Source: Macrostomum lignano (lineage: Eukaryota). Taken from it: DNA of 64,000 nt. The notes beneath the pieces are model-generated. The model had not been told where the DNA came from and made no database searches. It was given only the letters and a program-made list of their open reading frames with translations. Where the stretch lies: positions 32,780 through 96,779 of the forward strand of contig NIVC01003458.1 of assembly GCA_002269645.1 (NCBI GenBank), in the 5' to 3' direction. Positions 1-64,000 of the stretch are shown piece after piece (position 1 is the stretch's first letter; every line of letters starts with the position of its first letter). The position numbers were made by a program, and so were the translations under genes.

Positions 1-980
1 ATCCCACCAGTTCCTTTCCGCGCTTCTCTTCCCAGCTGGCTCTTCGGAGACAAAGCCTTTTGAGAGAGAGTCGCAATTGCTTTCAGAAGCCGCTCTCACC
101 ACCAAGTTACTGTGCTGACTCCGCGAGATTTGCGCTACCGCCGGTGCGATCTGTCTAGAGGTGAGCCACACAGAGTCACTGTTTGCATTTAATAAATTTT
201 AATTAAATAAGCTTTGCTGTCCGTTTGGGTGGTCTCGAATATAGACAATCTTCTAGCGATGAAAGTTTGCTGATATCCGCCAGCATTTCAAAGCAGTGTT
301 CTCAAATTAGCAGAAAATTTTGTCGATTAAAATGCCTTTCATATCCACCCATAGGCTGACTGCTGTTTACCGCATGGCTGCACCCAATAGTGCAGCTCTT
401 TGGAAGCAATCGATGCTATTTTGTAGTCTCCATCCCCCAGTAGTTGCCATGTGCAGCCGACAGCTTTGCACAGGGTTGGCGGGAGCATGGAGAAGGTACT
501 CGCAGACTGCGGTGAACCCTAGCTTTATCTGACGCGAGATGCCAATCCAGTTGATGAGAAAGCCCGTTGTTATATTATCGCGCGCAAACCATGGAGACAC
601 AGATAGCCGGGTATTGGCAAACGACTGCGCGAATGAATGTTGTCACTGAGAGCGCGGGAGTTATGCTTATTAGATGAGGAGCGCTCACTGCTCTGCTCTA
701 GGGAGTAGCTAAATTCTTTCTTCATCCTCCCATCCCAGTTTCCGTCAATTTTATTCTTTTTGTCTACTCAGCCAGCACTGCTCATCTACTGTAAAATGTT
801 ATTGTATATATTGCCTATAAGTTTTATTGCCTTCGACTGGGCAATTCAAGTGCCGCATCTGGGTAGCAGCTACAGTCGTGAACTTTTATTCATGACTCTA
901 TTTCAGTCATGGACAGCTGAAGCAGAGGGCCGCTGCGCTCGCAAACCGTGCAGATTTCGCTGCGAACTGCACTGGCGAGG

Positions 981-1096
981 TGGGAAGTTTCCAGTTCTTC
1001 AGCACTGAATTCCCAATTTCTCACCTGCTGGACTTCCGAATTGCAGATGCAGCCAGCAGGTGTTTTGTCAGAGCTGCGCTCAAAAGTTTATCAAGC
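981..1096 (+). repeat. Dispersed repeat copy (matches 26892..27007)
   Basis: TGGGAAGTTT..CAGCACTGAATTCCCAATTTCTCACCTGCTGGACTTCC..CAAAAGTTTATCA is present at both loci in the same orientation with a few substitutions. Confidence 0.85.
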
Positions 1097-2166
1097 TGCT
1101 TTTTCATGAACTGCTGCCGGAGACCGGCAAGCAAGCAAAGTTGCGGCGAGATTGCAGCTGCTCCTGTCTCTGCAGTGTTTTGTCTGGACGGATTTGTCTA
1201 TGGCCAAACCCCAGTCAGCGCTGCGCAGAACTGCAAATCTTTGCGGAATCATTTTAGAAACACAGCAAAAATGCTTTTTAAACTTTTCTCCACCAACTTG
1301 TGAGCGCAGCTCGGACAAAACACTGACTTTCGGACAGTTCGGACAGTGACTTATTGGGAATTCAGTGCTGAAAATACTGAAAACCGGCAGCCTCCTGCCG
1401 ACGGTGTCGACATTCTGCTCAGTTTGTACATGATTTCAGCAAAAGTATAGACAAGTCAAACTTCATCAAGCTTCATTATTCTAGTTAAAAAATTCTATGT
1501 TTGTAAAATTATTAGAAAGGTATATTATTATATCTACGAGCTATTCACCATTACCCAGAAATTTCCAATACAGAATTAAAGCGCACCCCATCACAGCTTA
1601 GATTATCAAAGCCATAAACCAGCCTGCTAAACGATGAGGACTGCGAGACTGATGGGACCTGTCCAAAGTGCCATCCATGTTGGGGTAGAAAGTGAAGTTC
1701 AATTCCTGTTCAAGTGCAGCTGGAACTTTTAGAGTGCTCTCTGTGCTAAATTTGACCAGGAAATCTCGGATTAATTGAGAATAAAAAAGCTGTCTACAGT
1801 GGATAAAGTATTTTACCTAATGATTCAAGAAGATTAGAGAACATAATGGGAATTCTAGCAAAATTTATCAAAGAGATGATAACCAGCTAGAATTCAACCC
1901 CTGAGTCTTCATATGTTTTTTATTCATTAAATTTTCTCTTTCTTTTTTTGGTATATAAATTAATTCGCCTCAAATGATATTATAAAATATACAAATCAAC
2001 TCTCTCTCAGAGTGTGCGTTTTCTAATAATAATAACAGTATTATTAGTAGCAATATCGATGGACTTATAAATATAGTTAATGTAGACGGGTTGCTTTCAC
2101 CAAAGCGAAACTTCACAACCGCTAAAAAGACATGCCTGCCGTTCATGAAAGTGAGTGCAAAATTTT

Positions 2167-2612
2167 CAGCGTTTGTGAAGTTTCGCGGTTGTGCAGTTTC
2201 GCGATTGTGAAGTTCCGCGGTTGTGAAGTTTCGCGGTTGTGAAGTTTCGCGGTTGTGAAGTTTCGCGTTTGTGAATTTTTGCGGTTGTGAAGTTTCGCGT
2301 TTGTGAATTTTCGCGGTTGTGAAGTTCCGCGGTTGTGAAGTTTCGCGGTTGTGTAGTTTCGCGGTTGTGAAGTTTCGCGGTTGTGAAGTTTCGCGGTTGT
2401 GAAGTTTCGCGTTTGTGAATTTTCGCGGTTGTGAAGTTCCGCGGTTGTGAAGTTTCGCGTTTGTGAAGTTTCGCGGTTGTGAAGTTTCGCGTTTGTGAAG
2501 TTTCGTGGTTGTGAAGTTCCGCGGTTGTGAAGTTTCGCGTTTGTGAAGTTTCGCGGTTGTGAAGTTTCGCGTTTGTGAAGTTTCGTGGTTGTGAAGTTCC
2601 GCGGTTGTGAAA
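2167..2612. repeat. 16-bp minisatellite (TTGTGAAGTTTCGCGG)n
   Basis: Direct reading; gives 16-aa periodic ORFs. Confidence 0.95.
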
Positions 2613-3554
2613 CCCACTCCTTCAAATAATCTAGCTTAATAGACTTAGTAGCCTATAGTACAGTACAGCTACTCAACTAGTGTCCTGTGCTCAGTTGAGA
2701 TGCAATTTTGCCGATTCTCACGCTCTAGACACGCATCAGGTGACCGATTTAAATAAACTAGTTTCTAAGAAAGCGTGTCTGCGCATCAGCTTCAACAAAT
2801 TTAGGTTGGAATGCACCGCCGCTGACCTCGAAATTGACGAAAAGTACAATGATTGGTTGCTATGATTGACTCCGGATTGTATGATAGTGCAACTAGTGAG
2901 CTGCTTCCGTCACTGTCTTGAAAAACGTCTCTCCTAGCAACAGCATCTGCCTGCCCCAACATTAGTTTCCAATATTGAGCAGGTGTTTTCCCCCGCTAAT
3001 CCGTGTGTCATCCTGCAACCAGTGGCATCCGGCATGGATTCCTGCAGGACATCTGTCACGGCTCACAAATCTGTCTGTGTGCTCAGGGCACCGGCGCTCT
3101 GTTTGTTGTGTGCTGAAATAATGCAAAACACACACAGACACAGGCACACACAAAGCCAATTTGAGTAAATGCAAATTGGGAGAAAAAGGCCCAATACCAA
3201 TATATTGGGGACCTAAGACCGAAGATAATGCCAGGAAAAACTAGCAGGCTAAAGAATTGGGAGGGAAGAGAACAGCTCAACTTTGAGCTGAGTTCTTTTC
3301 AGTTCTTCCCGGCTGAATCGTATCAGATGCCGAGAATTTTTGTGGCTGGGGTTGTGGAGTGAGTTCAGCAACTATGCATCCTTGTGTACTCAGCCGTGTG
3401 AGCCAGAGCAATATGATTTTTTTATTTTTAGTGTAGCAGAAAAAATGCAATACAGTTGAAGGAGTCGCAGTTCCCTTAGCTTTGCTCCGCAGTGCAAATA
3501 CTGATAATTACTGAGGACTGTGGTGCGCTGAAGGATAAAGTGCTCAAGTTTATG

Positions 3555-4197
3555 AGTCCACGATTTCATGAGTGAATTCATGAGTTTATGATTTAAGTTT
3601 ATGAGTGATTTTGAGTAAGTTCATGAGCTTAGTCCATGATTTGAATTCATGAGTGAGTTCATCAGTGAGTTCATCAGTGAGTTCATCAGGGAGTCCATCA
3701 GTGAGTTCATCAGGGAGTTCAGGATTTGAGTCAATTATTTGAGTTCATGAGTGAGTTAATGAGTGACTTTATGAGTGAGTTCATGAGTGAGTTCATGAGT
3801 GAGTTCATGAGTGAGTTCATGAATGAGTTCATGAGTGAGTTCATGAGTGAGTTCATGAATGAGTTCATGAGTGAGTTCATGAGTGAGTTCATGAGTGAGT
3901 TCATGAGTGAGTTCATGAGTGAGTTCATGAGTGAGTTCATGAGTGAGTTCATGAGTGAGTTCATGAGTGATTTCATGAGTGAGTTCATGAGTGAGCTCAT
4001 GAGTGAGCTCATGAGTGAGTTCATGAGTGAGTTCATGAGTGAGTTCATGAGTGAGTTCATGAGTGATTTCATGAATGAGTTCATGAGTGAGTTCATGAGT
4101 GAGCTCATGAGTGAGTTCATGAGTGAGTTCATGAGTGATTTCATGAGTGAGTTCATGAGTGAGCTCATGAGTGATTTCATGAGTGAGTTTATGAGCG
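3555..4197. repeat. 12-bp minisatellite (GAGTTCATGAGT)n
   Basis: Direct reading; degenerate left end. Confidence 0.95.
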
Positions 4198-5229
4198 AGC
4201 AAACCGGTGTTTCATTCGGCTGAATTGAAGCGAAGAGCAAAAGCCCTTGTCAACTCAAGATCTCGTCAGTCGCCGAATCTGGAACTCAATCAGTCGGGAT
4301 GCTTTTAAAGCTTTATTTCTCCTTGCATCCTTGAGAAGGATTCCCCTTTAAAGCATTGCTTGATTTCTGATTTTTGAAGCATCTTATCGGCTGCTGAATC
4401 AGGAATCTGAAATTCGATGCCCTATTTTGCTGCTCGACATCAACTACAAGGAAAAATCTGTTGTTCTAGATTGATGTCTACGTCTGCCACACCCAGTTCG
4501 GGTCCCGCGGAGTCGCAGCTGAATATCAAAGCTGGACAAATAAACAGCTTGGAAAGTTGCGCGCCAGACAAACTTGAAGGCAGCTGGGGGACCCGTCAAT
4601 TTGACCCCCCCCTTCCCTCGTCAGAGAGTTCGGCTCAGGAATTTCTTGAGAGCGGATCGCCCTCCCCTCAATCAGGGCCGCTGAAACTGCATGGACGAGG
4701 AGTGATAGTGGCCTAATGATCGCTGGGGAATCCACTGCCTGCACGGGGGTACCGCAGACTGAAGACCAATACGAGCGTAGAGGATAGAGGGAGAGGGAGA
4801 GAGAGAGAGAGAGAGAGATGGGGAGAGAGACGGAGGCGACCTTGGTGCTCCGCATCTCGGGTCGCAATGACAGATGAATTTGCATTTTTCCAAGGCATTT
4901 TGGCCTCTTCAACCTCCTCACGGCTGCCTCAAAGCAGGGCAATTGCAATGATTGCACTCCTCTCTTGCTCTTCGTTCTTTTCTTTCTTCTGCCTTCTGCT
5001 TCGTTCTATATATAGGGGTGCAGCACTCGAAGTCGAACATTTCCCGCTGATCTTTCTGAGCTCCCCCCATCCACCTCTCCTGGGATCTTGTAAGATCTGC
5101 AGCTAAATCTGGAATGCCGCTGCTTCAATACCGAAGCTGCAGGATTGATCAAAACCGCTGCTACTATGATAGAAAAATTACAGGGCCCTGCGTGTTGCAT
5201 GGCGTCATAAAATCAGGTTTAAAACAGTT

Positions 5230-5299
5230 CAGGGGCGTAGTCATGGGTGTGGGCCCCATAAGTTCATTGCGCCCCGCTGCAGCGGCTTTGACGCCCCTG
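5230..5299. mobile_element. 70-bp MITE-like element with 9-bp TIR CAGGGGCGT...ACGCCCCTG
   Basis: Perfect 9-bp terminal inverted repeat; second copy at 7825..7894. No TSD seen. Confidence 0.55.
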
Positions 5300-5729
5300 G
5301 TGCTGAAGCCTCTGGTGATAAAGCCCTTGGTGCTAAAGCCCCTGGTGCTGAAGCCTCTGGTGATAAAGCCCTTGGTGCTAAAGCCCTTGGTCCTAAAGCC
5401 ACTGGTGCTAAAGCCCCTGGTGCTAAAGCCCCTGGTGCTAAAGCCCCTGGTGCTAAAGCCACTGGTCCTAAAGCCACTGGTCCTAACGCCCCTGGTCCTA
5501 AAGCCCCTGGTCCTAAAGCCACTGGTCCTAAAGCCCCTGGTCCTAAAGCCACTGGTCCTAAAGCCACTGGTGCTAAAGCCCCTGGTGCTAAAGCCCCTGG
5601 TGCTAAAGCCCCTGGTGCTGAAGCCTCTGGTGCTAAAGTCCCTAGTGCTAAAGTCCCTGGTGATAAAGCCCTTGGTGCTAAAGCCCCTGGTCCTAAAGCC
5701 CCTGGTGCTAAAGCCCCTGGTGCTAAAGC
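5292..5729. repeat. 15-bp minisatellite (GCCCCTGGTGCTAAA)n
   Basis: Direct reading; starts within the right TIR of the MITE-like element. Confidence 0.95.
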
Positions 5730-5922
5730 GCTATCGCGAGAAAACACTCGCAACTAAACTAATCTTCAGCGCACGGACAATCAGATCAATTTCTTCTTTA
5801 AAGTAGTAGATCGTCCCCGAACATTTCAAGGTGAGCCTGCAGTGGATACCAGCCGTCCCCTACGAGCCGAAGCGAGTGAATCAAACCAATCTAAGCTGCT
5901 TGTCTCCGGCTCGCCTGCCTGA

Positions 5923-6381
5923 ATGACAGAGGCAGATCGAACTGTGCTGCTGCGGGCTCTGCGGGATCTTCGCAATGGCGCCCAGAACGCTTCCAGGGCC
6001 GCCGCCGGTGCTGCGGCTGCTGGCGCCGCAGCTTCGAGTGCCGGCGGCTCCGCCAGTCCAACCGGGGCCGCAGCCGCCGCAGCCGCCGTTGCTGCCGACT
6101 GGCTTCTCAACGGCACATCGTCGTCGTCGTCAGTCGGCAATTCTAGTCACCATGGCAACGGCACCGACGAGTTCGATGAAAAAACTGCGATGGAGAATCG
6201 GTACTGGGTGCTGATCATGTTCCTGGTGCCGGTGTTCACCATCTTTGGCAACATCCTGGTGGTGCTGGCTGTGTACAGAGAGCGAGGACTGCAGAGCGTC
6301 ACCAATTATTTCATTGTGTCGCTGGCGTTTGCCGACATCCTGGTGGCTGCGATCGTCATGCCAGTGTCTGTTTATGTAGAG
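5923..6381 (+). CDS. DRD2: D2-like dopamine receptor exon 1 (N-terminus, TM1-TM2)
   Basis: ATG at 5923 directly follows an in-frame TGA. Ala/Ser-rich N-terminus with N-glycosylation sequons (NAS, NGT, NSS, NGT), then [54 protein letters not shown]. Donor GAG|GTGAGG at 6382. Confidence 0.92.
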
Positions 6382-6434
6382 GTGAGGCCGATGAAGTCCC
6401 GTTCTCTACATTATGATATTCTATTTTATGTCCA

Positions 6435-6457
6435 TAGATAGATAGATGGATAGATAT

Positions 6458-6509
<52 letters not shown>

Positions 6510-6515
6510 TAGATA
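6435..6515. repeat. (GATA)n microsatellite
   Basis: Direct reading. Confidence 0.95.
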
Positions 6516-6773
6516 GCGAGAAAGAGCGAGCGAAGCGAGCTCTTTCGAGCTTGCTTGCCGCAGCCAATCAAGCTGAATGCACGCACACAAGATCACCGGA
6601 AACGATTAAGGCAGCTGGAAAGCCAATGGGCGCGGTAAGCGCTTTTATCCAGAGGAACTACCTGCTGGAACCAGCCTGCCGTTCGAAAATCAGACTACTC
6701 AAGTAGTGCAAAAGAGTGCGAGCAACTACCGAGAAATCTAATTTTCGTAACCGCTCCGGTGCAGCTCCTGGCA

Positions 6774-7802
<1,029 letters not shown>

Positions 7803-7824
7803 TAAAATCAGGTTTAAAACAGTT

Positions 7825-8010
7825 CAGGGGCGTAGTCATGGGTGTGGGCCCCATAAGTTTATTGCGCCTCGCTGCAGCGGCTTTGGCGCCCCTGGTGCTA
7901 AAGCCCCTGGTGCTAAAGCCCCTGGTGCTAAAGCCCCTGGTGCTAAAGCCCCTGGTGCTAAAGCCCCTGGTGCTAAAGCCCCTGGTGCTAAAGCCCCTGG
8001 TGCTAAAGCC
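7825..8010. mobile_element. Second copy of the MITE-like element plus 15-bp array
   Basis: Near-identical to 5230..5299, including the 23-bp left flank ATAAAATCAGGTTTAAAACAGTT, followed by ~8 copies of the 15-mer. Confidence 0.6.
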
Positions 8011-8397
<387 letters not shown>

Positions 8398-8947
8398 GCC
8401 AGTGCCCACTCGGTAAGCAAATTATCATTATCCACGCGAATCTTTCAAGTGCGTTTTGCAAGCCCCGGTATGGGAGCGGTTGGGCAGGGCAGGATTCACT
8501 CGAATCGAGTCACAACAAGCGATGAGGCCTAGGGGTGAGTTGCCAGACACGTCTCCGAGTTTCTTTTGGCTAAGCCGATTATCCAAGCGTGGACATTTCT
8601 GATCGTGGAATCCTTTGGCAACAACGAAGGTTGAAAACACAAACGGCACAGGAGAGGGGAGGTTTGGGGAAAGAGGAATAGAAGAGGAAGGCTTGGAGCT
8701 ATCAACTAGTTTCAGCTCCTAAGGAGAAGTTTCTGAGGGTAAGCGAGACGTCACGGGGCGAGAATTGAGATGCTGGGGAATTCGCTGGCTCCCCAATTCT
8801 CAGTAAATTATTGCTTCCGAACTGAATGGCAGACAGCGGACCACAGTTAGCTGGGTGAGTCTGTCTGGCTACTTAATGCTTTATTTGGATCAGCAGTCTT
8901 ATAAATTCTGAGAGTCTCTAGCACCAAATAGTCAGCTGACTGAGAAA

Positions 8948-10865
8948 GATGGATTGCTAATCTATGACGTGTGGGTTAGGAATATAATGGATTGCTAATC
9001 TATGGCGTGTGGGTTAGGAATAGAATGGATTGCTAATCTATGGCGTGTGGGTTAGGAATATAATGGATTGCTAATCTATGGCGTGTGGGTTAGGAATAGA
9101 ATGGATTGCTAATCTATGGCGTGTGGGTTAGGAATGGAATGGATTGCTAATCTATGGCATGTGGGTTAGGAATAGAATGGATTGCTAATCTATGGCATGT
9201 GGGTTAGGAATAGAATGAATTGCTAATCTATGGCGTGTGGGTTAGGAATAGAATGGATTGCTAATCTATGGCATGTGGGTTAGGAATAGAATGGATTGCT
9301 AATCTATGGCGTGTGGGTTAGGAATGGAATGGATTGCTAATCTATGGCATGTGGGTTAGGAATAGAATGGATTGCTAATCTATGGCGTGTGGGTTAGGAA
9401 TAGAATGGATTGCTAATCTATGGCATGTGGGTTAGGAATAGAATGGATTGCTAATCTATGGCATGTGGGTTAGGAATAGAATGGATTGCTAATCTATGGC
9501 ATGTGGGTTAGGAATAGAATGGATTGCTAATCTATGGCGTGTGGGTTAGGAATAGAATGGATTGCTAATCTATGGCATGTGGGTTAGGAATAGAATGGAT
9601 TGCTAATCTATGGCGTGTGGGTTAGGAATAGAATGGACTGCTAATCTATGGCATGTGGGTTAGGAATAGAATGGATTGCTAATCTATGGCGTGTGGGTTA
9701 GGAATAGAATGGATTGCTAATCTATGGCATGTGGGTTAGGAATAGAATGGATTGCTAATCTATGGCATGTGGGTTAGGAATGGAATGGATTGCTAATCTA
9801 TGGCATGTGGGTTAGGAATAGAATGGATTGCTAATCTATGGCATGTGGGTTAGGAATGGAATGGATTGCTAATCTATGGCATGTGGGTTAGGAATAGAAT
9901 GGATTGCTAATCTATGGCATGTGGGTTAGGAATAGAATGGATTGCTAATCTATGGCATGTGGGTTAGGAATGGAATGGATTGCTAATCTATGGCATGTGG
10001 GTTAGGAATGGAATGGATTGCTAATCTATGGCATGTGGGTTAGGAATAGAATGGATTGCTAATCTATGGCGTGTGGGTTAGGAATAGAATGGATTGCTAA
10101 TCTATGGCGTGTGGGTTAGGAATAGAATGGATTGCTAATCTATGGCATGTGGGTTAGGAATAGAATGGATTGCTAATCTATGGCATGTGGGTTAGGAATA
10201 GAATGGATTGCTAATCTATGGCATGTGGGTTAGGAATAGAATGGATTGCTAATCTATGGCATGTGGGTTAGGAATAGAATGGATTGCTAATCTATGGCGT
10301 GTGGGTTAGGAATAGAATGGATTGCTAATCTATGGCGTGTGGGTTAGGAATAGAATGGATTGCTAATCTATGGCGTGTGGGTTAGGAATAGAATGGATTG
10401 CTAATCTATGGCATGTGGGTTAGGAATAGAATGGATTGCTAATCTATGGCATGTGGGTTAGGAATAGAATGGATTGCTAATCTATGGCATGTGGGTTAGG
10501 AATAGAATGGATTGCTAATCTATGGCATGTGGGTTAGGAATAGAATGGATTGCTAATCTATGGCATGTGGGTTAGGAATAGAATGGATTGCTAATCTATG
10601 GCGTGTGGGTTAGGAATAGAATGGATTGCTAATCTATGGCATGTGGGTTAGGAATAGAATGGATTGCTAATCTATGGCATGTGGGTTAGGAATAGAATGG
10701 ATTGCTAATCTATGGCATGTGGGTTAGGAATAGAATGGATTGTTAATCTATGGCATGTGGGTTAGGAATAGAATGGATTGCTAATCTATGGCATGTGGGT
10801 TAGGAATAGAATGGATTGCTAATCTATGGCGTGTGGGTTAGGAATAGAATGGATTGCTAATCTAT
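8948..10865. repeat. 38-bp minisatellite (GGATTGCTAATCTATGGCRTGTGGGTTAGGAATAGAAT)n, ~50 copies
   Basis: Direct reading. Confidence 0.97.
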
Positions 10866-11340
10866 TTCAATAGGACAGAAACTGCCAAATAGTTTAGGAG
10901 ATGGGAGAGATCATCTGTCAGTGGGAATCGAGCAGTTCGGAAAGTTTTGCAAAACAAAATCCGAAAAGCTGAGTTGGCGCTAGTCCAGTTACGAGTAATT
11001 ATAAATTCGAAAAGTCCGAGACACAATCGAGTTTTCTGTATCGAATAGCAGAATTCAATTTGTTAGTTTGCCTCGGCCTCGAAATCAATGTTTTTTTGGG
11101 CTGTCATGTAGATTGAGGACTTTTTCTAGCCTGAGAAGTCCGAGGTCTTAGCTGAGAGAGTCCTATTATTGGGTACACTATCAGTCACCCTCCGTATTGG
11201 ACTTTGTGCAAGCAAACCACTCGTACTATTGCAGTTATATAGTTCAGCCTTTTTTCCTTGGCGCGTCGTCACATTCTCTAAGAGGAGTAAGAAGACTTCA
11301 GTCAGAGAGAAATTAAATTTTTACTCAGGTGCAGACGTTC

Positions 11341-11346
<6 letters not shown>

Positions 11347-11411
<65 letters not shown>
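11347..11411. repeat. (GA)n microsatellite
   Basis: Direct reading. Confidence 0.95.
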
Positions 11412-11412
<1 letters not shown>

Positions 11413-12183
11413 GGTTGGCAGATATTGGAAAATAAGAAATCAGCGGCTGAGAAGGATAGAAAGCGCTGGTCGGGGGTGCTCAAGCAATAAGGCGGCCGAG
11501 GTTCCCCGCTGTGCCCCTGGCGCCAGACGTATAAAGAGAAGGGAGAGCCCTGAACGAGTTTGCTGATACACAAGAGAAAGAGAGGCCAAGATGGATACAG
11601 CAGCGGGGGCAGATCGAGATGCCTGCTTCCCCGCTTTCTGAAAAGGGAGTTTCTTCTTTTTGAACGCCGGGTCTGCTGCTGGACTCCCCGCCACTCCTGC
11701 CGGTTCTTTGACGCCAGCTTCCGCCTAGGGACCGGGTGCGGGGTCAGCAGTCCACACCGCAGCAAACCTGGACTGGAGGGAGAGAAAGAGAGAGAGAGGG
11801 AGAGAGAGACGTATTAAAAGAACTTTGGCGAGAACCACGCAACCAAAACTTCTATGGAGTTGTCCGCATAGCCGCAGTGTGTTGTCACTGCATTCTACGA
11901 AATCAAAGGGTTGCCAGGTGCCTGCCGCTTTTGCCACTACCGCTGCGCAGATGTCGGCGATTCTGATTGCTCAAAAAAATTAATAGTAAAGAAATCTTTC
12001 TTTAGAGTTGGGGCAGCAGCTCAAGGGCAGCCTTCTATAACACAATCTCTGGTGCTAGCTCGTGTTCTGTCACTATACGCCAATGACCGCTTTCTAAATT
12101 ACTGGTGCTCTCGCTTGAAAGGGAGTTGAATATTTCACAGTACTGATAGATTGCATGCCATCTCCGGTGCAAATTAATTACCT

Positions 12184-13762
12184 ATAGAATGGACTGCTAA
12201 TCTATAGTCTGTGAATATAAGGATTAGAATGGACTGCTAATCTATAGTCTGTGAATATAAGGATTAGAATGGACTGCTAATCTATAGTCTATGAATATAA
12301 GGATTAGAATGGACTGCTAATCTATAGTCTATGAATATAAGGATTAGAATGGATTGCTAATCTATAGTCTGTGAATATGAGGATTAGAATGGATTGCTAA
12401 TCTATAGTCTGTGAATATAAGGATTAGAATGGATTGCTAATGTATAGTCTATGAATATGAGGATTAAAATGGATAGCTAATCTATAGTCTATGAATATAA
12501 GGATTAGAATGGACTGCTAATCTATAGTCTATGAATATAAGGATTAGAATGGACTGCTAATCTATAGTCTGTGAATATAAGGATTAGAATGGATTGCTAA
12601 TCTATAGTCTATGAATATAAGGATTAGAATGGACTGCTAATCTATAGTCTATGAATATAAGGATTAGAATGGACTGCTAATCTATAGTCTATGAATATAA
12701 GGATTAGAATGGACTGCTAATCTATAGTCTATGAATATAAGGATTAGAATGGACTGCTAATCTATAGTCTATGAATATAAGGATTAGAATGGATTGCTAA
12801 TCTATAGTCTATGAATATAAGGATTACAATGGACTGCTAATCTATAGTCTATGAATATAAGGATTAGAATGGACTGCTAATCTATAGTCTATGAATATAA
12901 GGATTAGAATGGACTGCTAATCTATAGTCTATGAATATAAGGATTAGAATGGACTGCTAATCTATAGTCTATGAATATAAGGATTAGAATGGATTGCTAA
13001 TCTATAGTCTGTGAATATGAGGATTAGAATGGATTGCTAATCTATAGTCTGTGAATATAAGGATTAGAATGGATTGCTAATGTATAGTCTATGAATATGA
13101 GGATTAAAATGGATTGCTAATCTATAGTCTATGAATATAAGGATTAGAATGGACTGCTAATCTATAGTCTGTGAATATGAGGATTAGAATGGATTGCTAA
13201 TCTATAGTCTGTGAATATAAGGATTAGAATGGACTGCTAATCTATAGTCTATGAATATGAGGATTAAAATGGATTGCTAATCTATAGTCTGTGAATATAA
13301 GGATTAGAATGGATTGCTAATCTATAGTCTATGAATATGAGGATTAAAATGGATTGCTAATCTATAGTCTATGAATATGAGGATTAAAATGGATTGCTAA
13401 TCTATAGTCTATGAATATGAGGATTAAAATGGATTGCTAATCTATAGTCTATAGATAAGGATTAGAATGGATTGCTAATCTATAGTCTGTGAATATAAGG
13501 ATTAGAATGGATTGCTAATGTATAGTCTATGAATATAAGGATTAGAATGGATTGCTAATCTATAGTCTATAGATAAGGATTAGAATGGATTGCTAATCTA
13601 TAGTCTATGAATATGAGGATTAAAATGGATTGCTAATCTATAGTCTATAAATATGAGGATTAAGATGGATTGCTAATCTATAGTCTATAAATATGAGGAT
13701 TAGAATAAATTGCTAACTTATAGTCATTGAAATATTAGGATTAGAATGGATTGCTAATCTAT
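12184..13762. repeat. 40-bp minisatellite (GGAYTGCTAATCTATAGTCTRTGAATATAAGGATTAGAAT)n, ~39 copies
   Basis: Direct reading. Confidence 0.97.
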
Positions 13763-14569
13763 GACTAAGAGTGCATGGAGCCATGCATAAGTCCGCAAGA
13801 CTTTACCCAGTCCCAAAGTCTGAAAGGCGCACACTGAATTGCTGTAACAATGCAGTATTGCTCAGCCTCACAACTACTGTATTTCAGCTGCATGATACAT
13901 CTGTCTTGTTAAGTCAACAATAGTAGCCCCTTGTTCGGTAAATGCATTCCTGCAGCCCTCGGAGTCGCAGCCTCCTTGTCAAAAAAAATTCACCTCCGTC
14001 TGTCGCCGCCCCCCCCCCACCCTCCACACGACCCGCGGCGGTGCCCACCATTAATTTTTTGCTCCAAGCTTGTTCGTGCTTGCTTGGGGATGAATAATTG
14101 AGCAAAGGAAAAGTTTGCACGGAGCCTGCAATCAGCCCCGGTGGGTGGGGGTGTGCGAGGGAGAAAAGAATTGTAAGGACGCTGTGGCGCCACCGCAGTG
14201 TGGCCCTGCTCCGCTCCCACTTAATCTTGATTGCCTATCGGTTGTTCTCCTGTGAGCTGGTCCCGCTACACCCCAACCCCCGGAAACTGACGTCTCTAAA
14301 GCCCACGCAAGACTGTCTGTTGCTCCCAAACGGAGCTCAACGTCCATCTCTGTCTCTCATGCGCTCACAAAACGTATACCTTGACAGAAATTCACCGACA
14401 CTCAGTCTGGGGAGTGCCAGAGCTTCACCTGTCAATTCGGTTATGGGGGAAGGGCTGGCACAATGATTTATGGCGCCAGCGGGATGAAATGACGACAATC
14501 TGATCGGCTGGTTGTGCATTTAATTAACCTGCGTGGGTGGCAACTAGATGACTTTCTTAGCAAATGCCG

Positions 14570-15705
14570 CATTGGTGCACACTGGACCATAGAATCTATG
14601 TAGCATTAGTGCACACTGGACCATAGAATCTATGTAGCATTAGTGCACACTGGATAATAGAATCTATGTAGCATTGGTGTACACTGGACCATAGAATCTA
14701 TGTAGCATTGGTGTACACTGGACCATAGAATCTGTGTAGCATTGGTGCACACTGGACCATAGAATCTGTGTAGCATTGGTGCACACTGGACCATAGAATC
14801 TGTGTAGCATTGGTGCACACTGGACCATAGAATCTGTGTAGCATTGGTGCACACTGGACCATAGAATCTGTGTAGCATTGGTGCACACTGGACCATAGAA
14901 TCTGTGTAGCATTGGTGCACACTGGACCATAGAATCTGTGTAGCATTGGTGCACACTGGACCATAGAATCTATGTAGCATTGATGCACACTGGACCATAG
15001 AATCTGTGTAGCATTAGTGCACACTGGACCATAGAATCTATGTAGCATTAGTGCACACTGGACCATAGAATCTATGTAGCATTAGTGCACACTGGACCAT
15101 AGAATCTGTGTAGCATTAGTGCACACTGGACCATAGAATCTATGTAGCATTGGTGCACACTGGACCATAGAATCTGTGTAGCATTGGTGTACACTGGACC
15201 ATAGAATCTGTGTAGCATTGGTGTACACTGGACCATAGAATCTGTGTAGCATTGGTGCACACTGGACCATAGAATCTGTGTAGCATTGGTGTACACTGGA
15301 CCATAGAATCTGTGTAGCATTGGTGCACACTGGACCTTAGAAGCTCTGTAGCATTGGTGTACACTGGACCATAGAAGCTCTGTAGCATTGGTGTACACTT
15401 GACCATAGAAGCTCTGTAGCATTGGTGCACACTGGACCTTAGAAGCTCTGTAGCATTGGTGTACACTTGACCATAGAAGCTCTGTAGCATTGGAGCACAG
15501 TGGACCATAGAAGCTCTGTAGCATTGGTGTACACTTGACCATAGAAGCTCTGTAGCATTGGAGCACAGTGGACCATAGAAGCTCTGTAGCATTGGTGCAC
15601 ACTGGACCATAGAATCTGTGTAGCATTGGAGCACAGTGGACCATAGAAGCTCTGTAGCATTGGTGTACACTGGACCATAGAAGCTCTGTAGCAATAGTGC
15701 ACACT
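14570..15705. repeat. 34-bp minisatellite (GTAGCATTGGTGCACACTGGACCATAGAATCTGT)n with a variant block at the right
   Basis: Direct reading; 34-aa periodic ORFs on -. Confidence 0.97.
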
Positions 15706-15908
15706 GCTTTAGAAAGACTCCGTATTTAGTGTGCAATGCCGCTTTAAGGGCTTCTGCCTCACAGCAACTCCTTAGATACCTTTCGCATAGATATGCAGCT
15801 CTTATTAAGCTCATTACCGAAGTCTCATTCATTCAGCGGAAATTGGCATCTAAAATCCCTGAGCTTGAATGGAAACTCGCCCCCTCCACCCCACAATTTT
15901 ATTGCCAG

Positions 15909-16021
15909 GTACGCAACGGCCACTGGGATTTCTCCGACACCCTGTGCGACCTGTGGATTATGTGTGACGCATTATTCAGCACGGCCTCAATTCTCAACTT
16001 AGTGGCCATCAGCATTGACAG
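15909..16021 (+). CDS. DRD2: D2-like dopamine receptor exon 2 (ECL1, TM3)
   Basis: Acceptor TTGCCAG at 15908; VRNGHWDFSDTLCDLWIMCDALFSTASILNLVAISID; donor AG|GTAAGG at 16022. Confidence 0.92.
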
Positions 16022-16584
16022 GTAAGGCATGCATATAATAGCGGTCAATATTTACCACTGGTTCAATTACTCTTGCTGGCCGAGATCAGTAGTACGGGTT
16101 ATTTATTAACGCATTGCTGAGGCAAAGCTGGCCAGACGGTTTCCAGTCATTATTCATGCCTCACTGGGGCGGCCATAATGAAGGCGTGTCAAGACGGCTA
16201 CAATTTGAGTCAACAACTTGGCGATTTTCCCATCCTGTTCCCCTCGGATAGGTAATCCCAGCGGTCGGGGGGAACACCTGCTGGCTTTGTAGATTAGATA
16301 AGGAGATGATGCAGTTAGCCTGGCTGCCCAAATTGGTCTCTGGATGTTTGCCAAGCTGATTTTTTGTTAATTATTTGCAAACAGCGGGATTAGTGTGACT
16401 TCCCCGATGAGCATTGGGGCTCCGGCCGGAGAAGCTTTGCAATTGGGATTCGTGCATCTGACAGGGCTCCGGGCGTGTGTTGAAGGGGCTTGTTGGACAA
16501 ATCCTCATCTGCATTCGAATCTGCCATGTTTTGAGTCTGGCTTCGCATGCGTACGAGGGGATGTTGCTGCTCACGGTTCTGGAG

Positions 16585-17185
16585 TACAAGGATGTAGTAG
16601 GTTTGCAAGGATGTGGTAGATTTGCAAGGATGTGGTAGGTTTGCAAGAATGTGGTAGGTTTACAAGGATGTGATAGGTTTGTAAGGATGTGGTAGGTTTG
16701 CAAGAATGTGGTAGGTTTACAAGGATGTGGTAGGTTTACAAGGATGTGATAGGTTTGTAAGGATGTGGTAGGTTTGCAAGAATGTGGTAGGTTTACAAGG
16801 ATGTGGTAGGTTTGCAAGAATGTGGTAGGTTTAAAAGGATGTGGTAGGTTTGTAAGGATGTGGTAGGTTTACAAGGATGTGGTAAGGTTTGCAAGAATGT
16901 GGTAGGTTTAAAAGGATGTGGTAGGTTTGTAAGGATGTAGTAGGTTTACAAGGATGTGGTAGGTTTACAAGGATGTAGTAGGTTTACAAGGATGTGGTAG
17001 GTTTACAAGGATGTGGTAGGTTTACAAGGATGTGGTAGGTTTACAAGGATGTGGTAGGTTTACAAGGATGTGGTAGGTTTACAAGGATGTGGTAGGTTTA
17101 CAAGGATGTGGTAGGTTTACAAGGATGTGGTAGGTTTACAAGGATGTGGTAGGTTTGCAAGGATATAGTAGGTTCAGAAGGGTGA
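16585..17185. repeat. 19-bp minisatellite (GGATGTGGTAGGTTTACAA)n
   Basis: Direct reading. Confidence 0.95.
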
Positions 17186-17924
17186 AGTAGGTTCACAATT
17201 TTGTAGGTACAATTTTGTAAGTGTACAAGCAATATAGTTGTAAAATGGTGCAAGTGTAAAATGATATAGTTGTAAACTTTTGAGAGAATATGGTTCATGT
17301 GCTCAGAGTATTTACTTAAGAACTCCAGTAGTGGTCATAAAATCGGAGTAAGGGCTCCGCGCCGTCTGCACCACCCCCTGGGCTTGACAGAAGCAGAGGA
17401 AATAAATGCTGGCCTACACGAGTGCGGGAGACCAGACCCGATCGATACCTCATCTTTTTTTCTACTCAACCGCTTCAACTTCATCCGATCCAATCCGCGG
17501 TAGGCAATAGGCAGGCCCAAGCTTTTAAATGGCAACTTTTTGGATGGACAGAGCGTCATTAATTTGACCTTACCTTAAGCTTTCGCCCGCTTTACCTTCG
17601 CTTTTGCCTTCCGGCACTAATTTCGCATTTATGGGATTTCACCGTGGCAGCGTCGGGGGGGGGTGAGCCAATTAAAAACGCTTCAGCTCCTCTCTCGCTT
17701 CTCATCCCCATCAGTGCGCGGGTGTTACAGTGAGTCAGCTTGTGTGGAGTCCTACTGCCAGATCCCCTTTCTGCACTGCCCCCCCCCCCCTAGCAACAGG
17801 CTGCTAATCCCAGCCAGGGTGAATGGTCTGCTTTGGGAAAGCAAAAACTTTTTTGTGCTGCTGCGAGTCGGCGCGTCCTGGGCGACGGGCAGACGGGCAG
17901 TGAACTCAATCAGCTATTAATTTA

Positions 17925-18178
17925 CTCGTAAACTCACTAACTCAGGGTAAACTCACTTATGAACTCACTCATGAACTCACTCATGAACTCACTCATGAAC
18001 TCACTCATGAACTCACTCATGAACTCACTCATGAACTCACTCATGAACTCACTCATGAACTCACTCATGAACTCACTCATGAATTCACTCATGAACTCAC
18101 TGATGAACTCACTCATGAATTCACTCATGAACTCACTCATGAACTCACTCATAAACTCACTCATGAACTCACTAATAA
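17925..18178. repeat. 12-bp minisatellite (AACTCACTCATG)n, reverse complement of the 3555..4197 array
   Basis: Direct reading. Confidence 0.95.
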
Positions 18179-18471
18179 GCTCAGAATAAAATTCTTAATG
18201 CCCGAGAAGGCAGCTGAGAGAGTCCAATAGAGCATGAGCTCCAGCTTCACAGGCAAGTTGTTTATCAGTTTTTCACCCTCACTCGGTGGCTGTTGAGTTG
18301 GTTTAGAAATTTTAATCCTCCGCACGACTTTGACTCGAACGGGAGCTAGCCTGAATACTCTCCTTGTTGCTGTTGAAATTGTTGACACTCGCTTCTCAAT
18401 CTGAGATGCACAAACTCTTTAACAAGGAGTGTCATGATGAGGCTAAAGGTCAGGCCTCCAGGTGAGAAAAA

Positions 18472-18600
18472 GGGCTCAAGGTCAACTGTGCTCATGGTGA
18501 GACTAGAGGCTCAAGGTCAACTGTGCTCATGGTGAGACTAGAGGCTCAAGGTCAACTGTGCTCATGGTGAGACTAGAGGCTCAAGGTCGACTGTGCTCAG
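18472..18600. repeat. 35-bp tandem repeat (GGCTCAAGGTCAACTGTGCTCATGGTGAGACTAGA), ~3.7 copies
   Basis: TCAAGGTCR recurs at 18476, 18511, 18546 and 18581. Confidence 0.92.
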
Positions 18601-18695
18601 GGTTGCTGAGAAATCTATATTTCAGGATCATTGTCAGCTGAATGCCATTCAAAACCCGAGCTCAGTACTCAAACGCGTCGCTGTCCCATTGGCAG

Positions 18696-19735
18696 GTTCA
18701 TCGCGGTCACGCAGCCCATCAAGTACGCCAAGCACAAGAACTCCAAGCGCACTCACGTGACCATCGCCGGAAGTTGGCTGTTGTCCATCGGCATCGCCCT
18801 GCCAATCGGCTGCGGCCTGCAGAATCTGCAGGGCGTCCGCTATCAGAAAAAATTTCGCAACGTCTGCACCTTTTTTAACGGCGACTTCCTGATCTACTCC
18901 AGCCTGGGCAGCTTCTACATCCCCTGCATAGTAATGCTGGTGCTGTACTATCGCATCTTCACCGTTATTCGGGCTCGAGCTAAGAAAGCGGCCGCGACTA
19001 GACGGGGCAAAGTCTACGAGAACGTCAAGGCCAGCGGCGGCAGCCGGCGGAAAAACCGCGGCGATGCCGAGCAGCAGCCACCAGACGGAGCCGGCGCCAC
19101 TGCCGGTCGAACCGACGAAGTCGCCATCGCATTGACTGAGCAAAAGAAGAGCACCGCCAAGAACAACAGCAGCAGCAAGAAGGATGGCGGAGGCGGAGGC
19201 GGGACGCCAGCGGTGCTGCTGGTGCGGGCGAACCCGAGCCGGCCGGACCGGCTGAGCGTCTCAGCGGTGTCCGCCCGGGACTGCCTGGCCTGTCGCACTG
19301 ACGGCATTTACACCGGGGAGGCGCCGATTCCGCACAGCTGCGGCCTCCATGGAGACTCCGGCGGTCACCATGGCAACCGGGCTGATTTCAAAGACAAGGG
19401 CGACCACGAAGCCGAAGGGGAAGACGAAGAAGGGGAAGAGGAGGAAGAGGAGGATTACGCCAACGACGCGGAGTCGCCGATGCCCCTGCGCGAGAGCCAG
19501 AACTTAGCTGGACCGTCCACTTCAGACAACAGCGGCACAGTTCAAGCGGCGGCGCCTGAGGCAGCGGCGGCGGTGGCGGCGTCGGCTCCGTCGAAAGCCT
19601 CCGAGCCAGTTGGCGGCAAGTCGCAGAAGCGCCTGTTCCAGCTGAAGCTGAAGAAGAAATCGAAGAAAAAGAAAAGCGACAGGTCGGCGGCGCGGCGGGA
19701 GAAGAAAGCGACAAAGACTCTGGCCATCGTGCTCG
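18696..19735 (+). CDS. DRD2: D2-like dopamine receptor exon 3 (ICL2, TM4, TM5, ICL3, start of TM6)
   Basis: Acceptor ATTGGCAG at 18695; RFIAVTQPIKY...YSSLGSFYIPC...RREKKATKTLAIVL; donor G|GTAGGG at 19736. Confidence 0.92.
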
Positions 19736-19824
19736 GTAGGGAGGCGCTTTTTCAATGTCGCTTGGGTTCGATTCCGTGCTCAGAAGCGTCGTGCAATTAA
19801 ATTGTCTGCTTAGGATTAGTTTTT

Positions 19825-20535
19825 TAGGTTAGGGTTATAGGGTTTAGGTTAGGGTTATAGAGTTTAGGTTAGGGTTATAGGGTTTAGGTTAGGGTTATAG
19901 GGTTTAGGTTAGGGTTATAGAGTTTAGGTTAGGGTTATAGGGTTTAGGTTAGGGTTATAGGGTTTAGGTTAGGGTTAGAGGGTTTAGGTTAGGGTTAGAG
20001 GGTTTAGGTTAGGGTTTTATAGTTTACGTTAGGGTTATAGGGTTTAGGTTAGGGTTTTAGGGTTTAGGTTAGGGTTTTACTTTTTAGGTTAGGGTTACTG
20101 CGTTTAGGTTAGGGTTTTAGGGTTTAGGTTAGGGTTTTACTTTTTAGGTTAGGGTTTTAGGGTTTAGGTTAGGGTTATAGGGTTTAGGTTAGGGTTATAG
20201 GGTTTAGGTTAGGGTTATAGGGTTTAGGTTAGGGTTATAGGGTTTAGGTTAGGGTTATAGGGTTTAGGTTAGGGTTATAGGGTTTAGGTTAGGGTTTTAG
20301 GGTTTAGGTTAGGGTTTTAGGGTTTAGGTTAGGGTTTTACTGTTTAGGTTAGGGTTATAGGGTTTAGGTTAGGGTTAGAGGGTTTAGGTTAGGGTTTTAT
20401 AGTTTACGTTAGGGTTATAGGGTTTAGGTTAGGGTTATAGGGTTTAGGTTAGGGTTATAGGGTTTAGGTTAGGGTTAGAGGGTTTAGGTTAGGGTTTTAC
20501 TGTTTAGGTTAGGGTTTTGGTTAGGGTTTAGGTCG
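19825..20535 (+). repeat. Interstitial telomere-like 20-bp repeat (TTAGGG TTATAGGG TTTAGG)n
   Basis: Each unit contains a canonical TTAGGG and two variants; lies in intron 3 of the receptor gene. Confidence 0.93.
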
Positions 20536-20589
20536 GGGCTATAGAGTTAGGGTACATGAGCTAGGGCGAAGGTTAGAGTTTAGGTTAGA

Positions 20590-20745
20590 TTAACACGAGG
20601 AGTGTGCATGCCTGACGATGGTTAGCCAGGGCCGCTGCACCCCCTGTGTGAGCGTGCGCCTGTTTACTCACGGGTCAGCGGGATGTGCATGTCTGCTTGC
20701 CACATCGACTGTCGCTTTTTTGTCGATTTTTTTTGCAGCTGAACC
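20590..20745 (+). repeat. Dispersed repeat family (..CATGCCTGACGAT..CAGGGCCG..CCCTGTGTGAGCGTG..GTCAGCGG..CTGCTTG)
   Basis: Diverged copies at ~50675..50860 and ~52090..52260, same orientation. Confidence 0.65.
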
Positions 20746-20849
20746 TTAATTTTCATATAGACTTAAATAACCCCTGAGACTTGTGCTCGGAAACATCACA
20801 ACATAGCAGCACAGAACAGCTACAAACCAACTCTCCTCCTCACCTGCAG

Positions 20850-21082
20850 GCGTCTTCCTGCTCTGCTGGCTGCCATTTTTCATCACGAATTTGATGTGGG
20901 CGGCCTGCCTGAAGAAGATGAGCAACGGCTCCAGCATCGGCCCCATCTGCCGCTACGACAGGCGCATCAACGTGTTCATAGTCTGGCTCGGCTACGTGAA
21001 CAGCTTCATGAACCCGCTTATTTACACTATTTTTAACACCGAGTTTAGGAAGGCCTTCAAAAAGATTTTGCGCATCAAATAA
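20850..21082 (+). CDS. DRD2: D2-like dopamine receptor exon 4 (TM6, TM7, helix 8, stop)
   Basis: Acceptor CACCTGCAG at 20849; [11 protein letters not shown]...[35 protein letters not shown] at 21080-21082. Confidence 0.92.
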
Positions 21083-21351
21083 ATTTGAGACTGTGAGCGC
21101 ATGAAATGCTAGCCGGCCGTTAGACTTCATCGTTGAGATGCCCCCCCCCCATTAATGACTCACCAAATTGGTCGCACCGTTTGCCCAGTGTGTATTATAT
21201 ATATAAATATAAAATATGCATCGATTTTTCTGGCACAGTTTGAAAAAAATACATATAACTTATTTAGCTGGGTCCGCTCAGCTGACTTGCTGCATCTGTC
21301 AAGCATTGATGCGATTGATAATCTATGATTTATGGCTCTGTTGATGGAGTC

Positions 21352-22080
<729 letters not shown>

Positions 22081-23623
22081 AAATGGCTAACTAAACAACA
22101 TGATGCACTGACAATCGAGAGTGCACTCTGAAAGACTCTTTGATTAAGAAGGAAAGGTTACAAAAGACGAACAGATGGCTCGAACAGGCAACTGAGAGAG
22201 CTTCGAAACCACAGAGAAATGCAGTTCTCAAACATCCCGTTCTCTCTAACGCAGCAGCCTCGGTAAGCCTTGCTGTTTTCGCCCGCTGTTAAGATGAAAG
22301 CGGGGCAAAAACATCTCAATGACAAGGTTGATATGGCGAATTTACTGCGTGCCGTCTAGGCTAATTTGATCTTAATCACAGATTTAATGCGTTTTTTGTG
22401 ATCATGCAATGTCGAAGGTTTGCTACGAAATGCATATTGCAAAATGCATAAAATCATTGTAGCTATTATAGAATAAGTTTTATAAGGTCAAGGACTATTG
22501 AAAATTAATTGTTTTACACTCTAAATTATGTGCATTAGAAGCAGAAACTGTCATGATTATTGATTGATTGTTGAGGCTGCAACACCTGTCATTTTGAGAG
22601 ACTCTGGGAAATGTAAGATTTGTTGGCAGGAGTAAATTGTCGTACCCTCTGCTTGCTTCTTATTGGCTGCTTGGCCACTAAAAAACCAGCACTGTAAGCT
22701 GTACAATGCCTCTGTGTACATCAAGACTCCTTCCCCTTGTATTGGCTTCTTATTGGCTGACTATTGGCTGGCTGCTTCTTATTTAGCCATCACCTCACTG
22801 TACAGTGCCTAGCGGTGTACGTACATTTAAATTCCGTCCCCTGCTTATTTCTCATTGGCTGGTCAACTTTGAGCATGACATATGGCCGTCAAAATGATCC
22901 GTTGTCGCTTTTGAATAACTCAGTTCAGTTGAATTGGCAAATAGCTAAAAATAACCTTCGATTTTATTTAGATTTCTCGAATTTCATCTGAATAAAACTG
23001 TATCCATATATAGTAATTCGATGGATTCAACAAGCATACAATATCTCATTCGATTCGTCAAGCATCAAGTAGCAATTACGAGCGTAGACCTGCCGTTTTG
23101 TTTACTGCTTTAGTCCCAGGAATTTTCTCCAAAAAAATTTCAATCAACTGCCGCTAATCCTCTACAGCTCTCTCGTTCCCATCGAGACAGAGCGCTTCCC
23201 TCACACCTCTTGTTTATTCGATGATTGCTTCCTTGCAAGATTTAATGGCCCGCATAACATTTCTATCTCACAGTTGCGCTGAAGACAATAAAAGCTCAGA
23301 AATTTGAGAATGGTTGGAAACAGTTGCAGAATAGGAAGCATTGTATCGGGGGGAGCCCGTTGCCGTTGTACGGAAATGGCACGAAGCTTTATTGCTCAGA
23401 GATCCGATGTTGTATTGGAAACGATTTTGAGATTTTTTACATTAGGGCTGTAGCAGCGTGCCAGAGTTGAATCAGTGTGGAATAAGAGGCAGTTTTCAAT
23501 CTTCGAAAATTCTTTTCAAAAGGCCTTCCCTGAATTGCTGTATTTGCTACCCCTTTTGAGAAGCACACTTTCTATATCGAATAGAGGACGAAAACAATAG
23601 AAAAAAAACATACCCTATTCAGA

Positions 23624-24339
<716 letters not shown>

Positions 24340-24640
24340 CAGACAAGGCATACAACTGCAGACAGCTGTTACGCACAGTGATTAAACATTCTGAGTAGAA
24401 TCAAGCAACTAATTCCAAGTGTCACCGGCACTCAGGGGAGCCGCAGTGGGGGTTGCTACAGTTGCTGCAGTTTTAGCGAGAAAATTTTTTTTGCCTGTAA
24501 ACGCGATTTGCATTTCTGGGTCAGGCTGAGTTCTCTCTTGTATTTTAATGAACAACAGTTGAAGAAAACGGGGCACGCTTTGGTCTGTTAGTGAAATTGG
24601 CGGCAAGATCACTCACTGTTAACTTTGTTTCACCACATTC

Positions 24641-24846
24641 TCACTGCAGCTTCTGCGGCTGCGACTGTCTCAGGCCGGCCTTGGCCGCTCGTTCGGCGTC
24701 CCAGCGCATGGCCAGCAGCTGCACCGGGGCGCACAGGAACAGCGTCAGGCCCGAGGACAGCCAGAACCAGAATGCAAATGATGGATAGCCAGTCTGGTAG
24801 TCGGACCATATTAGGTAGAGAATCCAGGTGAGTAGATAGGATCCAC
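24641..24846 (-). CDS. Claudin-like tetraspan exon 3 (TM3 end, ECL2, TM4, tail)
   Basis: Acceptor CCAACTCCAG; GGSYLLTWILYLIWSDYQTGYPSFAFWFWLSSGLTLFLCAPVQLLAMRWDAERAAKAGLRQSQPQKLQ then TGA. Confidence 0.78.
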
Positions 24847-24947
24847 CTGGAGTTGGAATGGTTACCGCCGTAGGGAATCGGTGCAAAATTATATTGTTGA
24901 CTTTTTGTACACTTTTTATTGTGAGGAGTTAAGAATGACCTGGGTTT

Positions 24948-25230
24948 TGGGGTGTTGGCCGAGGGACTGGGGTTTATGGGGTGTTGGCTGAGGGACTGGG
25001 GTTTATGGGGTGTTGGCTGAGGGACTGGGGTTTATGGGGTGTTGGCTGAGGGACTGGGGTTTATGGGGTGTTGGCTGAGGGACTGGGGTTTATGGGGTGT
25101 TGGCTGAGGGACTGGGGTTTATGGGGTGTTGGCTGAGGGACTGGGGTTTATGGGGTGTTGGCTGAGGGACTGGGGTTTATGGGGTGTTGGCTGAGGGACT
25201 GGGGTTTATGGGGTGTTGGCTGAGGGACTA
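24948..25230. repeat. 29-bp G-rich minisatellite (GAGGGACTGGGGTTTATGGGGTGTTGGCT)n
   Basis: Direct reading, ~9-10 copies. Confidence 0.95.
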
Positions 25231-25856
25231 ATAGTAAATATAGAATGCTTCATGGCGAAAATAAAGCGGATTATTTTATCTCCTAAACTGCAATCTAGCG
25301 TCCTATTAGCCTACTCAAACTCTAAGCCAGCAGGTCATAGAAGTTTTCATTCAAATGGGGTCAGTGTAATGCAAATAAAATTTTCTCATGGCTTCATCTG
25401 GACCCATGCACCCTCCGATCGCAGCCTCTCTCTTTGCAGGCAATAGCTATATTTTTCTTATTCTTTTGGCAGAATTTGTCATCGTTGTCCTGTAATAAGC
25501 TCAAAATCCTAATAGTTTAAACTCCAATTACTCTCATGACAGCTGTTCCAGAAACTGGGACAGTTAGCACTGAGTAGATCCCCGATTTATTTTCTTTAGG
25601 ATTCTCAAGTGGAACACACATCACTATTAATAGCTATAATTTCATTTTTATGAATGACTAGACAGTCTAACTTTCAGTCCGACTTTGTCAGCTGTGCTAA
25701 ATGCAATTTATGATCGACTTGAACTACTGAAGTGAGTGGCAACTGAAGAGTTTCTAAGAAAAAAAGTTCATACACAAGAATCACGGATAATTAAAGTGAA
25801 AGGGCGCTACACTAGCGTATCTTTTCGTGCGAAATGCATTAGCTGGATTATTTACT

Positions 25857-26865
25857 GCCGAGATTCTCCCACCGAGATTCTCCCACCGAGATTCACCTGC
25901 CGAGATTCTCCTGCCGAGATTCTCCCACCGATATTCTCCCACCGAGATTCACCTGCCGAGATTCTCCTGCCGAGATTCCCCTGCCGAGATTCACCTGCCG
26001 AGATTCTCCCACCGAAATTCTCCCACCGAGATTCCCCTGCCGAGATTCCCCTGCCGAGATTCCCTTGCCGAGATTCCCCTGCCGAGATTCTCCCACCGAG
26101 ATTCTCCCACCGAGATTCTCCCACCGAGATTCACCTGCCGAGATTCTCCCACCGAGATTCTCCCACTGAGATTCTCCCACCGAGATTCTCCCACCGAGAT
26201 TCTCCCACCGAGATTCTCCCACCGAGATTCTCCCACCGAGATTCTCCCACCGAGATTCTCCCACCGAGATTCTCCCACCGAGATTCTCCCACCGAGATTC
26301 CCCTGCCGAGATTCTCTTGCCGAGATTCTTCTGCCGAGATTCCCCTGCCGAGATTCTCTTGCCGAGATTCTCCCACCGAGATTCACCTGCCGAGATTCTC
26401 CCACCGAGATTCCCCTGCCGAGATTCTCCCACCGAGATTCTCCCACCGAGATTCTCCCACCGTGATTCTCCCACCGAGATTCCCCTGCCGAGATTCTCCC
26501 ACCGAGATTCTCCCACCGAGATTCTCCCACCGAGATTCTCCCACCGAGATTCTCCCACCGAGATTCTCCCACCGAGATTCTCCCACCGAGATTCTCCCAC
26601 CGAGATTCTCCCACCGAGATTCTCCCACCGAGATTCTCCCACCGAGATTCTCCCACCGAGATTCTCCCACCGAGATTCCCCTGCCGAGATTCTCTCACCG
26701 AGATTCTCCCACCGAGATTCCCCTGCCGAGATTCTCTTGCCGAGATTCTTCTGCCGAGATTCCCCTGCCGAGATTCACCTGCCGAGATTCTCCCACCGAG
26801 ATTCACCTGCCGAGATTCTCCCACCGAGATTCACCTGCCGAAATTCCCCTGACGAGATTCTTCCG
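25857..26865. repeat. Mixed 14/15-bp minisatellite (CCGAGATTCTCCCA / CCGAGATTCCCCTG-type units)
   Basis: Direct reading. Confidence 0.95.
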
Positions 26866-26891
26866 CAATCGGGGCTGCTTTACGAGCTAGA

Positions 26892-27007
26892 TGGGAAGTT
26901 TTCAGTTTTTCAGCACTGAATTCCCAATTTCTCACCTGCTGGACTTCCAAATTGCAAATGCAGCCAGCAGGCATTTTGTCCGAGCTGCTCTCAAAAGTTT
27001 ATCAGCT
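26892..27007 (+). repeat. Dispersed repeat copy (matches 981..1096)
   Basis: Direct visual alignment, ~115 bp. Confidence 0.85.
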
Positions 27008-27633
27008 TTCAGCTTAGAAAATTATTTGAAGGCTGAGTTTTGCAGTACATGAGGGACTGAGAGACGCAATAATAGAGATCGTTTTTAAGACAGAACGAAT
27101 GTTCTCATATTAGTAACACTCACAGATACTAGAAGAACTAGATGGGCCACTCAGCACATTTGCGTGCAAGCTACTTTCAGTTCAGTAGTAGGTTAAACAG
27201 AAGCATTTTAATGTATTCTTAAGCCAAGGCTCATTTATTGGCTCTTATACCCCCAGCTTAAACCCTCCAACCGCGCCTTTTCACACTACCCCCCGCCCCA
27301 CCCCAATTTTTGATTTTCTCGGAATTCCAGGCTAAAGATGCCATGTATATTTCAGTGGACTGGCTAATGTACATTATTGCTGAACCAATTAGCAAGCTGT
27401 TTACGCCTGCAAGCTTGGGCTTCTAAACTTATCAAAGTCATTTCAGCTGGCTTTATTTTTTAAAAATAGCTTATGCATTCTTCTTTGCTACTGAACTGAA
27501 AGTAGAAAGCTGTTTTAATAAGTATATATGCCTGAATAGTGGCCCATCTAGTTATTTTAGTATCTGTGGTAAAACCTGCCTGTTTTATTGCTGTACTGAG
27601 TGTCGGGCTAATTTGTTTAACAATTTTACATAC

Positions 27634-27783
27634 CTGCAGCGATAAACAGAGCAAAAATGGTCATCATGAGCTGCTTGTTGAGCTTTAGCCGGGGCACCAG
27701 CAGCTCCAGCAGGACCGCCAGCAGGACCGCCAGCAGCAGCAGCAGCGAGAGGACAATTAGTAGCAGCACAATCACTGCGAAAG
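27634..27783 (-). CDS. Claudin-like tetraspan exon 2 (TM2, loop, start of TM3); not in the ORF track
   Basis: Pyrimidine-rich acceptor ...CATCAG (alternative in-frame AG 9 nt downstream, giving start 27774); AFAVIVLLLIVLSLLLLLAVLLAVLLELLVPRLKLNKQLMMTIFALFIAA; donor G|GTATGT. 150 nt, phase 1-1. Confidence 0.72.
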
Positions 27784-27967
27784 CTGATGGCGATGCAAGA
27801 GAGCGAGGCTTGAATTACTACTGCTAGTCAAGTATGAGTAGCAGTGGATGCACGTTTTTATCGTTTTTAAAATGCAGATACAAAGCAAACTTTAAAAAAT
27901 AAAGATAAGAAACTACGAGTATATGTTCACTGAGAATTGTTGAAGGTTTCATGAAGCAGGAGACCAC

Positions 27968-28865
27968 TAAGACCAATCAGGAAACCATGACTAAACAGGA
28001 AACCACTGACCAATCAGGAAACCAGTATGACCAATCAGGAAACCACTATGATTAATAAGGAAACCAGTATGACCAATCTTGAAACCACTATGCTCAATCA
28101 GGAAACCAGTATGACCAATCAGGAAACCACTATGATTAATAAGGAAACCACTATGACCAATCAGGAAACCAGTATGACCAATCAGGAAACCAGTATGACC
28201 AATCAGGAAACCACTATGATTAATAAGGAAACCACTATGACCAATCTTGAAACCACTATGCTCAATCAGGAAACCAGTATGACCAATCAGGAAACCACTA
28301 TGATTAATAAGGAAACCACTATGACCAATCAGGAAACCAGTATGACCAATCAGGAAACCACTATGACCAATCAGGAAACCACTATGACCAATCAGGAAAC
28401 CACTATGACCAATCAGGAAAACACTTTGACTAACAAAGAAACCACTATGACCAATCTTGAAACCACTATGCTCAATCAGGAAACCAGTATGACCAATCAG
28501 GAAACACTATGACCAATCAGGAAACCATTATGACCAATCAGGGAACACTATGAGCAATCAGGAACCCACATGACCAATCAGGAAACCACTATGACCAATC
28601 AGGAAACCACTATGAGCAATCAGGAAACCACTATGATTAATCAGGGAACCACTATGAGCAATCAGGAAACCACTATGATTAATCAGGGAACCACTATGAC
28701 CAATCAGGAAACCACTATGACCAATCAGGAAACGACTATGACCAATCAAGAAACCACTATGAGCAATCAGGAAACCACTATAAGCAATCAGGAAACCACT
28801 ATGAGCAATCAGGAAACCACTATGAGCAATCAGGAACCCACATGACCAATCAGGAACCCACCAAT
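27968..28865. repeat. 21-bp minisatellite (ATGACCAATCAGGAAACCACT)n
   Basis: Direct reading; 7-aa periodic ORFs (MTNQETT). Confidence 0.96.
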
Positions 28866-28897
28866 GCAGCACCATCCAGCTGACATGCCGCACTCAC

Positions 28898-29084
28898 CAG
28901 TGCCATTATCGTAGACCCAAGGCAGGCCGCGGTGCCACTTGCAGCTGGCATTGGTGCTGCACTCGCCCATGCGCCAGAAGTCGAGCGCGGCCGCGGCCAC
29001 GGTTGAGGTGAAGCAGCCGATGCAGCCGGCAACCAGCAGCCAGCGGAGCAGCCGAGACTTGGCCGAGCGAACGCCTGCGCCCAT
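28898..29084 (-). CDS. Claudin-like tetraspan exon 1 (TM1, ECL1)
   Basis: MGAGVRSAKSRLLRWLLVAGCIGCFTSTVAAAALDFWRMGECSTNASCKWHRGLPWVYDNGT, then consensus donor G|GTGAGT; GC3-rich codons. Confidence 0.78.
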
Positions 29085-29472
29085 GGAGCCGATCTCGGGT
29101 CGAGTTCGGAGAGAGAAGAAAAACTGAGAAATTACTCCAAGGCTTCTTCACTATTTAGTAGTGTTGCACTAATCAGGCGGTTTGTGAGAATTTTCGCACG
29201 GACCAACGCCCCTTTATGAACAACAATGCATTGAAGTAGATTGTAAGTTCTTTAGTACCATTGCTGTCTGCAGTGGGCTCAGCTGTGCCCATGTCTTGTT
29301 GCTGGTAAGAAAATTGAGCAAAATTTTAACAAGGATGATAGCGACTGAGCTTAACACAGAAGTATGCAAGGCATGTTTCTTCCTTATTTGGGGCCAACCA
29401 GTAGAGCAGAGACTGGCATCTTTGACGTCACAAACGCAGATTAATACAATTTTAATTGACTTGCGTTTCACG

Positions 29473-30440
29473 AGAGAGAGAGGAGATGAGAGAGGAGAGA
29501 GGATGGAGAGAGAAGAGAAAGGAGAGAGAAGAGAGAGGAGAGAGGAGAGAGAAGAGAAAGGAGAGAGAAGAGAGAGGAGAGAGGAGAGAGAAGAGAAAGG
29601 AGAGAGAAGAGAGAGGAGAGAGGAGAGAGAGGAGAGAGGAGAGAGAAGAGAAAGGAGAGAGAAGAGAGAGGAGAGAGGAGAGAGAAGAGAGAGGAGAGAG
29701 AAGAGAGAGGAGAGAGAAGAGAGAGGAGAGAGAGAGGATGGAGAGAGAAGAGAAAGGAGAGAGAAGAGAGAGGAGAGAGGATCGAGAGAGAAGAGAAAGG
29801 AGAGAGAAGAAAGAGGAGAGAGGAGAGAGAAGAGGGAGGAGAGAGGAGAGAGAAGAGAGAGGAGAGAGAAGAGAGAGGAGAGAGAAGAGAGAGGAGAGAG
29901 AGAGGATGGAGAGAGAAGAGAAAGGAGAGAGAAGAGAGAGGAGAGAGGATGGAGAGAGAAGAGAAAGGAGAGAGAATAGAGAGGAGAGAGGAGAGAGAAG
30001 AGAAAGGAGAGAGAAGAGAGAGGAGAGAGGAGAGAGAAGAGAAAGGAGAGAGAAGAGAGAGGAGAGAGGAGAGAGAAGAGAAAGGAGAGAGAAGAGAAAG
30101 GAGAGAGGAGAGAGAAGAGAAAGGAGAGAGAAGAGAGAGGAGAGAGGAGAGAGAAGAGAAAGGAGAGAGAAGAGAGAGGAGAGAGGAGAGAGAAGAGAAA
30201 GGAGAGAGAAGAGGGAGGAGAGAGGAGAGAGAAGAGAGAGGAGAGAGAAGAGAGAGGAGAGAGAAGAGAGAGGAGAGAGAGAGGATGGAGAGAGAAGAGA
30301 AAGCAGAGAGAAGAGAGAGGAGAGAGAGAGGATGGAGAGAGAAGAGAAAGCAGAGAGAATAGAGAGGAGAGAGAGGAGAGAGAGGAAAGAGAGGAGAGAG
30401 GAGAGAGAGGAGAGAGGAGAGAGGACAGAGAGGACAGAAT
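29473..30440. repeat. Purine-only GA-rich compound satellite
   Basis: Direct reading. Confidence 0.95.
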
Positions 30441-31284
30441 AGAAATCGGAGAGGAGGAACGATAAGAGAAAAGTGAGAAAATGGTTAGAGATACAGGCGA
30501 GAAGCGCAGCAAATACGAGAGTGATTCGTAAATGGGTAAAACAAGGACAAGCATTGGAAGCATTAAATAGCGCAATTCTAGTATAAGTATCAGTTAGACA
30601 CAAAATCCTTCAGCAGGTGCACAGCGGACTTACAAAGTTTATTTGATTCGTCGCAATTTCAAACACAAAATAAACTGTTTATAAAGACATCTCAGTTACA
30701 ACATGCACTCGGTGAAAACGGAAAGCATCCTAAACGGAAACAATAAGAGCTATTAGCGCTGCTTTTTAGTGGAGGCTCAACGGCTGCAATCCTCTTACCA
30801 ATCTTGTTTGGCCATCGAGCTCTCAGCTTTGCAGTTAAATCTGATTCACGCACGATAATCAAGCAACAGTAGTCACATGCTATCTAGTGATGGGACAGAG
30901 ACTGTCCTGTGATTCTACAATGGAACAGAATAACGTTGGTGCAGCTGGTGGTTTGGGGGGAGGACAGGGGTTGATTCCAATGCAAAAAAAATTTTGTGAC
31001 ATTTCTAAGAACAAAAATAGGGAAAATTTACAGTTAAATACGCAGCCGTGCACAGTGGCGCATTCGAGGGAATTCTGGGGATATTTTACAGAGCTAGTGA
31101 GGCATTCACAAAGCAGCACACATACAAACGTGTAGAGTTTGTATTAGTCTGAATCTCAGGCTGAGCACACACTGTAGGAGTGAAGTTTTGCCGTTTTTTC
31201 CTAATTTGGAAATTATTTTCTACTTTTCTAGTGACTAAGCTAGTCGGTAGAAGATTCGGTAGAACTACTTCTCCCAGCACCAAC

Positions 31285-31465
31285 CCCACTCCGAAACCAC
31301 CTCACTCCGCACCCACCTCACTCCGCACCTACCTCACTCCCCACCCACCTCACTCCGCAACCACAACACTCCGCACCCACCTCACTCCGCAACCACACCA
31401 CTCAGAAACCACCTCACTCCGTACCTACCTCACTCCGCACCAACAAAACTTCGCACCTACCTCAT
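31285..31465. repeat. Degenerate 16-bp minisatellite (CAACCTCACTCCGCAC)n
   Basis: Direct reading; same family as 32183..32430. Confidence 0.85.
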
Positions 31466-31605
31466 TTTGGATCAGATTATTGTCGTACATGGCTATAGCA
31501 AACTAGAGACAATACTAATAACAAACCCGGACATTCAGAGAAACAGCAAAAGCACACGGGCTCGGAAACAGCACAGAGAGGGTGACAGAACCAATGGGAT
31601 ATTTT

Positions 31606-32054
31606 TTAAAAATCTCTGAAGTGCTCCTGGCCTGCAGCGCTAGCTGACGGCACCTTCTTCCAATCCTGCTCGTCGTAGACATCGTAGCAGCGCGTATCCC
31701 CGGGATGCTGCACCTGGGGCACAATGGGGGGCGCCATCTTGCGCAGCTCCACGTCCAGCCAGTTGACTCCCTTGAACCAGCGATGGTTGCGGACATCGTC
31801 TGGCCCGCTCTTCATATTGCCCAGCCGCTTGGTGCGGTCCTGCACCAGCAGTTTGCGGACAATGTCGCGAGCGACCGGATCCACCGGACTGTCACGAGGA
31901 AAGTCGAACTTGCCGGACAGAATCTTCTGGTAGATCTGCATCGGATTGTCGTCGTAGAACGGGGGAGTGCCGACCAGCATTTCGTAGATTAGAACCCCGA
32001 GGGCCCAGTAATCTACAGCGCGGTTGTAGCCCTTGCCTTGGATGATCTCCGGTG
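31606..32054 (-). CDS. PRKX: PRKX-like kinase exon 2 (APE to C-terminus)
   Basis: Acceptor TTCTCTTCAG; APEIIQGKGYNRAVDYWALGVLIYEMLVGTPPF...HFRDF then TAA. Confidence 0.92.
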
Positions 32055-32182
32055 CTGAAGAGAACGCAGATTTGGTGCGGATTAGCAGATTTCAATAAGG
32101 TATGCGTTTGCTTGCTCCTTAAAAGCAGTAACTGTTTCTAATATTCCTAAAAAGTACAATTGTGTTTGCTACGCACATCTCA

Positions 32183-32430
32183 TCCACGCCACCCCAATCT
32201 GCACCCACCTCACTCCGCACCAACCTCACTCCGCACCAACCTCACTCCGCACCAACCTCACTCCGCACCCACCTCACTCCGCACCAACCTCACTCCGCAC
32301 CAACCTCACTTCGCACCAACCTCACTCCGCACCAACCTCATTCCGCAACTACCTCACTCTGCACTCACCCCACTCCGCAACCACCCCACTCTACATCTAC
32401 CTTACTTCGCACCTCACTCCGCACTCCATA
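32183..32430. repeat. 16-bp minisatellite (CAACCTCACTCCGCAC)n
   Basis: Direct reading. Confidence 0.92.
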
Positions 32431-32766
32431 TCAGCCATGCTCTTTGAGCTCTTTGAGCTTTTCGAGTTTTATCCCTGAGGCGTTCTTTTCCAGCACGAAC
32501 TCTATTTTTGGGGAAGAGAGATTTTTAGGAATAGCAATTAATCCCCGCCCCCACTGGTGGGTTGCTTATATGACTGGGAGCTTCAGGATGAGATTTGAGG
32601 CTATGAGGCATCGCGTGTTCTGGCCGCTCGCAACTGCCTCGCCCTTTATCTATCAAAATTCATTCACAAAATTTTTGCGCTTGAGCCTGTCACGAACATG
32701 CATTTCGGCTTTGTCAAAGTTTGTTCTCGAATTTCCATGGTTCGTTTTTCGTTCGAGTCCTGACAA

Positions 32767-33157
32767 GTACTGACTGTGCTCAAATACTGACTGTGCTCAA
32801 ATACTGACTGTGCTCAAATACTGACTGTGCTCAAATACTGACTGTGCTCAAATACTGACTGTGCTCAAATACTGACTGTGCTCAAATACTGACTGTGCTC
32901 AAATACTGACTGTGCTCAAATACTGACTGTGCTCAAATACTGACTGTGCTCAAATACTGACTGTGCTCAAATACTGACTGTGCTCAAATACTGACTGTGC
33001 TCAAATACTGACTGTGCTCAAATACTGACTGTGCTCAAATACTGACTGTGCTCAAATACTGACTGTGCTCAAATACTGACTGTGCTCAAATACTGACTGT
33101 GCTCAAATACTGACTGTGCTCAAGTACTGACTGTGCTCAAGTACTGACTGTGCTCAG
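32767..33157. repeat. 17-bp minisatellite (TACTGACTGTGCTCAAA)n, near-perfect
   Basis: Direct reading, ~23 copies. Confidence 0.97.
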
Positions 33158-33878
33158 AGTGTTTTTAGCCTTTGAAGTCAAGCAGGCCATTCACGCTAGC
33201 AGCCCAGTGCCAGTGCGCTATCCGACTGACGCAAGCAGCCGCGCATTTCGGTAATCCAATCAATTTAACTCTGCATCCAAAGCCGTCAATCAAGCTTCTT
33301 TCGGTCAGTCTATCCGTCGGAATAGATTTATTCAAGACTGGAAGAGGAGAGGTGCTAAAAAATATTCCGGCTTTGGGGATCGCTGCACCTGGAAAATCCC
33401 CCCTGGAGGAAGCACTTTTATTCCCTGATGCAGCAGACAGCCTTGAAGCTGGCGAAGGGTGCGTGTGGAACGGGAGAACACGAGCCAGAAGTAATCACCG
33501 TTTCTGGCAAACCGCGCAGACGGCACAGAACTGGCAAAAAAGTTCAAAAGTTCCTTGCAAACTAAATAAGCAGTAATAGGCGGGATAAAGAGGCAAGCAA
33601 TGCTAGAGGAAAAAAAGAAAGCAATTTAATCCGCGGTGAAGCAAAATTACAGGACATTCAAAGAAAACTTGAAGTAAAAATTTGTGACTAAGGTTTCGAA
33701 TGATCGCCAAAAGCAGATTAACATTTCTGATATCAAGTTGATTTTGGCGTAAAAGCCTCTGTTTTCTCCCAGTTTCTCGAAACACTAAGGCGAAAAAACG
33801 ACCCGAGAAAAGAGTCTAGGCTTGGCTTTACTAGACTGTGGGAAAGAAGCAAGCATACGAGTAAGGGAGTAAGGACGA

Positions 33879-34652
<774 letters not shown>

Positions 34653-35271
34653 GACTCAAAAATGCAAAGAAATGTATGCATGCAGGGTTACAGAATGAAC
34701 AAATATTAGACAGAACAGACATTACAGAACGCGCTAAACGCCAGCCATCAATAACACAAGCCAGCAGTGACATTTGTTGCCACCTGTCGCCGAATGTCAG
34801 AGCGCCGGTGAAATGGGGAGCTCAGCAAGAAGAACATGTAGTTGACAGGTAGGGGCCGCCTGGCTGTGAATGACAGCCGGAGGCACCAGCTGAGACGACT
34901 CCCAGACTCTGACAGGTGTGGAGGCAGAATTATGTAAAAAAAACTTCTCGCGCGATCTTCCCCGCTGACAAGAAAAAGCAATTTGAACTGCTCAAGTTAG
35001 CGGAAGAAACGTCTTAGAAATGCTTGACGACAAAAAAACTGGAAATGTCGAAATGTGGGAATCGAGCAGGCAGTGGTGCGAGATAAGCAAGCTCGGGAGC
35101 AGTTGGGCGGGGGTCAAGCATAAATTTGTGCTGCAATCAACTTTACTGAAGTCGTGTCTTGCTGTTTGTTGTCCCTGCATGGACTCTACGGTTGTCTGTT
35201 GAAATTGAAAAACTTCTACAAGCAAAATGAAGTATTGCGCTCTGATTTTTGCCCTTGCCTTTGGTAAGTTA

Positions 35272-35545
35272 TTGTGATTTGTCCGTGGTTTGTCATTTGT
35301 TGTCTGTGGTTTGTCATTTGTTGTCCGTGGTTTGTGATTTGTTGTCTGTGGTTTGTGATTTGTTGTCTGTGGTTTGTCATTTATTGTCAATTGGTTTGCA
35401 ATTTGTTGTCAATTGGTTTGTGATTTGTTGTCTGTGGTTTGTGAATTGTTGTCAATTGTTTTGTGATTTGTTGTCTTGTGGTTTGTAACTCATCTGTGGT
35501 TTGTAATTTGCTGTCTGTGGTTTGCGATTTTTTGTCGATTGGTTT
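35272..35545. repeat. 21-bp TG-rich minisatellite (TGTGGTTTGTGATTTGTTGTC)n, degenerate
   Basis: Direct reading. Confidence 0.85.
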
Positions 35546-35989
35546 TTTGTTTATTGTATATAATGTACAATCTGTTGTTTAGATATATTAGTTATTTTTC
35601 TATATTTATTTTTAAACTCCTAGTATTACTATCTATATTAGCAACAAATTAACAAGTTTATTTAATTAAAACTCGATTCAGACCCTGTCAGATGCCCAAA
35701 AATTGATTTCGCTACCGAACGAGAGCTGAGAAAGGCGGGCACAAAATAGAAGAAAATAATTGAGGCGAAAGAAGAAGACTGAAAAACCCAGAAAGATGCA
35801 GAAGCCTAAGAGAATTAGTGGATGGGGGAGAGAGAATATCGAGTGAAAAATGTTCCAACATTGGGAGGATAGGACCGGGGTCTTTGGGGCAGAAAAAGTG
35901 TCGCCTCTGCTTTTTCTAAAGCGGTTCTGCCTCTCCGAGGACTAAAGCTTGTAACTATATAAGAAGTTGCACCCTGTCTTCCCTACGCA

Positions 35990-36065
35990 ATGCTCCCGCG
36001 GCCAAGCACTGGGCCCGCAGTTTTAAGCGAAGTTGGCAGGCCGAATTTATCCGGACGAAGCTTCG
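35990..36065 (+). CDS. Candidate first exon of the nested gene (MLPRPSTGPAVLSEVGRPNLSGRSF)
   Basis: ATG at 35990, and a phase-1 donor G|GTTAGC at 36066 matches the phase-1 acceptor at 36639 (233 aa in total). TATATAAG lies at 35956-35963. This could be a chance match. Confidence 0.35.
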
Positions 36066-36324
36066 GTTAGCCGTGTTGCCAAGCGGAGCCGAAAACAAAA
36101 TCGAGAGGGAAAGCGAGGGAGGAGAAGAGAAAGGAGAAAGGGGGAAGCAAAGCGATGGAGGGCGAAAAAAGATAGCAGTGTGGGAACAGCTCGAATGTGT
36201 AGGCATTTCGCTTCACTTAGCGGGTATCATTTTGAACTGCGTGTAGCAAAATTGGGTGATATAGCTCGTAAAAATGGTTTCATTTCATCATAAAATAACT
36301 GGGTCCGCTGTTTTCTAGTTCCCA

Positions 36325-36545
36325 ATATTCCCTATCCCGAATATTCCCCAATCCCGAATATTCCCTAATCCAGAATATTCCCTAATCCCGAATATTCCCT
36401 AATCCCTTATATATTCCCTAATCCCTTATATATTCCCTAATCCCTTATATATTCCCTAATCCCTTATATATTCCGTAATCCCTTATATATTCCCAAATCT
36501 TTTATATATTCCCTAATTCAGAATATTCCCCAATCCTGGATAATC
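36325..36545. repeat. ~16-18-bp minisatellite with ATATTCCCTAATCCC core
   Basis: Direct reading. Confidence 0.85.
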
Positions 36546-36639
36546 TCTAATCTTAAAATTGTGTAAACCCAAAGAATTCAGAATCTGTAAGCCTGAACTC
36601 GCACTGTGCAATCTGACATCAACTCCGACTCTCCCGCAG

Positions 36640-37265
36640 CCCTGGCCTGGTCGGGCGCCAGCGCTCAGGAGTCGCACGAGGCGCTGCGTGGCCTCATCAG
36701 GAAGGCCATCTCGGGTCTGGACGCCGTCGACCGTCTGGTTGAGGAACGGCGCAACTCCAGCGAGGTGATCGGGCGCATTGTTGGCCAGGGCTACGAGTAC
36801 TTCTCCCAGTCATCCAGCCTGTCTAAGGTGAACGGTCTCCGGGCCAGCTTCTACGACAGGTACGTCGACATCATGGTGCCGAGGTTCGACATTCCGCCGG
36901 CCGACCAGGCGGAGATCAAGGAGAAGGTGTTCGACCAGATCAAGGAGGCCGAGCCGGGCAAGTGGTTCGAGCACAAGATGCTGTTCAACCCGGCCAGCGA
37001 CCCGGAGAACACCAAGTACATCTGCGTCTACGGCTTCGTCAGGAATGATGGAAACTTCGACTTGGTGGTGCTGGAGGTCCGGGCCTCGTTCAAGCTGGCC
37101 AGGGACGTGCTGGTGATCCAAAACAAGCGCACTGGAGAGATCAGCCTGGAGAGAGAGGAGCTGGAGACCGAGCGACTGCCTGGCGAAGTCGACGAGCAGG
37201 ACGTCCAGGTGGTGCTGAAGTTCTTCGAGGCCACTGCTCTGCGTATTCTGAGCAAAAAGATCTGA
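36640..37265 (+). CDS. Main coding exon of an uncharacterised protein, nested antisense in the PRKX-like intron
   Basis: A 219-codon non-repetitive open frame with very strong GC3 codon bias (GAG, ATC, CTG, TTC, GAC), an acceptor CTCTCCCGCAG at 36639 and stop TGA at 37263-37265. The ORF-track GTG start is probably intronic. Confidence 0.8.
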
Positions 37266-37431
37266 GTAGCTTCAGAGCTGTGAGATTTTAGCTCTGCTGA
37301 CCGATATGTGCCGACCTCTGCTGAGAAATATACAAGCTATGAGAGCTGATTGACTGCGATTGCGGCTATGAATTCGGGCTGATCGACAGTCCTTCCCTCT
37401 GTGTTTGTTTAGACAGGCAGGCGGGCACTGA

Positions 37432-39370
37432 TACACTGAGACAGTCACTAACAGCCACTGAGACAGTCACTAACAGCCACTGAGACAGTCATTAACAGCC
37501 ACTGAGACAGTCACTAACAGCCACTGAGACAGTCACTAACAGCCACTGAGACAGTCACTGAGACAGTCACTAACAGCCACTGAGACAGTCACTAACAGCC
37601 ACTGAGACAGTCACTAACAGCCACTGAGACAGTCACTAACAGCCACTGAGACAGTCACTAACAGCCACTGAGACAGTCACTAACAGCCACTGAGACAGTC
37701 ACTGAGACAGTCACTAACAGCCACTGAGACAGTCACTAACAGCCACTGAGACAGTCACTAACAGCCACTGAGACAGTCACTAACAGCCACTGAGACAGTC
37801 ACTGAGACAGTCACTAACAGCCACTGAGACAGTCACTGAGACAGTCACTGAGACAGTCACTGAGACAGTCACTAAAAGAGTCACTAAAAGCCACTGAGGC
37901 AGTCACTAAAAGAGTCACTAAAAGCCACTGAGACAGTCACTAAAAGAGTCACTAAAAGCCACTGAGGCAGTCACTAAAAGAGTCACTAAAAGCCACTGAG
38001 ACAGTCACTAACAGCCACTGAGACAGTCACTAACAGCCACTGAGACAGTCACTAACAGCCACTGAGACAGTCACTGAGACAGTCACTAACAGCCACTGAG
38101 ACAGTCACTAACAGCCACTGAGACAGTCACTAACAGCCACTGAGACAGTCACTAACAGCCACTGAGACAGTCACTAACAGCCACTGAGACGGTCACTAAC
38201 AGCCACTGAGACAGTCACTAACAGCCACTGAGACAGTCACTGAGACAGTCACTAACAGCCACTGAGACAGTCACTAACAGCCACTGAGACAGTCATTAAA
38301 ACAGTCACTAACAGCCACTGAGACAGTCACTAACAGCCACTGAGACAGTCACTAACAGCCACTGAGACAGTCACTAACAGCCACTGAGACAGTCACTGAG
38401 ACAGTCACTAACAGCCACTGAGACAGTCACTAACGGTCACTAAAACAGTCACTAACAGCCACTGAGACAGTCACTGAGACAGTCACTAACAGCCACTGAG
38501 ACAGTCACTAACAGCCACTGAGACAGTCACTGAGACAGTCACTAACAGCCACTGAGACAGTCACTAACAGCCACTGAGACAGTCACTAACAGCCACTGAG
38601 ACAGTCACTAACAGCCACTGAGACAGTCACTGACAGTCACTAAAAGAGTCACTAAAAGCCACTGAGACAGTCACTGAGACAGTCACTAACAGCCACTGAG
38701 ACAGTCACTAAAAGAGTCACTAAAAGCCACTGAGACAGTCACTAAAACAGTCACTAACAGCCACTGAGACAGTCACTAACAGCCACTGAGACAGTCACTA
38801 ACAGCCACTGAGACAGTCACTAAAACAGTCACTAACAGCCACTGAGACAGTCACTAACAGCCACTGAGACAGTCACTAACAGCCACTGAGACAGTCATTA
38901 AAACAGTCACTAACAGCCACTGAGACAGTCACTAACAGCCACTGAGACAGTCACTAACAGCCACTGAGACAGTCACTAACAGCCACTGAGACAGTCACTG
39001 AGACAGTCACTAACAGCCACTGAGACAGTCACTGAGACAGTCACTGAGACAGTCACTGAGACAGTCACTAAAAGAGTCACTAAAAGCCACTGAGGCAGTC
39101 ACTAAAAGAGTCACTAAAAGCCACTGAGACAGTCACTAAAAGAGTCACTAAAAGCCACTGAGGCAGTCACTAAAAGAGTCACTAAAAGCCACTGAGACAG
39201 TCACTAACAGCCACTGAGACAGTCACTAACAGCCACTGAGACAGTCACTAACAGCCACTGAGACAGTCACTGAGACAGTCACTAACAGCCACTGAGACAG
39301 TCACTAACAGCCACTGAGACAGTCACTAACAGCCACTGAGACAGTCACTAACAGCCACTGAGACAGTCAG
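37432..39370. repeat. 22-bp composite minisatellite (CACTGAGACAGT + CACTAACAGC) with variant modules
   Basis: Direct reading; 10- and 12-bp subunits are shuffled. Confidence 0.96.
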
Positions 39371-40044
39371 ACAGATAAGCGGCTCCCGTCGGTATCTGCT
39401 CTCAGTTATGCTCTGCACTTTTGCGGCACGGGAAAGTACAAGTTCTTGCCGACTAAAATTAAACTGTCTTTGGATTATCTGTTCAGCAGAGCTTTCTGGC
39501 TCACTGACGTGACCGACGGGTGAACGAAAATGATTGGCTCGAATCGTGCTGGCCAGGGTACTTGATATTCATCATCTGAGTCCGACTGCTCAAAGCCATT
39601 CAATCATATGTACAATATTTTTATTCGATTGGACCTCTTTGATTATACAGTCCAGGAGAAATGGGACTGCGGGCAAATCCATAATTCACTGTCAGAGCGG
39701 AGAGTTCTGCGATAGCGGAACGTGAAGCAGGGGGGGTGGTCTGAGTGGGTTCTCACAGACCCGGTGCTCAAACAGTCCCAAACGGCTACTAACGGCTGAG
39801 ATGAGAAAGAGAGTCTGCCTGAGCGCATAGATTTCCCATGCAGTGCTCTAGCTGGGGCAAGACTGGCAGCGACCCGCAAAAAGATGCGCATTACTCCTTC
39901 ATGGCGACTCCCAAATCCCCCGGCGACCGGGCCGCTTGCCGAGGGCGATCTGAATCGGATTGTTATTTCTTCTTCTAGAAATTTTCCTCTTCCCATTTCT
40001 TATTTTGTCTTCATGGCTTGCTTTTGCAGAGAGATACATTAAAT

Positions 40045-40379
<335 letters not shown>

Positions 40380-41379
40380 AGCATTCGTGAGTTATTGATA
40401 ATGCTTGTTTTGTGAACAGCAGGTCAGCACAGCTTGTATTGCAAATACGGTGCTCCACATTAGCCAGACAATGCATCTCTCAAAGTTTGTGTTTGTTGAC
40501 TGCGCCAGTCTCTCTATCTACATCAATGTCTTCTTAAAGAGTCAATCGCTGAACAGAAGAACTCTGTGCGGTACAGCGCAAATAGGCTGTTTGTGTTGGC
40601 TTATTGGGCTCCAGATTTAGGGCCAGCATATTGGAGCATAACTGTATAGCGACCTTCTCTCCCTGCCTCTCTCTCTCCCCCTCTCTCCATCTTTTTCTCC
40701 GTCAGGCGTCTTTGGCGAACGGCTTGCTGCCAAGCTGCAAGCACCGAATACACAGAAGCGCTCTGCCAGCCATTCGATGCCCATAACCCAGGAGCCGCTG
40801 CGTGTTTACCTACGGACTACAAAGTGAAAGCAAAAAATAGGGGGCAGGGGCCCTAAGCGCTGCTGGGACATTGCTTCGGGAAAGCAGACTTGGCTGACCG
40901 CCCGAAAAAAGGTCCAATGTTTTTGGCATGGCTGGCTGGGAACTAGGTCGAACGCTTGTCCTAATTGAGATAATTTTCTGTAATACGACAAAGCCACCTC
41001 CCAGTCCCTGTTCGGGCAAGCGAGTTTGCGAGCTCTCTTTCACTCAGCTCTTCTTTTGCCTCTGTCCGCTGAAAGCAATTATAACATCCGTAGGATATCT
41101 TCGCCTATCTAGATATTCCCCACAGAAATCGTACAACTGCTTCCCCAGGCTGTATGAGATTTGAAAATAATCAGGCATGATCAGTTGATGTCCGTTTGAC
41201 TCCACAGGATCACACATGTAAGTACGGCATCACGGCAGTGGCCCCACAGACAAAATTAGGAAGCAGTTTAGGAAAGCCCATAAAGATAGAAAAGTAACTT
41301 TTTAATCTGGCTCGATGAGTGTTTATATAACTGATAGTGAAAGCATTGCGAGGTTTTGAGCTCATATGAAGCTAGGCCA

Positions 41380-41742
41380 TAGACATAATCAATCCTGCAA
41401 GCTTCGGGAAAAGATTTACCATAGACATAATCAATCCTGCACCATCTAGAGAGAAATTTACCAATAGACATAATCAATACTGCACGCTCTGGGGAGAGAT
41501 TTACCATAGACATAATCGATACTGCACGCTCTGGGGAGAGATTTACCATAGACATAATCAATCCTGCACGCTCTGGGGAGAGATTTACCATAGACATAAT
41601 CAATACTGCACGCTCTGGGGAGAGATTTACCATAGACATTATCAATCCTGCACGCTCTGGGGAGAGATTTACCATAGACATAATCAATCCTGCACGCTCT
41701 GGGGAGAGATTTACCATGGACATAATCAATCCTGCACGCTTG
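41380..41742. repeat. 42-bp minisatellite (ATAGACATAATCAATCCTGCACGCTCTGGGGAGAGATTTACC)n
   Basis: Direct reading; 14-aa periodic ORF on -. Confidence 0.93.
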
Positions 41743-42299
41743 TAGGGAATTTTGCTTGGAAGGAGAAAGATATTTGTTTACGAGACCAGCGTATTGTAAG
41801 GACAAGAGAATAGAAGCTAAAAGTGAAAATGGGAGCTTTCCCTAATTATAGAGCTCCATCCTAAAATGATGGAAGCACTCCACACAACGCGCAAGTGCAA
41901 ACACGACAAGCTCGACAAGGATGATGAGAGTTCACGCTGGCTTTGATGGTGATTGGACATGAATGATTGTTATAGAGTGAAGAAGCCTCCTTGATAGACT
42001 TACTAATTGCTCCGTGTGTGAAGCGTGAATTTAAGTGACTTTTGTGGCGGGTGAGGGTAGCTATCCTCTGCCTAGTGTCCTCTGTTGCAATCAGTGAAAT
42101 ATATAAAGTACAGTATAGGCTGCAAAATAAAAAACTGGAGACTTGACTGAGATAGATTGAGAGTGTGCTGCACATAGAAGGTAAGATTAACTAGAGAAAT
42201 TACGAGCTAAGATTAAGATTGAAAGATAGTAGTTGAAGGTGAGATTAGGAGAGATAGTGGATAAAAGTCAGAGTGAGATTGTGAGAGATAGTGGGTGAG

Positions 42300-42992
42300 A
42301 GTGAGATTAGAGTGACACTGGGTGATGAGGGATGAGAGTGAGACTGCTATTGAGACTGATTGATGGGGGATGAGAGAGAGTGAGACTGCTATTGAGACTG
42401 AGTGATGGGGGATAAGAGAGAGTGAGCTTGCTAGTGAGACTGAGTGATGGGAGATGAGAGAGAGTGAGCTTGCTAGTGAGACTGAGTGATGGGAGATGAG
42501 AGAGAGTGAGCTTTTTAGTGAGACTGAGTGATGGGAGATGAGAGAGAGTGAGCTTGCTAGTGAGACTGAGTGATGGGAGATGAGAGAGAGTGAGCTTGCT
42601 AGTGAGACTGAGTGATGGGAGATGAGAGAGAGTGAGATTGCTAGTGAGACTGAGTGATGGGAGATGAGAGAGAGTGAGATTGCTAGTGAGACTGAGTGAT
42701 GGGAGATGAGAGAGAGTGAGATTGCTAGTGAGACTGAGTGATGGGAGATGAGAGAGAGTGAGATTGCTAGTGAGACTGAGTGATGGGAGATGAGAGAGAG
42801 TGAGCTTGCTAGTGAGACTGAGTGATGGGGGATGAGAGAGAGTGAGCTTGTTAGTGAGACTGAGTGATGGGAGATGAGAGAGAGTGAGATTGCTAGTGAG
42901 ACTGAGTGATGGGAGATGAGAGAGAGTGAGCTTGCTAGTGAGACTGAGTGATGGGGGATGAGAGAGAGTGAGCTTGTTAGTGAGACTGAGTG
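42300..42992. repeat. 42-bp minisatellite (AGTGAGCTTGCTAGTGAGACTGAGTGATGGGAGATGAGAGAG)n
   Basis: Direct reading. Confidence 0.95.
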
Positions 42993-44211
42993 CACGATAA
43001 ATAGTGAAGATAATAAATATTGTCTGTATTTTATAAGAAAAATTTTCTGAATAAATTTTTTTAACCAACTGGAGCATATCTGAAAAGCGGAAAAATAGTG
43101 CAGTAGATAAGGCCATGTCTGCAGACAGGCACTGGGGGCAGCCCAAGTCCTCGATTACCCAGCCAGCGGCCCCAGGGGAAGAAACTAGTGGCCGAACTTT
43201 GTAGCAGTGGGGGAAAATCCCACTTCCTAATAACCGCTTCCTCCACAGCGGCCAAATCGATTTCCAAAGAGGGACTAGAATTGGGGAGTGCCTGGCGGCT
43301 GAGCACACGCTGCACTACAGATGAAGCCGTCTGCCGTTTGCCAACATCGAACTTTTTAGCACACATCAACTATTTTCTAGTACGGCTAGGGGGTGTTCGC
43401 TCGTAAACCAAGAGGAGGGGAAGAGAAGAAGGGAGGAAAAAGTTCCCAAGAATAGGAACAGAATTATCAGCCTTCGTTTTCAAGAAGTCGGATGGGCAGT
43501 TTATTCCAGAAACGGCCACAGGGCTGCCGGAGCCTCCGCTCCCAGCGGGGGTCAGTCGCTTTGGAGGGTGGCAGTGAAGGAGAGGGCGAGGCCGGGACGT
43601 CAACCATTGTGGGAATATATATTATTTTGGGGTTGGGAATGGACGAGCTGATGAAGAAGAGGCTGAATCGAAGGCGCCAGATTGATAGAAGCGAAGAGGC
43701 GGGGAGACGCAAGACAGGGAGATGATAAGCACTCCGACACAAGCAGAGCTGGCGTGCAGGGTTGCGAGGCAAAAAAGTCCAAGATTTTTACCAGAATCTG
43801 TAGCATAAATAATTAACCAAAATCGGCCAAATAATGCGGGACTGACTTCCTGGCCTAGTTACAGACCGGAGACTAAAAATTAAGTTCGCAGAAGCCATGA
43901 CAACAAGACTGCTCAAGCGATGATGGAGAAAGAAAAAAAGTGCAACACAAGTCTCCTTGGTCGAGCAGGAGCAGCCCTAGAGAATTCTTTCCCGGAGTGG
44001 GAGGGGCCCACGGCACTGCACATTCAGCTCCCCGTGCACTATACTTCCAGGGAAAAAAGGAATTTGAAATTTGCCCATTAAAAATTCAGCCACTATTTTG
44101 ATGGAGCCGGAGGGGTGAGTTGCGAGCTGAGCGAGTCCCCGGAGTTGCTCCTCAGCTGGCCTCTCCTCGCCTTCGATTTTCGCGTCTCGTTACACCAATG
44201 GGATGCAATTT

Positions 44212-44720
<509 letters not shown>

Positions 44721-45055
44721 ACCATTTTTTTCGGATTTCTGTATACTGAATTTAGTATTAGAATGTATTTATACCATATAAATTATACCAGCTATCCCGC
44801 ATACTAGGCCGCCCGTAGGATGTGTGAGCAGATCTGAAGCCTCCCCAATCCAATCTCATCGAACAGAGGGCCGCGTCGCCAGCACCTGCTGGAACCCATC
44901 TATCGGATTGCAATATTTTTCTCTCAAACCTCAGCTTGGCATCGAGCGCTTTCTGCTGCAGCTGCCTCTGCCTGAACCCGCAGGCTCGAGTGCCTGCAAT
45001 CGCTGCGTCTCCGCCTCTCCCCCTCCTCTTACCGCCCTGGTCCATCAGCGCTCAC

Positions 45056-45686
45056 CGAGATACTCTGGCGTGCCGCACATCGTGTAAGTCCGGTCCTTCA
45101 GCACCTTGGCGAATCCAAAGTCCGTTATCTTGAGGTGGCCCTGCGTGTCTAGCAGCAAGTTTTCCGGCTTCAAATCGCGGTAGACAACCGACAGGTCGTG
45201 CAGGTAGATGACGGCGGTGAGAATCTCAGCCGAGTAGAACTGTGCACTGGAGTTCGAGAACGTTCCGGCCGTTCTCAAGTAAGAGAAGATCTCGCCGCCG
45301 CACACGAAGTCGAAGATCATGTACAGGAACTTGACGTCGTGATTGGTCCAGAACAGGCTAACCAGGAATGGGTGATTAACCATCTTCAGAATCGACTTCT
45401 CATTCTTGACGTGCTCAACCTGTTTGAGCCGCATCACGTCCTCTATGATGAGAATTTTCAATGCGAAATACTCGCCAGAAGTTTTCTCCCTGATGACCAT
45501 GACGCGGCCGAAGGTCCCGGTGCCCACGGTGCGCAGCAGCTCCGCTTGGCGAAGGGAGAATTTCTGCCAGTCAACGGCGGATTGGGTTCCGCTGATGAGC
45601 GGCTGCTGCTGCTGCTGCAGCTGCATCTTGGACACGGCTGAGGCGACTTGATCCACCCCGTTTTGGCCGCCACCTTTCTCAGCCAT
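45056..45686 (-). CDS. PRKX: PRKX-like kinase exon 1 (subdomains I-VIII)
   Basis: MAEK...GTGTFGRV...YFALK...VYRDLKPENLLLD...ITDFGFAK...TYTMCGTPEYL; donor G|GTGAGC. Confidence 0.92.
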
Positions 45687-48600
45687 TTGCGTTTCAACTT
45701 CTGACAGTTTGAACTCTTCAATTTGTTGTCACAGGGGTGTCTGTCTATGGTTGAAACCCCCGACTGTTTGATGGGGCTGAACTCTGAAATTGTCAGGTTG
45801 TTCGGGTAAATAATTAGTTTAAAAATCGAGCTGGCAAGCAACCATCATGGGCGTGTATACTCAGCAACAGTCAAAAGTTCCATCCTCCAAATTGCGGAAA
45901 CTTCACACTCACAATTCAACCCTCAAGTTACGCAACTAAGGCGCCGCGAGGAAGGGAAAGTTGATTGAATATCAATACTCGTAGTAAACGTCGGTCGCAC
46001 AAAATCATAAAATTTTTGCAATATTCAGTTAGAATCGCGACGCGTGTGGGATCCCCTCCCTCGCAAGCAGAAGTGCGACGACTCTGCGGGGCATCCCAAG
46101 GATGAGGCAGCGCAGAATGATGCAGAGCTCTCCGCAACATTCTATGGTGGATTCTCTTTTCGAATGCTACGTCTGGGGACCGGGAAGGCCAGCGCAGAGT
46201 GCGCAGCTGCGTAGCTGTTCCTTCAGTTGACTAGCAGCATCGGGTTGGTGTTGCGGGGCGTTGTTCCTGGGCTAGGGTCTGCTTAATGTCCAGGCCTGGA
46301 CCATTAAGCAGACCCAAGCCAACCCCAAGCGGCAATAAGTGAAAAAATCATCTCGCTTAGTGGGGTGGAACTTTTCACTGTTGCTGAATATATGACACGA
46401 CAAGTTTCTACACACATCTAGGGACCAAGGAATGCATAATAATGTTTTCAAGAGGGCTGCAGGCCTTCGGAGACATCGGTCCCACAACCTGCGCTGACGG
46501 CAATTCTCCCCATTCTGTTGACTCCTGAGCACCTGCAAGCGCGCCAATGCTGTACACAAGCTCGCAATGATACACACGCTCTCATGACCTGTTGACCTCT
46601 CATGTCTGTGAATCGTACAACAACCCCCCCTAGGCCAATTTTCGTGAACGACCAGCCCCGAATGATGCTCCATAAATGTACAGTGCCCTCCGAGAAATGC
46701 TCAGTTCCAAGTGTCTGACAGTACACTGTGAACTAAAACAGACTGGAACACTATTGATAGCTGGTGAGCTGCATATACGGACCTCTTCAATTCTAACATA
46801 AGATGAGATTCAACAGCAACTTGGGAGCCCCGTGGCTTCCACTGCCTCCCTCTGCCCTCTCCCCTTAAAAGAGGGACTGCTTCCTGTCGCCTGAGCGCTG
46901 GGAGCAGCACTGGAGCGACCCCTTCCATGATCCCGCGCGCTCATGCTGGCTGCTCTGTTGTAAAAGTGCATGAATATTTTCAGCCTAGTGCTCACCCACT
47001 CACTCTCTATCTAACTAGCATCATTGAATGCACGTGTCCACCTCGTGAGATTAGAAGGGGGTTGAAGGGACAAGTGGTGGTAGTTTTTGGCAGCGCTTGG
47101 CAACTAAAGTGGCGTGGGGGGAGAGAGAGGGAATGGGAGTATGAGATGATGGGGAGGATTTTGGGTGACGCTTAACTAGTCTAGGTAAAATTCAATACTC
47201 TCACAGCAGACTCAATCGTTTCTTACCTTAGCTTAGATTAAAGCAGCTGGACTTTCTGTGCTGAGATTCTATTCTCCTGCTTTTTTCAGGCTGCTGTGCC
47301 CGGCCCCAGCCGCAGTGGATAAAAATGGAAAGATTAGAGAGAGGTACTGGATCCCCAATTGAATCTGGGGGGAAGGCTTGACTTTATTGGTAGAGCGAGC
47401 GAGAGACGGTATGTATTTACACAGGAGACCGATTCGCTTATAAGGGACTGTGTGCGCCGCTCTCCTATCGCCGTTCCCCCTCAGCGCTGCAGCATCATTT
47501 CTTATCCTATTGAGAGGGATGAAGAAGGAGTGGGGAGGGCTGTCTTAAACACCGCGCATTCAGGCCTTACCCCACCAACCCGGGCAGCATCATCTATAGT
47601 CCAGTCTCCAGCCTATCCATCTCTCTCTCTGACTGCATCCATGGGGCCCCTGCAGCAGCAGCCAATCCGCTGGTCGGGTCTAACTAAACTAAAAGCTAGC
47701 TGCAGGCGGATAAAGGAAAAAAAAAAAAAAACGAAAAAAATTATTGAGATTAGTTCCTGTTTAAGATTTCCCTCCCAGCTGGCCTCTCAAATTACTCTGA
47801 TTGAAAGCTGTCTTCTCTCGTCGAGGGCTTGTAATTAAAAGGAAGCAGGTTTCGCGCGACAGAGGAAGCAACAATCAGGAAAATTTTCCCAGGCACTTAT
47901 CCGGGAGGAGCCTTGCGCCACCTGTTTCAACCCCTGCTTCTGCGTCTACGCCATGTACTCCACATGATTCTGAAAATGACACAATCTTCGTACAGTCTCG
48001 CATCTGATAATATAAATTTTATATGAAACCATGTAAAACCTTGCACGGTGCAGGTCTCCGTCGCATCTGAGTAACTATAATAGTTTAAATGGGGTCATGG
48101 TATATAGCACGGTTACTTCAGCTATTTGGTCCTGGAGTCATAAATCCGCAGTTTTGTTATCTTTTTGACTTTAGAGGCTAAATCAAGCTAATTACCGTAA
48201 ATCTAGTCAACTGCACAAGCCGATAAAAGTTTAATTGTCAAATTTTTATAGAACTGAAAACAAAAAAGTACTTTATGTGTCAGCGGCCCAGGCTCGATTC
48301 CAAGTGCAGTCACATTAATTTGGGGCTAAATTGGAGTCTCAGCTAGGCTCTGCTCGTGAAATTAATGTGAATTTGTGTGCCTGCTCAAGAGAGTCGGCGG
48401 AATGGGCAGCAATGTCTCTCAACGGTTGTGCGACAATGTCGCTTAAAGTGCGCCAGGGTACAAAAGTACGTTTTGGAAGTTGATAGTAGCTTGAAAAACA
48501 AGCAAGAACCTACGCTGTTTATGCGTAATGTTTTTGCTACAATGTATCCATTCGTGTAGAAAGTGAAAAATAAATCTGTATATTTACGGGTCAGTTTAAA

Positions 48601-49845
48601 TTGAAATCGGAAAATCGGACACATCATTTGTGACCTAAATAAAATCTAGATGAAAATATAACTTTTAACACAAGTAAACAACAAAATATTTGATTCTCGA
48701 TCGTCTTTCAAAATTTTACGATTTATCAGGGCCGTATATAACTATGCGACCCCTGCTTAACAAAATTTCTTGCATCTCACAAATTGATGTGGTGTTATTC
48801 ATATATTTTATTGCTATAATTATTTTGTTACACAATAAAATACCCTGAATAATAATGAAATCTACGAATATACAAATTTCGTTTTTTCAAAAGAAGATAT
48901 CAAAAATAAACCATATTCGATTACATTTTATACTGGATGCTGATAAATTTCACTTTTAATATCACATTATTTCGAAAAGGTTTATTTTCTTTTCAAAATG
49001 ATATTGTACTCGTGGAATTTCTTTTATATGCTAATTTTTCTGACAAGATTGTAAACCTTATTTTTCCTACTGTTTGTATTTAGAAAACGAGAATACAAGA
49101 AAATTTGGCTGCATTGTAATTCTACACTTAATTGTATTCGATGTATCCAGTTTATTAAATAAAATGGTGGTTTCGTAAATGTAATATGAGCTCTTGTACA
49201 TGTCGTGAATTATGATCGGCGAAAACTATTTCATTAACGTTATTTTTTATCGCGACAAGTTTTGTAACTTTAAATCTCAAAATGATATATGAAAATGTAT
49301 TTTTATTTTCAGCCGGTATATTTTACATTTCATTTAGAAAACAAGCATTGATATTCAAAAGTTTTGTTTTAGTATTTTGAACCGTGTATTTTTGACTTTA
49401 CGTATTTCAAAGAACAGCTTTCTCTGCGTGAAAGTTATTGTCTGCAAAGTGTATAATATATTGCATAACGAACGAAACAAAGTGAAGAAACCACAATATT
49501 TTTATCGTGTAAGTACTTCGGGGTAGTTGACATTACATATATATTTTGGAATGGACATATAATATTTTTTTAATGGAATTTGAGCTTAAAAATTAAGGTT
49601 TTGCTTCTTGTTTTTCTCTTCCAAACTCTCAGGAAAAATTCTAAATACCTAAAAATAAAAGCAAAGGCAAAAGAATACAGAGCAAGAATATTCTGAAAAA
49701 AATATACAATTCAGAATCAATGCAGACATGTTATTTGCATAAAAATTGCAGAATGTGAGATTCACTTCACTGTAGCTTTGACAGCAAACGGAGCATCTGT
49801 AATCGTTAGAGCTCAATTCAAAGACCTCCTCTGCAGCTATTAGCA

Positions 49846-49997
49846 ATGAAAACGGCTGCGTCAAAAATCCAGAATTTGGACTGCGGAGCTGCGACGGCGC
49901 CTGGGACAGCGCAAAAAGTCGACGCCGTTGGTTTGTCGGAAAAAACTTGTCAGCTTGATGCGAGTCCCACCAGCCCGCTGGGTGTATGGGTGAATAT
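49846..49997 (+). CDS. Probable orphan gene exon A
   Basis: ATG at 49846 (an upstream in-frame acceptor CTCTGCAG at 49836 is also possible); open to a consensus donor AT|GTGAGT at 49998, phase 2. Confidence 0.5.
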
Positions 49998-50264
49998 GTG
50001 AGTACACCTGAAGGACTCGTGTCTAGTGTTATCTACCTAAAATTTGAAATTATAAGACCACTAGATTAATAAAATGACATAACACTTAATGATTTTGAAA
50101 ATTTAATGCAAGTCCAAAGTTTGCCCTTTTGTATACAAATTTAAAACAATTAATATGGTAGATGCTGTTTCGTTAAAGAGTTCCATTATTTTCTGTTATC
50201 TGCCCTACACCCGAAGTGGTAGAATTCGCAAAATGCCCTTTATAATCGCGATCGCATTTCAAAG

Positions 50265-50467
50265 GACGCCGCGATCCGAGCTGTCAATCTCAGAGCCGCC
50301 GCAGCACCCAGTTGGACTGTTTGCGCACTCGCACCCGTTCTATGGCAACCTGCCCTCCGTGAACGGCCGGGCCCGCCTGACGCCCGGCAATTTGCTCGTC
50401 GGCTCGTCCACCGCGTCGCCAGCGAGGAGGCAGCAAAACTCGAAGCCAAGCTCAACCATTGCCGAGG
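50265..50467 (+). CDS. Probable orphan gene exon B
   Basis: Acceptor TTTCAAAG at 50264; TPRSELSISEPPQHPVGLFAHSHPFYGNLPSVNGRARLTPGNLLVG..., GC3-rich; donor G|GTGAGC at 50468; phases 2 in, 1 out. Confidence 0.58.
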
Positions 50468-50953
50468 GTGAGCACAAGAACCAGCAATGAGTTGTCATGG
50501 GATGGATTTTCTTTGCTGGTTGATTGGACGTTTCTTTGCTTTGATTCTATTAGCCAGCACCAAAACTTAAAAAAGCAATAAAATAAAGGAGCAGAGCAGT
50601 TCAGCGGTTGACGTGTCTGACCTTCAGAGGTTCAGTTGTTTCGTGCAATTCGCATTTATGAAGGCTAGCACTCAAGGCACAGAGTGTGTAAATGATTAGA
50701 AAGATTAGACAGTCAGGGCCGATGTACACCCGTGTGAGCGTGTGCCTGCAAACGTATCCGTGTGTTTGAGGCGTCAGCGGAACGGGCCTGACTGCTTGCC
50801 TTCTCGATGAATAGTTTTTAAATTGCAGTGAAATTTTTCAACTGATTTTTTGAGGTGAACTTGGAAAATTTCATTTACTCTCGTCCGGGCTGTGAGAGGT
50901 TGAGGTTTTTATTAGAATTTCGTGCTTTCATGGAAATTGCAACTTGCGCACAG

Positions 50954-51195
50954 GCCGCGGCTGCAGCCCCGCGCCAACCACTTCGTCTGCGGAGGCGGCG
51001 GCGGCAAAGCTGGCCGGATTATTTCCGACAGTCGGCTGCGGAGGCTACCAGCGCCTGACTCCGGACGCCTGCCGCCGCAACCATCGAAAGCGTCGACTTC
51101 AGTGCAGCCGCCATCGTAGCGGCGGCGACAACTGCAGCATCAGCAGCAGCTGCAGCTGCAGCAGTTGCAGTAGCCAAAACTCAGGTGACATCTAA
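50954..51195 (+). CDS. Probable orphan gene exon C (ends at TAA 51195, or splices at G|GTGACA 51185)
   Basis: Acceptor GCGCACAG at 50953, phase 1, in frame with exon B; Ala/Ser/Cys/Arg-rich GC-rich sequence. Confidence 0.52.
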
Positions 51196-51315
51196 ATGTA
51201 CATGTACATTTCGTCAGGATTCTACCGCCAACGCCAACTCTCATGACCCCTGGTTTGATTCCGTGCTAGGCCACATTCAGTTGGGGCTTGTTTGTGCACG
51301 AAAATTGACCTAGGG

Positions 51316-52043
51316 CAGGGGTCGGCAAACTCCGGCCCGCGAAGCCTCTCTATCCGGCCCTCGGGTCCTTTGAAACTTCACAATAGCAATCCGGCTCGCT
51401 AAAATGTTTTTGTCTCTTCTCTCCTCTCTCCTCTCTCCTCTCTTCTCCCCGTCTCTCCTCTCTCCTCTCTCCTCTCTCCTCTCTCCTCTCTACTCTCTCC
51501 TCTCTCCTCTCTCTCTCTCCTCTCTCCTCTCTCCTCTCTCTCTCTCCTCTCTCTCTCTCCTCTCTCCTCTCTCCTCTCTCTCTCTCCTCTCTCCTCTCTC
51601 CTCTCTACTCTCTCCTCTCTCCTCTCTCCTCTCTCCTCTCTCCTCTCTACTCTCTCCTCTATCCCCTCTCCTCTCTACTCTCTCCTCTCTCCTCTCTCTC
51701 TCTCCTCTCTCCTCTCTCCTCTCTCTCTCTCCTCTCTACTCTCTCCTCTCTTCTCCCCGTCTATCCTCTCTCCTCTCTCCTCTCTCCTCTCTCTCTCTCT
51801 CCTCTCTACTCTCTCCTCTCTTCTCCCCGTCTATCCTCTCTCCTCACTCCTCTCTCCTCTTTCTTCTCTCTCCCCTCTATCTCCCCTCTCTCTTCTCTCC
51901 CTTCTCTCGTCCCTCCCCTCTTTTCTCATCTTGTCTTGTTTCTTATCTCTTCTACTCCCTCTCCTTTCCTCTCTAACCTGGGCCGTAGCCATGAGCTGGA
52001 TTCTTCATCCGGCCTTGAGGTAAAAAACTTTTGCCGACCCCTG
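51316..52043. mobile_element. Non-autonomous hAT (Charlie-like) MITE carrying an internal CT-rich satellite
   Basis: TIRs CAGGGGTCGGCAAA / TTTGCCGACCCCTG (14 bp perfect), with CCGGCCC subterminal motifs. The 8-bp flanks ACCTAGGG and GCCCAGGG match at 6/8, consistent with a decayed 8-bp hAT TSD. Confidence 0.8.
51409..51975. repeat. Pyrimidine-rich (CT/CCT) compound satellite inside the MITE
   Basis: Direct reading. Confidence 0.95.
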
Positions 52044-53232
52044 GCCCAGGGGGTTGTCGTGCGGTTCACAGCCATGAGGGCCAGCCCCCCAAGACACAGA
52101 GAATGTACATGCCTGACGATTAGAAAGTCAAAGGACCGCTGTACACCCTGTGTGAGCGTGTGCATGCGTGCGTGCTTGTGTACAGTGTTGGCGAGCTTGT
52201 TTGTGCTCAGGGAGTCAGCGGAATGGCCAGAATTGACGTCAGCGCTGCTTGTGGCCCGATGTTTCCGAGAGCGTTGCGCCAGGGTGCCCGAAGCCCTCCT
52301 TCCTACTTGTCATTCCTGTAATCCAAGCAGATCTCTCTGTATTTTACCTTAAGCGGTAGGTCTAGGGGTTAAGTTGTATGAATAAAGTCTAACGAATGGG
52401 TTCTGACACACGCTAAGTCGCTAGCCAAGTGGTTTGACGAATTCGCCGCCAGCTCTTTTAAGTTAAGCGGAATTGACCTGGGTTAGTACGCTGTTGAATG
52501 GAAACTCAGGTAAGATGAAGAGTGGAAAAATAACCGGAGCTTCAGTTCACCCTGTCTTATTGCTATTAGAATTTCTATATTTCACATGTGAATGCACCTG
52601 ACCACGCATGCATCATTGTTACTAGCGCTTAGTCATCTGTATTCTGCAGATATTCACAAAGCCAAATATTCATGCGGATTTCGGGAACGCAAACCTGTTT
52701 GTTCATTTCCGCGATTGTCTCCGAGCGGTTCCGCAGTCCTAATTGAGTTGGCAGGGATTTATCCCTGAGGAATCACAATTTGTCCCCGATAGCGCCCCAC
52801 CTGCTCGCTACAGTGAGCAGATCCGCCTCTCACTTCCCTAACCACCTCTCTATCTCCTCGCATAGAAATGGAAGCATGCTCATTGCTCAGTTGATCCAAT
52901 TAGTTCCTGCAAGCTATACTGCCGGATCCGACTGCTCCTGTACTCAGTCGAACGTAAGACACTGTTAGCAACAGGATCGTTAGTTCAGCTGGTATCTGCT
53001 CGGTGTGAGGCTTTTATTGCCAAAAACGGGAGAGCAGCGATAAAAATACTGGGCGAAACGACTGGCATTGATCTGCTGCCTACCCACCGCATGGCATCAT
53101 AAATTTATGCAGACAAAGATGTGGAGTTTGGCCAAGATTAGGAGGGGAAGGGGGCAGTGGAATCGACGAGGATGAGAGGAGAGAAAGATAGCGGATAGGT
53201 GAAAATCTATCAGCTTCGTCGTGAAGGATATT

Positions 53233-54047
53233 CTTAAACTGTCTGGACCTCTGCCTCCTCTCTCCCTGTCTCTTAAACTGCCTGGACCTCTGCCTCCTCT
53301 CTCCCTGTCTCTTAAACTGTCTGGACCTCTGCCTCCTCTCTCCCTGTCTCTTAAACTGCCTGGACCTCTGCCTCCTCTCTCCCTGTCTCTTAAACTGCCT
53401 GGACCTCTGCCTCCTCTCTCCCTGTCTCTTAAACTGCCTGGACCTCTGCCTCCTCTCTCCCTGTCTCTTAAACTGCCTGGACCTCTGCCTCCTCTCTCCC
53501 TGTCTCTTAAACTGGCTGGACCTCTCCCTCCTCTCTCCCTGTCTCTTAAACTGCCTGGACCTCTGCCTCCTCTCTCCCTGTCTCTTAAACTGCCTGGACC
53601 TCTGCCTCCTCTCTCCCTGTCTCTTAAACTGCCTGGACCTCTGCCTCCTCTCTCCCTGTCTCTTAAACTGTCTGGACCTCTGCCTCCTCTCTCCCTGTCT
53701 CTTAAACTGCCTGGACCTCTGCCTCCTCTCTCCCTGTCTCTTAAACTGGCTGGACCTCTCCCTCCTCTCTCCCTGTCTCTTAAACTGCCTGGACCTCTGC
53801 CTCCTCTCTCCCTGTCTCTTAAACTGCCTGGACCTCTGCCTCCTCTCTCCCTGCCACTCTCCCTGCCACTCTGCCTCCTCTCTCCCTGTCTCTTAAACTG
53901 CCTGGACCTCTGCCTCCTCTCTCCCTGCCACTCTCCCTGCCACTCTCCCTGCCACTCTCCCTGCCACTCTCCCTGCCACTCTCCCTGCCACTCTCCCTGC
54001 CACTCTCCCTGCCACTCTCCCTGCCACTCTCCCTGCCACTCTCCCTG
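53233..54047. repeat. 39-bp minisatellite (CTTAAACTGCCTGGACCTCTGCCTCCTCTCTCCCTGTCT)n followed by a derived 12-bp (CCACTCTCCCTG)n array
   Basis: Direct reading; the switch occurs near 53850-53930. Confidence 0.95.
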
Positions 54048-54597
54048 CTAGCACAACGATCACAGTTTACCTCTGTATGCGCTACGAGTAAAATGACACA
54101 CAATGATTTAAAGACAACTACGTGAACTGGCAAAGGGTCAAACTAAGAGTACACAAGATTAAGCAATATGCCCAAGGAAAATTACGGCATTAAGGCATTT
54201 AATTGCTCGTGCAAGAGTCCCGCAGAGTACAGCTACAATACAGATATGCACAAAAAACATAAAGCCATGCAGTACGAATTAAGTAAAGAATAAGACTATA
54301 TGGAGTGGGAGCGAGTGAGTGACTAAGCGCTGAGAGAGAGAGGGGGGAGAGTAGACAGCTGCGACTGGCAAAGAAGGATCAGCTCCAACTCCCACACACT
54401 CTGTGTGTTGGGCTAAAGTGCAACTGCTATTCGCCAACTGTATAGAGGGTGATTTATAGAGGAAAGTTTCGAAGGAGGTGAGGTGGGCAGGCCCGGTGCC
54501 TGAACCAGCACTGGTGCAGTGCGGTGCGGGTGTTGGGAGTCGAATTTTAAAAGTAGTCTCACAGGGAGTTGCCCAGTTGAGCCGAGTCTCCCTCAGC

Positions 54598-54640
54598 TCT
54601 GTGTGTGTGTGTGTGTGTATGTGTGTGTGTGTGTGTGTTT
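54598..54640. repeat. (GT)n microsatellite
   Basis: Direct reading. Confidence 0.9.
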
Positions 54641-55821
54641 GCGCACGGGGCATTTGTTGGGCCATACGCGTACAACGGGACCCGCACTGTTGGGCCAAAA
54701 AAAATGTTGGGACTGTCCCATCAAGTCCGTCCAACACTTCCAAAAAAGTTACAATAGCAGCTCAAAAAAATACTTTATGGATTCAGCTCGACAGCCTCTT
54801 TTTGATGGTGCAACTCATTTTTAATAATTTTACTTGCTGTGTCAATAAATAAGCAAAAACTGGCGTCCCAATAAGGAAAAATGATACAAAATTCGACTAA
54901 ATCACTATTGGGACACTGAAATGGCTAATTTGCTCCCGCATATTTTTATTGGTTTTTTCTCATATTTTTACTAATAGTAGATTTCAAGCGCATTCATTTG
55001 CTGCAGTCTTTGTTTCAAGACGTAAATACATAGCATACATTAAAATACATACAAAGCAAAGCATAGCAAAACACTTTTAAGGGTATTTTATTGTCAAAGG
55101 ATGGTTCTGGATGGAGATAAACCTAAAGAAATGACAAGGGCTTACATGTACTTCTGACTGTGATGGGCATCAGTCCTCTACACGAACTAAATTGTTAGGA
55201 CAGTGTTGCAGTGTTGAATACAACAGCCCACTCTTGTTAGGACTCATGCTATTGACTGCTGCGCGCATTCGATATTCTATAAATTGTTGGGACTGTGTGC
55301 TAGAGTGTCGTTTACAAAAGCCCACTCATATTAGGACTTACCCCGTACATGTTAGGACTAAGCCCTACCCCCCTGTGTACATGGCTCCAATTTACCAGAG
55401 TCCCCTTGCTAGTTAAGTGTACATTTATTTTGGTCTATTATTGACGCCACCCCGCAAACGTACGGTAAACAAAATTGGCATGTACTCGCCATGCTGAAAT
55501 CAATGGTCAACTCTGCCTCTGCCATGGCACCCGAGTCACCATGGTATGGAAAGAACAGCATGGAATGGCACAGCGATAAACATGTAAGTGGTATTAAAAA
55601 ACTTTGTCGGAAACAAGAAGCATTTATATTTAAATGCTATAAAAAATACTGCTCCTGCTAAGCAGTACCTACCTTTACTTCACCTTTGATCAACTGCCAT
55701 GTGGCGCAATTGCCAAAGGATCCGTCGACTTTAACCGGTAAGCTGTAAAAGCTTTGAGTAAAACTTGGCATTTCGTCTGAATCCATTGACATTCAATAGC
55801 CTACGTGTCCAACCACAAAAA

Positions 55822-58800
55822 TTATAAGTTTTGTACTTTTAACTCTCAGATTGGGTCTTAGCAGATTCTATAGCTATGCATGCAAGGGCCCCTCAGAGGA
55901 GATGCTTAAACACTGCAGTGCATTTTTCCTAGCAATTATTGGGACACGAAGTGTTGGGCCACTGTGTGTGTGTCTAGTTTTTTCCGCATTTGTTAAGTCA
56001 CCTAAAGAACTCAATTAATAAAGGGCTCCAGAACAAATTGATGGGCAAACGGATGACACACTGCACAGAGACTTGTTGGGACATATTAAAAACAGCTTAT
56101 TTTAGAATGGGTACACTTTACTAAAGTAGAATGCTCCTACAGAAAGCTGCAAGCAAACTAGCATCTTCTGGAGCTGACATGCAGAGAAGAATGATTTTGT
56201 CGTCCTTGAAATCACTAAATAGATATGCGAAATCGATCTTTTGCTAATCCCACCACAGGTTCCAGTGAAAAGAAGAAACGAAACCCATTGACTAAATTGG
56301 CAGTCGACTCAACGATTCCGACTGCAACAGACCTGTCAGCTTCGAACTCAGGAGAGCAGCTAATAGACTACGAGAGTAATGCTAGATGCCAGAATGCTTC
56401 ACAGCATCAAAGTCTTAAGCAGAAGCTTCAATGAAAGGTTAGTTCATGCTGTGGCTGCATTCGTTTTCGTGTCTAGAAGCGTTATAACTTTTTGTACTTT
56501 TAACTCTCAGATCGGGTCTTAGCAGATTCTATAGCTATGCATGCAAGGGCCCCTCAGAGGAGATGCTTAAACACTGCAGTGCATTTTTCCTAGCAATTAT
56601 TGGGACACGAAGTGTTGGGCCACTGTGTGTGTGTCTAGTTTTTTCCGCATTTGTTAAGTCACCTAAAGAACTCAATTAATAAAGGGCTCCAGAACAAATT
56701 GATGGGCAAACGGATGACACACTGCACAGAGACTTGTTGGGACATATTAAAAACAGCTTATTTTAGAATGGGTACACTTTACTAAAGTAGAATGCTCCTA
56801 CAGAAAGCTGCAAGCAAACTAGCATCTTCTGGAGCTGACATGCAGAGAAGAATGATTTTGTCGTCCTTGAAATCACTAAATAGATATGCGAAATCGATCT
56901 TTTGCTAATCCCACCACAGGTTCCAGTGAAAAGAAGAAACGAAACCCATTGACTAAATTGGCAGTCGACTCAATCGATGCCGACTGCAACGGACCTGTCA
57001 GCTTCGAACTCAGGAGAGCAGCTAATAGTCTACGAGAGTAATGCTAGATGCCAGAATGCTTCACAGCATCAAAGTCTTAAGCAGAAGCTTCAATGAAAGG
57101 TTAGTTCATGCTGTGGCTGCATTCGTTTTCGTGTCTAGAAGCGTTATAACTTTTTGTACTTTTAACTCTCAGATCGGGTCTTAGCAGATTCTATAGCTAT
57201 GCATGCAAGGGCCCCTCAGAGGAGATGCTTAAACACTGCAGTGCATTTTTCCTAGCAATTATTGGGACACGAAGTGTTGGGCCACTGTGTGTGTGTCTAG
57301 TTTTTTCCGCATTTGTTAAGTCACCTAAAGAACTCAATTAATAAAGGGCTCCAGAACAAATTGATGGGCAAACGGATGACACACTGCACAGAGACTTGTT
57401 GGGACATATTAAAAACAGCTTATTTTAGAATGGGTACACTTTACTAAAGTAGAATGCTCCTACAGAAAGCTGCAAGCAAACTAGCATCTTCTGGAGCTGA
57501 CATGCAGAGAAGAATGATTTTGTCGTCCTTGAAATCACTAAATAGATATGCGAAATCGATCTTTTGCTAATCCCACCACAGGTTCCAGTGAAAAGAAGAA
57601 ACGAAACCCATTGACTAAATTGGCAGTCGACTCAATCGATGCCGACTGCAACGGACCTGTCAGCTTCGAACTCAGGAGAGCAGCTAATAGTCTACGAGAG
57701 TAATGCTAGATGCCAGAATGCTTCACAGCATCAAAGTCTTAAGCAGAAGCTTCAATGAAAGGTTAGTTCATGCTGTGGCTGCATTCGTTTTCGTGTCTAG
57801 AAGCGTTATAACTTTTTGTACTTTTAACTCTCAGATCGGGTCTTAGCAGATTCTATAGCTATGCATGCAAGGGCCCCTCAGAGGAGATGCTTAAACACTG
57901 CAGTGCATTTTTCCTAGCAATTATTGGGACACGAAGTGTTGGGCCACTGTGTGTGTGTCTAGTTTTTTCCGCATTTGTTAAGTCACCTAAAGAACTCAAT
58001 TAATAAAGGGCTCCAGAACAAATTGATGGGCAAACGGATGACACACTGCACAGAGACTTGTTGGGACATATTAAAAACAGCTTATTTTAGAATGGGTACA
58101 CTTTACTAAAGTAGAATGCTCCTACAGAAAGCTGCAAGCAAACTAGCATCTTCTGGAGCTGACATGCAGAGAAGAATGATTTTGTCGTCCTTGAAATCAC
58201 TAAATAGATATGCGAAATCGATCTTTTGCTAATCCCACCACAGGTTCCAGTGAAAAGAAGAAACGAAACCCATTGACTAAATTGGCAGTCGACTCAATCG
58301 ATGCCGACTGCAACGGACCTGTCAGCTTCGAACTCAGGAGAGCAGCTAATAGTCTACGAGAGTAATGCTAGATGCCAGAATGCTTCACAGCATCAAAGTC
58401 TTAAGCAGAAGCTTCAATGAAAGGTTAGTTCATGCTGTGGCTGCATTCGTTTTCGTGTCTAGAAGCGTTATAACTTTTTGTACTTTTAACTCTCAGATCG
58501 GGTCTTAGCAGATTCTATAGCTATGCATGCAAGGGCCCCTCAGAGGAGATGCTTAAACACTGCAGTGCATTTTTCCTAGCAATTATTGGGACACGAAGTG
58601 TTGGGCCACTGTGTGTGTGTCTAGTTTTTTCCGCATTTGTTAAGTCACCTAAAGAACTCAATTAATAAAGGGCTCCAGAACAAATTGATGGGCAAACGGA
58701 TGACACACTGCACAGAGACTTGTTGGGACATATTAAAAACAGCTTATTTTAGAATGGGTACACTTTACTAAAGTAGAATGCTCCTACAGAAAGCTGCAAG

Positions 58801-61800
58801 CAAACTAGCATCTTCTGGAGCTGACATGCAGAGAAGAATGATTTTGTCGTCCTTGAAATCACTAAATAGATATGCGAAATCGATCTTTTGCTAATCCCAC
58901 CACAGGTTCCAGTGAAAAGAAGAAACGAAACCCATTGACTAAATTGGCAGTCGACTCAATCGATCCGACTGCAACGACCTGTCAGCTTCGAACTCAGGAG
59001 AGCAGCTAATAGTCTACGAGAGTAATGCTAGATGCCAGAATGCTTCACAGCATCAAAGTCTTAAGCAGAAGCTTCAATGAAAGGTTAGTTCATGCTGTGG
59101 CTGCATTCGTTTTCGTGTCTAGAAGCGTTATAACTTTTTGTACTTTTAACTCTCAGATCGGGTCTTAGCAGATTCTATAGCTATGCATGCAAGGGCCCCT
59201 CAGAGGAGATGCTTAAACACTGCAGTGCATTTTTCCTAGCAATTATTGGGACACGAAGTGTTGGGCCACTGTGTGTGTGTCTAGTTTTTTCCGCATTTGT
59301 TAAGTCACCTAAAGAACTCAATTAATAAAGGGCTCCAGAACAAATTGATGGGCAAACGGATGACACACTGCACAGAGACTTGTTGGGACATATTAAAAAC
59401 AGCTTATTTTAGAATGGGTACACTTTACTAAAGTAGAATGCTCCTACAGAAAGCTGCAAGCAAACTAGCATCTTCTGGAGCTGACATGCAGAGAAGAATG
59501 ATTTTGTCGTCCTTGAAATCACTAAATAGATATGCGAAATCGATCTTTTGCTAATCCCACCACAGGTTCCAGTGAAAAGAAGAAACGAAACCCATTGACT
59601 AAATTGGCAGTCGACTCAATCGATCCGACTGCAACGACCTGTCAGCTTCGAACTCAGGAGAGCAGCTAATAGTCTACGAGAGTAATGCTAGATGCCAGAA
59701 TGCTTCACAGCATCAAAGTCTTAAGCAGAAGCTTCAATGAAAGGTTAGTTCATGCTGTGGCTGCATTCGTTTTCGTGTCTAGAAGCGTTATAACTTTTTG
59801 TACTTTTAACTCTCAGATCGGGTCTTAGCAGATTCTATAGCTATGCATGCAAGGGCCCCTCAGAGGAGATGCTTAAACACTGCAGTGCATTTTTCCTAGC
59901 AATTATTGGGACACGAAGTGTTGGGCCACTGTGTGTGTGTCTAGTTTTTTCCGCATTTGTTAAGTCACCTAAAGAACTCAATTAATAAAGGGCTCCAGAA
60001 CAAATTGATGGGCAAACGGATGACACACTGCACAGAGACTTGTTGGGACATATTAAAAACAGCTTATTTTAGAATGGGTACACTTTACTAAAGTAGAATG
60101 CTCCTACAGAAAGCTGCAAGCAAACTAGCATCTTCTGGAGCTGACATGCAGAGAAGAATGATTTTGTCGTCCTTGAAATCACTAAATAGATATGCGAAAT
60201 CGATCTTTTGCTAATCCCACCACAGGTTCCAGTGAAAAGAAGAAACGAAACCCATTGACTAAATTGGCAGTCGACTCAATCGATGCCGACTGCAACGGAC
60301 CTGTCAGCTTCGAACTCAGGAGAGCAGCTAATAGTCTACGAGAGTAATGCTAGATGCCAGAATGCTTCACAGCATCAAAGTCTTAAGCAGAAGCTTCAAT
60401 GAAAGGTTAGTTCATGCTGTGGCTGCATTCGTTTTCGTGTCTAGAAGCGTTATAACTTTTTGTACTTTTAACTCTCAGATCGGGTCTTAGCAGATTCTAT
60501 AGCTATGCATGCAAGGGCCCCTCAGAGGAGATGCTTAAACACTGCAGTGCATTTTTCCTAGCAATTATTGGGACACGAAGTGTTGGGCCACTGTGTGTGT
60601 GTCTAGTTTTTTCCGCATTTGTTAAGTCACCTAAAGAACTCAATTAATAAAGGGCTCCAGAACAAATTGATGGGCAAACGGATGACACACTGCACAGAGA
60701 CTTGTTGGGACATATTAAAAACAGCTTATTTTAGAATGGGTACACTTTACTAAAGTAGAATGCTCCTACAGAAAGCTGCAAGCAAACTAGCATCTTCTGG
60801 AGCTGACATGCAGAGAAGAATGATTTTGTCGTCCTTGAAATCACTAAATAGATATGCGAAATCGATCTTTTGCTAATCCCACCACAGGTTCCAGTGAAAA
60901 GAAGAAACGAAACCCATTGACTAAATTGGCAGTCGACTCAATCGATGCCGACTGCAACGACCTGTCAGCTTCGAACTCAGGAGAGCAGCTAATAGACTAC
61001 GAGAGTAATGCTAGATGCCAGAATGCTTCACAGCATCAAAGTCTTAAGCAGAAGCTTCAATGAAAGGTTAGTTCATGCTGTGGCTGCATTCGTTTTCGTG
61101 TCTAGAAGCGTTATAACTTTTTGTACTTTTAACTCTCAGATCGGGTCTTAGCAGATTCTATAGCTATGCATGCAAGGGCCCCTCAGAGGAGATGCTTAAA
61201 CACTGCAGTGCATTTTTCCTAGCAATTATTGGGACACGAAGTGTTGGGCCACTGTGTGTGTGTCTAGTTTTTTCCGCATTTGTTAAGTCACCTAAAGAAC
61301 TCAATTAATAAAGGGCTCCAGAACAAATTGATGGGCAAACGGATGACACACTGCACAGAGACTTGTTGGGACATATTAAAAACAGCTTATTTTAGAATGG
61401 GTACACTTTACTAAAGTAGAATGCTCCTACAGAAAGCTGCAAGCAAACTAGCATCTTCTGGAGCTGACATGCAGAGAAGAATGATTTTGTCGTCCTTGAA
61501 ATCACTAAATAGATATGCGAAATCGATCTTTTGCTAATCCCACCACAGGTTCCAGTGAAAAGAAGAAACGAAACCCATTGACTAAATTGGCAGTCGACTC
61601 AATCGATGCCGACTGCAACGGACCTGTCAGCTTCGAACTCAGGAGAGCAGCTAATAGTCTACGAGAGTAATGCTAGATGCCAGAATGCTTCACAGCATCA
61701 AAGTCTTAAGCAGAAGCTTCAATGAAAGGTTAGTTCATGCTGTGGCTGCATTCGTTTTCGTGTCTAGAAGCGTTATAACTTTTTGTACTTTTAACTCTCA

Positions 61801-64000
61801 GATCGGGTCTTAGCAGATTCTATAGCTATGCATGCAAGGGCCCCTCAGAGGAGATGCTTAAACACTGCAGTGCATTTTTCCTAGCAATTATTGGGACACG
61901 AAGTGTTGGGCCACTGTGTGTGTGTCTAGTTTTTTCCGCATTTGTTAAGTCACCTAAAGAACTCAATTAATAAAGGGCTCCAGAACAAATTGATGGGCAA
62001 ACGGATGACACACTGCACAGAGACTTGTTGGGACATATTAAAAACAGCTTATTTTAGAATGGGTACACTTTACTAAAGTAGAATGCTCCTACAGAAAGCT
62101 GCAAGCAAACTAGCATCTTCTGGAGCTGACATGCAGAGAAGAATGATTTTGTCGTCCTTGAAATCACTAAATAGATATGCGAAATCGATCTTTTGCTAAT
62201 CCCACCACAGGTTCCAGTGAAAAGAAGAAACGAAACCCATTGACTAAATTGGCAGTCGACTCAATCGATGCCGACTGCAACTGACCTGTCAGCTTCGAAC
62301 TCAGGAGAGCAGCTAATAGACTACGAGAGTAATGCTAGATGCCAGAATGCTTCACAGCATCAAAGTCTTAAGCAGAAGCTTCAATGAAAGGTTAGTTCAT
62401 GCTGTGGCTGCATTCGTTTTCGTGTCTAGAAGCGTTATAACTTTTTGTACTTTTAACTCTCAGATCGGGTCTTAGCAGATTCTATAGCTATGCATGCAAG
62501 GGCCCCTCAGAGGAGATGCTTAAACACTGCAGTGCATTTTTCCTAGCAATTATTGGGACACGAAGTGTTGGGCCACTGTGTGTGTGTCTAGTTTTTTCCG
62601 CATTTGTTAAGTCACCTAAAGAACTCAATTAATAAAGGGCTCCAGAACAAATTGATGGGCAAACGGATGACACACTGCACAGAGACTTGTTGGGACATAT
62701 TAAAAACAGCTTATTTTAGAATGGGTACACTTTACTAAAGTAGAATGCTCCTACAGAAAGCTGCAAGCAAACTAGCATCTTCTGGAGCTGACATGCAGAG
62801 AAGAATGATTTTGTCGTCCTTGAAATCACTAAATAGATATGCGAAATCGATTTTTGCTAATCCCACCACAGGTTCCAGTGAAAAGAAGAAACGAAACCCA
62901 TTGACTAAATTGGCAGTCGACTCAATCGATGCCGACTGCAACTGACCTGTCAGCTTCGAACTCAGGAGAGCAGCTAATAGTCTACGAGAGTAATGCTAGA
63001 TGCCAGAATGCTTCACAGCATCAAAGTCTTAAGCAGAAGCTTCAATGAAAGGTTAGTTCATGCTGTGGCTGCATTCGTTTTCGTGTCTAGAAGCGTTATA
63101 ACTTTTTGTACTTTTAACTCTCAGATCGGGTCTTAGCAGATTCTATAGCTATGCATGCAAGGGCCCCTCAGAGGAGATGCTTAAACACTGCAGTGCATTT
63201 TTCCTAGCAATTATTGGGACACGAAGTGTTGGGCCACTGTGTGTGTGTCTAGTTTTTTCCGCATTTGTTAAGTCACCTAAAGAACTCAATTAATAAAGGG
63301 CTCCAGAACAAATTGATGGGCAAACGGATGACACACTGCACAGAGACTTGTTGGGACATATTAAAAACAGCTTATTTTAGAATGGGTACACTTTACTAAA
63401 GTAGAATGCTCCTACAGAAAGCTGCAAGCAAACTAGCATCTTCTGGAGCTGACATGCAGAGAAGAATGATTTTGTCGTCCTTGAAATCACTAAATCGATA
63501 TGCGAAATCGATCTTTTGCTAATCCCACCACAGGTTCCAGTGAAAAGAAGAAACGAAACCCATTGACTAAATTGGCAGTCGACTCAATCGATCCGACTGC
63601 AACTGACCTGTCAGCTTCGAACTCAGGAGAGCAGCTAATAGACTACGAGAGTAATGCTAGATGCCAGAATGCTTCACAGCATCAAAGTCTTAAGCAGAAG
63701 CTTCAATGAAAGGTTAGTTCATGCTGTGGCTGCATTCGTTTTCGTGTCTAGAAGCGTTATAACTTTTTGTACTTTTAACTCTCAGATCGGGTCTTAGCAG
63801 ATTCTATAGCTATGCATGCAAGGGCCCCTCAGAGAGATGCTTAAACACTGCAGTGCATTTTTCCTAGCAATTATTGGGACACGAAGTGTTGGGCCACTGT
63901 GTGTGTGTCTAGTTTTTTCCGCATTTGTTAAGTCACCTAAAGAACTCAATTAATAAAGGGCTCCAGAACAAATTGATGGGCAAACGGATGACACACTGCA
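55822..64000. repeat. 662-bp macrosatellite: 12 full head-to-tail units plus a partial 13th, continuing beyond the window
   Basis: The anchor TGTACTTTTAACTCTCAG recurs at spacings of 660-662 bp (G at 55833, 56494, 57156, 57818, 58480, 59140, 59800, 60462, 61123, 61785, 62447, 63108, 63769); units are >99% identical. Confidence 0.98.

Follow-up and report, generated by a model that had tools for sequence, protein, structure and literature searches.

The stretch of DNA analyzed here, which we call the window, comprises 64,000 nucleotides of the genome of the flatworm Macrostomum lignano. A protein kinase gene lies on its minus strand, and one intron of that gene probably holds, on the plus strand, a two-exon gene for a secreted protein. 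The features on which the discussion turns are listed below, with a slash marking a splice junction or cleavage site.

45048..45686, minus strand: kinase exon running from the ATG through GTGTFGRV, YRDLKPEN and DFGFAK (Pfam Pkinase and motifs)
32055-31921, minus strand: kinase exon with APEIIQGKGYNRAVDYWALG, downstream of the intron that holds the nested gene
31860-31699, minus strand: kinase exon with …HRWFKGVNW, also downstream of that intron
35227..35263, plus strand: proposed exon 1 of the nested gene, 12 codons from the ATG plus one base (MKYCALIFALAF plus G), with a phase-1 donor, G/GTAAGT (predicted)
35264..36639, plus strand: proposed intron of 1376 nt, with donor GTAAGT at 35264 and acceptor tctcccgcAG at 36638-39; it would contain satellites at 35279-35545 and 36325-36517, TATATAAG and a first exon suggested previously
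36640..37265, plus strand: exon 2, the remaining CDS including the TGA (ORF, GC3, identical annotated protein, family homology); it would encode the last part of the signal peptide (A-LAWSGA) along with the entire ~195-aa domain
36642..37262, plus strand: domain of an unnamed family (profile coverage, AlphaFold model, conserved positions)
36325..36517, no strand: upstream satellite, 10.6 copies of a 19-nt unit, ATATTCCCTAATCCCTTAT, intronic in the proposed model
37434..39369, no strand: downstream satellite, about 87 copies of 11/22-nt units (CACTGAGACAGT…)

The exon at 45048-45686 is the first coding exon of the kinase and lies upstream of the intron holding the nested gene. It encodes an AGC/PKA-type protein-kinase domain (Pfam Pkinase, E = 1e-43), and its closest match in the PDB is PKA C-alpha (E = 4e-79), well ahead of PKG. 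Exon 2 of the nested gene is antisense within a ~13-kb intron of this PKA-family kinase. An earlier note on this DNA had described a gene nested antisense in a PRKX intron; the nesting, the orientation and the PKA family are borne out, and the PRKX label can be kept in the form PKA/PRKX-like only. That the kinase is PRKX rather than PKA-C is plausible and is presumed here from the GTGTFGRV motif. The transcriptional interference with the kinase for which the earlier note saw room in this layout is unsupported. The intron and its surroundings are crowded with micro- and minisatellites, namely, (ACAG)n, (TAAC)n, (TATC)n, two 42-mers, a 17-mer and a 39-mer (33884-34655, 40062-40378, 44215-44720, 42334-42992, 41377-41740, 32764-33156 and 53115-53999), several of which give long spurious ORFs.

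On the plus strand, an open frame in the ORF list spans 36606..37265 (219 codons). The exon within it, 626 nt long and non-repetitive, follows a pyrimidine-rich AG acceptor at 36639 (tctcccgcag/CC, phase 1) and ends in a TGA at 37263-65. Because stop-free satellites yield many long ORFs in the window, the length of this frame is no argument for a gene; the case for exon 2 comes from codon periodicity, conservation and homology. Read from 36642, GC at codon positions 1/2/3 is 0.60/0.35/0.87, against 0.45 for the whole window. In a window-wide tblastn search with the domains of the family described below, 81 match exon 2 and none matches any other place, giving a single copy of the domain in the window. 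Exon 2 is a genuine protein-coding exon, and its earlier description as a non-repetitive, GC3-biased exon of 626 nt, flanked on both sides by satellites (36325-36517 and 37434-39369), is accurate.

The identical protein is annotated at two places, on two contigs, in the M. lignano assembly GCA_002269645.1, each time nested in a minus-strand Pkinase gene; the window locus is a third copy, with unique sequence ~98-99% identical to the other two. The annotation of this assembly was built from RNA-seq assemblies via StringTie, TACO, TBONE and TransDecoder (PMC5730564), and the annotated CDS therefore implies plus-strand transcripts. In GenBank, this CDS is single-exon and 5'-partial and starts 5 nt inside exon 2, so that it lacks the proposed exon 1. 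Comparison of the three copies yields 1 difference, a synonymous one, in the 626 nt of exon 2 and 18 differences in about 1010 nt of unique noncoding sequence (Fisher's test, p=0.0016; against the intron alone, p=0.046). About 10 of the differences between copies fall in the ~250 nt of unique sequence adjoining exon 2, and the unique intron sequence at 35540-36340 has 8 substitutions and a 39-nt indel. The comparison thus supports constraint on exon 2, and modestly so, because the copies are young. The length of the proposed intron varies among copies through satellite copy number and the 39-nt indel. The upstream 19-mer satellite is much longer in the other two copies than in the window, and the indel is a GA-rich stretch (36118-36156) present in the window copy and missing from both GCA_002269645.1 copies.

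The frame of exon 2 holds no ATG from the upstream stop (36594) until Met-83 of the translated exon. A scan of 26000-36600 for ATGs leading into a phase-1 donor, with G/GTRAG as the consensus, leaves a single consensus-donor candidate in these 10.6 kb, 35227..35263 (aaaATGAAGTATTGCGCTCTGATTTTTGCCCTTGCCTTTG/GTAAGT). It has an in-frame stop 21 nt upstream, the ATG context aaaATG and a GC3 of only 0.5 over its 12 codons. Together with the next 36 nt it is 100% identical across the three copies; the ~125 nt upstream of it carry 4 substitutions and a 4-nt indel. Spliced to 36640, it gives MKYCALIFALAF-A-LAWSGA/SAQESHEAL…, with a predicted signal peptide, MKYCALIFALAFALAWSGA/SAQ, in which a basic start precedes a hydrophobic core of 14 residues and a cleavage motif of the small-x-small type. 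The leader would be completed by the first residues of exon 2, in agreement with the secreted architecture of the family. We regard 35227..35263, predicted from the sequence, as the best model of the first exon and probably the right one. With it, the locus is, in our assessment with good confidence, a two-exon M. lignano gene, CDS join(35227..35263, 36640..37265), of 220 codons, antisense in the ~13-kb kinase intron. The predicted 220-aa precursor would yield a mature product of about 201 aa (23 kDa, pI 5.2) containing a single Cys and a single N-x-S site. In the putative 5' UTR, the window copy alone has a 7-codon upstream ORF (35177-35203), whose ATG at 35179 is removed by a 4-nt deletion in the other two copies.

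A different 5' end would result if 36640 were trans-spliced to the spliced leader, or if this were a 5'-truncated copy, leaving an untranslated or N-terminally truncated remnant read from Met-83 or not at all. Trans-splicing affects 30-39% of M. lignano genes (PMC8629364, PMC5730564), the annotation pipeline cuts transcripts at trans-splice sites (PMC5730564), and the 5'-partial GenBank CDS has its start no more than 5 nt from the acceptor. The M. lignano spliced leader, CGGTCTCTTACTGCGAAGACTCAATTTATTGCATG, itself ends in an ATG (PMC8629364); joined at 36640, this ATG is out of frame and opens a 44-codon upstream ORF. As a start codon for exon 2 it was rejected, being in frame only at a weak cag/G acceptor at 36669. 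Against a remnant, however, exon 2 is far more conserved than its surroundings, with its only change synonymous and its codon bias intact. Further, joining a phase-matched exon that has a consensus donor yields a complete signal peptide, just as the architecture of the family predicts, and the ALAWSGA that opens exon 2 can be understood only as the last part of a leader peptide. We therefore consider a trans-spliced or truncated remnant unlikely.

The earlier note had placed the first exon at 35990..36065, where it would be driven by TATATAAG and would lead to a 234-aa protein without a signal peptide. The ATG, a phase-1 donor (G/GTTAGC) and the upstream TATATAAG are indeed all present, but the donor is weak, GC3 is 0.56 by hand count versus 0.87 in exon 2, and there is no hydrophobic leader despite the secreted family. 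The copies also differ nonsynonymously at 36041, and the ATG, about 30 nt from the TATA box, sits about at the transcription start that this box would determine, leaving no room for a 5' UTR. This placement is very probably wrong, and we retain 35227..35263, which gives a signal peptide instead.

The protein had previously been called an orphan matching no named family. The second half of that description holds: Pfam searches with the window protein, 10 relatives, all 59 aligned members and the 220-aa precursor gave no recurrent family, NCBIfam gave no match, and the PDB, searched by sequence and by family profile, gave nothing below E = 0.2. A word-indexed protein search, queried once with the protein alone and once with the 59-member alignment, returned just the locus itself and its UniProt model. 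The family was revealed instead by an exhaustive HMMER (phmmer) search, followed by jackhmmer iteration among the sequences found. This recovered 125 cluster representatives at E <= 1e-3 and 33 at E <= 1e-10 (all counts are of such representatives), among them a two-domain paralogue in the same genome, so that the protein is no orphan. This paralogue, PAA93599.1, is the best relative outside the locus's own copies (E = 2.5e-33). The jackhmmer profile spans positions ~7-205 of 207, making the entire exon product one domain. Among the relatives, 34 have two domains and 2 have three; a start Met is present in 113 of 124 and a signal-peptide-like N-terminus in 78 of 124, and the window protein's own signal peptide depends on the predicted exon 35227..35263. 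The family thus appears to consist mostly of signal-peptide proteins with one to three tandem domains, from M. lignano, at least one ciliate and many eukaryotes represented in metatranscriptomes.

We looked up 30 of the clusters. Names are attached to the M. lignano ones only, all as "hypothetical protein" (PAA93599.1, BOX15_Mlig000053g1, and its relatives), and the others come from ENA, JGI and Logan assemblies, mostly as contigs of 1-2.5 kb. One relative, P0044, lies on a 64-kb contig next to a RuvBL1 gene with 83-84% identity to its Tetrahymena, Pseudocohnilembus and Ichthyophthirius counterparts; all named sequences among the top matches of this RuvBL1 are from ciliates. Because of this gene, the contig is judged to be ciliate and hence the family at least partly so. 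The earlier impression that similar proteins occur in protists and rotifers is therefore right in its first half, and no rotifer or other named animal was seen among the relatives in the 30 clusters. A search of viral contigs for loci related to another relative, P0033, found nothing. Several members (P0005, P0022 and P0044) come from the same environmental samples (loci L010, the 64-kb ERZ4201065 contig, and L005-L007). P0044 ends in TGA; in P0022, translation with the ciliate genetic code would continue past the called TAA for more than 50 codons, and some family proteins may therefore be truncated by gene callers.

The tested family consensus runs G-x-G-F/Y, F, G, P, W, F-x-L-A-P-D, S…GG, P, D, FF. 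Gly, Pro, Phe and Trp occupy nearly all of its conserved positions, joined by three Asp and one Lys, and no Cys is conserved. At the columns conserved at >=60% within the domain, the window protein matches the consensus exactly or by a close substitution (Y for F, T for S, R for K) in 18 of 21, keeping G50, F54, G65, P85, W108, F150, L152, A153, D155, P180, F194 and F195. It departs from the family by P154R in the LAPD motif and by the missing GG pair and loop, and two conserved columns of the C-terminal tail (G and P) are absent as well. It reads as a divergent yet recognizable member. In two-domain relatives, the first and second domains are of distinct types, conserved across proteins. A neighbor-joining tree places the window domain near the first domain of P0003; median BLAST scores do not separate the types. 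Just after the signal peptide, many relatives (e.g., P0027, P0032, P0034, P0043 and P0126) have a motif resembling L-x-F-L-x-(D/E/G), and some (P0006, P0022, P0048 and P0086) have an L-x-F-L-like motif at the extreme C-terminus. The motif could mark propeptide processing or sorting sites and is absent from the window protein; at the C-terminus it is not enriched over shuffles (12 versus 7.2 expected).

Among named sequences, PAA93599.1 (BOX15_Mlig000053g1, UniProt A0A267H7R2) has the same domain as the window protein at 26% identity. Like the window gene, it resides in the M. lignano genome, with a signal peptide and a host-like GC3 of 0.85. It is a 622-aa protein with two full domains and a ~200-aa N-terminal region, encoded by a single exon and not nested, whereas the window gene has one domain, has its leader interrupted by an intron, and encodes neither the GG loop nor the C-terminal tail. 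Its own relatives in M. lignano are BOX15_Mlig000053g3 and Mlig031413g1, and a search of literature and supplements for its gene ID found nothing. The relatives from environmental eukaryotes (P0044 on the ciliate contig, P0017, P0021 and P0022) have the same ~195-aa domain and share its conserved positions (G-x-G-F…F, W, F-x-L-A-P-D, P, FF); they carry a signal peptide, have no Pfam match, are 17-30% identical to the window protein and in many cases are AT-rich. Many of them have an S-x-x-G-G loop and a G…P tail, both absent from the window protein.

One further sequence is a rival gene model more than a relative. UniProt A0A1I8HHY5 (P0002 in our set), a 353-aa "NERD domain-containing protein," models the same type of locus and uses the same 36640 acceptor. 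Its first 88 residues, however, are an antisense translation of the kinase exon (31705..31966 on the plus strand, joined to 36640), and it has internal deletions and reads past the stop, which mark it as an ab initio artifact. Neither this model nor the 220-aa precursor nor the paralogue has any Pfam match at E <= 10, NERD (PF08378) included.

AlphaFold with the 59-sequence alignment gave a model with a pLDDT of 86.9 and a pTM of 0.64, in keeping with the earlier description of a compact alpha/beta protein; a single-sequence model (pLDDT 52) was discarded. The predicted elements are a helix (8-35), a hairpin (38-66) and helices at 68-81 and 86-101, followed by five antiparallel strands (108-179) and a helix (185-206). 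Foldseek found no match to the model in the PDB at E<0.05. At least 12 chains of CapZ and related capping proteins, along with ARNT/AHR PAS domains, recur among the best PDB matches, and the order of elements is similar to that of the CapZ alpha/beta fold and of PAS domains (helices, hairpin, helix, five-stranded antiparallel sheet, long C-terminal helix). None of these matches reaches significance (E >= 0.058; query TM 0.2-0.27; CapZ RMSD above 20 A). Further, CapZ is cytosolic, whereas the window protein is predicted to be secreted; the two distinct domain types of the two-domain relatives, for their part, recall the CapZ alpha/beta pair. We take the modeled resemblance to CapZ as a lead and not as a classification. 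No START, Bet v 1, takeout/JHBP or BPI structure (helix-grip/TULIP) is found among the 50 best Foldseek PDB matches listed; the order of elements may resemble that of these lipid-binding folds.

A different picture emerged from Foldseek against BFVD, in which the model matches uncharacterized Mimiviridae proteins over its full length (E = 5e-8 to 3e-3, probability about 1), namely, Hyperionvirus A0A3G5A862, Terrestrivirus A0A3G4ZN21, Borely moumouvirus A0A6G6ADX5, Edafosvirus A0A3G4ZYQ2 and A0A650DA38. At 187-266 aa they are similar in length to the window protein, and TM is 0.34-0.58. Identity is only 8-12%, the RMSD is 10-20 A, the structures are predicted on both sides, and HMMER missed these proteins. 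The predicted family fold may hence also be present in Mimiviridae, by fold only, and the likeness is suggestive without being proof of homology.

Taking the gene, the family and secretion together, we hold this reading of the locus to be very probable. We propose that exon 1 and the first residues of exon 2 encode a cleavable signal peptide, MKYCALIFALAFALAWSGA/SAQ, and that the mature protein is a single copy of the unnamed ~195-aa alpha/beta domain, which would enter the secretory pathway and act outside the cell or inside secretory granules. There it might serve as a noncatalytic binding or assembly module, possibly pairing with a second such domain. The look of the family is structural rather than catalytic because its conserved positions are almost all Gly, Pro or aromatic, with no conserved Cys and no catalytic-looking constellation; likewise, because two-domain relatives keep two distinct domain types, the two domains might pack as a pair. 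Judged from these family features, a noncatalytic role in the extracellular space or in granules is a tentative suggestion.

With respect to origin, the GC3 of the window gene (0.87) is close to that of the kinase exons (0.79) and the paralogue (0.85), and because codon usage is host-like there is no sign of recent transfer. The earlier proposal of horizontal transfer is, to that extent, unsupported, and a literature search on horizontal gene transfer in Macrostomum turned up nothing relevant. Any transfer would have to be old, given the host codons, the leader intron, the paralogue and the nesting in three diverged copies. It is conceivable, though we rate it as somewhat speculative, that the flatworm copies go back to an old horizontal acquisition from a protist or giant virus and were later domesticated into secreted or granule proteins. 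Domestication would then account for the host codon usage, the spliceosomal intron in the leader and the duplication into one- and two-domain forms. The domain in question would be a fold without a characterized relative, found in ciliates and other protists, in Mimiviridae and, among animals, so far only in Macrostomum. Vertical descent with wide loss may instead be the origin.

The more radical version of this idea, hinted at in the earlier note, makes the protein a pore-forming cytolysin or effector recently acquired horizontally from a protist or giant virus. The patchy distribution (flatworm, ciliates, protists and, by fold, Mimiviridae), the predicted secretion and the long amphipathic terminal helices are what such a protein might show. 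The fold comparison, on the other hand, gives it no support, since neither a pore-former nor any other PDB fold is matched at E<0.05, and aerolysin, MACPF/CDC, ClyA, actinoporin and gasdermin are all missing from the 50 best Foldseek PDB matches listed. Recent arrival also has against it codon usage equal to that of the host, a spliceosomal intron that interrupts the signal-peptide coding sequence, the presence at another place in the genome of a two-domain paralogue without introns, and nesting common to three diverged copies; we regard a newly acquired cytolysin as highly improbable. Contamination of the assembly by culture-associated protists, which the protist-like or environmental source of most relatives might bring to mind, can be dismissed, since each of three separate copies of the exon has M. 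lignano satellites on either side inside a metazoan-type kinase intron, and its codons are those of the host; the host-like codons, the spliceosomal intron and the nesting common to diverged copies exclude it and also make recent transfer unlikely.

The two-exon model corrects three gene models of the locus, that is, the 5'-partial CDS of GenBank, the artefactual "NERD" protein of UniProt and the first exon of the earlier note, and replaces them with a testable model of a putative secreted protein. The supposed orphan appears to belong to a sizeable domain family without a Pfam entry, a solved structure or a characterized member; other members already stand in the databases as hypothetical proteins, and the kind itself is undescribed. 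It is unusual for a family to range from ciliates to a flatworm and, by fold, to giant viruses. Should it prove to be carried as cargo in regulated secretory organelles, or to be a module transferred from viruses or protists, the family would link the secretory biology of protists and flatworms; otherwise, it would be one more lineage-restricted secreted protein.

Some features of the window lie farther from the nested gene. From ~55670 to the window end at 64000 runs a satellite with a ~661-bp unit, in at least 12 copies that are near-identical in the 300-nt stretches compared. An ORF at 5114-5803 on the plus strand has a sub-threshold match to Extensin_1 (66.7 bits; cutoff, 105) and is probably a proline-rich low-complexity or repeat sequence and not a gene. 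A long ORF at 18631-19797, also on the plus strand, matches Pfam 7tm_1 (rhodopsin-family 7TM) with an E value of 2e-19 and is probably a GPCR exon of a neighboring gene.
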